In this document: positions 1 through 64,000 of the stretch, in pieces | Numbering within the stretch: position 1 is the stretch's first letter | Layout: the number at the start of each line of letters is the position of its first letter | Assembly (NCBI RefSeq): GCF_052425735.1 | Contig: NC_135770.1 | Coordinates: 33,790,001-33,854,000, forward strand | DNA from: Oculina patagonica | Lineage: Eukaryota | Direction: 5' to 3' | Length of the DNA: 64,000 nucleotides | Notes under the pieces: generated by a model | Database searches by the model: none | Seen by the model: only the letters and a program-made list of their open reading frames with translations | Told to the model about the DNA's origin: nothing | Translations under genes and position numbers: made by a program

Positions 1-14023: not shown

Positions 14024-17000
14024 ATGTCTGGTTACGACTACACATTTGTTTCCGAAGTTTCTGAAGAAGACACTTGCCCGATATGCACCAGCCCAATGAA
14101 GGAACCCGTTCAGACGAAATGTGGCCACCGATTTTGCCGCTTCTGCCTGGAGGAGTCTATGAAAAGGTAACGTTTGAACTACGGTATTAATAGTGTGAAA
14201 TTCCGAGAAGACGGGGACAGTATTCGGACATAACCAGCAGTTTGCGCCAGCTTTTATGTAAGATACCTTGCAAGATATAACTGGAAATCATCATTGAAAG
14301 TGTGTGCACTTTTATTTAGATTGATTTGGGATGCTTGAAGTGCGAAGAGCAGAATCTGGGCAAAGTAACTTTCAGTTTTGCGATGAAAGGTCTGACAGCT
14401 GGATTAACGGGCTCGAGTCAGTCGAGGGTATCCTCGCAGTTGCGCAGTCACGAATATTGATTACTTCTCCCACTTCGCCCAGTGACACGAGCAATTACAG
14501 TCACTTTTCCCAATTATAGAGATGACTGAAAGGTAGTGTAATGCTTTTTCGGCACATTGCGGGGGATGACGTAATGTTTTGCTGCAAAACAGCACTAGTG
14601 TTTCAGCAATTCGTGAAAATAGTGCCTAAAAATAGTACACAATAGTAATCACCACTATGACTTCTTGAAATAACGAAATATTAACAAATTATTAACAAAC
14701 AAGCAAGCAAGCAAACATATACACTAGGAATAATCGGGGGAACGAAACTTATATGCTTTTCACATAAGCAATTTCTGTTCCCCGGGACATTCGGGCTCTC
14801 ATGTAGTCCTACAACGGTTTATGCCGGTTTCTCTTCCCAACCAATATTGAAGACAATGTTACTATGGTTACGGTTTGCATAGGCTCGATTTTGCATGCAA
14901 TCAGGAGTCAAGGCGGAAGTAGTCTTTAAATAGAATACATGAATAAAAATCTAAGTTAGCGCAGCTGTCAAAGCGGACTAGTAGATACCTTAAAGACGTC
15001 ACGTGACACTTAAATTTCGCGATCACTCGGTCACGAGTCCAGCGCACTAAAACGAAACCCGAAACGTTGCTAAAATCGCGAAATTGAAGTGATTTTGGAT
15101 ACGACATAATTATTTCGCGAAAATATATGACCTCCGAAATCGCTAGATATAAACGTGTCGCAAAAAGTTCATGTAATAAGGTATTTAATACAAGAATCCC
15201 TCTAGAGCGAAAGATTCACCAAGCAAGTTATACCCGGGAAGTTATATTAGTTACAGATGGATGAAGTCAAAAGTGACTATTAGTCACGACCTACGTACCC
15301 GTTTTATTGGGGATGAAATGAAATCCAAATCGACAGTTCACACTGCTATTGTAAAAGACTTATTTTTCGATAAGAAATCAATATGTAATTGCTAATATAA
15401 TTAGTGGCTGCGCATGCAGCTTAAAAGACCCCTTAAAAGCACAAATTAAAAAATCGCAAACTCGTGAAATTGTATGTGAAGGAGCGGATTCCGCTTGGTG
15501 TTTTTTTCAATTAGGGTCTACTCTCGCTGGTGTCGGTTCGCGGGTACATTCGTATTAAGCTGGCGGTTCACGGTTAAGAAATTATGGCTGTTTCGGTCTT
15601 TAGCAGAAAACAAACGGCTGTTTGCGGTCTAGCTAGGAAGAATGAAATATAGCGGTTTGCGGACTGTATGACCCCTTAGAATAGACCCTCTATATAACTA
15701 TTTTTTCATGTCAATCATATTTCATCGCTCCCTTTTTGTCCTACATGTACTACTCTTTTTTTAGTTAATACTTATATATTATATGAAATACAAAACTGAA
15801 AATTTGTCCTTTTTATTGCAGAATACCAGAATGTCCAATTGACAGGGAAGCTCTATCTGCAGATGTTACAGTAATGCATTCTTAGTTTACACTTATAAAA
15901 ATCAAATTAATATATTTATTTTGGTATTTTCGTCACGGGCATTGATGTTGAATAAATTGTTTTCCTTTTTAGCAGGATATATTTCCTGATAAAGCAAGCG
16001 AAAGAAAAATTCTGGACTATCAAGTGAAGTGTCCAAATGAAAACGCTGGCTGCCAGTGGATTGGAGAACTGAGGAACGTCGAGGTAAAATAACTTTAACT
16101 TATTGCCTGGGATTTAACATTATACTCGGCCTTACTACCCTGACTGTGACAAGAATCTTTCAGTCTTGTCAGTAGCTGCAAACTCTCGCATAAACGATAT
16201 ATGTCTACTAATTTAAAATGGCAAGGTATTTGTTTTAAAGTACAAAAAACAAAATGAAAAAATGAAACTCAGTATTTAAGGTGTGTTTAACGGGCAGTTA
16301 TTGATTTTGAGCCATTTTCCATGCTTAGCCAAGGCAATTTGTTGTAAAAAAATTGTGTTCTTTTCTACATTAAATTTGGCTGTTAGTTATATAATATTTT
16401 GGTTGTTTGTCACTAGTTGTCAGCTCGCCACAAAAATGTAAAAGATTTTGTTTTCTATTTTAGGGGCACGAAGCAAGTTGTTTCTTTGTGAGAGTGCAAT
16501 GCACTAACAATTGCGGCCTCGCAGTTTTAAGAAGCGAGCTACAACGTCATCTAAATGAAATATGTGCCAGAAGAATAATTTCCTGCCAGCATTGTGGGAC
16601 AAACTACGTGTGGTGTCAAGCAGAGGTATTAATTTTGCGTTTCATCCTTTTATCATTATTAGCTGCATTCCTTTGCAAACGTCTCTGCAGGTCTAAAGGT
16701 CTATCTAGATGTGGACTAAGTGGACCTCGTATACGAGGGCGGTTTTGTTTTTAATGTTACTAATCAGTGCATAAATTAGCATTATATTTTACATTAGCTT
16801 TAAATGCATAAATTAATGTTCAATGCACGCACACGTTCGTAATAGTTTATTATCTGCATAAATTGTTTACACACAGAATTACATGTCGTTCTTTATCTAG
16901 CTGTAGTCAGTGTCTCTACAGTGTCTCTATTATTATTATTCTCGATGTTTTCTTTCATGATCAGGAGCATTTCGACAACTGCCAACGTTTTCCCTGTAGC

Positions 17001-17325
17001 TGTCCTCAGAGATGCGGTGAAAACAACATTCCCAAGGCCGAGGTACGGTACATTGTTCAGATTAGCAGCTTCAGGTTTATTTGTATACTGTGCTCTGTTC
17101 TGTAAAGCACTTAGGAAGCGGCGACGTGTTTTCCCCTACACTTCTTTTGTGCTACCGCCGCTTCCTGCGTGCTTTACAACAGAACAGAGCACAGTCGAGG
17201 CATCTTTATTTGTTAATTATCAGTCACTGGTTAGTACACAGCCAAAAAGATTCTGAGTTTCCAACCAAGGCTTTAGCTATTCAAAACGTACCAGTAGTGT
17301 GTAGCCAATCAGTTTGCGCGTTTTT

Positions 17326-17360
<35 letters not shown>

Positions 17361-19433
17361 TTTATTATCCATTTAAACAATAAAATGTAACAGAAGTACT
17401 AATTATGGTAAGGCGAGGAAACCTCCAGGAAACCACCAAGCTTATAGGGGAGGCCACCTCAGTTATCAATTTGTTAGAAATTTAGTTGTGGAAGTGCGGC
17501 TAGGTCAATTCAGAATCAATTCACTAAAAATTCAATCATTTTTTGTTTCTTAAAAGTAGAAAAGCTAGTCGAGCTAGTGATCGATATTGGGAGAGAATTC
17601 CAAATTTAAGGACCCTGGTTTGCTAGTTGATGCCTGAATGTAGTAGCATTTTGAACGTAATCACGCGATATTCTAACCGACTTGTATTTCAGGTGAACGC
17701 TCATCTTGAGAGGGATTGTGGTCTTACTGAAGTAGACTGTAAATATGCACATGTTGGGTGCCAAGTTAAGGTGAATTTAAAGCGAGTTTTATTCCAAATT
17801 GTAATATTTAAAGTTGCTTAGGAAGAGAACGCAAGGTTTGGAACTTGAAGCAGTGCTACATTAAATCACTGATTGCAATGCAAATAAAAGAAGTGCCTAA
17901 AGCTAATTTATTCTTGATCTAGAGCATATGCTCTCTCCTGCGCAGTGTTCTAATTTTGAGTATATCAGCAAATGCTTTGCTTAGGTAAATCGGGTGCCAA
18001 CAACAACCTCTTCTTTATGTGCAAACATGACAGCATTATACGTCTAAACGTTTGCGCCCTCTTTGGCATTCAAGGGGCCCGCGCTACTTTCAACTTGCCG
18101 GAAGCAATCCATGAACGAATTGACCAAGTGTCCTAAGGCCTTGAAACGTGTACAACACCAAGTTAGAAATTATTGGTAAAAAGGCGAACCTGTATGACAC
18201 GACGTACTACGTAATACTCTTTTGGAAAGAATCTAACTTACCTACGTAATAACTTTTTTTCCCTTTTTTAACACAAAGGTTCCAAGGAACCGCCTCGAGC
18301 GACATTTACAAGTCAACATGGAAGCTCACTTAAACATAGCGTGTGGAAAACTACAAATACTGGAGAATGAATCCTTGATCACAAATCAAAGGCTTGAAGA
18401 ACTGGAAGGTGTTGTGACCACGCACAACAACCTGGACGAACTGCATAATGCGATAAGCGATAAAATTGTGAGACTAGACGAATTGGAGGAATCGATGAAA
18501 AAAACTTGCCAGCTTCATATCAAGACAGATGCAAAGATGGGTCGTATGGAAGCTGTTTTATCTGGCATTCAGAGAGAAGAAGAACGGCGCGATGGAGTGA
18601 TTGAAAATATTCAAAGAATCTCACAAACTTTAGAAGACGAAATTGAAAATATAAAGCGAAAGCTTCAAGAGCTCGAGCAACCCAGCGCAACCGCCACATC
18701 TTACAGAGCCGAATTTCAAGCTGGTCCATCCGGGTACAGAGGGAGCTTAAAATTGCCCTCACTAGTCACGCCAACGGCGCCCCCTCTTCCAAGGCCGACA
18801 GGACTTCCAGAATGTCGGGGACGGTTTTTCGGGGCCAAACAGTTGCCTGAAATGATGGAATATGGTACACAAAGATCGCAAGAACATCTTGGTACCAGCC
18901 TGTCAAATAAGCAATGCCCTCAAGAACTGTCCACTGAAGTGCATATTAGCAACAAATTTATCTGGAAATTTACCCAATTCGATGATTGCCTGCAGAAAGC
19001 AAAGCACGGAACAAAGACTTATTATCTGAGTGATCCATTCCAAAGTGGCCCGTACGGATACAAGATGTGCATCGAATTCCATCCTAATGGGTTAAATGAC
19101 GGATGGAACACCCACCTGTCGATTTTTGTGTGTCTAATGAAAAGTGAATACGATGACATATTGCCCTGGCCTTTTAACAAGAAGGTTATAATTACGCTTA
19201 TTGACCAGCAACCAATTCCATATTTAAGGCGAAATATCCAGATGTCCAGTCTTCCCAAGAACAATGGACACTTGAGTGTTTGTTATTCCAAGCCAGTAGA
19301 AGCCAGACCGCGGAATGTGGCATTCGGGTTTTGCAAGTTTACCACGCAGGAGCGCCTTAAAACTAGACGTTATCTTGTGAACGACACCCTTTTTCTCTGT
19401 GTAGAGGTTGACCGTTCGAATCCTATTTTGTAA
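14024..19433 (+). CDS. TRAF-like gene 2 (RING, 5 zinc fingers, long coiled coil, Pro-rich linker, MATH), about 590 aa, 7 exons
   Basis: Exons 14024-14166, 15822-15870, 15976(or 15973)-16083, 16464-16625, 16965-17042, 17693-17770, 18279-19433; GT-AG and in frame. MATH motifs FIWKF, HPNG, THLSIF, SEYDDILPWPF, YLVNDTLFL. Confidence 0.92.
17327..17360. repeat. (TCA)n microsatellite
   Basis: About 11 units seen directly. Confidence 0.9.
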
Positions 19434-20314
19434 GACTAAGTTTTACCTCAGAGAGAGGCACAGGCCGAAATTTAGGTGAGGGCCACAGGTTTACCAGTCT
19501 ACGACTGTGTGTTTTCTCTCACTAAATAAAGTTACTTACTTACCTACGTAGTAAAGTTAAGCGGTAAGAATATTCTGTTCCAGCTAAACCGCTTGCAGTT
19601 TTCTTTTTAACATTCTTTTCTGTGTGTGCATGTGCAGATCAATTTCCTTCCTTTAAACAGGAGCCGGCGGACTTCTTCACGGTATGCAGGCTATCACTAA
19701 AGAGTGGACACTATATGTAGGAGGAGGTGGTGGCGTGACAGCTACAAAATGAAATGAGACAGAGATAATTTCGAGTAATAACAAAGTTGACTTATTGTGA
19801 CAATAGTGGAACAGGTATTTCTTTAGCCTTTTCCCCATTTGGAAAGACGGTTCAGTTACCTAAGCTAAGGAGTTTAGTTGTCCAATTAAATGCGTATAAA
19901 GAATAAAAATAGAAGAGAATGCACACAGCAGTGCCAAAGGAGCTGAAAAAAGAACTGACTGTCACATAGGAAGACTAGGAAGTTATTATATATTCTTGCA
20001 CCAAAGCCATAGAAAACAATCACACTCAGTAATGCCCGCTTCTCATAGTAGTGCAACATTGCGGTATAAACAGTGCAATTTTGTTACAACACAGCGGTTT
20101 TTGTACTCGTAGTGGCCAATTTTTTTTTTTTTTTGGGGGGGGGGGGTCGGGAAGTTATATGTTTTACACGCAAAATATGCGGAATATACACACTCAGTGC
20201 AATCTTGCTCTGGCCCCTTTTATTCACCAGATAAATCACTATCCAGTGTATAGCCTGGTATGATTTGATAAGACTTGTCCACTGGATAGCGATTTATCCG
20301 GTAAATAGCGTTAT

Positions 20315-20995
20315 TTAAGAATAAATATCAACGCTAAAAGTACATGACCTGTACGCATCACCTTGCCATTCAAAGATCAAAAATCGGCTGACTACGTACG
20401 TAGAGAATTGTGTGACCTAGGAAAGAAAATAGATCGTGAAATAACACCAGTCTTCACAAGCAAGAAAATTTCTGAAGAATTGAAGTTCACGGAAACGAAG
20501 CCCTCTCTAGTAAACCAACAAAGTGTAGTATATGAATATAAATGTAATTCGTGCGATGCGAATTATATTGGCTACACGAGTCGCCACCTTCACCTGCGCA
20601 TCGAGGAGCACAGATACTCCGTAATTGGTAAAAAATCTTCAGGAACAACACAATCAAAAGCCGATCGACCTTCACAGCCAATTTGCCATCCTTAAGAAAT
20701 GCCGCGGAAAGTTTGAGTGCCTAATTTACGAGATGCTCCTAATTAGGAAAAAGAAACCATCCCTGAACACTCAAAAGGACTCCATTCCAGAGAAACTGTT
20801 TACTTAGTTATGCACATTTTTCTGTTTTCCACGCCTCATTTATTGTAATTTAGTTTCACACTTTCTTTTCTATAAATATCGTTCTGTACCATGTAAAATT
20901 TGCATTTGATAATGGTGACATGTCGTCGCCGAAACGTCATGTACTTTTAGCGTTGATATTTATTCTTAAATGTATTTCAAAATCTTCTGTTATTA
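20315..20995 (+). mobile_element. 5'-truncated Penelope-like retroelement (GIY-YIG fragment, frameshifted) with inverted 5' segment
   Basis: VVYEYKCNSCDANYIGYTSRHLHLRIEEH motif; 20313-20348 is the reverse complement of 20936-20971; AAATAGCGTTAT duplicated at 20303-20314 and 20996-21007. Confidence 0.88.
20901..20943 (+). ncRNA. Minimal type I hammerhead ribozyme motif (U3-A8 variant) in the Penelope 3' end
   Basis: Stem I TGCAT/ATGTA; core TTGATAA; stem II GGTGAC/GTCGCC; GAAA-CG-TC with predicted cleavage after 20938. Confidence 0.6.
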
Positions 20996-21611
20996 AAATA
21001 GCGTTATCCATCCTTTAAACAACTGTTGTTTCATTCTTCTAGACATTCATCACGCCACCGCTAGCCCCAGTTTCCCACTTCACACGGTTCAGTTTAAATG
21101 GCCGTCATCTTGGTCGATAACAGCTCTGTGACGTCACGGGACTGTTTACTATGACCAGTTCTTCCCTCTTCCCATCTAAATATCCCACACAATGAAAACA
21201 CAATGATCGATGGTTTACCGCGGAAAAATGATCGTTATTTTTCTTAAAAAAAAAAAAACAACCACGCTGTTCCGTATAGAACTAAGCTTATAGAGATTTC
21301 GCCATACATTTCAGTGACAACGGGGGGAACGGTCGTGAACGTCGAACAGGCCCGTGCAAAAGAACAGCGATTATTATACATTGGTGTCACCAGCTTGATT
21401 TTGATTGGCTATAAGCACGCAGCTAATTCTTGCTTGCTGTTTCTCTTACGTCATACCTACAGACATTAGATTTTACATATGTATAAGTGACGTCATACCT
21501 ACAGACAATAGTTTTATGCATGCAGAAGTGACGAAAGGTTGTAAGCTTATAAAAGTATATTTTGTGCGCGCTCTTGTCTTTACAAGTGCAGCTCAGGAAT
21601 GTGCATAATAA

Positions 21612-21761
21612 AACAATTATTGGATTCGGTTTTCGCATGATAGCGATAATTATCAAGGCCTCAGTTTCTGTTATCCGCCTCAGCCTTCGGCTTCGGCAGA
21701 TAATAGAAACTTTGGCCTTGATAATTATCGCTATCATGCTCAACCTCATCCAATAATTGTT
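21612..21761. repeat. About 150-bp imperfect hairpin from a palindromic-end repeat, about 130 bp upstream of the gene 3 ATG
   Basis: AACAATTATTGGAT...GCATGATAGCGATAATTATCAAGGCC and its reverse complement; similar hairpins near 31585-31900, 40797-40910 and 48098-48280. Confidence 0.7.
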
Positions 21762-21892
21762 AATTGGCATTTTGGCGGGTTTTGGCGCGTTGTTTTTTTT
21801 AAACGTCACCGCTGGTCACAAATGTCGTGTGCGCGTATCCTCGATCTCGCGCGAAGGACCGCGCGAAGCTTCTCCTTTTGTGTCGGTCCGTC

Positions 21893-24800
21893 ATGTCTGG
21901 TTTCGAATACGCGTTTGTTTCTAAAGTTTCACAGGAATATTTGTGCCCGATATGTGAATGTCCTATGCGTGAACCAGTCCAGACGAAATGTGGACACAGA
22001 TTCTGCAAACACTGCTTGGAACAGTCCATGAAAAGGTAACGTAATTTAACTGTGAGATTTCCTTTCGGATGCCACATAATGTACTTTATTATGCATGCAT
22101 GCATATTCTTCCTTATTAGCTAATCCTTTATAACAAATGAACGGCAGTCATAAATGGAACAAGAGTTACAAAACTTAATATGTGCATTTTAATAAGCATA
22201 AGGCAAACATTCCAAATAAATACAACTGGCGTTTCAATATTTAAGGTCCTGGGGCCGGGTGGGGCATATTTATTCCCCTTGCCTTGTTCTGTAATAACAG
22301 GTGGCCCAGACGTTGTATTCGATCAACGTGACATATTGATGTTGGCGAATGCATTACGTTTTCAGCCGTAAGACAATGTATGAGAATGCTTCGAAAATTG
22401 CTCTAAATACTGCATGTGGAAAATAATTGAAATAAAATTGTAACTGCAGACCCGGCGTATCCAATTGTGAAGTACACAATAACTTACGTCTTAGCTATAT
22501 TTCTATTAGTTTTGAAGGTTATTTACCTGTCCAAAACTGTAAGAAAACCTCTGGATATGGTTTGTAATCGAGCAATGTTACTGTTTTGGACGGGCAACTT
22601 CCTTTTTCAGTTTCGATATAGCCACACAATGCAAAACAGCCACACAATAAATTTGCTTTCTTACTTTGGTTTTTGTATTGTATTGAAGTTTACAAGGCAA
22701 AATGGCTCAACTCTAAATGTTTAAATCCATAGATGGAGTCGGTTCTTGTGCACAAAAAGCCATTCGAGATTGAAATGCAAATGTGATGTAAATACCTTAT
22801 TGTTACTTTTTTTCGCGGGAACTTAATTTCGCGAAAATGGAACTCAAAACAGTTTGCCATGTTCCTGTGTTACAAAGTATAGCTTTTCTGACAACTGTAC
22901 CGAGATAATTTTGTAGTAAACTTACAGCAACGTTGATTAGTAGTAAAGTTTGCGTTGTTAATTTTAGCGAGAAACTTTTTTTTGGAGTCTTACATTTCGC
23001 GATTTTTGGAAAATCGCGAAATTCACAAAAATTAGGTCCCGCGAAAATAAGTAACAATAAGGTAATCTATTTTAAAGGGTCTATCTAGTAAAATGACAGA
23101 ATGAAAAGTGTTTTATTACTTTTTTTAAAAAAAAAAAATGGTGACCAAATTTTTTAAATTGGCTACCATTTTGGTATATTTAGGAGCCACTGGGAAGAAA
23201 ATTATACGCCCTGAATTACATGTACATTTTAACTTACCAGTAGTTTGTCTGTATCCCTCTCTGTCAGGAAGGAGAAAATTTGCCTATGCGATTTTAATTT
23301 TTTCTTAGAATCTATTCATGAATGCATATTCCAGTATACCCCTGTATGTTTCAACTGGCACCCATCAGTCAAACCATCTGTTATGATACAAATGAACACT
23401 CATCCATCTAGCCTTAAAGTTTCAAGTATGACAGTTATAATTCTATATTTAAAGGACCCTCGTCAGCCACACATTTGTTTTTGTTTACATACAAGAATTT
23501 TGGTGTTACATGTACATTTCATGCGAAAAGTGTCTAAACAAAAGAGATCACACTGTCAGACTGTAAAACTAATTAAGGTAATTAAACAGACGGTCAGTAA
23601 CACAATTAACTTACAGCAATGGAATATATGAGATTTGCTTCGCCATACATTTTTAGTCATAATTTTTAAGGCATCAAAAGTGGCAGACTAAAAGCCTGAC
23701 TAGGGTCAAGCTTTTAGCCAGGTGGGAGTCCAGGAGTCCCATGGATGGCCACTTTTCAGAGAAAATTAATATGAATAACTGTATACAGAGGTTTGTTTAG
23801 CAAATTTGGAAGTCTTTGGATACCTTTTCACTCAGAACTGCAAAAAAAACACCTTGCATGCTCCTCTAGGCCCTCCTATGGGTGCAAAGTTAGGCCCTAT
23901 ATAAATTTTGGACTCCTACTTTTTAAATCCTGGCTAAAGCCTTACTAGCTAGGGTCCTATAACGAACACTAACTATGACTTCAAAAATGATGTAAATAAA
24001 CATATGCACATGATTTTTAGGAAAAGAGAATGTCCCATTGACCGCCGAGCCCTTAAAGAACATTCTGCAAAGGTACATGTAAGACCACAATCCATTTTCT
24101 TCTCCATTGTAAACTCTCCTGTGGGTAATGATCATTAAGTTTGATGCGTTTTTACAGGATATATATCCTGATGTGGCAATTCAAAGAACAATTTTGGACT
24201 TTGTCATAAAGTGTCCTAACGAAAACTATGGTTGCAAATGGACTGGGGAGCTCAGAAGCATAGAGGTACATGTACAGTGCAACTTTAAATGTTTTGTCAT
24301 TTTATAAACATGAGCATACCTTTGTGTGTGTGTGTGTGTTGGGGGGTACTCTCTGAAAATTTTGGAGGGGTGTGTGGCAAGCTTCCAGGAACCCTTGTCG
24401 TGTTTCAAACCAAATTTTGTGGTTTCTCTATCCTATTTCAGACCTGATCCAAATATTGATACCCTAATACATGGCTGCAAATAATTTTTTTCACTTGAAT
24501 AGACAAATGTTCTTATAAGACATCTGCATTTTGGTCGGACAAAGCAAAATTGTGGTCTGACAGATTTTTATTCATTGTTGCCAAAAAATGATTTACACTG
24601 TATGATCAAAAAATTGTCCGGACATTATGCCCTACTACACTTGGGATTTCATCAGACATGAACAAATTTTGGTAGGCCAATGTCCAATGACTCCAGGCTG
24701 ACTGTTATTTGCAGCCCCGCTAATACCCTGCTTGTATTTCAGATAAGACCCCACCCAGGAACTGCTTCAGTGTAGTGATTTCTGTTGTTACATACCACCT

Positions 24801-27800
24801 ACATTGTACATATCAGTCACAAATTATATAAGGTGGAGGTACAATTTTATTTTTCAAACTGTGTGGTTCCAGGAAATGTTTATACTCACCCCCCTCCCCC
24901 CAACAGAAGGGTTAGGAAATTCCTGGGAGTGGGAAGGGTCTCAAAGGCCAAAAGCACTAAGAAAATGTATGAAGTTTAATTGGAATTTCCAGAGGGGTGG
25001 GGGTCTTAAGAAAAATCCCTTCTGGGGGGAGGGGGTATGGATAATTTATGGAACTACATAATGCAGATCTTTTCAAGGCAATTTTGGTGCCAAAAATCCA
25101 AATTAATTGAACAAACATTTCCCCAGTAATGACATTATGTGCCAAGTGGCACTCTAAGGGTTTTAAAGGTTAAAATTTAAGTGAAAGTACATGTACTATA
25201 TTGATAATATTGTATTTCAGACACATGAGCCAGATTGCAGTTTTGTAGGAGTGAAATGCACAAACAAGGATTGTGATGCCACTCCTTTGATGAAAGATCT
25301 GCAAAATCACGTGACTCATGAATGTCCTAAAAGGAAAGTCAAGTGTCTCTACTGTAAGGCAGTGTCCTTTATATGGTGCACAAGACAGGTAAATGACAAA
25401 ATATTGTGATTAAACAAAAGAGGATAGTGAATTTTCTTATGATGCTGATTCTTACGGTGGCCCACAACTGTCATGGCAAAACAAAAAGTCATGGCACTAC
25501 AAACTTTACCCACGTCTAAAATATTTTATTGATGGCAAAACAAAATTAACTCATGGCAAAACAAAGAAAAGGAGTTGGTCAGCTTTGGTACGCCGTGTAA
25601 CAGTAGAGGTCAGGCCAAACAAGGATGAGAGTTGATGAGAGTTGAGTAGACTGTCTCAGAATTATCATTTTTTCAAAACTTGTCACTCTTTTACCTGTTC
25701 ACCTGATAAAACAAGCAAATACATCAGTGAACTTTTACTTAAAAAGATACCGATGGTATGTTAAAGTCGAGACTGTGTTTACATGTAAGCCTAATTCACA
25801 GTCAACCTAGCCATTCAGTTATCTCCAGTTTCAGTTGCAGGAACCAATAAGGAGAACCTCTTCCCCCATCCCCCTGCCCTTTGCTGGGTACAGTCAACTC
25901 TCGTTATAGCGGACACGCTCGAGGCGTCGTTTAGTGTCCGTTATAGCGAGAGTCCGTAATAGCGGGACTCATTCCAGTCAAACTTCTTTTGCCGGGGATC
26001 TGGATTTTGTCCGTAATAGCGAGTGTCGGCAATAGCGGGGTGTCCGCAAGGCGAGAGTTGACTGTATGATGATAGCCCATTTTTGGCTTATCTCTTAGCA
26101 TTTAATTTTGTGATATGTTTTGTAAACCCTGGTGGTAAAGTACAAAACATGAATGTTGCCCACAATGCCAGGTAGAAGATAGATAGATGGATGGATAGAT
26201 AGTTTATTGATATTCTTACATGACAGTCTAAAAACTGAATTGCGTAAAAATTTACAAAGAGATTAATTATTAAAAATACAACTATTAAAATCTATTTTAA
26301 CTATATTAAAAATACAACTATTAAAATCTATTATAACTATATTAAAAATTTGCCATAGATGGAAAAAAGCTATTTTTAAAACGATTGGTTCAAGCCTTAA
26401 AAGGGTTAATTATATTCTGACAGTCTGGCAGTTTTAGCCGATTTCGAGTGTCGGTCTGTCAGCACATTCTTAATTATTATCTGGCAGTCTAGAGTCAAGA
26501 AAATTATGGTGGACTTGGTCTAAAAAAAATGGCGCTGTGTGGGCTGAACAACTCCCTATATAGACCCTTCGCTACCTCTCCAATCTATCACTGTCAAGGC
26601 ATGTCGTCATTGTCTCTGAAACAATAACAAGCTTCTGCAGCAGCAATGCACCTTTCCTAAATAGACAATATAGTACTGTTTATAAAAAGATGAATGAAGC
26701 AAGAGGTTCCAGAGAGATAAACCTGGAATGCTTGATCCATTCAACCCTTAGGCCACAACGCCTCGCTGAAGGCTACTGATAGTGGTTTACTACTTCTCTG
26801 ATAGAATCTGTTGATTATTTTAAGGTTCATTTTGACGTGTGCAAGAAATACCCAATGGAATGCCTTCAAAAATGTGGTGAACAAATACAAAGAGACAAGG
26901 TAGACTTGTAATTTTGTTTAATCATTAAACAGGGTCTAAAGTGGGAGTTGGGTGGGGGTGTGGCCGTAGCCAAGGGGTCTTGAAATTTTCAGAGCCATGC
27001 TTTGTTGCGGATCAGACCCCCTGAAGCCTAACCCCCTTGAAAATGTAATTTAAACACTTTTTAAAAGCCCCAATGTCCACATACAATCCTCTTGACTGAT
27101 TTCCATAATTTTCTTATGACATAGTTGGGTGAATTTCTTAAAAGATCGAGGATGCTCAGGCTACATTTTATGTTTTAATTGAATAGTTTTGCTTACAATT
27201 TGTCGTATCCAAAGTTACATTGTAACTTCATTTATAGGTTGTTTTCATTTTTTATTTATTTTACTTGGAGCGTTTTACAGTTTCGTTTATCATTTGTCCC
27301 ATCCAAGTTGTATAGTAGGTTGTATTGTAGGTCGACGAGGTTATGCTGTGTATATGGACTAGAAAATTCAATTTCATTTTTATTTCATTTTCTCGGAGCG
27401 TTTTCCTCTACCTTATTAATTGACAAAGTGTATTTTTTTACATGAGTTTGATTGTCTTCGAAGTATATAACCTTTATCGTCATTTTAAAATCCAGATGAA
27501 TGATCACATTGATAAAAGCTGCCCTCATACTAAACTGGAGTGCACGTATGCCCATGTTGGTTGCAAAGCTAAGGTACGTTATATGTTGACAGACTGTCTG
27601 TAATCACTATCACTTGTCGTTTCTGTGGATTTGCATGCAGCGAACAGCGGTAGGCAAATTTCGATATATGTATGTGAAGCCGAGTAAGAATTTTAATATT
27701 TATATCAAATTGGCATATTTTCCAGTTTTCTCAGGCTAGTCTAACAAAAAGTGAACAAACTCAACAGTATTTTGGCGAACGGTTTAATAGAGCTTTATCA

Positions 27801-28972
27801 TACGGTAGTATAATGCTTCATTTTACCTTCTTAGTCTGGAAAAATGAGATGTTCTTGGGTTTTAAATCACAATTATTTGATTTCATTGGCATTCTTTCTC
27901 TTCATTTCTTTTTGTCGAGTTTTTCCTTGCTAAAACAGTCTTATCTGACAGAGTTTTCACATTGGTCACGTTGTACCTTACTGTTTTATTAGGAAACTAC
28001 TATCGCAAAAATGATAATAGTTTTTATTGTTCTTTACTGTTATCAGATTTATTTATTTATTTTTAATTTAAGGTGCAACGAAAAGCCATTTCAGATCATC
28101 TAAAAAGAAACACAGAATCCCATTTGAAGCTGGCTTGTGAAAGACTTCAAGAGCTTCAAGATTCATCCACTCTCACCACAGCAAGTATTGAAGAAATGCA
28201 AACTGAAATTGTAACGGCCGTGAAAAAGATTAAAGAATTATCGGAAGAAGTTCTAAATAGCGAAGGTCTGCAGGACTCTTTATGTGATAAAATAGCTGCG
28301 ATAAATAAGAAGTTACCAAAATTTCAAAGTAGGGATGACGCAACTGACGGGAGGCTTTCTGCTCTAAAGACTGATGTTGTTACCATGAAGACTGAGGTGG
28401 CAGAACTCACAGAAGAGCTGCCTTCTACCGATGGAACACTTTCTGCCGTTCAAGATGACATAACTGAGTTGCAAAAATTGATCCCTAGAGTTGACAGTTT
28501 GCAAGGTCTACGTGGAGAAGTTGTTGGGGCGGTGAAAATAGAACTTCAAAAACTACTAGAATCAACAGTTACTAAATTGAATGAACGAGATCGCATAATG
28601 CTGGATGAGATCGAATCCCTGCAGACTGATATTGTCACCATAAAGACAGAGGCGAAAGAACTCACACAAGAGCTGTCTTCTACCGATGAAACACTTTTTG
28701 CCGTTCAAGATGACATAAATAAGTTGAAAAAACAAAATCGCATAATGCTGGATAAGATCGAGTTTATCAAATGGTCGTTAAACGCTCAGTTACAGGACCT
28801 TCGTGACAACTCTGCACGGGACAAGATGTTGTTGGACCAATATCGTTCCGAACAGAAAACGTTAAAAGATTTCGTATTTGTGATTTTTGGCGTCGCCATT
28901 TTGGTACTTTGTGTGCGTTACGGAATTTTTACTGACCTGTATTCGCGTATCTTGTCTATCTTAAAGAAGTAA
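21893..28972 (+). CDS. TRAF-derived gene 3: RING, 5 zinc fingers, coiled coil, C-terminal hydrophobic (putative TM) tail, no MATH domain; about 507 aa
   Basis: Exons 21893-22035, 24021-24072, 24158-24265, 25221-25388, 26825-26899, 27496-27573, 28073-28972; GT-AG and in frame (1524 nt). Ends KDFVFVIFGVAILVLCVRYGIFTDLYSRILSILKK*. Confidence 0.9.
22793..23064. mobile_element. TA-flanked MITE rich in TTTCGCG motifs (family with several copies in the window)
   Basis: TACCTTATTGTTACTT ... AAGTAACAATAAGGTA; related copies at 1-365, about 15010-15184 and 57269-57470. Confidence 0.75.
25891..26064. mobile_element. Tc1/pogo-type MITE (TA TSD)
   Basis: TA|CAGTCAACTCTCG ... CGAGAGTTGACTG|TA; decayed relatives near 3676-3850 and 4288-4446. 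Confidence 0.8.
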
Positions 28973-29179
28973 CAGTGATAACTTGGTACCCTTCACTTTC
29001 CAATAGTAATTTTTATTTATTCTAGTCGACCAAAAAGACGATCCGAATCAGTTTGTTGTTATACAAGTCGTTAGGGCAACGACAAATAAATTCAGTTATT
29101 TCGTGAAACTGGAGCCACTTAAGCCACTTTAAGAATGAGACATTTTATCAATATTTTATAGTACACAAAGGGCGAGGAG

Positions 29180-29780
29180 AGATAGATAGTTTATTAATAC
29201 AACTTCGCAACCCAAAGGTTGAATTATGCTATATTTACAAATTTATAAAAGCGATAAAAACTTATACGATAAAATGTAAAAAATTTAAAAAACTATACAA
29301 GAGTTGTTAAAAATTCAAACTTAAGTACATTAGAGACAGGATTAAACTGCCGTGACTTTCTGAGGTTATAACTACTAAAATTGCGTGGGGCAGTAAATTC
29401 CTCAGCCTACCGTCATTGTTCTCTAAAATAATGTTAAACAGTTTGTCCGTCAGGGCTTGCCTTCGACCTGACAGAGTGACTAGATTTGCCTAATTAAGCG
29501 CTTCTTCATACGAAACATACGGGAAAATGATGCGCATCGCCCTCTTTTGCACTGCTTCTAACTCACGAGAAAGATACGCAGGTAGACTTTCATTGAAAAC
29601 TGGCCATGGACAGGCATATTCAGTGATAGGGCGAATGCAGATACGATGGAACTGTACTAACTCGTTAGGACCTAGGCCTGAACGCTTTAACTGAGAAAGA
29701 CAATACGGCAGGCGTTTCCTAGCTTTCTTTTAAAACAACTTCAGTGATTTGGTGGTTCCATTTTTAATAGGTCGCTCGAA
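29180..29780 (-). mobile_element. Decayed 3' fragment of a CR1/L2-group LINE
   Basis: Minus-strand peptides CIRPITEYACP and EAVQKRAMRIIFPYVSYEEAL, typical of the post-RT region; similar tail near 26200-26500. Confidence 0.7.
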
Positions 29781-30260
29781 ACGGTCCTCCAAGAAACCAC
29801 CAGGCTTATAGAGTTGTGAGGCATGTGAGGCTTATAGAAATGTGTTACGTAGTATGATTTAGTTGTGGATGTGCGGCTAGGTCAATTCAGTCTCGATTCA
29901 TTGAACATACACTCATTTTTTTCTTTAAGTAGAAAAAGTAGTCGAACCAGTGATGTAAATTATGTAACTATGTGTGTGACCATGACGTTATAGAGGTTTG
30001 GCTGTGAAGGACAGGTGTATGTGTAAGCCTCTGATTATACTTGTTACTTTTCCTTGTTTAAAGATTAAATATTAACTGTACCTTCCAACTACTTAGTCTA
30101 AGGTACTGTGATCACTTTCTCTAATGACCTTCTTCTTTCATAAAGCGACAACAAACTGGGCTTCCTAAAGTGCCCGAAGTCTCGCCTGAATGCCTAGCCC
30201 CCCCCCCCCCCCCTTTTTTTCTGGTTGTTTAAATTGTAACGATTTTTATTTAGTTGTTCA

Positions 30261-30301
30261 TTCCCTGATGAAGTCAGGCCGTGCCTGACGAAATACTGGA
30301 A
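30261..30301 (+). ncRNA. Minimal type I hammerhead-like motif, possibly inactivated
   Basis: TTCC-CTGATGA-A-GTCAGGC(CGT)GCCTGAC-GAAA-TACT-GGAA; the position equivalent to U16.1 is C. Confidence 0.6.
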
Positions 30302-31219
30302 GAAAATATACAAGTTCAATCCCTCTACCGTGCGGTCAGCCTTTCTGTTTTTTAACTTGTTCGTATTTATACAATTTGCTGATCAGATCCACCAGGATCC
30401 GGTTCTTTGTATTGTCCGTTGGCCCTTACTCAAGTTAAAAGATTTCCCGAGGCACGAATCAGTGCACACGAACTCAATCTCCTCCCTAGAGCCCCCATTT
30501 CTTTTGGTCAGCACCAGCCTAGTCCCTAGGCGTTCTCCTCCTCTCTCGGGCGAGCGCGAGGTCCACGTAAGGGCCTGAGAACGGGTTGGCGTGCCGCCGC
30601 TCAGTGTCATTCGGTGACGTCACGAAATTTCGCGCCAAATTGATAAGCGGGAAGGGAACGCCTGGGTACTAGGCTGGGTCAGCACCAAGAACACCCGAAA
30701 GAAACGCGCCGACTGTAGACGAGATTGAGAAGAAAACTTCACAAAATCTTCGGCAAAATAAAATAAAATCAGCGATTTTTGCTTATTTTGCGCTTGGTGG
30801 TAACTGCTGGCACTTCTAGAGAGAGGGTTAATCATTCAGAAACAAAAAAATATCGTGATTTTTACATTATCGTTCTCATACTGGGTTGTTTACCATTTGG
30901 CGGAATAGACCGGTCAGAATGACCAATGAAAAGTAGAAGTCGCTCCCACCCACCCCCCCCCCCATCCCCCCCCCCCCCAAGAAAAAAACGTATTTTAAAC
31001 GTTGGTGATTCATTGGCCAAATCGCGAAAATTTATTACCAAGGGAAAAGCACTGTTCTATTTGCTTCCAACGAAAATTTCCAGCATTTTTGTTTAATTTA
31101 AATTGTGAGCACCTTGCTGACAGAAAATTCTTTGCAGTCCGTTAACCATGCATGACTTGGTAATTTATGCAAAAACGCTTAGCTTGAGGTCTTGATAGTT
31201 TAATTTGAGTCAGCTCGTC

Positions 31220-34200
31220 ATGTCTGGCTTTGAATACGCGTTTGTAAATGAAGTTCTTCAAGAATACTTATGCCCGATATGTCACTGTCCCATGCGTGAA
31301 CCAGTGCAGACGAAATGTGGACACAGATTCTGCAAACACTGCTTGGAACAGTACATGAAAGAGTACGTAAACCTGTAAGATAAAGACAGCTGGATGTTTT
31401 TACTTCAAGCAACTAGATGTCAGTGAAAATCGCATTTATAGCCGTTCACACCTCTGGCATTTTACTATTTAAGGTTCAGGCGCAATATTTTCGTTGTTCT
31501 GTTATCTCACTCAGACACATGTCGGTAGCTGAAAAATCGGTAGACGAAATTACTCAGGCACTATCGAATGCTCGAATATCAACTTTTATACCATGCCATA
31601 GAAAATACAGCCAATCAGAATACAGGAAAGCCGTTGTATATTCGACGGTATTCAACCCAACCTTCCCATCGTGCGCTGCGATTGTATTCTCGACGAAATT
31701 TAGTAAGCGTATTTTCTATGGCATGGTATAAAATAGTTACACAACACTTTCTCGTGGTATACTATGGAATATCCCACTTGTCACTTGTATTTTCTTGGTA
31801 TACACACTCGCCTAAAGGCTCGTGTGTATACCGAGAAAATACAAGTGACTCGTGGGATATTCCATAGTATACCACTCGAAAGCGTTGCATAACTAGTATA
31901 TATTAAGCTTAATGCATACTCAGTTCATTTTGTTTATATCACAATTGCACTAAAATCACGAAAGAAATTAATCTTGCAAACACGGTAGCTAACAAACTTT
32001 AATGAACTTAGGCGTTTCGTGGTATAGTTTCCGTCAGTTGGTGTAGACGTTATCTAAAAATACTCTCAAGAAATATTCTTGTGCCGATTGCGGTTTATCT
32101 TGCAATGCAAATAATTGTTCTTCTACAATAAGCTACAATACCATCCATTCTTTTTGTTGTATTCTTAATTAGTAAGATGTGAGCGACATATTCCAAACAT
32201 TTAGGTGTATAATTTTTAGGAAAAGTGAATGTCCCATCGATCGTTGCACCCTTGATGAGCCTTCTGCGAAGGTAAGTACGTACCGGTATGTAAATTGACT
32301 TCTCTCTTGCAAAAGTTATAACTTTTCAGGCATAACATGCGCTATGATTTATTCAGGGGCACCCAAGGAGAAAAATATAATAGAGGTGTCGGAACACCGT
32401 TTTGTCGTTATAAGTGCCTTTTTGTGCAATTTTAAGCCTTATTTTTTAAACGCTAAGAAAAATGAATCTTTTCGGATACGCTAGCTGAACTTTTAAACTT
32501 CAGAAAATTATAGGGAAAGAAACATTATAACCCGAATTTACGAGCCGCTGTTGCCTTCTCAAAAATCCCAGCTGGCCTTTTTGGTACCAAAAACGACATT
32601 TTTCTCTCTCCGAAAACAAAAGGCTCCATGTCACGAAAGTCTAAGCTGAAGAAATCTCGAGCTCCCATTTTTCATCACACTTTTATCCGAAAATCGTAGG
32701 CGATTATAGGTCTTCTGAACAGATATTCACCGAAACGGTCGATTGGGTGCCGGCTGTTTATTTTCATCTCCATTTTTATTATTTAGAACAATCACGCTAC
32801 ATTAGTACAACCTAACGTCTTGTGGATAATGATCATTTGATGTGTTTTCATAGAATATATATCCTGATTTAGCAATTCAAAGGACAATTTTGGACTTTGT
32901 CATAAAGTGCCCTAATGAACACAATGGTTGCAAATGGACTGGGGAACTCAGAAGTGTAGAGGTGACTGTTACGCGGTTTACATGTTTTATTTTCGTCTGT
33001 TGGTTTTCACTGGGCATAAGCACAAACACAAGCATAAGTATATAAGAAGCATAAGCATAAGAACACAGTCATTTCTTTTATGTTGTCCTCACTAGGAATA
33101 AACATGTAAGCACAAGAAAACAGAATTGTTTGTTTTTGTAGTTGTTGTTGACGTTTATGTATCCTGTTCCTTTTAGATTAGATGCCATGCATATAAACAA
33201 GTATGTGTGTGTTGCTTTGGCAAAGCTCTGTTTGCTGGGATAATAAAAGACAAGACTACCAGTTGGCAGATTTTGGCCACGGATGTGGCCGTTTATTTTT
33301 TATATCAAGGATAGAAAGCTTAAAATATGGAAACCTTAAAGTATTATCCCAGCAAAGGTGAGGGAGAACCCGCCAACCCAAACCAACAACAACAGAACGC
33401 AGGGAGCAGTGGGAGGGGAAAATTATCTTCACTCGTTGACGCCATGAGCGAAAAGGCGATGTAACCGCGCTTTCGTAACCTAAAAGGCCGCGAAAATGTA
33501 ACCAGAAGTGATAGTTGGAGGGAATTTCACCGGAAGCTGGTAAAGACTTACGAAACAAGCTACATAAAACCATTTATTTTTGCAAAATAAATATCCTTTT
33601 TAATGTGCTTGTGCTAATGTTTGCGCTTGTGCTTTTGTCCGTGCTTATATTATACCCCAGTGAGGAACGGCCTTTCAAGGCTAAGTATTTAAAAGTGACT
33701 TGATTTTTTGCAGTTTACAACAATAATGATGATGATGACGACTTAATTTAAAGGAGCTATGTTTGAATTCATTTTTCTTCTTACTTTCAAATTGAAGAAA
33801 AACTCAAAATTAAAATTTTCTTATGCAGAACAAAACACCAAACTGAGGAATAAAAATCCCAAAATAAACAAGGTTGGTTGCGACTGACGAAGATTAAGAC
33901 GGATTACAAATGAAAAATTTGAAAACATTTGCCAATTTTTTCAAATGTTTTGTCCATGACGTAGCTTCTTTAAGTGTCAGGTTAAAATAACAGTTACACA
34001 CTAAAAAAAGGCACTATTTAAAATAAGATACATTGCAAAAAAAAAAAAAAACCAATCAGTAAACATAAAAACTTAAGATCTATAAATTAATATGCCTCGC
34101 CCTCTTAAATTTCTCAACTTATATTTCTATATCGTTAACTTTTAATTCAATTTGAAATCAATACATTGTTAAATCAAAAGTACAAAATGACGATTTTGTT

Positions 34201-37200
34201 TTTCAGACACATGAGCCTAGCTGCAGTTTTGTGGGTGTGAAATGCACTAACGAGGATTGTGAAGCTACTCCCCTGAGAAAAGATCTGCATAATCACGTGA
34301 CCAATAAATGTCCAAAAAGAAAAGTTGAGTGCTTCCACTGTAAAACATTCTTTAAATGGTACATGAAAGAGGTAAATGATTCTTTGTGATATAAACCAAG
34401 AGAACATTCATATTCTCTTGTATAAACAGAATATATCGATTTTTCTTATGAGGCTAATTGTTATGAAAGATGCTAAGGTTGCAACAGCCCATTAGATTAA
34501 TCAGTGCTGTTTGCCGTTATTTTTATATCTGTTTGTTTGTTTGTTTGTTTGTTTTTACTCATTATTTTTACAGGGACATTTTGACGTGTGTACGAAATAC
34601 CCGATGGCTTGCCTTCAAAGATGTGGTGAACATAAAATTCCAAGAGACAAGGTAGACCTGTAATTTTGTTCAAACATTTTAGTACAATTACCAAAAAAAG
34701 ATTAAGAACAAAAGTGCCGGTTACTGCCAGTATATTGAGTATCAAAAGCTGAAATAGAGTCGAAATACACTTCCGAACCCGTAAAATATAGTTTAAAGAA
34801 CATTTTCAATTTTATCGCGTGAGCAGAATAACCACAGTCAGCAGAAAACTGAGGCGTTAGTCAAAATACTGCAATGAACTGGCTTGGTCATGAAATAAAC
34901 AGCTTAAGTGCACAGTAAAATGCCAGGTGTGATGTCTGACTCAACCCCAATATGAAGGAACCTTATAAAGCACGCCATTTCTGGAAAAACGACTTGGCAA
35001 CTGATTCAAGGCTATGATATACCTGGGAGGTTAACTCTTTAATGTACTCGTTCATTGCGAATTGCGTTAATTACACTGTGGAAAATAACATTCTTGAGGC
35101 TGGTTCTCATAATCGCCCCGATCGTTTCTATCGCCTCGTCACTTCAAATTAAAAGGTTTTCTTGCGATCGGGGCGATTATATGAGAAAATTACACAGACG
35201 ATCGCTAACGTCTGCGGCGATTGGGGCGATCACGATCTTTTGGATCGCCCGTGGTCTATCCTTCTAGCTCTTCTTTCCCTTCTTCGCCGTAAAACTTCAA
35301 TAACTGAGAAGATAGGAGGCCACGAGCTTTGCTCTTTCATTGAAGGCTGCCATTGTGTTGCATCTAGAGCTAAAATGATTGTTTTTCGTAAATCTTCGCT
35401 CATACCACGCGATCGGGACGATCATATGAGAACCCCCGGTCGCTTCCAATCTCTTCGATCACCTAAGACCGTCTCAGAATTTGCAAAACGATCAATGCGA
35501 TAGAAACGATCGGGGCGATCATATGAAAACCAGGCTTTAATGAACAGTTTTGCGTCAAAGTAGAAGAAAACATTAAAATATAAAATAAAAAGGCGAAGTT
35601 TCAAAATTAGATTTTTAGTGAAGATAGGGTATAACAAAAACGTTCTTAAAATCAAGGTTGGCCTGTAAACATGAAAACATGCACGACAAAAATATTGAAA
35701 TTTTACAATTAGTAAATTTAAATTATTTTTTTCAATATACATTTTCTCCGCGCGAGCACCATTTTTTCCTATAATTATATTGGCTAAGAAGGACGTATTT
35801 TCTTACCGTGCACGAAGATAGCACATTATTCGTCAATTCTATGAACTCTAATGACGTGATGGGTAGATACTCGATCAGGGCGGAAGGAGAGAGCTCTGAC
35901 GCCCTGTACTCGAACAAGTGATTCATCGTTTTTGAACTACAGTATAACATTTCTCGTCATTTAATTTCTAGATGAATGAACACATTGAAAACAGTTGCCC
36001 TCATACTAAAGTGGAGTGCACGTTTGTCCATATTGGTTGCAAAGCTAAGGTACGATCTGGGGAGGAGGAGGGAACTCCCGTATGAAACGGACGGGGAAAC
36101 GGTCTACTCGCTCGGGGGTGTAAATTAAGGATATTGGCCTCATTAAGGGTTTTGATGGCCTGCGTTGCAGACGAACTAAACCCCGGTAGACTATATCGAG
36201 GATTCTGTGACACGTCCGGCTGCAACGCAGGCTAAGGTGTTCCCGGGGGAGGGGGGGGGTACTCAGGACTTCAAGTGACGGAGATGATCGAATAAGGGAA
36301 AAAATCAAGACCCAAAAAATCCCTAGGGCTTTCAACATAACCAAAAAGATCCCCACATAAAAAAATTGACCCCTCAAAAATCAACAGCGAAACACGTTTG
36401 TTTGTACTTTATTCGCAAAACTACCCAGCGAATGCACTACTGCCCGTCAAGACTGAACAGGCATGAAAAATGATATCTTTTAGGGGTAAAAAAGAGCTTA
36501 AGCCACATCCAAATTGGGTTTCCTTTAGAGGTTTTAATTCAACTGTTCTGATGAGCATCCCCATCCTTTTGATCTGGAATTCTCCCTGGAGGGTACGAAC
36601 GGTAGAAAGTAAATGTAGTGTACTTACTATTTCTAAGCTATCATTACAAACAGATGCATTAATTTCAGGGAGAAGGATATTAAATTTGCGATTTTTCTGT
36701 TTTTGTGGAGAGAGGTTCTCTTGTGTTTTGTTGATAGTGTTTTGTTCGCTTTACTTTTTTCATCGTAACTTCTGGTTCTTTTCAGGGCTTTGTTTTGTTA
36801 GAAACAGTATAAACCAATCATATTCGTTTCGTATATAGAAAATGGCATGCATTTTTTTCACTTCAGGTGCAACGAAGAGCCATTTCAGACCACGTGAAAA
36901 AATATTCAGAATTCCATTTGAAGCTGGCTTGTGAAAGACTTCAAGAGCTTCAGGTCTCATCTACTCTCACTGCAGCAAGTATTCAAGAAGTGCAAACTGA
37001 AACGGCTACCGCCATGAAAAAGATTAAAGAATTATCAGAAGCCGTTCTAAAAAGTGAAGGTCTGCAAGACTTGAGCGACAGGGTTGCTGAAAGAAAAGAG
37101 AAGTTACAAGAACCGCAAAGTAGGGAGGATGCATCTGACAGGCTCTCCTCGCTACAGGATGACGTTTTCTCTATAAAGAAGGAAGTGAAAGAGCTCTCGA

Positions 37201-37700
37201 GAAACGTGTCCGTCAATGCAAAGCTCTTGGAGCTTCAAGATGAAATAAATAATTTGCAAAAATTAATCCCCAGAGTTAACGTTGTTGCTGGGACCAACAA
37301 AAAACTTCAACAACAGCAAGAAGCGAATGCTAGTTTGAAGAAAGAAAACAGTGCTAATTTGCAAGTTCTACGGAAAGAAGTTGCTGGGACCAACACAAAA
37401 CTGCAGAAACTCAATGAAGAACTCAATGAAGCAATTATTAGAATGGAGGAGCGAAACTTTGATGCAAACAGTTGCAGTTTGGTATTGTCAGAGATAGATT
37501 CTGCCAAATTGGAATTACGACGTCTTCGTGAAGACACTGAAAGGAATAGGAACTTGGACAAATTTCGTATCGATCGCTGGGAAATGTTTAGTGAAATCAT
37601 ACTGACTAGCATTTTTTGCATAGCTGTTTACTTAGTTTGTTTTCGATTTGGAACAGTCGCTGATTTGTATTCGCTTATCATGTCTATCTTCTATAAGTAA
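31220..37700 (+). CDS. TRAF-derived gene 4, paralog of gene 3: RING, 5 zinc fingers, coiled coil, C-terminal hydrophobic tail, no MATH; about 485 aa
   Basis: Exons 31220-31362, 32220-32271, 32854-32961, 34207-34371, 34574-34651, 35972-36049, 36867-37700; GT-AG and in frame (1458 nt). Ends EIILTSIFCIAVYLVCFRFGTVADLYSLIMSIFYK*. Confidence 0.9.
33752..33969. mobile_element. Short TTAA-flanked MITE (Kolobok-like)
   Basis: TTAA|AGGAGCTATGT ... ACGTAGCTTCT|TTAA. Confidence 0.55.
35096..35538. mobile_element. TIR MITE rich in CGATCG motifs (Harbinger-like)
   Basis: GCTGGTTCTCATAATCGCCCCGATCGTTTCTATCGC ... GCGATAGAAACGATCGGGGCGATCATATGAAAACCAG. Confidence 0.7.
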
Positions 37701-37865
37701 CAATGATGGCTTACTACCCTTGCTTTTCCACCGGAAAAATTAACAATATGGAAGCTACAATCTGTCCTAAGAAACTGCCAAACTTAGACAATCCACTTTT
37801 TCCAAGTCCTACTAAATGTTTTGGGTACAATGATTTATCTATCACTCAGATCTTAAACTGGAATG

Positions 37866-38043
37866 CACGGTGGCCTAATGGTTAATGTGCTGGACTCCGG
37901 ATCGAGCGGTCCAGGTTCGAACCTCGCCTTAGGCACTGCGTTGTGTTCTTAGGACACTTTACCCTAATAGTACTTCTCTCCACTTAGGTGTATAAATGGG
38001 TACCGGCAATTTACTGCTGGAGGGTAACCCTGCGATCGACTAC
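37866..38043 (+). mobile_element. tRNA-derived SINE (second family)
   Basis: A box TGGCCTAATGG, B box GGTTCGAACC, body GGTGTATAAATGGGTACCGGC; antisense relative near 9230-9420. Confidence 0.75.
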
Positions 38044-40036
38044 TTTGGTAGTCTCCGGACATTTTCGGAAGTCGACAGAAATTTTCGGCAGTCTTAGGGA
38101 ATCGTCGTAAAATGGCCGAAAACTTCTTGGCGAAGTAAATTTCGCAATTTTTATTTAGTTATGTTTTTGTGTAGGTAATCAAATGGGCCGAGAAAAATTG
38201 AGGATTAATATCACGCGTGTTTTCAGAAATTTTGTCCTCTATGTTATGAGAATTATTACATACTAAATTTCATATTTTACAACACTTGCATTAGCTTACA
38301 ACCTCCAAGCGATCAGTTGACTATTTTCCGGGTCATATCGAAAAACAGGTCCCAGCCCCATGACGCTAGGCTATGACTGCGTCATAGACTAGATATGAGA
38401 GTTTGTATGGGAACTTAACATCATGTATAGCAGTTCTTTTCAAATATTAACTGCAGAAAGCATTGCAAATGTCGCCAAACATTCTATTACTTACAACGGG
38501 GATTGTGAATCTTGCATAAATGAAGGAGAAGGGGCATGCTTACCAGTCCACTCCAGTCTGAAACGGTATACAACTAAACTCTAAAACAGTTTTCACTAGA
38601 AACGTTTGCAAAGGAAAAGCCATGCATGCCCGAGAATACATTAAATGACAATAATTTAAGTGCTAATGAACCTTTAATTTATCTAGCTTACTGAATACAT
38701 TATATGTAAATTAGATCTTTTGTGTGAATATTTATGTTATGTTTTTCTTTTCCTTTTTTTTTTCCTGTAAATATTTGTGTAATGTATTGTAATTTGATGT
38801 AAATAAATGCTGTTAATAAAAAATAAAAAAAATAAAAAAAACTCTTTAGTCGAAGATTGGGTAGCAAATTTTACGTTTTCTTGATCTGAGACGGGGTAGG
38901 GGTTTTGACCCCAGCGGAGTACCCCACCCAATTTTTCTAGGTGCCTCACCTACCGTGGAATACGAGGAGACGTGTCACTGCATCGTGCTCGCACTACATT
39001 GTCTTGTGTGTTAACATATGATTTTGTTTCTACTTATGTCCTCGTCTTACGTCCCGGCTAGTGTGTAAAGAGCCGTGATTTTTGTCGCTACCACACGTGG
39101 CATGACATGCCGAGCAACACGAACCCTCGTGGGTGACCACCTTTTAAATGTAAAGTAAAACGGGCAACATTTCTTGCAACAGTGTTGCTTTGCAAGTTAA
39201 ATAGGTTTGTTACGCCAGGGACCGCGCAGAGGAAGCAAAAAATTGTTAGTTCAGTAATAAGGGACAAAAGTTACTGGCAAAGTAGACGCGCAGATAAGTT
39301 TAGTACAAACACTGTCATAAATTAGTTATAAGTCGCTATAATTATCGAAAAAATTTTCAGTTGTAGCCTTGTGCTAGTACAGGTTTATGTCTTTTAAATG
39401 GCTTCTTTTTGCAAGCGGACCTCTCAGGAAAACGAAAACGTAATTGGTTCAAAAACCGGGCTGGAAAAAATAGGTCAGCAAGGGTGACACCCACCCCCCC
39501 CCCCCGCCCGCTAATGTCGCTCACGCGTCCGTCTTTAGTCCCCCCCCCCCCACTCTAAAACTTGCTGCGCGGGCCCTGTTGCAATACCCGTTGCAATACT
39601 GGTGCTAAAACCTGCAAAGTGTTGGGAAAGTGCAATTTGAATATTAGTTTCATTTACAAACAACAGAAAGGTAATTTCTGTCAACAATTTATTGTACGCA
39701 CATCTTGATGTAAGATTTGCATTGCTGTTATTAAGCTTATTTTTTTATTTATTTTATACTTGCATAATTTGCATAGATACTTGTACATTACTATGGCAAC
39801 TGAATTCGAATCCTATTATATACTTGAGGCCAAGTTTTTATCTTGAAAATAATAAAAGCCTGTACATTATACGCATTGTGATGCCATCTTTGATAAGGAA
39901 TGTTCATTTTGTTGGAAGAAGGAAGAAACAAAATATTGCATTGTTCTTGGTAAAGGAAAAAAAAAAACAAGCGATAGCCCCTTACATCGTTTTGGCTGTC
40001 GTCCTTAGGGTAAAAAACAACTCACGGTCATGTATT

Positions 40037-40874
40037 CTATATGTCATAGTCACCATGGAAAATTCTCGAAAACTTTCTTTCCCTATGTTCCACAAATGCG
40101 ACTTTGATAAATATCGTATCGTCTTTGATGTAGGAGCGTGAGTACAAGTCTTTGTGAAATACGAACTCCCAAACGCCACAAGCTGGCTCCGAGTCTTCGG
40201 ATGGTCTTGCCAATCCCTCGGCGGGTTGGTGTTGAAGTTCTTTTCTTAAATGCCTTCTTTTTTCCACTAACTCATTTTGGTCTAACAAGGTGAAAACCAC
40301 AGAGTCTTGAAAAGGCCATATCAGAAGTCCATCATATTCCCCGATCAGAACCCTGAGATAAATTGACATAAATTCACCCTTCTCGTCAACGTTATCATTG
40401 GTGTAGTAGCCATCGGGATAAAGCTCGACCCCGAATTTGTAGCCATTGTAGGTAGAGTAGAACGGATCGCTAATTATTACTCTGCTCTCGTTTGATTTAG
40501 CAGCCTCCATGGTAGATGAAAAGTTCGATATTTTCCATAAAAAGGGGGAATTCTGTAAGCGTTCTAACTTTCCTTCAAGGCGAGTTATCGTTTGAGCTTG
40601 TTCCTGGATTGTCTTTGACATATTAACCATACTCTTACAAGCCAGTAGTAGATGACTGTCCTTTAATGCATCAAAATGAGCTTGGGAATCACGCCTCTGA
40701 AACTAAGTGAAACGAAATATTACACTTACAATTCCAGTTTGCAACAGAATAGCACGTAAGTACTTAAGCAATAGCCTCCATTTGGCGCGAAAATATTTAA
40801 CAATTATTCCACGAGCGCGCGTTGGATATGAGATGTTTATAGAGGCGCGTAGCGCCGGCTTGGCTATAACGATT

Positions 40875-40905
<31 letters not shown>

Positions 40906-41349
40906 TTTTATTAAAAACGCCCAAAGAATTGCAATATTTGAGCTCCCCAGCTGTTTTCATTGACGCGTATCAGCCACCATATTTGTGGTCAATGGTATAT
41001 GAGCTCATATACCATTGCTTGTTAACCAATCAAAACTCAGGAATTGCAATACACCATTGCTAGTTTTTAATAAACTCTGAGATTGTCTCCAGACAAATTA
41101 TTTAATCCGAGAAGTGATACGTTTCTCGAAAGCGAAGCTCAAGAAATACTGTGATTTTCTGGAAACAGATAATGTCCAAGCTAGGAAAAAAGTATCTGTG
41201 CATATTTTGGAAGCCAAATGGAGGCTATTGTGTTTATTTATCCACAAGGATGCACTGATTATCGATTATTGGGGATGGAGTCATCTGACACAGATTCTTG
41301 TTCTTTCGTATTTCAGGCTACCGTGCGGGAGGTCTCGAGTCCCAGACCA

Positions 41350-41385
<36 letters not shown>

Positions 41386-41633
41386 TATGCTGCCTTTGCA
41401 ATGACGTCTACAAATGGTTTGATATTCTAGTCTTCTCGGATAAGGACGATAAACCGTATGCCCCGTCTCCTGCATCTTCAGTGTTGTGGTCAGCAGGGGA
41501 CGTAAAAGAACCCACACACTTATCGCAAAGAGAAGGGCATGAATTTCCCGGTGTTGTGGTCTGGTCTTTGCCCATTGCTCGGAGATATTAGCTGTATAAG
41601 CTACTCTACAAATCCGAGGGTAAACAAAATTGG

Positions 41634-41672
<39 letters not shown>

Positions 41673-44600
41673 CATCGTACCTTGATTGTACATCCTATTG
41701 CACTGAATTCACAGTCTATCACAGTCAGGGGACAAAGCTTTTCAGTGTGGCGACTGACCTGTCAGAGACAAAAACTGTCAACAATCCACTACATACACAA
41801 AGATTCCAGCAATCATACACGTAAGAGGTCCTAAGAGTGGTCGGAGAAGCGCATATCTGTGTGTTTTTTTTGGCTAAGGTAAGGAGGGAGGGCCCCCTTT
41901 TAAAACACACTTCCATTTCCTTATTATGAATCTGAGCACATTTTACCTCACCTTTCATATTATTGCGTTGAAGTATCAAGAAAGTTTTAGAACATGCATG
42001 TAAGGACGTGTTTAAAGAGAACTACAGTCAACTCTCTCTTAAACAGACACCGTCGGGACCGCCTCCAACTATAAAAATATAAAAATATTATAAAAAAATA
42101 TATTATATAGGGAGTTTAGTTACAGTAAAATGACTGAAAAACGGCAAGGTTTAGTTTCAGTAAAATGACTGAAAAACGGCAAGGACCATCACAAGGTGTC
42201 CGTCTTTAAAAGGTGTCTGTCTCATAGAGGTGTCCGTTAGACAGAGTTGACTGTAATTCATATTAAGAGCTTGCATAGGATTGAAAGATAACATTACCTC
42301 TTCTCTTGGTATGTTCTTCACGCCACACTTGTTACTACACTCTACTGGAAACTTCGGACAGACTTCATTGTGAGCCTGTTAAAGTAGGGTACAGAAAAGT
42401 AAAACAAAATGAATCTGCTTAGAACCAGAAATAGGCTTCATGTGATGAATGCTTACTTTCTCGATCAAATCAAAAGAAATCACCAGTAACCAATAGCCTT
42501 TATTTAACGTGGTTAAATGTGCATTTAATAACTACTTCACAGACATGCGTATTCGCGTAAAAAAATCTATATGAAAATATATTAAGAATTAAAATTAACA
42601 GTTGATCATGTATCAATTTACATTATGTTGTGAACGTTGATTGAAAAACATGTATACGTATTTACATGATTAAAATGTAAAATTCGAGAAATCTAACTTA
42701 GAAATCAATTTCTTAAATGTTCTGATTTTGTTTGATGAACGAATTTGATCGGGAAGAGCATTCCAAATCTTAGCAGCAGTACATGTGTATAACGCCATAG
42801 CTTCATAGTCCATAGGTTGTTGTGAAAAGAAAGAAAGAAAATACTCAATATTTAGAAAAGATCAACGTGTTTGTTTGGGAAGAAATGATGATGCTGCGAT
42901 GGTTTTCAAAAAGTTCTAAGAGCTGCAACAACTAACCTGTTTTTCCAGTTTAGGAAAGCGTTCAGAGCAGAAGGCGCATTCAATCACGGACCAGAGGCAC
43001 GTGGTCTCCACGTGGGTGATGATATCCTTGCGAAGAACTTTTTCATCGCAGCCCGCGTTAATACATTGTACACGTTGAAAACTGCACTCCCCTTCGTGTT
43101 TCTGAGAACGTAACAACAAATGAGCACTGCTTATTACTTTGAGACAAAAAATTAAATAATCTCGCCCCTTACGCCCTCACTGAACACCATAACACATTCC
43201 ATTCTTTATGAATATATTGCAGGTTAAGCGGTTTTCAGGTTAAATCCGTTTGAAGCGTAGTTTAATCTGATTCAACCCGAGGATAACAATGTATCGGACT
43301 TTCTATTAATGAATTCAAGTTAGTTTATGTCATTGTAATGTACCAGTCAAATCGAAGGTTCAACATCCCCCCCGGGCAACACCCCGGGCATTTGAATTAA
43401 TTTTTTGAAAAACTTGTGTTCAAATTCCCCCCTCCCCGGGCCAAAAAGCCGTTCAAATGCCCCACCATAGATCCATTTCAGGTCATTAGAAATGCCTTTT
43501 TCCAAGAATTAATTCACGCGCCAAGTTAGCAGACAAGTTTAAAATACAGGAAAAAGCGTTTGTAGCCCTTCGCCTCTTATCCAAGTTGTCACAAAGCGGT
43601 AATCTTTTCTTTTAAAATCCTTAAACTCGCCATTTCGGACCTCAGTTTCGGCCTCCGACATGATTTATCAGCCCACGTTCACTCACTGGGACACGTAGCA
43701 CGGAATCGAGGTTAGAGTTCAAATTCCCCACCCAATATGAGTTGTGATCAAATTCCCCACCCCCAGGGACAGCAAAGGCTTCAAATGCCCGGGGTATGCC
43801 CGGGGGGTATGTTGAACCTTCGATTTGACTGATACATAAAGTGCTATCTTCAGTTGAAGCAGATTAATCTAGGTCGGAAACGGATTTAACCTGCATCATA
43901 TACGGTGTGGAATCGTGAAACGTGATCTGTTAAGTAGCTTTGAACGGCTTGATTTACCACAAATATCTCTGAAACAAGAATGTAACTTTTAATTTTCCGT
44001 GACTTTGATTCTGTGATCAAAACTAGTAATTCGCTCGGAAACGTAAAAACATCGTTTTATTTTTTTATGAATCGTGATCTGGATCCCCTTCCCCTTGTAA
44101 AAAAAACTGAACAGTCAAGATGGCTGACAAGTGAAAATGTTTTTATTCCTCGTGCTTAGTCATGTGAGGTGGGAGAGTCTTACTTGACACATTTATATCA
44201 CACCCCTCTCCGACCTCCCCCTTCACCACACCCTTCAGGGCTTCACGTTTGCTACCACGGTTCATTTAGAAATATCTGCGTGTCAGTAGGTCGTATTTTC
44301 GAAAATCATTTGCTCAACAACGTTGTCCTTAAACGTACTGTGAGGCTAAATCCTGATCATGATATCCTATCTAACCCACCTAACCACTTATGCGCTGTCA
44401 TAAATTAAAATGATTGCCCAGAACAATTTTAGTAGTTTTGGTAGTCTTCTCCGCAGACGTTTCTTGTCACGTCACATAGGGCATAGTTACGCAGTTGCGT
44501 GACGAACCTAATTACGCATACGCCTACGGAGTTTGGAAGAAACGTTAAATTGATCACATGATTATTTAAAAAAAAAAAAAAAAAAAAAAAATGGTTACCG

Positions 44601-47342
44601 TGACATCTCTAAGTTCTCCGATCCAAGAACAATCCATATTAGGACATTTGACCAGCGCATCAAGTATTTTACGATGACACGCAACATCTGAGAAAACCTG
44701 AAAAAAAAAAAAAACATGATTAAAGAAACTGAAATATATCATCAATTAAGGCCTGAATAGATTGGTTCTGACAAGATTTGAGGTTTTACAAAACTACGGA
44801 AGAAAACTATAATTGTAGGTAAACGTGGCGTCCTCGTTATGGGGTAAATTTAGTTCTCTCACTAAATCACTGAATCGACCTATATTCCTTTAAACTAGTA
44901 GTAATCAGAGATCAGGGGAGTGCGTTCGACCTATAGGTAAAATAGACCCAAGGTAAGCAGGCAGTGGCAAAAAAACCGACATGGTCGGCCTACTTGTAGT
45001 ATGCCTTATGTCAAAGTTAGTTACTATGCTTCAGTACCGAACCAAACGCGAGGAGGATAAGTGTGAGAAAGATTGTGTGACGAGCCAAAAGAACATAGAA
45101 TGAATGAAATATTATGTACACAAAAATAATTATTTATTTCACTTGACCTGTTATCGTTTGGCACTATCGTTTTCCACAAACTTCTGGAAATACTTTTACT
45201 TCGATTTAAAATTCCACAGACATAATTCACACAGTAATCCACTACACGCATATTACATTCACACAACGATTTCCTCGTCAAAACGTCTAGTGTTTCTAGG
45301 AATAACGATATACCACAAATTCAAAGAAATGATAAAACAATTTCGATCCGTATTATACCCACTCTCGAGGCATTTAATTCTAACAATTTGTAGTTTTGTG
45401 CAACATATAATAATTGCAGGAAAATACGCTGGTTTACCTACGAACGAACTCCGTACGAAACTACGCATCGACTTACTCGATTTCCACTCTTTTTATGACG
45501 TTCGGTGGCTGAAGACAACTCTGCTACCTTGGATAATAACCATGACATTTTTGGCAAAATAACAATTTTGACAACACGTTTTTAACCCTTTTTTCAAGCA
45601 AAATAATGTTTCTAAGCTGCGTTTGGGACGCCATCTTGTTTTACATGAAATCGAGGCCATATGTGGCTACCAGTTTCCCGGCCGAGAATTGCCCCTGCAA
45701 AAATCAATCGGGGCGGCCAATCTGGCGTCCATACATCTGCGCGCGCATTAAGGCTCGATTCATTCCGCATAACAGTACACAGGCATACCAACTCAAAAGA
45801 CACAGGACACAAAAACAAAATTAGGCTTGCGCTCTCCTTCGTCGAACGCAATCATGTGATACTCATGAATTACATGTGACATTTCGATATGATGCCAGAA
45901 TTGTTTTAATTTCTTACTTTTAATGTTACCAAATACGATTACCTTTAGTTCAACTGAACTTCACCTGGGTATAAATCAGATTTTAAAATGCGATTTATAA
46001 TGAGCTCGCGCGAAACGTGTACAAATACGTGGGCGAATAGTGTTGATCACGCGAGGACTCGAAAGATGTTTTGTCGCTTTATTGAATTCCGAGCTTTTCA
46101 ATCAGCTTTCCAAAGAAGTTTACAACGCTTTGTTGGTCGCTTAGCTGTTTATTGCTTCACGACTATTACGTATCCAGTGTCACAAGAGAGGAACATTAAA
46201 AGTAGCACAAAATATCACGACATATTTACACTACTTCCGGTTAATTTTCCGCGTTCTCTGTTACATCAGGCATATTTTAAGAACAGGATGTTATCCTTTT
46301 AGGAAAGAGCAAGTTTTATTCATGGCCTTCAAAGTTTTCTTTTAATCTTTAAGAACTCTGGCAAGTGAATGCTTATCGAGTATAAGGGAAGTTTACAGGA
46401 CTGGCAATCTTCTCCGAGCAAGCACAAAGCACTCTGAGCATAATTATTATACAGGAATAAAATAATACCCTTTCGGTTGATATAGGCTCTCTGTCTGCAG
46501 GGCACTGTGGCGTTTCAGATCTAAAAGCAAGAGGCATGACAAAGCGTTACCCAACAAATAAATTTTAAAAAGATTGTCTGAGATATATTTTTTTAGAATT
46601 ATAAGCACATTCGCTTTATTATGCTGTGAGAGAACTGATAGTGTTTTCTCTCGATCTGTCCTCCACGAAAAGCGAACACTGAATTTTAATATTTATATTC
46701 CTAAATTTATGGATTGATTCGGTTCACTTGTTTCGTCGTTGTATCAAGTTGTTAAATGAATGTCATGAATAACAGTGAATAACCAAACTTCAAAACGTTT
46801 ATAATTTATCGGATCGAGTTAAGTTCTCCCTAATAAAGTGAAGTCCAAATAAGATGAAAGGTTTTAACAGTGTAAATTCTGCGTTAGATAGTAACACTGA
46901 GTTTTTTCGCTATGGACGGTTATGCTATGTTCGAGTTTGTTTATATTCAACATTCCATGTTCTTTCGCAACCTCAAAGACCACCATAATATTTCGGCTCA
47001 ACTTGTTCTTTCGTTAAATAAAAAGTAAAATACTTTGCCTTCCATGCTAGGAGATTTGCTAAGTTTTGGTTCGCGAAGTGATCATAAAACGTCTGCAATG
47101 AGTTACAGATATACGTTTAAGCAGGTTTAAGTGATTTCGTATTTTATACAACAGACTTGTAGTTTACGTTTTTACCTCAATATTGTTGCAACACAGATCT
47201 CACAAAGTCTGTGACCGCATTTTTCGATTTGAACTGGATCTTTAAGTGGTAACTGGCACACAAGGCATTCCCAGTCATCAGGGATTTCGCCAACAAACTC
47301 GTATTCATAGCCTCCAAGATCAGGCACTCCGCCCGCCGCCAT
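40037..47342 (-). CDS. TRAF-like gene 5 (RING, 5 zinc fingers, coiled coil, MATH), about 434 aa, 7 exons
   Basis: Minus-strand exons 47342-47176, 46520-46469, 44697-44599, 43101-42937, 42375-42298, 41758-41681, 40702-40037; GT-AG and in frame (1305 nt). RING CLVC...CGHRLCEIC...CPAD; MATH FLWKI, YPDG, GEYDGLLIWPF, YIKDDTIFI. Confidence 0.92.
41325..41672 (+). mobile_element. SINE-like repeat ending in a (GAT)n tail
   Basis: Decayed B-box-like start, body CTCAGGGTCTTAAAATAACTGAGGAG...GGACGTAAAAGAACCC, about 13 GAT units abutting the donor of gene 5 exon 6. Confidence 0.6.
42025..42253. mobile_element. Tc1/pogo-type MITE (TA TSD)
   Basis: TA|CAGTCAACTCT ... AGAGTTGACTG|TA. Confidence 0.75.
43339..43836. 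mobile_element. PIF/Harbinger-like MITE (TAA TSD)
   Basis: TAA|TGTACCAGTCAAATCGAAGGTTCAACAT ... ATGTTGAACCTTCGATTTGACTGATACA|TAA. Confidence 0.8.
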
Positions 47343-48929
47343 TTTGCACAAAAACGGAAGCGATCAGGGAAGCGACAAATATACGAGCGTGACCATAGTC
47401 ACGCACTGTGTCGGTTCTGTGGGGGGTGGAGTGGGGCTGAGCCGCTTGGGCTCACGAAATGCTTGAGTATTTTCTCATTGTTTAATGTTGGAGAAATTTT
47501 AAAACACTCCAGTATGGCGGGTTGTTAGTCCTTGATATAATGGCATTGCTTCAATTGGCGTAAAACGTAGCAATTTATTCTTAAAGGTGCTCAAATAAAA
47601 GGCTACAAAAGGTTTTACTCTTGCCAGTCTCAGCGGCAAACAAACTACTTCGATTGATCGTCCTGAATAATCAGGCAAGGTGGGAAATAGATTTTAGTTT
47701 ATAAAATTCTACAGAATTAACAAAACTGAACCATGACTACCGCACAACTGCTTATTAAAGTGATTTAAAGGGCAAAATAATTCGGCTTATAACCCACCGA
47801 TTAATTTTCGCGCGCGCTCATTGGACAAAACGCATCACGTGGTACAAAATCGGACGACGGGTATCAGCGAATATACCCCGTCCGATTTGATATCCGTCGC
47901 CCGATTTTGTAGGCAAGCACAAAACAAACGAATGAAGTCACCTTATTCAATTCTAAATTTTAATGAATTTTACAGAGTTGTAAAATCACGTGAACCAATC
48001 AACTTACATTTGTTTCAACCACAGTTACGCCGGGCTCTTTCCTATAAATTTACTGACAATAAAGCGCGATGTAGAAATTAATCGGAGGGTTATAAAATAA
48101 ATAAACCCCTTTCTGGCTTGCTGGTATATTGGAAGATAATGCCCTTGGCTGAAAGATTGTCCTCAAAATTTCACAGTTGCCCTCGAAGCTACGCTTCTCG
48201 GCCAACTGTTCATTTTTCGACAATCGTTCAGCCTCGGGCATTATCCTCCAATATACCAGCCACCTGAAGGGGTTTATTTACTAATTAACTAATATATCAT
48301 ACTTCGGCAGGTTGATAGTCATACACTAATGATGAAAATTCGTTCATTGCCTTTCGGATTACGCTCTTGGCGGGGCTAAAGTAAACTGCAAAATTGTGTT
48401 CGGTGGAAATTAAAAGAAAATCTTGGGACTAAAGATAGAGCGAGACTGCAACTTTTATGCCGTTCAAATGACAAAATATACATAGTTATGTGGGTACACA
48501 CCAGCCGATATCGTGCTAAAGGAGGAAAGCGGGGAGTTGGGGCAAAATGAAGTAGGTCCTTTATGGCGAGATACTGCTGACAGAAACACATGACAAATAA
48601 AATGACCCGATAGAAAACCTTCTTTATTCTTTCGTGTATTTTACTGGTCTACAAATCACAATCGCTAGGATTTCTGCGTATCTAGCCAACGACTTTATCA
48701 GCTGACCCAGATATGAAAGAGTAAGGTGGCGGCGGGCATGTTGCAAGGGCGTTAGACAAGTGTCACAGGTGGGGCCCTTTTTCGCCCGATAATGGGCCCT
48801 ATGTCTTTCAGGTATGGGGCTCTTCTTAGATATGCCTGCCTCGACAAAGCTATCAAGGCCTTTGGAGACAAGCTTTAATTAATGGTAATTGGCTTACGAA
48901 TTAATTTGTAGACTACTGAACAGATCCGG

Positions 48930-51900
48930 TTAAACCGGTTTGTCCGCTGGACTAACTTCAAACTTAATAAATAAAGTACCATCTACAACATATGAGCCTG
49001 TTCGGAGCTTTTCATGAGAGAAAAACCTTCCAAAACCACGTCTTTCATTTTCATCACTTTCCGGCCGTTGCATACTCTTCCATGAGGGTTCAGGGATAAA
49101 CGACTTAACAAAATTATGCCTTTGCATCAGGTCAGGGTTTTGGTCAATAATAGTTAGTGTCACTTTGTATAGAAAAGGCCAGGGCAATATAGCGTCGTAT
49201 TTACCCCTCATTAGTGCAATATAAAGTGATATATGAGCGTTTCTCGCCTCTTTTGTGCCATTAGGGTACATAGCTAATTTCATCTTATACCCTTGAGGAC
49301 CGACGTAGAATGCATCGCTTTCGACTCGAATCTCTTTGTCCTGTTTGGCTTTGCTGACTCGCTCCCAAAAGTCGGACAATTTCCATATAAACGGCGCGAA
49401 TGTTTCCATTTCTTTATGTTTTAGCTTCATTTGAGTTACATCCTTCTCAAGTCCAGTAAGTTTGGAGTTCACTGTGTGATAATTAGCTTTCATCTGTTCC
49501 AGTTCTCGTCTCAGGATTTTAGTCTCGTCTTGTACTTCACCAAGTTTTTCTACAGACAGCTCAAAATGCAGTCGTAAGCTTTGCTCCAGATGATCGTTCA
49601 CGTCGCATCGTTTAATCTAAAAAGAGATAGAAATCTAGTAAATAAAAAATCCAGAATATATCTAGTAACAACAGTGAACCTTCAAGGGAAAATCAAATTG
49701 GTTTATGCACGAAGTTTGGTTAAAGTTGCAGTGTTCGACCGGGTGAAGCAAATCAAAAGAGAATGGACTCGAGAATTGGGATTACACTGTAGTTCAACTC
49801 GTAACAATCTTTTATATTTGAAAGAGTAAATTTACTGCGCTGTGGAGTCACCTCAAAGCTGACATAAAAAGGAGGGTCTCAATGGGGTGGTGGCTTTTAC
49901 GGTTAACGGTTAATATTTTGGCTTTTTTTACGACTAACGGTTAATTTCTTTCCATAAGGGTTAGCAGAAGAGGTAAAAATTAATTTACATTGTTTTAAAA
50001 AAGTTGAAAATTAGTTTTCATTGTAAAAGGATTAAAAGTTACCATTGCTGTAAAACAAATTTAAAGGTCTTTAGAACATTTTTGGGTGAAAAAGTAGCCT
50101 ATTATATTAAATATTATTTTGCCACTAATTTCCACGAGGCAGTACAGTATCAGGTTAAAATTAATCTTGGCCAAACTTCTTGGCTCGTTCGTTACGGTAA
50201 ACATATTTTACGACTAACGTTTTTTTATAATTACGCCTAGCGGCTAAATTTTTGGCCTTATTACGGCTGACGGTTAAACCCATTTAGACCCTCTAATAGC
50301 TGTACGCGTCTTCACGGAAGCGTTAAGTTTTACTTTAGGTGTCTTTACTTTACAGTGCACTGTGAGTCTTGGTTTCCTTTTAGGCAACTTAACCGTTTCA
50401 CGAAGTTGTGGGAAGTCTTTTCAGGTAAAAAAAATTCAGTGTTGTAGAAAGATTTCTTGGCGATGAAACATATGATAAGGAAAGAACGAACGTTAAAATT
50501 TAACGCCCTAATACAGTATACATAAGTATTTGTTCATGGGTCATATCTATCTTTAAAACTAAACTTTGGAGGCCAACACTTGATGAACAAACTCCCCATG
50601 ATTTTAAACAAAACTCAGAACTTACAATATTTTACCTTAACGTTGCAGCCCAGGTAGTCGTATTTGCAGTTTACAACCGTTTGAGAACAAACGACATCCT
50701 GATGAGCCGTCATCTAAACAAGAAAGTCATCAAAAATAAGACTTTTTTTGAACTTCAAATAATATTCTACAGTTTGACGTTGTTCGTGACGTTTTGGTAT
50801 CAGGAATAAAGCCGTCTGCTAAAATGTTGGCCTTTGATCTTAAACCTGTTGCTAAGTAACAAGCCTTGACGACATAAATGACGACGTGCAAAACCGTGGA
50901 GCGCAAACACCAAAAAGAACGCCGCTTGGGAGTGTTCGCTCTATATTGCTAATGCACAGAAAAGATGAAACATGTTCCGATACTTCGAGGATTAGAAAGT
51001 TAGAATCAAATACTAGACAACTCTTTTACTCCCTATAATATCAAGTGTAGTGACGTCTTCATTAATCACACTGAAAATTATACCTCCTCTTTAGCAAAGA
51101 CCTCGCCACACCCATTGGAACATTCAGTAGGGCGTCTTCGACATTCTGAGGCGTGTTTCTGTTGACAAACAGTATAACGCAATCTTTTTTTGCTCAGAAC
51201 TTAGAAATACAAAGGTGAGATTCACAATAAAAAAGTCGAGTATTTTAACAATAAATTAAAACTAGATATAAAGCCTGGAGCTAGCGTTAATGAACCGTCA
51301 GCTGGTTGAGTTTCCACAACCATCTAACTTTTGATCAGGCGTCTTGAAAAAAAAATGTAGGGAGGGAGGGCAGGATCACAGATCAGCATCCATCCTTCTA
51401 TGCTGATATAACAACGTGTGACAACAAAAAGGCGAGGTGAAGGATATGTGTATTTTGACCTGGAGCGATTTGGTAAAGATTATCTCAAGGGCGATTGTAC
51501 GTCCCTCCTTACTTTTGAACTATACCTAAGGTCTTATAAATTTTCAGGATTGTATAAACATACGGTTTACATTTACCTCTTCGTCGAATTTAGCGTGTTT
51601 CTCGTCACAGTGACCACAGTGCACTGTTCTCCACTGACATGTGTTAATCACGTGGTCGTTCACAAGTCTCCTCTCTAGTGTTATTTGACAGCGAGAATTG
51701 GGACATGAAATTACTTTGTAATCACAGCTCTGTAGATGGGTCTGTGGAAAGGGGACAAAGTCATTTCAAATTCGATGAATTCAAATATATTATTTATAGA
51801 TTTTGTACAACACTTTTTCGATACTTTTTCAATTTTCTCTTTCTTACCCCCCGACTCAATGAAATGTGAAAACATGTTCCAATGCCAGAACAGGAAATTT

Positions 51901-53612
51901 AGATAGCTAAACAAATTTAATTGAAAAAAGTTCGTTTGCGTTACATCTAATTCGAACAAACTTTTAAAAAATTTCCAGACCACATCCGTATACTTTTCTC
52001 TATCTGGAAAACACGATTTAAAAGCTTTGAGGAACTGATCGATACGTTTTTATTCTTACAAGGGCAGAATTTCATTATTTGTAATGAAGCGTTTTATACC
52101 TCAGCGTCTCTGGCCTCCCCAGTCCACTCGCATCCTACGCTTGGGCACCTCACATGACAAGACAGGATGTTCCTCTCTGTGGCTTTGTCGGGAAATATGT
52201 CCTGAGCAGTAAAACAGCAATTATTAATGAAAATCAATATATTCACGTCCACTGAAACAAGACAAAGGAGCAAAACACAGATTTTAAAACGTGGTTGCTG
52301 CTGATGGGAAAAAAATTATGTTGCTTCCCACATGTACACCATATTCATAAATGGCGGAACGCACGGAAGAGTTTGGGTCGAGTACATAGAAGCGAGGCTA
52401 GTGCGGCTTAGCTTAACAAAGCAAAGTATGGCGAATGGAAGAAGTATCTCTTGTAATTCTTGAAATATCTCGTGAGTTACTGAAATTGATTCTTGGCTGT
52501 CGGAGACTGCTTATAAATTCCCTGGGTTTTCAACTGCAGATAAAGTCGTATGGTGTCGAAGTCAACACAAATTGGTGGGTAAATATCTTCGGAAAATCGC
52601 ATCGATATTCTTGGTCTCTTCACTGCTTACTCGTGTGCAGTTGTTATCCACGCTACCTTAAGCTTTTTTATTAAAAAAAAAAATAGCCGCAGACGACTGG
52701 CATTTCAGGCCACGTCCAGGCTACCGCTCACCAAACATCTTATCCTGGCTTCGCCGCTCGTCCAAAACCTCCGCGGGACAAGAAAGCCTGTTCGCAGGCC
52801 AACTGTGATTTAGTTATTTACCATCATTGATCTACACATTATCTCTTCTCATAATATCAACAAGCTGTCAAGGAGACAGCAAATGAAAATATAGAAAAAC
52901 GTCAATTAGTCTAGGGAACTGTGTGTCCATGTATTACCAACTGATTCTCAAAACTAACATTAAAAGAAATTTATGGTAGTCTGTAGGGAGAATGTAGAAT
53001 TTTATCACAGTCTCCAAAGATCATACTTATGTTTTGTGTTAACTGTTTAATTTTTTTTCAAGCTTTCAAGCTAAGTTCGTCAAGGCTTTAATGATTAACT
53101 GCCATTTTTAAGAACTTTTAAGTTAAAATTTGAATAAAGATTTAGCTTGCAGGTGCTCAAGTAAATCGGATTTTTTCAAGTGAATCGGTTTGTCTTGTCG
53201 CGTGTCGGTGACAAAGCCTGGGTTTTTGTTAACATTTTGAATAAGAGGGACAAATTTTCATATAGGAGGGACCAAAATGGCGGCGTAGCCGGCATGTATT
53301 GGCACGCAGTGCCAATTGGGGGTAGGTGTGGGAGGGGGTCGCCCCCCTCCCACTGGGGGGGTATGGGGGGCCTCCCCCAGGAAATTTTTGAATTTTGAAG
53401 TCCAAACGGGCGCATTTCAGGCCAGTTTTGCTCACTTTGTCTCCTTGTTGTAGCTGCTGCAATAGAGAATTTTATTGCTTTGAAATGTAAATTTTTTTGG
53501 TTCTCATACCAATAATAAAAACAACAGGTAATAAATTAGAACAGGTTTAATTTATGTTTATTTTTATTTCAAAAATGTGGTTCAAAAGAGTATGAATAGT
53601 ATAATATTGCAT

Positions 53613-53681
<69 letters not shown>

Positions 53682-56600
53682 GCTTATTTGCATTCCAACA
53701 ATTTTGGCTCTTCTATGCAAACTGAATTAAAAAAAAAAAAAACTAAGACTATAAGACTAAAAACTAAGACTAAGATATAAATAAAACTATGATAAAAAAG
53801 TATATTAGTATTTTTCTTTATTACATTTTTGACAATCACTCAATTAATTATTCTTTTTTGTTCACAGATTTAGTGTATTTCATGTACCGTAGTTATTCGG
53901 TTATAAGGCGCACGGTTTTTTCGTGAAAAATCTGTTTTTCTGTGGGAAGTTTATGCCAAAATTGGGGTGCGTCTTATAGCCGAGTATTTTGGCCCAAGAA
54001 AATCGTATGACCGCAAATTTACCGGAACTCACAGTTGAAATAAGAAAAATGAAAACACTTTATGTTGGTTATTGACTCTTACACTGCTCTTACAGTAAGA
54101 TATAAGAAGTTAATTATCGCGAAAAAAGTTTTAGTAACAGCTGAATATGCCAGCATTTTGTTGAAATAGACAAAGAAAAACATAAATACTCATTTGAAAC
54201 AAACCTTTCCAAGCGTGGAAAGTGGAAAATGACTTTAGAAGACAAGGAAAACACCAAAAAAGCTTGAGAATCTTTCAAATCCACTCGATAAACCACAGGC
54301 AGACCACCCTATGTGTTCGTGGTTAATTATTGTTGTTGACATGAGACGAACAAAAGAAATTTTGAAATCGATAAGGGCTACTGAAATAAAGCTTTAGAAA
54401 TAAAATATCTAAACTACATTTCGCTCTAAATATCTCAATAAAGTTTAATGAAATGTTTATCGACTCATGTGTTGTATTTTTTCGCCTGCGCGGGCCGTTT
54501 TAAGCGCTTTTTTAACTGATTTAGCCGGCCGAAGGCCGGTAAGAGAAGAAAGAGGAGACAAGGCTTGCAAGTCGGCGGCCGCCAGAAGCGACCTCCTCCA
54601 CTTCAAACCGGAATTAACGCCAAACTAATGAAAAACTCACCTATCTGACGACGGCTGTCGATCGGTGAGTTGTTGCTCTATCTCTTCGCCGAATTTTAGC
54701 TTCATCCCTCCAACATTTTCCGAGAAAATCCATGCTGAAATCATGCAAACGGCTTTCTGACTATGATCGGTGCTCGACATAGCGACCAGGGAAATTCCAA
54801 ACAGGCCGGCCGTTTCAAATTAACCAATCAGCGCTTGGCCTGTTTGGAATTTCCCTGGTCGCTATGTCGAGCACCGATCATAGTCAGAAAGCCGTTTGCA
54901 TGATTTCAGCATGGATTTTCTCGGAAAATGTTGGAGGGATGAAGCTAAAATTCGGCGAAGAGATAGAGCAACAACTCACCGATCGACAGCCGTCGTCAGA
55001 TAGGTGAGTTTTTCATTAGTTTGGCGTTAATTCCGGTTTGAAGTGGAGGAGGTCGCTTCTGGCGGCCGCCGACTTGCAAGCCTTGTCTCCTCTTTCTTCT
55101 CTTACCGGCCTTCGGCCGGCTAAATCAGTTAAAAAAGCGCTTAAAACGGCCCGCGCAGGCGAAAAAATACAACACATGAGTCGATAAACATTTCATTAAA
55201 CTTTATTGAGATATTTAGAGCGAAATGTAGTTTAGATATTTTATTTCTAAAGCTTTATTTCAGTAGCCCTTATCGATTTCAAAATTTCTTTTGTTCGTCT
55301 CATGTCAACAACAATAATTAACCACGAACACATAGGGTGGTCTGCCTGTGGATAAACAAAGTACGAAGCGATACGAAGCATGCTTGACAACTTGGTAACC
55401 AAGCTACAAACTCAGTGCTCACTGGTAACTACACATCTGCCAGGTTACTAAGCAGCTAAGTTCGTAGCATGAACGATGGAAAGACGTTTAGCTCAAGTGT
55501 TTACGTATTTTTTAGCAGGAAATGTTACCTTTTTACTCGAAGATTGTACCAAGGAGTATGAACAACATTCAGACATTCAAATTCTGTAAGAAGAACAGTT
55601 ACTGTCCTTGAATTGATCACTGCATCTTTTCAACTCTCCAACTAATAGAAATAGCCGGGACAAAAATCAAAATAGCCGGCGTCCCGGCTCTAACAAAAAC
55701 CCTGCAAAGCGTTTGACGAAACAATCGGAAAATAGGTACAAGAACAGCTTCATTTTTTTTTTCTTAAAAAGACAATCAGAAAATGAAGACAACTTCACTT
55801 TCTTTTTAAATTCGCGACTTTGTAAATGTTCGCGTGATCTGGAACAAATGCGTGACTGTAATCGATCACTTGTTATCAACTGAATACACCGCACGTCACT
55901 CCCCTGCTGTTTTATTTATTAAAATTGTCTAGAATGTGATAAGAATGAACATATTGTAGACGTCATGCTGGTTTTCAAGCGTCTATGTGTGGTAAATATA
56001 TTCTTTTTTTTTTCTCCTTTGTAAATATTTGTATAAAACGGTTAAAGTGATCACCTTTTCTCGATCCAAAGGTTCTCTGTCTACAGGGCATTCAGGAACT
56101 TGCTGCCTGTAAAGAAAGATTCGACGCATTTCAAAACAAAATTGTGAATCTGCTATTTAGATAACGCATTAGCAAAACCAACGCCTCGAAACTTCAAAAG
56201 CGTTCAACAGTAATCCGATTTGCAATGAAAATATCACGCTAAAGGAAAGGTACAGTAAATGAAGAAACGTCTTTTGAATAATTTTCCTATGGCGTTTTAC
56301 AGGTTTTTTTTTTTATTTTATTAGAAAAGTAAATCTAGAGTAGATCAGAGTAACGTTCTGCCATTGTGGTCTACAGGAATATTCCTCTTTTCGCCGGATG
56401 GAATTTCCGTTGTGCTAAAACTGTTCATCGAAATAATCCAAATATACCTCTTGTGAAAGGCTCTAAAATATATTGACAAAACAGCGTTATAAAACAATGA
56501 AATGCTTTCTTCTTTTATAATGAAACGAGCACGTTGCCGACACTTACTTGTAAGATTTGCCGCGCATCGAAGCATTTGATGTTAATATACCTTACCTTTT

Positions 56601-56768
56601 TATCGCTTCATTCAGACATCTCTTACAATATCTATGTCCACATCTCGTAAGAACTGGCTCTCTCAAAGGCAACTGACAAATTAAGCAGTGATATTCATCG
56701 AACACGGTTGATACAAAGTCATATTCATATCCAGACGGTACACCAACGTGCTGCTGAACTTCCGCCAT
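48930..56768 (-). CDS. TRAF-like gene 6 (RING, 5 zinc fingers, coiled coil, MATH), about 443 aa, 7 exons
   Basis: Minus-strand exons 56768-56596, 56106-56055, 52201-52100, 51741-51577, 51158-51084, 50713-50636, 49616-48930; GT-AG and in frame (1332 nt). RING CLIC...CGHRYCKRC...CPVD; MATH FIWKL, YPNG, HISLY, GKYDAILPWPF, YVVDGTLFI. Confidence 0.92.
49872..50293. mobile_element. MITE with GAG...CTC termini
   Basis: GAGGGTCTCAATGGG ... CCCATTTAGACCCTC with internal ACGGTTAA repeats. Confidence 0.55.
53616..53680. repeat. (AAT)n microsatellite
   Basis: About 21 units seen directly. Confidence 0.95.
54294..55350. mobile_element. Foldback element: about 514-bp inverted arms, 29-bp loop, 7-bp flanking direct repeat
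   Basis: 54293-54807 is the reverse complement of 54837-55351 with no net indel; GATAAAC at 54287-54293 and 55351-55357; termini CACAGGC...GCCTGTG. Confidence 0.85.
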
Positions 56769-57268
56769 TTTCTCTCGATGCTTTTGATAAAGAGTCACGC
56801 AATTTGCCGCAAGAATTCGTCACGGCGGGACCACCATGATCAGATGCTGGATTTCTATTTGTCAGAGATGCTATAAAATTCCAGCCATTGATTAGAAACC
56901 TTTTTCTCGGACAAAATACAGTCCTTTTCTCAAAGCACTTTCTGTTGAGCGTTAACGTAACCTGGCAACTTCTGTAATTTTTACTGACTGAGCAACAATA
57001 CATCGATAAATGCATGCACTCCACTAAAATAACATATCATGAGGGTTCTGAAGGGGTAATATGGAAGCTAGGGTTTGGGCAAATTTTTACCGGAAAATGG
57101 GATTTGAGTCACTGAGACTGGGAATCACACACACACACACACACAACAAACAAGCAATAAAACTGGGACAACGATTTTAAAAATTGGCAAAACAATAGGC
57201 TTTCCGGCTGGAAAATTGGATTTTACCCCCCCCCCCCCCCCCACGTGGTCAAGGCGTTAAGCATAATA

Positions 57269-57470
57269 TACCTTATTTTTACTAATTTTCTCGGGAACTT
57301 AATTTCGCGAAAATGGAACGGCCATATTTTGCGGTACTTTATTTTCGCGATTTGGCCAAAAAATACGTTAAAACAATTAAAAACTACGTCAAAAACGTTA
57401 AAAATAAATTTTCGCGGGTCTTTTATTTCGCGATATTTTAAAAATCGCGAAAATAAGTAACAATAAGGTA
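57269..57470. mobile_element. MITE, same family as 22793-23064
   Basis: TACCTTATTTTTACT ... AGTAACAATAAGGTA; shares internal GGGAACTTAATTTCGCGAAAATGGAAC. Confidence 0.75.
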
Positions 57471-57862
57471 TATGGAGGTGGATACTTTAATTGTGGCGAG
57501 CTTATTACTGATTTCAAGTTCGCTTTCTCTTTTTTCAGACCCCTGACCGAAAATGTGATGTTGTTTCATTGTACCGATCAGAGGCTCGGTTCAGGGGGTG
57601 GGGTCACCTTGGAAATAAGAACACGGTATTGCACGTGGTTTCATATCAGGAGAATACACAGAGGATGCTTCTCTTTTAAAAGAAGCTGTTTGCCTCTTCA
57701 TTTTAACAAGTAAATAGAAACACATCTTCAGAGAACAGGTTTTTCACCGTTAACCAGCGTAATGACATTATTCTCACTGAATAATTAATTAACGCATCAT
57801 GAAACAACTATTTTAATACTCCGCGGTCCCTAGGGATGCATTGCTGCATTGCGGGCTCCCCG

Positions 57863-57900
57863 TATAAGTAGAATAGACCGCGTGGCTTTGATTTCACTGT
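57863..57900 (+). promoter_or_regulatory. Possible TATA plus initiator of the DIRS transcript
   Basis: TATAAGTA at 57863 with TTTCACT about 30 nt downstream, about 95 nt before the ATG at 57992. Confidence 0.35.
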
Positions 57901-57991
57901 GTCACAGCGACCGCCGAGCTAGACGACGGATCAAGGTTCGCTTGTCTTTTTAGTTTGTCAACCAACACCAGCTCGTTTTTCGTTCCTTTCA

Positions 57992-60353
57992 ATGGCGGAA
58001 CCGGCGGGAGAACTACCTCCTTTGGCGGCAGAACCACCCGCAATTCCTGAACCGGCAGCAGAACCTGTGGCAGAGCCTGTTCTTGAACCGGTTGCTCAAC
58101 CGGCGGCGCCTAATCAGGTAACATTCAGTTTTTTAGTGCGTTTCTTTCGTCTATGGCTTTGGCTACTCGTTTGTAGGACGCGTTCATATCGTTTCTACAG
58201 CATTTTTTGGGTTGTTTGTTTTCCTAGTTTCGCTAGCACTTTGCTTAGCATGTTTTCATGTTGCACGTGTCCCTGGGGCTTTTGTCGGCGTTTTTTAGTA
58301 TTTTGCTTACTCGGTTCGTTCCAGCTTGTTTCCCAGGCGTTTTGGTTCGTCTCTTTCTTGTTATCTACTCTATAGTTGCCGGTTCTGCTCCGGGACCTCT
58401 TGTTTCGTTTTATAGGGATTTTTTATAGCGTCCTTGGTCTTGTTTTTGTCTTTAACAAATACTTTTGTATAAACGGTCCGGGACCGTTCGGCTCCGGGAG
58501 CCGGTGTTGTTTTTAACGATATATTTATTGTGTTCGGCTCCGGGAGCCGGTGATGTTTTGTACGAAATATTTATTGTGTAATCGGTCCGGGACCGTTCGG
58601 CTCCGGGAGCCGGTGTTGTTTTTTAACGGGATGTTTATTGTGTAAACGGTCCGGGGCCGTTCGGCTCCGGGAGCCGGTGTTTGTTTTAACGAAGCAGTCA
58701 CTTGTAACGGTCCGGGACCGTTGTTTGGCTCCAGGAGCCGGTGATGTTTTGAACGAAATATTTATTGTGTAAACGGTCCGGGACCGTTCGGCTCCGGGAA
58801 CCGGTGTTGTTTTAACGAGATATTTATTTGTGTAAACGGTCCGGGACCGTTCGGCTCCGGGAGCCGGTGTTTGTTTTGAACGAAATAGTCACTTGTAAAC
58901 GGTCCGGGACCGTTGTTTGGCTCCGGGAGCCGGTGATGTTTTGAACGAAATATTTATTGTGTAAACGGTCCGGGACCGTTCGGCTCCGGGAACCGGTGTT
59001 GTTTTAACGAGATATTTATTTGTGTAAACGGTCCGGGACCGTTCGGCTCCGGGAGCCGGTGTTTGTTTTGAACGAAATAGTCACTTGTAAACGGTCCGGG
59101 ACCGTTGTTTGGCTCCGGGAGCCGGTGATGTTTTGAACGAAATATTTATTGTGTAAACGGTCCGGGACCGTTCGGCTCCGGGAGCCGCTGTTGTTTTAAC
59201 GAGATATTTTATTTTGTGTAAACGGTCTGGGACCGTTCGGCTCCGGGAGCCGGTGTTTGTTTTGAACGAAATAGTCACTTGTAAACGGTCCGGGACCGTT
59301 GTTTGGCTCCGGGAGCCGGTGATATTTGAACGAAATATTTATTGTGTAAACGGTCCGGGACCGTTTCGGCTCCGGAAGCCGGTGTCGTTTTTAACGAGTT
59401 ATTTATTGTGTAAACGGTCCGGGACCGTTAGGCTCCGGAAGCCGGTGTCGTTTTTGAACAAGATATTTATTGTGTAAACGGTCCGGGACCGTTGTTTGGC
59501 TCTGGCAGCCGGGGTTGTTTATTGTGAGTCAGTTTTGTTTTTAAACAAATAATTATTTGTGTATACGGTTCGGGTCCGTTTCGGCTCTGGGAGCCCGGCG
59601 GTTTTTGGTTTCAGGGTACGTACGGGATATTGGGCATACAATCCGGAAACTTTCTGGCTCCGGGAGCCGGATTTCCTGCTTTGGAGCGAAGTTTCTTTGG
59701 GATACGGTCTGGTACTTATTCGGTAGATAGTCTTGTCTGGTACGAACATATTTTATCGTGTTTTCTTTTGCGATCGGTCAGTACTGGGGCTAAAGAGGAG
59801 ATAAAGAGTTTCAATGTAATGCTTCCCTTTTTCCGTCAACCCCTAGGCGGACGATCGTATTAAGTTGCTTGAGGACAAGTTGAAGGCTCTGGAGGACAGG
59901 CAAGGCCTTGACGTAGTTACCACCGCTCTTGCGTCAGTCCGTAACGCTCTTCTAAAACCAGAATCAATTTACGATCCTTGGGAGGCGTCATCTCTCGTTG
60001 AGGCCCTAGTACGAGCGGCCAGGTCGTCCGCCCACGAGAAGGCAGACCACTACGCAGCCATATTGGATGAATTGAAGGGGAGATCCAGTGTCCTCTCACC
60101 CTCCGCTCATAGGAAGCTACTTTTGGGGCTTTTAGGCGACCCGGTTAGGGCCAAGGTAGCGAAAGAGTCTTCGGCGCTTTTAAAGTCAATCCAACGAGAA
60201 GAGCCTGGGTTCCAGAGTCGTAACAGCACCCGCCACTTCAGGCGCCAACGCCCTTACATCTATAGTCCAGGGAACTGCTATAGATGTGGCCAACCCGGGC
60301 ATTTTGCCAGGGAGTGTGGCCGCGGACGAGGACGCGGAAACTCAAGGCGTTAG
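57992..60353 (+). CDS. gag: DIRS gag-like ORF1, predicted spliced join(57992-58117, 59847-60353), about 210 aa
   Basis: Leader MAEPAGELPP...APNQ ends at CAG|GTAAC (phase 0); acceptor CCCTAG|GCG at 59847 continues ADDRIKLLEDKLKALEDRQ... to zinc knuckle CYRCGQPGHFAREC and an RGRGRG tail. Confidence 0.75.
58468..59600. repeat. Tandem array of about 17-18 units of about 62-66 bp, with a roughly 192-bp three-unit higher-order period
   Basis: Unit core GTAAACGGTCCGGGACCGTT-CGGCTCCGGGAGCCG-GTG; the variant GTCACTTGTAA recurs near 58697, 58889, 59080 and 59274. Confidence 0.95.
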
Positions 60354-60703
60354 CGACTATTGTCAGGGCGTGGAGTACGATTTTTGTACCTTTCCTGTGC
60401 TTCTGTTTTCTATGTCATATTTATTTATGGTTTAGCTCGTTTTTTCCTTGCGTAAGGAGTCAAACTTTTGCCTTTATCGATCACTTGTATTTTCTTTTTG
60501 GTTAATAAAGAATGTTCTCTAGTTTATTTGCGTTTCAATCCTTTGGTTTTTTACCTCATTTCTTCGTTGACCCTGGGGGGCCTTCTCAGTGCCTTTATTC
60601 TGGTCTATGATCAGAGCTGGGGTCAACGAAGGATAAGGGGTTTCCCCTGTTTTTTGTTTTCGAGTTTCTTATTTTTGTTTTTCGTTCGACGTGTTTTTTC
60701 CAG

Positions 60704-62875
60704 GACTTCGCGGTTGCCCTGCAGGAAGTCCTTTCCCGCCCGAAGCCTGGCATCGTATGGTGTGATATAAACGGGGAACCCTTATCCTTCGTTGGCCCCA
60801 CTGTATCAGCAGAGCTTGTCAGCAAAGACCCATCCCTTGGAAACTTGGCGCACTTACGTTTCAGACATCCAGATTATTTTCAGGCTGGCAGTTTGCATGA
60901 TCATGTTGATTTCTGGGAACACCTCATCTCTTCAACTGGTTACGTTTGTCCTCAAGTTAATTTGTTGCAGATAATCCGAGAGGGAGTGAGGGTTCATGAT
61001 TTCTTCCGTCATTTCAAGGGGAATTTTAAAGGTAGACATTATGACTCTGCTGTCCCGCCAATTTCCAGTTTTCCGAACTCTTCTTGTTGCCATCAGCATA
61101 CCGATTTCATTGATACAACAGTTTTGGCTTGGGTGTCTCAGGGTGTCATCAAAGTCTACGGCAAGGTTGGCGTATGCTCTCCCCCGCATTTAGTCCTTCC
61201 TTTGACAGTCGAACCATCAAAACCACGTCTTTGCCACGACGAACGTTTTCTAAATTTATGGGTTCGGGATCTTCCATTCAAATTAGATCACCTCCCGGAT
61301 CTGCCTCGTTATGTCTTCCCAGGGCATTTCCAGACAACTTTTGATGATAAGAATGGATACCAGCACCTTAAGATTCACCCGGACTCCCAGGAATTTTTCA
61401 GTTTTTCCTGGAGGGGCTATTATTTTTCTTTCTGTACCTTGCCGTTCGGATGGAAAGCAAGTGCCTTTTTATACCATAACACAGGCCTTGTCGTCACTAG
61501 TGCCGCTCGATCTTTGGGCGTTCCCCTATCGCAGTACATTGATGACAGACATGTCGGCCAGTTGTTCCTTTCCGGCCTAGTGGATTGCCAGCCTAGTCGC
61601 CAACTGCCCAAGCAGCAGCCTTTATCCTGTTGTTCCTTCTCATTTCAGCAGGATATTTTGTTAACCTTGCTAAGAGTTCCCCAGAACCGTCCACTTTTGT
61701 TAGATTCCTGGGTTTTATCTCCGATTCTATAGTGCAAGCCTTTTTTATCCCGCCCGATAAAAAGGAGAAATTCAGAGCGTTGCGCGAAGAACTCTTGGGA
61801 TCCTCTTGTGCGCCCGTAAAGAGCTTGCAACGCTTCGCAGGGAAAGCACTATCCTTTAGTCTTGCAATTCCGGCTTGCAAGCTGTATGTACGAGAAGTGT
61901 TCAAAGCAATTGCCGTCGTTGCCAAGAATTCTAAGATTTCTGTCCCGATTCAGGGACCTTTGCGACAGGAACTCCAAGAATGGACTTTTCTGGATAACTG
62001 GTCGGGACACTTGCCTTGGCGATCGGAGCATCATCTCTCTGTCACAATGTTCAGCGACGCCTCTCAGAGGGCCTGGGGGGCAGTATTAGTAAAAGATGGT
62101 CTGAGTCAGCAAATACGAGATTACTGGACCGACCTTGAAGACGATATCAATGTCCTTGAAGCTAGGGCTTTATGCAACGCTTTAAGCTCCCTTTTCCCTT
62201 CTATCAAAACACAAGGATCGACGTATGGACGGATAACATGACGCTCCGAGCGGCTTGGGAAAATGGCGGTTGTAAAAGTTCCCTGGTCAACCAGGAGATA
62301 AAAAGATAGAAGAAATGTCTCGAGCTGGAAATTTTGCTCTACATTTGAAGTATATCCCATCGAGTGAAAACATTGCTGACGCGCCCTCCCGTTCTCTGTC
62401 TGATATTGATTGTTCTCTGTCTGAGAAGGCGTGGGCCCGAGTTCAAGCGATGTTTGGGCCACACACGTTTGATTTGATGTCTTTAGACAGTAATTGTCGC
62501 AGAGAGAGGGATGGAAGTTTGTTGCCTCATTACTCGCCTTGGCCAACCCCGTTTTCTTCAGGAGTTAACGTTTTCGCTCAACCGGTACCAGTGGAACATA
62601 ATGTATATGTTTTTCCTCCTTTCGTCCTCGTGGGACCGTTGTTGCGATACCTTTTTGATCAACATCAGCGTTTCGCTTTTACCATTATTGTCCCTCGTCT
62701 ACACCCGCATCGTTATTGGTGGGCTTTACTCCAGGCCATAGCAGTGGATTCCTTTCTTCTTGGAAGGAAAGGTGATCCGGCTATATTGCTTTTCCCTTCT
62801 CGCTCCTCCCCAGAATTCATTGCTAGGCCCTTACCATGGGATCTGTGGGTTTTTCGTTGCATCTGCTCCTGGTAA
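60704..62875 (+). CDS. pol: DIRS pol (RT, RNase H, adenine-methyltransferase-like domain), broken by three -1 frameshifts in this assembly
   Basis: KPRLCHD, FDDKNGYQH, LPFGW and YIDD (61535-61546); RNase H FSDAS, INVLEA, VWTDN, NIADAPSR; MT-like FDLMSLDSN and VYVFPPF. Frameshifts near 61605, 62206-62209 and 62300-62304. Confidence 0.85.
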
Positions 62876-62902
62876 GCTGTGTATTTGTGCTTGTCTATAT
62901 AG

Positions 62903-64000
62903 ATCGAACGCTTATGGAAACCTGCTTTCAGATGTCCCGCCTGCTGTTACCCGAACGACAGTGATGCTAATTTTTGCCAAGCCTGTGGTAATCCCACGTC
63001 GCGTGAACCAACACAAGGAGCCCGTCCTAATGTGGACATGCCTCTGATTAACAAGCGTTTCGCAGAATTCCGACAGTCGTTTAGAAACAGACCTTATGAA
63101 CGACAGAAGGATTCTTTGGAAATTCAGCTATCAAGTTTCTTACGCTCTTTGGTACCTCCAAAGAAGGTCTCTGCTGCGTCCGCTGAAGATATCGTAAAGT
63201 TTTTGGTTAGCAAGGATACTGCGGGAAAACAGAAAATCCATGTACGCTCATGCTCCAGGAAGACCTGTGATTGCCCTAAGCGTCTGGCCGCTGGAACTGT
63301 CGATTCATATATAGGGAAGCTTAGAGCGATTTTCAATAAGTTAGGCCGTACAGGGTTTTCTAACCCGCTGGCACATCCTTGTGTAAAAGAATATCTCAAG
63401 TTTGTAAGGGAGGAGCAAGCCCAGCAACCTTTGCAACCTCGCCAAGCTGTTCCTTTGTTCTATGACAAATTCACCCGCTTGATTACCTATCTCCGTGGGC
63501 TTATTGTTGAAGGTTCTGGGCTTTCTCCTCTCAATAAATACCTTTTGGTCAGAGATGTAACTTTCTTTGTCGTTGACTTTTACACGGGCGATAGAGCATC
63601 CGATCTGGGGCGTTTAAAGGCAGATCAGCTTTTCCGCCTTAAGGACAGGGAGGGGTTTCTTCTTAACTTTACATTCAGCAAAACGAGGCGCGCGGGTCAA
63701 CTACGCCCTTTTGCTTTGTTACGTATTCCAAATGTACCCGCCTGCCCGGTTTTTTGGCTTAACTATTATATCGCAGCTTGTGGGTCGTTGGGTGTCCCTC
63801 TTCTCGGTGAGTATTTCTTTAGATCTTCGGAACATAAGAAATTTTTATCACATCGCCCGTTTGGAGGGTCAGCTGTATCTGCACGACTTCACAAGTATCT
63901 TAAGGCCGCGGGCATCGATGACGGTGAGACCCCTCACAGCTTCCGGGTAGGGATTTCTTACACCCTCAAAGGCTTGGGTTGTACTCCAGAGCAGATTGCC
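62903..64000 (+). CDS. DIRS tyrosine recombinase (3'-partial, open to the window end; absent from the ORF track)
   Basis: 366 open codons IERLWKPAFRCPACCYPNDSDANFCQACG...; catalytic motifs TGDRASDL (R), FSKT (K), TPHSFRVG (HxxR). Confidence 0.9.
   Translation, partial: MERLWKPAFRCPACCYPNDSDANFCQACGNPTSREPTQGARPNVDMPLINKRFAEFRQSFRNRPYERQKDSLEIQLSSFLRSLVPPKKVSAASAEDIVKFLVSKDTAGKQKIHVRSCSRKTCDCPKRLAAGTVDSYIGKLRAIFNKLGRTGFSNPLAHPCVKEYLKFVREEQAQQPLQPRQAVPLFYDKFTRLITYLRGLIVEGSGLSPLNKYLLVRDVTFFVVDFYTGDRASDLGRLKADQLFRLKDREGFLLNFTFSKTRRAGQLRPFALLRIPNVPACPVFWLNYYIAACGSLGVPLLGEYFFRSSEHKKFLSHRPFGGSAVSARLHKYLKAAGIDDGETPHSFRVGISYTLKGLGCTPEQIA

What the first reader, a model, noticed from the sequence alone, without database searches (positions are those of the whole stretch)
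28073..28972. TRAF paralog with the MATH domain replaced by a C-terminal membrane anchor (gene 3)
Seen: exons 1-6 and the start of exon 7 (VQRKAISDHL...HLKLAC) match the neighbouring TRAFs, but about 240 aa of heptad-rich sequence then ends in FVFVIFGVAILVLCV-RYGIFTDLYSRILSILKK*. No MATH motif follows before gene 4. Established: TRAF1-6 are soluble and reach receptors through MATH; TRAF7 uses WD40. Inference: this is a tail-anchored RING E3 fixed on an organelle membrane (mitochondrion, ER or possibly symbiosome). It could signal without a receptor or capture canonical TRAFs through its coiled coil.
Basis: partly seen in the sequence, partly recalled or inferred. Interest (0 to 1): 0.85.

Follow-up and report, generated by a model that had tools for sequence, protein, structure and literature searches.

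The report
Membrane-anchored coral TRAF lacking MATH
This coral gene encodes a TRAF-type immune signalling ligase that has lost its receptor-binding MATH domain and ends in a membrane-spanning helix, and it belongs to an apparently undescribed group of membrane-embedded TRAFs in stony corals.

Summary
Window 28073-28972 is the last exon of a seven-exon Oculina patagonica gene whose product is identical to a 507-aa RefSeq model named "TRAF6-like". It has a RING, TRAF zinc fingers, about 265 aa of coiled coil, one hydrophobic helix (aa 475-494), 13 more residues and a stop. RNA contigs from a close relative confirm four introns. They also run straight across the stop, with no splice to a MATH exon.

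- A decayed, out-of-frame MATH fragment of about 40 codons (28956-29081) follows the stop.
- The anchor did not replace MATH. Relatives in other corals, including Montipora RefSeq models, carry coiled coil, then the same transmembrane helix, then MATH, and where the DNA was read all of this lies in one exon. Gene 3 arose from such a gene by a deletion of about 90 codons plus a stop. Its last residues are a recycled MATH strand.

Tail-anchored versions exist in Acropora, Montipora and Oculina, and MATH was lost at least three times. The RING and zinc-finger exons are under purifying selection (dN/dS 0.23 against gene 4).

Best reading: a functional, trimeric, tail-anchored TRAF-type E3 or adaptor. 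The organelle and the activity are untested. I found no paper describing membrane-embedded TRAFs. It is a new variant of a known kind, of moderately high interest.

The parts
21893..22035 (+). Exon 1 (CDS start): RING finger, C3HC3D pattern
   Evidence: Exact spliced reconstruction of P0001. Pfam RING aa 18-56. Closest solved structure is the human TRAF6 RING-ZnF, 3HCS, E 1.2e-25.
24021..24072 (+). Exon 2: end of the RING (CP.D)
   Evidence: RNA joint 24072>24158 with GT..AG.
24158..24265 (+). Exon 3: first TRAF zinc finger
   Evidence: RNA joint 24265>25221.
25221..25388 (+). Exon 4: zinc fingers
   Evidence: RNA joint 25388>26825.
26825..26899 (+). Exon 5: zf-TRAF
   Evidence: RNA joint 26899>27496. 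Pfam zf-TRAF.
27496..27573 (+). Exon 6: zf-TRAF
28073..28870 (+). Exon 7, coiled-coil part (aa 209-474)
   Evidence: ORF. Only coiled-coil-type Pfam noise. AF2 helices 222-409 and 416-506. Predicted parallel in-register trimer.
28368..28732 (+). In-frame internal duplication within the coiled coil: 110-nt copies at 28368-28477 and 28623-28732, 87% identical, spacing 255 nt
   Evidence: The ortholog P0002 and the RNA contigs carry a further repeat.
28871..28930 (+). Transmembrane helix, aa 475-494
   Evidence: Hydropathy, coordinates, continuous helix in AF2 with pLDDT about 80. Homologous in position to the helix of the TM-MATH relatives.
28931..28972 (+). 13-residue C-terminal tail plus the stop (28970-28972). 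From 28947 onward the DNA is homologous to a MATH beta strand.
   Evidence: blastn of g3 against P0007 MATH DNA starts at 28947, which is P0007 aa 379. In the paralog at L017:2229-2990 the remnant stays in frame after the stop.
28956..29081 (+). Decayed MATH remnant in the 3' UTR: +1 frame, two internal stops, matches mid-MATH only
36867..37700 (+). Last exon of gene 4, the only paralog of this type in the genome. It has the same helix, tail and stop, followed by a MATH remnant.

Best explanation
Gene 3 encodes a functional, membrane-anchored member of the TRAF lineage.

Shown or computed: the RING and TRAF zinc fingers are intact, a coiled coil of about 265 aa follows, and the protein ends in one transmembrane helix 13 residues from the C-terminus.

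Inferred: with no signal peptide and the helix at the extreme end, it should be inserted post-translationally as a tail-anchored protein. The RING, zinc fingers and coiled coil would face the cytosol as a parallel trimer standing on the membrane. High helix hydrophobicity and a tail charge of only +2 favour the ER or a secretory endomembrane as the site.

Origin (shown): it derives from a coral-specific TRAF in which a transmembrane helix sits between the coiled coil and the MATH domain. A deletion of about 90 codons joined the helix to a mid-MATH strand, and a stop followed. The rest of MATH is decaying in the 3' UTR. The event predates the gene 3 / gene 4 duplication.

Function (inferred): without MATH it cannot dock on receptor tails. 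It most likely acts as a fixed ubiquitin-ligase or adaptor platform. Its input would be its own abundance or co-assembly through the coiled coil with other TRAFs.
For: - Architecture.
- Transcription and 3' end: four GT..AG joints, empty introns, and contigs colinear across the stop.
- Helix homology: the motif R-D-K-M ... L-K-[DN]-F is conserved right up to the start of the helix in both tail-type and TM-MATH proteins.
- Deletion and remnant.
- Gene still under selection after MATH loss: g3 against g4, exons 1-6 dN/dS 0.23 at dS 0.50, all zinc ligands kept.
- Anchor retained: every tail-type relative keeps a Kyte-Doolittle 19-residue mean of at least 1.7 despite low sequence identity. Neutral drift at 25% divergence keeps an open frame with a mean of at least 1.7 in only 27% of simulations per lineage.
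- Recurrence: full-length RefSeq tail-anchored models exist in Acropora digitifera, A. millepora, A. muricata and Montipora foliosa. A 1758-nt intron-less contig encodes a complete 427-aa copy.
- Independent losses: at least three changes of state on the tree. The AU test rejects a single tail-type clade, p = 0.006, with the group chosen post hoc.
- Trimer: ipSAE 0.61 against a best control of 0.01. That mark was reached by 21 of 30 proteins solved as pairs of one chain and by 0 of 23 solved as single chains. The runs share at least 93% of contacts and the partner's pLDDT is at least 80. The calibration used two copies, not three, and a pass may reflect memory of solved coiled coils.
Against: - Exon 7 evolves fast. 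dN/dS is 0.70 against the ortholog P0002 and about 1.2 in the distal coiled coil. The helix plus tail gives 0.65-0.88, but on very few sites.
- The coiled-coil DNA is no better conserved than the dead MATH remnant, both about 74% identical to P0007.
- The RefSeq model of gene 4 splices out before its helix.
- One relative's gene-4 copy (P0048) has a frameshift in the helix, and some relatives (for example P0029) end without one.
- The helix contains an Arg.
- No membrane-topology predictor, localisation experiment or E3 assay was available.
- The RNA evidence comes from assembled contigs of a relative, or of a divergent allele (7-10% different in the coiled coil). It is not raw reads of this individual.
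Confidence: 0.6

Rival explanations
1. It is membrane-anchored but works as an inhibitor or decoy, not as a signalling ligase. This 'headless' trimer would co-assemble through its coiled coil with TM-MATH or canonical TRAFs, or soak up E2 enzymes, and so damp signalling.
For: MATH, the input domain, is gone. The coiled coil is homologous to that of the TM-MATH relatives, with 45-53% identity over about 260 aa. Truncated forms arise repeatedly beside full forms in the same gene cluster, for example L018, L017:2229-2990 and P0007 in tandem. From established knowledge, truncated TRAFs lacking one end act as dominant negatives in vertebrate experiments.
Against: No TM-MATH partner of this clade was found in the Oculina genome. 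The RING and zinc fingers are under purifying selection, which a pure decoy would not need. Hetero-assembly was not tested.
Confidence: 0.2
2. It is an evolutionary relic. After MATH was deleted the gene kept being transcribed, but the tail has no role of its own. The helix is merely inherited and the copy is drifting towards loss.
For: The MATH remnant is still recognisable in the 3' UTR. dN/dS is 0.55-0.70 in exon 7. Gene 4's RefSeq isoform drops the helix, and P0048 has a frameshift. Many cluster members in this genome carry in-frame stops.
Against: dN/dS is 0.23 across the RING and ZnF exons over dS 0.5 since the loss. All seven exons and their splice sites are intact and used. The same end-state was reached at least three times and is kept across three Acropora species and Montipora. 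The hydrophobic anchor is kept in all tail-type lineages.
Confidence: 0.15
3. The hydrophobic end is not a membrane anchor. It would be a greasy extension of the trimeric coiled coil, buried in the bundle or driving aggregation, and the protein would be soluble.
For: AF2 draws one unbroken helix from 416 to 506. The predicted trimer interface continues with the same heptad register to residue 490. There is an Arg inside the segment.
Against: Twenty consecutive residues with a Kyte-Doolittle mean of 2.54 and a negative summed insertion free energy. Position is conserved while sequence is not, and charged flanks are present; established knowledge holds this to be typical of anchors. In the second clade the N-side flank is K-R-G-R-K. 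Structure predictors ignore membranes.
Confidence: 0.07
4. A MATH-bearing isoform exists through splicing out of exon 7 or read-through.
For: A MATH fragment lies right after the stop. Gene 4 does use an internal donor in its last exon.
Against: The fragment is about 40 codons, out of frame, holds two stops and covers only HMM positions 71-112 of 165. Nothing else MATH-like lies before gene 4. No RNA joint leaves exon 7, and contigs cross the stop colinearly.
Confidence: 0.02

Closest known systems
Human TRAF6 (RING plus zinc fingers, PDB 3HCS)
   Same: The N-terminal 163 aa align at E 1.2e-25 with all RING zinc ligands conserved. There are zf-TRAF repeats and a coiled coil predicted to form a parallel trimer.
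   Different: There is no MATH/TRAF-C domain. The coiled coil is about 265 aa rather than about 60. There is a C-terminal transmembrane helix. The two residues after the first Cys-Pro-Ile-Cys of the RING differ from TRAF6, so Ubc13 use is open (from memory, not tested).
Coral TM-MATH TRAFs, for example Montipora capricornis XP_068751774.1 (P0020) and the unnamed P0012, P0007 and P0204
   Same: They share the clade (100/99 support against canonical Oculina TRAFs) and the RING-ZnF-coiled-coil-helix order. Where genomic DNA was read (L015 for P0012, L017 for P0007), the whole C-terminal part is one exon. The helix starts after the same conserved motif.
   Different: They keep a MATH domain of about 165 aa after the helix. 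Gene 3 has lost it. These proteins are themselves undescribed and are labelled only 'TRAF5-like'.
Acroporid tail-anchored TRAF models (A. digitifera XP_015780387.1, A. millepora XP_029189345.2, A. muricata XP_067027019.1, M. foliosa 'TRAF6-like X1')
   Same: The architecture is identical: RING, zf-TRAF, coiled coil, then a helix 2-6 residues from the end.
   Different: They form a separate clade (99/98) with a shorter coiled coil and a different tail. They represent an independent MATH loss and have no recycled MATH strand.
TRAF7
   Same: It is a TRAF-family RING and zinc-finger protein without MATH (established knowledge).
   Different: TRAF7 replaces MATH with WD40 repeats and is soluble. 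Gene 3 has no replacement domain, only the anchor.
Tail-anchored innate-immune adaptors and membrane RING ligases (MAVS, TRAF3IP3/T3JAM, MARCH5, RNF185)
   Same: By inference they share the working principle: a cytosolic signalling or E3 module held on an organelle by one C-terminal helix. MAVS and TRAF3IP3 bring TRAFs to membranes (established knowledge, recalled from memory).
   Different: There is no sequence relationship. In those systems the TRAF is recruited, whereas here the TRAF itself carries the anchor.

Membership tests
TRAF family | N-terminal RING finger (C3HC3D) | tested here: met
   Pfam RING models cover aa 18-56. Alignment to the TRAF6 RING shows all ligands conserved.
TRAF family | TRAF-type zinc fingers | tested here: met
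   PF02176 scores 70.6 bits against a cut-off of 27, in two stretches.
TRAF family | Coiled coil (TRAF-N) forming a parallel trimer | tested here: inconclusive
   AF2 gives long helices. The three-copy model scores 0.61 against a best control of 0.01. The mark was reached by 21 of 30 proteins solved as pairs of one chain and by 0 of 23 solved as single chains, but the calibration was on two copies and the pass may be memory of solved coiled coils.
TRAF family | C-terminal MATH / TRAF-C domain | tested here: not met
   Pfam finds no MATH. Only a non-coding remnant of about 40 codons is present. By descent it is a TRAF. By domain definition it is a MATH-less TRAF derivative.
Tail-anchored membrane proteins | No N-terminal signal peptide or other hydrophobic segment | tested here: met
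   The best Kyte-Doolittle 19-residue mean outside the C-terminus is 0.69.
Tail-anchored membrane proteins | Single transmembrane helix within about 30 residues of the C-terminus | tested here: met
   The helix is aa 475-494 of 507, with a Kyte-Doolittle mean of 2.54 and a Hessa sum of -0.69.
Tail-anchored membrane proteins | Post-translational insertion (GET/TRC40, EMC or spontaneous) with the N-terminus in the cytosol | not testable with these tools
   This needs in vitro insertion or cell-biological assays.
Coral TM-bearing TRAF clade (defined here) | Hydrophobic helix at the end of the coiled coil, after the conserved L-K-[DN]-F context, and grouping with TM-MATH proteins in the tree | tested here: met

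The most novel reading that the evidence does not exclude
Stony corals possess a family of single-pass, type II transmembrane TRAFs. The RING, zinc fingers and coiled coil would be cytosolic and the MATH domain would lie on the other side of the membrane, so receptor and adaptor would be one polypeptide. Gene 3 would be one of at least three independently derived 'headless' versions that keep only the anchor. These may act as constitutive or regulatory partners of the full-length forms. A second, unrelated-looking TM-MATH clade, present in Oculina at G000:C11 (L025), suggests the design arose more than once.
Probability: 0.4. Interest if true: 0.8.

Novelty: new variant of a known kind. Interest (0 to 1): 0.62.

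Why it matters
In every studied animal, TRAFs are soluble adaptors that reach membranes only by binding receptors or anchored partners such as MAVS. A lineage in which the TRAF itself is embedded in a membrane changes how signal input must work. That holds both for forms with MATH beyond the helix and for forms, repeatedly derived, with the helix as the very end.

The family also offers a natural series (canonical, TM-MATH, tail-anchored) for asking what MATH and membrane proximity each contribute to TRAF activation.

Corals have greatly expanded TRAF, TNFR and TLR repertoires (at least 67 MATH matches in this genome), and these are linked to symbiosis and bleaching. An organelle-fixed E3 of this family is a concrete candidate to localise. 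The proteins are already in RefSeq under generic 'TRAF5/6-like' names, so the finding is cheap to follow up.

Tried and rejected
1. Splicing from exon 7 to a MATH exon. No such RNA joint exists. The only joints inside exon 7 are a 99-nt 'goes back' and a replaced stretch, which match the relative's extra coiled-coil repeat.

2. The helix itself as a frame-shifted MATH segment. One tblastn extension in L019 suggested this. I rejected it because DNA homology to MATH starts only at 28947, and because the protein context is conserved up to the start of the helix in both types.

3. The 33 hydrophobic or amphipathic C-terminal residues as a helical hairpin broken at R-Y-G. AF2 gives one continuous helix. 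This is weak evidence, since the predictor ignores membranes.

4. A TM-MATH paralog of this clade in Oculina. None was found. Only genes 3 and 4 match the long coiled coil.

5. Literature. Seven full-text searches found nothing on membrane-anchored or transmembrane TRAFs and nothing citing the RefSeq accessions. The one candidate paper does not treat the subject. The library lacks most subscription journals, so absence is not proof.

6. ESM Atlas look-alikes returned only generic RING plus zf-TRAF clusters.

7. Range beyond Scleractinia. Word-index searches returned only Acropora, Montipora, Oculina, Desmophyllum and unnamed coral-metagenome proteins. Their sensitivity is limited, so the range is not settled.

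8. A conserved Cys pair flanking MATH in the TM-MATH proteins of this clade, as a sign of an exoplasmic disulfide. It is enriched (5 of 14 TM-bearing against 1 of 44 others), but the five are close relatives and no coordinates were available to measure distances.

Full report
**What is there**

The window is a TRAF gene cluster of the stony coral Oculina patagonica (names). ORF 28073-28972 on the + strand is real. A spliced reconstruction with GT..AG at every intron reproduces, residue for residue, the 507-aa RefSeq model P0001 ('TNF receptor-associated factor 6-like'). Its exons are 21893-22035, 24021-24072, 24158-24265, 25221-25388, 26825-26899, 27496-27573 and 28073-28972.

- Pfam finds a RING (aa 18-56) and two zf-TRAF stretches above the curated cut-off. 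It finds no MATH, and in exon 7 it finds only coiled-coil-type noise.
- The closest solved structure is the human TRAF6 RING-zinc-finger fragment (3HCS, E 1.2e-25), with all RING ligands conserved.
- Exon 7 encodes about 265 aa of helix. It includes a recent in-frame duplication: 110-nt copies, 87% identical, 255 nt apart.
- The single hydrophobic segment is aa 475-494 (window 28871-28930). Its Kyte-Doolittle 19-residue mean is 2.54 and its summed Hessa scale is -0.69 kcal/mol. The next best segment in the whole protein scores 0.69.
- Thirteen residues and the stop follow. This is the formal architecture of a tail-anchored protein.

**Transcript evidence**

Four public runs of one study hold spliced contigs.
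- There are GT..AG joints at 24072>24158, 24265>25221, 25388>26825 and 26899>27496. These are exactly the model's introns 2-5.
- Depth is zero in unique intron bins.
- Contigs of 629-744 nt run colinear from 28725 to 29209, straight across the stop at 28970-28972.
- No joint leaves exon 7 for a downstream exon.
- The contigs differ from the window by 7-10% in the proximal coiled coil but by 1.5% or less in the 3' part. They also carry a 99-nt extra repeat like the ortholog P0002, so they come from a close relative or a divergent allele.
- These are assembled contigs, not raw reads, so they show presence and structure but not expression level.

**The MATH remnant and the origin of the tail**

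- In the +1 frame from 28966 the sequence reads as the middle of a MATH domain, with two stops inside.
- It was found by tblastn with two relatives, by blastn against a relative's MATH DNA (g3 28947-29044, E 5e-11), and by a MATH HMM I built from 84 sequences (28956-29081, HMM positions 71-112 of 165, i-E 2.8e-4).
- Nothing else MATH-like lies before gene 4.

The key comparison is with homologues of exon 7.
- Many are open frames that end in a similar hydrophobic tail.
- P0007, P0012 and P0016/P0204, read here from genomic contigs, and the full-length Montipora RefSeq models P0020, P0175 and P0178, carry coiled coil, then a hydrophobic helix, then a complete MATH domain.
- In L015 and L017 this whole arrangement is a single uninterrupted exon.
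- The protein context before the helix (R-D-K-M ... L-K-[DN]-F) is conserved in both kinds, so the helices are homologous.
- In gene 3, DNA homology to MATH resumes at 28947 (aa 500), which equals residue 379 of P0007. P0007's helix ends near residue 283. About 90 codons are therefore missing.
- In the paralog at L017:2229-2990 the remnant is still in frame after the stop. That shows the last residues of the tail are a recycled MATH beta strand.
- Gene 4 (last exon 36867-37700) has the same junction, tail and remnant.

The anchor therefore did not replace MATH. MATH was deleted from a protein that already had the helix, before genes 3 and 4 duplicated.

**Distribution and recurrence**

- In the Oculina genome only genes 3 and 4 have this long coiled coil plus helix. 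The other MATH matches I inspected are canonical.
- Elsewhere, tail-anchored full-length models exist in Acropora digitifera, A. millepora, A. muricata and Montipora foliosa. A 1758-nt contig encodes a complete 427-aa copy without introns, so it is an mRNA.
- In another coral assembly, two tail-type genes and one TM-MATH gene lie in tandem, followed by a minus-strand canonical TRAF. This mirrors the Oculina order.
- Trees built on the coiled coil alone give three supported clades: an acroporid tail-anchored clade; a clade with Montipora TM-MATH plus other tail types; and the clade that holds Oculina genes 3 and 4 plus TM-MATH proteins. At least three changes of state are needed.
- An AU test rejects a single origin of all tail types (p = 0.006). 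The grouping was chosen after seeing a tree, so this is supportive, not conclusive.
- Three tail types of other lineages stop 2-6 residues after the helix with no remnant downstream.

**Is it functional?**

For function:
- Since the g3/g4 split, which postdates the MATH loss, the RING and zinc-finger exons show dN/dS 0.23 at dS 0.50, with all ligands kept.
- All splice sites are intact and four of the six introns are seen spliced in the RNA contigs.
- The hydrophobic anchor persists in every tail-type lineage although its sequence varies. In a neutral simulation at 25% divergence this is kept only 27% of the time per lineage.

Against, or at least cautionary:
- Exon 7 evolves fast. dN/dS is 0.70 against the ortholog and about 1.2 in the distal coiled coil. 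The helix has too few sites to judge.
- The RefSeq model of gene 4 uses an internal donor (37481|GT) that removes its helix.
- One relative's gene-4 copy has a frameshift in the helix.

**Structure predictions**

- AF2 with a 25-sequence alignment gives a confident RING (pLDDT 85-93) and one continuous helix from 416 to 506 through the anchor (pLDDT about 80). This argues weakly against a hairpin.
- Three copies of aa 380-507 are modelled as a parallel, in-register trimer with a heptad interface up to residue 490.
  - The score is 0.61 against a best control of 0.01.
  - The mark was reached by 21 of 30 proteins solved as pairs of one chain and by 0 of 23 solved as single chains.
  - The runs share at least 93% of contacts and the partner's pLDDT is at least 80.
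  - The calibration used two copies, and coiled coils may score from memory.

**Mechanism, with odds**

Most likely (0.6): a trimeric, tail-anchored TRAF-type E3 or adaptor with its catalytic end in the cytosol. The site is probably ER-derived membrane, judged by the hydrophobic helix and the +2 tail. That judgement applies published rules for tail-anchor targeting, recalled from memory. Lacking MATH, it cannot read receptor tails.

Rivals:
- An anchored decoy (0.2).
- A drifting relic (0.15).
- A soluble protein with a greasy end (0.07).
- A hidden MATH isoform (0.02).

**Comparison with the known, and novelty**

By descent it is a TRAF. By domain definition it fails the MATH criterion, as TRAF7 does, but TRAF7 has WD40 repeats and is soluble. 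It works like tail-anchored adaptors such as MAVS or TRAF3IP3, which bring TRAFs to membranes. Here the TRAF carries its own anchor.

Seven literature searches and one paper read turned up no description of transmembrane or tail-anchored TRAFs, or of these accessions. The sequences themselves have been public under generic names, so I rate the finding a new variant of a known kind.

The broader and more novel possibility is that the ancestral form is a type II membrane TRAF with MATH on the far side of the membrane. The single-exon architecture supports it. So does a second TM-MATH clade with a K-R-G-R-K flank on the N side of the helix. It remains an inference.

Noticed in passing
window 36867-37700 and 37481-38200: Gene 4 is a second tail-type copy with the same helix, tail and stop, followed by a MATH remnant. 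Its RefSeq model (P0013, 405 aa) instead uses an internal donor at 37481|GT and an acceptor near 38175. That removes the helix and ends the protein seven residues later. It may be an anchored/soluble isoform pair.
   Followed up: partly
G000:C11:6541021-6542076 (L025:982-2037); copy on C1285 (L026): This is a second kind of TM-bearing TRAF last exon in Oculina. A hydrophobic helix flanked by K-R-G-R-K sits in the middle of the coiled coil. About 95 aa more coiled coil and an intact canonical MATH follow. Relatives are P0078, P0096, P0104, P0109, P0116 and P0119.
   Followed up: partly
P0012, P0204, P0020, P0022, P0175, P0178 (relatives, not in the window): The TM-MATH proteins of the gene-3 clade share a Cys 4-5 residues before the first MATH strand and a Cys in the last 2-8 residues. 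The canonical Oculina TRAFs I inspected mostly lack both. This may be a disulfide and would fit an exoplasmic MATH. No coordinates were available to check.
   Followed up: partly
window 28073-28730 against 28725-29900: The RNA contigs differ from the window by 7-10% in the proximal coiled coil but by 0-1.5% in the 3' end and UTR, and they carry an extra 99-nt repeat. The coiled coil may be hypervariable between alleles or sister species, or reshaped by duplication or conversion.
   Followed up: no
window 24394-26363 (intron 3 and mainly intron 4 of gene 3), peak at 25773-26166: Repeat sequence with summed contig depth in the thousands in all four RNA runs, with many loose ends and odd joints. 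It is probably an abundantly transcribed transposable-element family.
   Followed up: no
G000:C13 about 33.57-34.10 Mb, and other contigs: There are at least 67 MATH matches in the genome, densely clustered around this window. Several have in-frame stops, which suggests a large and partly decaying TRAF expansion.
   Followed up: no
L017:10001-11344 (P0007), another coral assembly: The TM-MATH gene next to two tail-type genes lacks the last roughly 45 residues of MATH. The domain is therefore eroding there too, by a different truncation.
   Followed up: no
P0015 (Desmophyllum pertusum OS493_031595): The deposited model looks chimeric. MATH-like N-terminal sequence is fused upstream of zinc fingers and this clade's coiled coil, and it ends before any helix. 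It is probably a gene-prediction merge of neighbours.
   Followed up: no

Follow-up and report, generated by a model that had tools for sequence, protein, structure and literature searches.

MATH-less, helix-ended TRAF genes of the coral Oculina patagonica: a C-terminal tail apparently derived from MATH-domain DNA by deletion and frameshift

TRAF proteins are central adaptors of TNF-receptor and Toll/IL-1 signalling; they are known as soluble proteins that the MATH domain brings to receptors, and the family is greatly expanded in corals. We analysed a window of 64,000 nt of the Oculina patagonica genome (NC_135770.1, positions 33,790,001 to 33,854,000; coordinates below are counted from the first nucleotide of the window, and all features lie on the + strand) in which the products of two TRAF genes (gene 3 and gene 4) close with a hydrophobic helix and a short motif after it. 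The locus raises two questions: where does such a tail come from, and is it maintained by selection, as the first-pass annotation of this DNA had suggested?

Gene 4 has a clean seven-exon GT-AG model that encodes 485 aa. Exon 1 (31220..31362) contributes the ATG start and the greater part of the RING, ends at a GT donor and is a 100% tblastn match to the public protein P0003 (the P0003 model places the donor 12 nt downstream, at 31374). Exon 2 (32220..32271), which lies between AG/GT sites and is 80% identical to gene 3 exon 2 at the nt level, encodes the end of the RING with its CPID motif; exon 3 (32854..32961), also flanked by AG/GT sites, encodes a linker and the first part of the zinc fingers and is a 100% match to P0003 residues 70-105. 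TRAF-type zinc fingers are encoded by exon 4 (34207..34371; Pfam zf-TRAF on P0003, E 2e-21), exon 5 (34574..34651) and exon 6 (35972..36049), and the joints 34649>35970 (GT..AG) and 36047>36865 were both found in one spliced contig of run X1. Exon 7 (36867..37700) encodes the coiled coil, the membrane helix, the C-terminal motif and the stop; it is the last exon of a TRAF gene and not a whole ORF, with an AG acceptor just before 36867. As the first-pass annotation had read it, this stretch ends in a hydrophobic helix plus motif, as does the last exon of gene 3 (28073..28972), and both quoted tail peptides are present in the sequence exactly: the gene 4 product ends in ...VCFRFGTVADLYSLIMSIFYK-stop (TAA, 37698..37700) and the gene 3 product in ...LCVRYGIFTDLYSRILSILKK-stop (28970-28972). 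Gene 3 also has a clean seven-exon GT-AG model (507 aa), identical to the public P0034 'TRAF6-like [Oculina patagonica]', and both genes are located in a tandem cluster with ordinary MATH-bearing TRAFs. Their introns (1985, 85, 955, 1436, 596 and 499 nt in gene 3; 857, 582, 1245, 202, 1320 and 817 nt in gene 4) have nothing in common beyond the exon flanks, and read depth indicated two high-copy stretches in the gene 4 introns.

Several Pfam RING models matched residues 18-60 of P0034 and P0003, some of them reaching gathering scores, and the P0003 N-terminus is 100% identical to the window exons of gene 4. TRAF-type zinc fingers (PF02176) were detected in two stretches each of P0034 (E 2e-19) and P0003 (E 2e-21); B-box families were absent from the Pfam matches. 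The coiled-coil sequence is homologous to that of MATH-bearing coral TRAFs, and AF2 shows a long helix there. A Pfam search for MATH on the last exon of gene 4 gave no match; past the stop codon lies nothing of MATH but an untranslated relic, interrupted by stops and frameshifts. The best 19-residue window of the 277-residue exon product (residues 241-259, Kyte-Doolittle mean 2.22) is followed by 18 residues, and in the AF2 monomer one unbroken helix runs through TM and tail (pLDDT 78). By inspection, the 485-aa product leads from its N-terminus directly into the RING and has neither an N-terminal signal peptide nor a second TM segment, the C-terminal window being the only strongly hydrophobic one. 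With the C-terminal helix as anchor, gene 4 would therefore have the layout of a tail-anchored protein; membrane insertion, a cytosolic orientation and the membrane concerned are predictions from this layout, and the product may act as a ligase or adaptor.

The NCBI model of gene 4, P0003 (405 aa), leaves the tail out. If it were correct, the real product would be tailless: a 60-nt intron would lie within the exon, and a splice at ~37487 would lead to a short exon near 38181, where the C-terminus ...SLVIKWAEKN of this named model is encoded. GT and AG dinucleotides do occur at the proposed sites, but the X1 contig, which joins exons 5-6-7, is unspliced from 36865 to 37579 and so runs through both 37275-37334 and 37487. 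Four runs had no joint at the proposed sites, and further contigs from three runs cover 37580-37746 without gaps; all of these are assembled contigs from a 3-5% diverged relative and not O. patagonica reads. The tail is kept in the public gene 3 model, and the 60 nt left out by P0003 fall where in-frame indels vary, which could mislead a protein-guided model. We concluded that a tailless product is highly improbable and that the 3' end of the public gene 4 model is probably wrong. Expression, which the first-pass annotation had treated as essential to its reading, was found in the form of transcription and splicing in the X1 contig from the related coral.

The first-pass annotation had proposed a search for the donor of the tail. 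A profile search of 1.84 billion proteins spoke against an outside donor, returning only eight proteins, all coral TRAF-like; a word-indexed search with the gene 3 tail returned only gene 3 and its orthologue. At least four further coral assemblies or runs contained MATH-less membrane-ended TRAFs, among them XP_020612137.1 of Orbicella faveolata, and the tail genes persist in several genera, often in two or more copies. Other corals also possess complete sister TRAFs ordered coiled coil, TM helix, MATH (P0005/P0018, P0008, P0012 and P0014), which are unnamed in databases and are called TM-MATH TRAFs here; in assembly ERZ25067872 one such gene follows two tail genes in tandem. By coiled coil they are the closest relatives of the tail genes, and they resemble them in the juxtamembrane motif and in the position of the hydrophobic helix; hhalign aligned the two groups with a probability of 96.9%, with homology up to the TM start. 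After the helix, the TM-MATH genes keep a linker and an intact MATH, whereas the tail genes lack about 244-280 nt. A TM-MATH gene was not found in the Oculina genome with the queries used, which is no proof of absence, and a word search for TM-MATH relatives returned the query alone. Pfam on prokaryote-style ORF calls in L010 gave nothing; tblastn then placed the exons.

At the nucleotide level, the tail goes back to an internal deletion plus a frameshift in a TM-MATH TRAF, the TM helix being inherited and not newly gained. The deletion measures about 244-280 nt, its length is 1 mod 3 against all three reference genes, and its left edge is uncertain by about five codons. Such a length, joining the TM to mid-MATH, would place MATH codons in the +1 frame directly behind the TM helix. 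Translated in that frame, the intact genes yield IRYKTLIYLYLFIF-stop, IRYRRLI-stop-LYLFIF-stop and IRHRTRI-stop-LYLCIF-stop; among the tails, P0004 has IRYGTIVDLYFLFFSIF-stop (shuffle P 0.004) and Orbicella has IRYRAYFD.... The best offset was constant at 2 nt before the THL codon with a frame offset of 1 (six tails against three genes), and the same out-of-frame diagonal won or tied in 18/18 comparisons. In-frame DNA diagonals at the orthologous TM start were the best ones for several tail paralogues; the TM segment of gene 4 itself gave no significant DNA diagonal, and its assignment follows from the alignment with those paralogues.

The gene 4 hydrophobic helix FSEIILTSIFCIAVYLVC (37587..37640) is the in-frame heritage of the ancestral TM helix, and the last 19 codons FRFGTVADLYSLIMSIFYK (37641..37697) are MATH codons (from ...PNG-NPVQNTHLSVFVY...) in the +1 frame, with a 9-nt tandem duplication and a 1-nt loss that shifted the stop two codons downstream. 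At the position of the stop, intact MATH genes encode Ser-Asn (AGT AAC). The untranslated gene 4 MATH relic follows in the 3' UTR (37701..37861) in two frames, SNNDGLLPLLFHRKN and then NMEATICPKKLPN...CFGYNDLSITQIL, matches P0014 and P0018 by tblastn at E 1e-4 to 6e-5, and ends at the onset of a repeat-like stretch (ARAGORN found no tRNA in the tRNA-like stretch past the relic). The last exon of gene 3 divides into a TM-derived part (28871-28912) and a frameshift-derived part (28913-28969), followed by an untranslated relic at 28973..29051 (RSNSDNLVPFTFQ..FLFILVDQKDDPNQ, with in-frame stops; tblastn E 2e-8, blastn E 1e-16 against P0014 DNA). The P0033 relic reached blastn E 1e-23. Relic and MATH DNA are 72-84% identical by blastn, and the HSPs reach into the coding tail.

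Other derivations were tried and rejected. An in-frame tail-to-MATH homology (tblastn, P0033) proved to be an accident of a 4-nt insertion past the P0033 stop that restores the frame. Derivation of the TM from the MATH strand 'YGYKMCISIC' gave way to TM-to-TM homology, on the basis of hhalign and the DNA diagonals. Splicing behind the junction was dismissed: the left edge is donor-like, but the right edge lacks an AG. The P0005 DNA right after the TM helix gave nothing in the other frames; the match sits further on, in MATH.

Did this happen once? By their coiled coils, Orbicella-type tails fall with TM-MATH P0012 and P0014 (100/99) and monophyly of the tail genes is rejected (AU p 0.0145), as expected if parallel deletions in separate coral lineages had produced the tail on two or more occasions. 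Since the tail genes are not one clade on the coiled coil, a single deletion needs later gene conversion between tandem paralogues; genes arranged in this way are prone to such conversion, which would yield the same tree. Both tail types, however, have the same junction (L-C then I/V-R-Y) and the same frame, and both have Asp where the +1 frame of the intact genes has Tyr or a stop. We regard parallel deletions as unlikely, but with an appreciable chance of being correct.

The likeness between the gene 3 and gene 4 tails is homology, beyond chance. The first-pass annotation had taken the shared pattern as a sign of selection and had proposed dN/dS of the tail as the test. In its full form this explanation places the whole tail and its C-x-R-Y/F-G...DLYS...SI motif under purifying selection, with a palmitoylated Cys and a terminal amphipathic helix. 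The motif does recur, both between the two genes and among relatives from other assemblies; this recurrence is accounted for by descent from MATH DNA read out of frame. The proposed test went against selection: pairwise dN/dS of the tail came out at 0.76-0.87, codon ML put it at 1.0-1.15 and rejected 0.42 (2dlnL 13-23), and the frameshift-derived part gave an omega of 1.04, with 0.42 again rejected. Nucleotide identity between gene 3 and gene 4 is 67% in the tail versus 68% in the untranslated DNA just past the stops, that is, the tail has diverged as much as the neighbouring untranslated relic. Most members have a Cys beside the helix, but P0004 has Val, and P0011, P0006 and P0015 lack the motif and yet end in a hydrophobic helix. 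Amphipathicity of the last 15 residues is confined to gene 3, with a hydrophobic moment of 0.58. In several paralogues the C-terminus is simply hydrophobic; P0004, P0009 and P0016 have a mean hydrophobicity of about 0.78 and a moment of 0.2-0.4. Purifying selection on the whole tail is thus very unlikely, although it would agree with the lack of premature stops in the sequenced tails (0/9). The open frame of the tail (P 0.019; 0.10 in the conservative set) and the TM hydropathy (kept beyond neutral expectation, P 0.0045; 0.05 in the conservative set) were evaluated by 30-codon neutral simulations, whose significance is modest and depends on the sequences included. These replace a neutral-simulation value of P < 1/2000, which was overstated by the inclusion of seven A-rich juxtamembrane codons. 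Selection on the tail amino acids is weak at best, and only TM hydrophobicity and the open frame hint at constraint.

A tail that originated by deletion and frameshift and evolves at an omega of about 1 might also be an irrelevant by-product, with genes 3 and 4 being functionless truncated TRAFs or simple dominant-negative decoys nearing loss. The public contig L006/P0002 (SRR27962760), in which +1 and +4 insertions destroy the tail, and the missing tail in the NCBI model fit this explanation. Against it, dN/dS of RING plus zinc fingers is 0.23 (P 1e-8) at a dS of about 0.5, and that of the coiled coil is 0.42-0.51. Every coiled-coil indel among genes 3 and 4 and the public alleles has a length divisible by three (+9, +24; -12, +6, +24), which bears out the earlier observation that both ORFs stay open despite them. 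The retention of tail genes in several genera, often in multiple copies, the transcription and splicing of the gene, and the TM hydropathy above neutral expectation also argue against loss of function, which we consider improbable. The subfamily postulated at first pass is real, expressed, probably functional and older than the duplication of genes 3 and 4; the accompanying phrase 'rather than a truncation accident' has to be dropped.

We favour, as probably correct, a functional MATH-less TRAF that is anchored by its C-terminal helix and received its tail from a TM-MATH ancestor by deletion and frameshift. In the ancestral coral TRAF, the TM helix would already have stood between coiled coil and MATH. 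With the deletion, the linker behind the TM and the first half of MATH would have been lost, leaving after the helix 14-19 codons of MATH beta-strand DNA in the +1 frame and then an out-of-frame stop. The C-x-R-Y-G...D-L-Y...S-I motif would be an inherited frameshift peptide drifting at a dN/dS of about 1, with selection bearing on the N-terminal domains and, to a lesser degree, on helix hydrophobicity. The C-terminal helix would hold the products of genes 3 and 4 on a membrane, with the catalytic and oligomerising part facing the cytosol. More tentatively, it is possible that robust-clade stony corals possess lineage-specific membrane-integral TRAF ubiquitin ligases, first as TM-MATH forms, whose MATH would sit across the membrane from the RING, and later as tail-anchored forms serving as receptor-independent platforms on organelle membranes. 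If true, such membrane-fixed TRAF ligase platforms would be an innate-immune wiring described in no animal; a literature search on membrane or tail-anchored TRAFs in cnidarians found nothing relevant. A MATH-less TRAF permanently on a membrane, as predicted here, would wire the TRAF pathway differently. The genes also illustrate cleanly, in nature, how a frameshift can change a domain architecture, and their history can be read base by base: inherited TM, deletion, an out-of-frame MATH strand as C-terminus, and decay of MATH in the 3' UTR. They further caution that a "motif" shared by paralogues can be pure inheritance.

Compared with known systems, genes 3 and 4 have in common with canonical TRAFs of the TRAF6/TRAF4 type (the NCBI label for both genes) the RING with its CP-x-D ending, the zinc fingers and a last exon that opens with the coiled coil; they differ in lacking a translated MATH (TRAF-C), of which only the relic is left, and in having a hydrophobic helix as the C-terminus. 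TRAF7 likewise has RING and zinc fingers and no MATH; WD40 repeats stand where MATH would be, and the protein is not anchored in a membrane. It resembles genes 3 and 4 as a MATH-less TRAF, with no C-terminal homology implied. TRIM13 and TRIM59 are RING/coiled-coil E3 ligases with a C-terminal TM anchor and are reported modulators of NF-kB/TRAF6 signalling. They follow the same logic of parts as that predicted for gene 4, in which a C-terminal helix tethers a cytosolic RING and coiled coil, but this is an analogy only: TRIMs have B-boxes, lack TRAF zinc fingers and are unrelated to gene 4 in sequence. MAVS, which has a C-terminal anchor, and TRAF3IP3, a TRAF3-binding membrane protein, both recruit soluble TRAFs through MATH and form a TRAF-dependent scaffold on an organelle membrane, whereas in gene 4 the TRAF itself carries the predicted anchor and has no MATH. 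In frameshifted paralogues, as described in the literature, a duplicate gains a new C-terminal peptide from old coding DNA that is read in another frame, and the old frame decays downstream. The tail genes differ in that a TM helix already preceded the new peptide, which is hydrophobic in its own right, being read from T-rich beta-strand codons, so that the anchor would simply have been lengthened.

The window holds a TRAF cluster with ordinary coiled-coil/MATH gene ends at 10971-11549 and 18237-19433 on the forward strand and at 40037-40702 and 48930-49616 on the reverse strand. Two further forward-strand last exons, those of gene 3 (28073-28972) and gene 4 (36867-37700), have no MATH domain. 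Window exons were matched at 100% by two named NCBI O. patagonica proteins, one of which is identical to the gene 3 model. Position 36867 is a splice acceptor rather than a start codon, and six exons lie upstream of it in gene 4. The products of gene 3 (507 aa) and gene 4 (485 aa) both contain a RING finger and TRAF zinc fingers, with GT-AG at every intron; the introns differ in length and share sequence only at the exon flanks. The stretches 35092-35587 and 36084-36579 in gene 4 introns 5 and 6 (contig depth hundreds-fold, 90-95% identity, four of four runs) are high-copy repeats that the gene 3 introns lack. A genome search with a MATH-bearing query gave 65 MATH matches, ∼30 of which fall within 0.5 Mb around the window, and in-frame stops occur in several; one group lies at ∼33.57-34.10 Mb of genomic sequence C13 and others on C1, C11 and C13 at 22-25 Mb. 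The C13 region around the window is a very large TRAF cluster, pseudogenes included. An ORF at 60845-61732, within a retrotransposon (57992-64000), gave a weak reverse-transcriptase match (RVT_1, E 1e-4).

An 851-nt Logan contig from RNA run X1, of a relative diverged by 3-5%, joins 34649 to 35970 and 36047 to 36865 at GT..AG and continues unspliced up to 37579; contigs from three runs cover 37580-37746 gap-free. In a close relative at least, gene 4 is therefore transcribed and its splicing follows the model. The NCBI gene 4 protein P0003 ("TRAF4-like", 405 aa) drops 60 nt (37275-37334) within the last exon, leaves the exon at 37487 and puts a 7-residue exon at 38181 in place of the membrane tail. 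This 3' structure is probably an annotation error, because none of the aligned contigs supports these joints. Public samples differ by in-frame indels of -12, +6 or +9, and +24 nt in the gene 4 coiled coil (37405-37520).

With the gene 4 exon as query, 16 relatives were found. Eight of them carry the same kind of tail and come from no fewer than four other assemblies or runs (P0001, P0004, P0007, P0009, P0010, P0011, P0013, and P0016); Orbicella faveolata XP_020612137.1 belongs to the P0010 cluster. P0006 and P0015 have a hydrophobic helix at the C-terminus and no motif. In the Oculina genome the tail is carried by genes 3 and 4 only, and their tail peptides stand in the sequence exactly as first quoted. 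In other corals the TRAFs P0005/P0018, P0008, P0012, and P0014 (TM-MATH genes) encode coiled coil, a 20-residue hydrophobic helix, linker and intact MATH in one exon. RING and zinc-finger exons make them complete TRAFs, and the helix is strongly hydrophobic in P0005 (L010:13724-19086), P0008 (L025:881-2266), and P0014 (L027:10001-11242). In assembly ERZ25067872 two tail genes and then one TM-MATH gene lie in tandem. Profile-profile comparison carried the homology between tail and TM-MATH genes to the helix start, and in several tail genes the helix DNA aligned best in frame at the orthologous TM-MATH place.

An HMM search for a donor of the tail had been suggested; the tail profile matched only eight of 1.84 billion representative proteins, all family members, and no outside donor was found. 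The sequence 3' of the stop codons is a MATH remnant: in gene 3 (28973-29051) it reads RSNSDNLVPFTFQ..FLFILVDQKDDPNQ, compared with SNDNLLPWPFQHQVVFTLVDQQDDPTQ in P0008, and in gene 4 (37701-37861) SNNDGLLPLLFHRKN, then NMEATICPKKLPN...CFGYNDL. The DNA matches of the relics (E 1e-5 to 1e-23) extend into the coding tail. A SINE-looking, tRNA-like stretch (37862-38000) starts exactly at the end of the gene 4 relic; ARAGORN called no tRNA in it. When the final 13-15 codons of six tails were compared with three reference MATH genes, all comparisons gave the same best place, 2 nt upstream of the codon for Thr in THLSVF and one base out of frame. The +1 frame reads IRYKTLIYLYLFIF-stop in P0005, IRYRRLI-stop-LYLFIF-stop in P0008 and IRHRTRI-stop-LYLCIF-stop in P0014; the tails read IRYGTIVDLYFLFFSIF-stop in P0004, VRYGIFTDLYSRILSILKK-stop in gene 3, FRFGTVADLYSLIMSIFYK-stop in gene 4 and IRYRAYFDPLLDII... 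in Orbicella. From helix end to the out-of-frame match point the three references measure 244-265 nt, or 280 nt with the left edge five codons earlier, and all these deletion lengths are 1 mod 3. The relic, the out-of-frame alignment and the deletion lengths show that the tail consists of the old helix followed by MATH codons read out of frame, ending at a stop already present in the +1 frame. As read from the alignment, a 9-nt tandem duplication may have added "x-S-I", and a further 1-nt loss in genes 3 and 4 may have removed that stop and added two residues. That the change ran from TM-MATH to tail gene is beyond doubt, since stops and frameshifts interrupt the MATH frame in the tail genes.

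The coiled-coil tree places Orbicella-type tails with the TM-MATH proteins P0012 and P0014 (support 100/99), and monophyly of the tail genes was rejected on coiled-coil sequence (AU p 0.0145), as expected if two deletions had occurred in parallel. Both tail types, however, have the same junction and frame and share a derived Asp, which makes parallel deletions considerably less probable; we favour a single deletion, after which tandem paralogues would have undergone gene conversion or unequal exchange.

Genes 3 and 4 are under constraint: between them dN/dS is 0.23 for RING plus zinc fingers (P 1e-8) and ∼0.5 for the coiled coil. The first-pass annotation held that the tail, too, is maintained by selection, and named a dN/dS near 1 as contrary evidence. 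Pairwise tail values (0.76-0.87) lie toward that figure, and maximum likelihood codon models gave omega 1.15 for nine tails (30 membrane codons 1.01, helix 1.12, frameshift part 1.04). Omega of 1 was rejected in no codon-model test, and 0.42, the value at the start of the same exon, was rejected (2dlnL 23 and 13). At the nucleotide level the two genes diverge by 0.43 over the tail, 0.42 over the untranslated relic and 0.49 over the end of the coiled coil. With tail omega near 1 and divergence equal to that of the relic, descent alone is enough to account for the shared tail pattern, and the motif shows no purifying selection. Tested against neutral simulations matched in tree and amount of change, hydropathy is retained in the helix (P 0.0045; 0.05 with the two most divergent tails left out) and in the frameshift part (P 0.06-0.09); zero premature stops in eight descendants had P 0.019 (0.10 on the conservative set). 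One public contig 94% identical to gene 4 (L006:478-1245/P0002, SRR27962760), which may represent an allele, a different species or a misassembly, has helix insertions of +1 and +4, equivalent to window 37611 and 37643, that destroy the tail, and reading falls back into the old MATH frame; the frame is intact in five other runs.

All members reach a Kyte-Doolittle mean of at least 2.0 over a 19-residue window. The proposed terminal amphipathic helix suits gene 3 after the Gly (moment 0.58, mean hydrophobicity 0.13); gene 4 is intermediate, and P0004, P0009, and P0016 are simply hydrophobic. An AF2 model of the last 99 residues (nine-sequence alignment, mean pLDDT 78) is one continuous helix with no hairpin, which is weak evidence for such a fold.

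The tail-bearing TRAFs are a real, old and expressed subfamily, as had been proposed, but the tail is by origin the truncation accident that the same proposal set aside; its origin and the selection tests are what this work adds. No membrane-anchored TRAF of a cnidarian turned up in full-text literature searches, and the group appears undescribed. The TM-MATH TRAFs are named in no source. In TM-MATH proteins RING and MATH would sit on opposite membrane sides. By predicted layout the gene 3/gene 4 group are tail-anchored TRAFs without a TRAF-C domain, a domain likewise lacking in TRAF7. TRIM13 and TRIM59 are TM-anchored RING/coiled-coil ligases and MAVS is an anchored platform; with no homology to the tail TRAFs, these and MAVS-type platforms are their nearest functional analogues.
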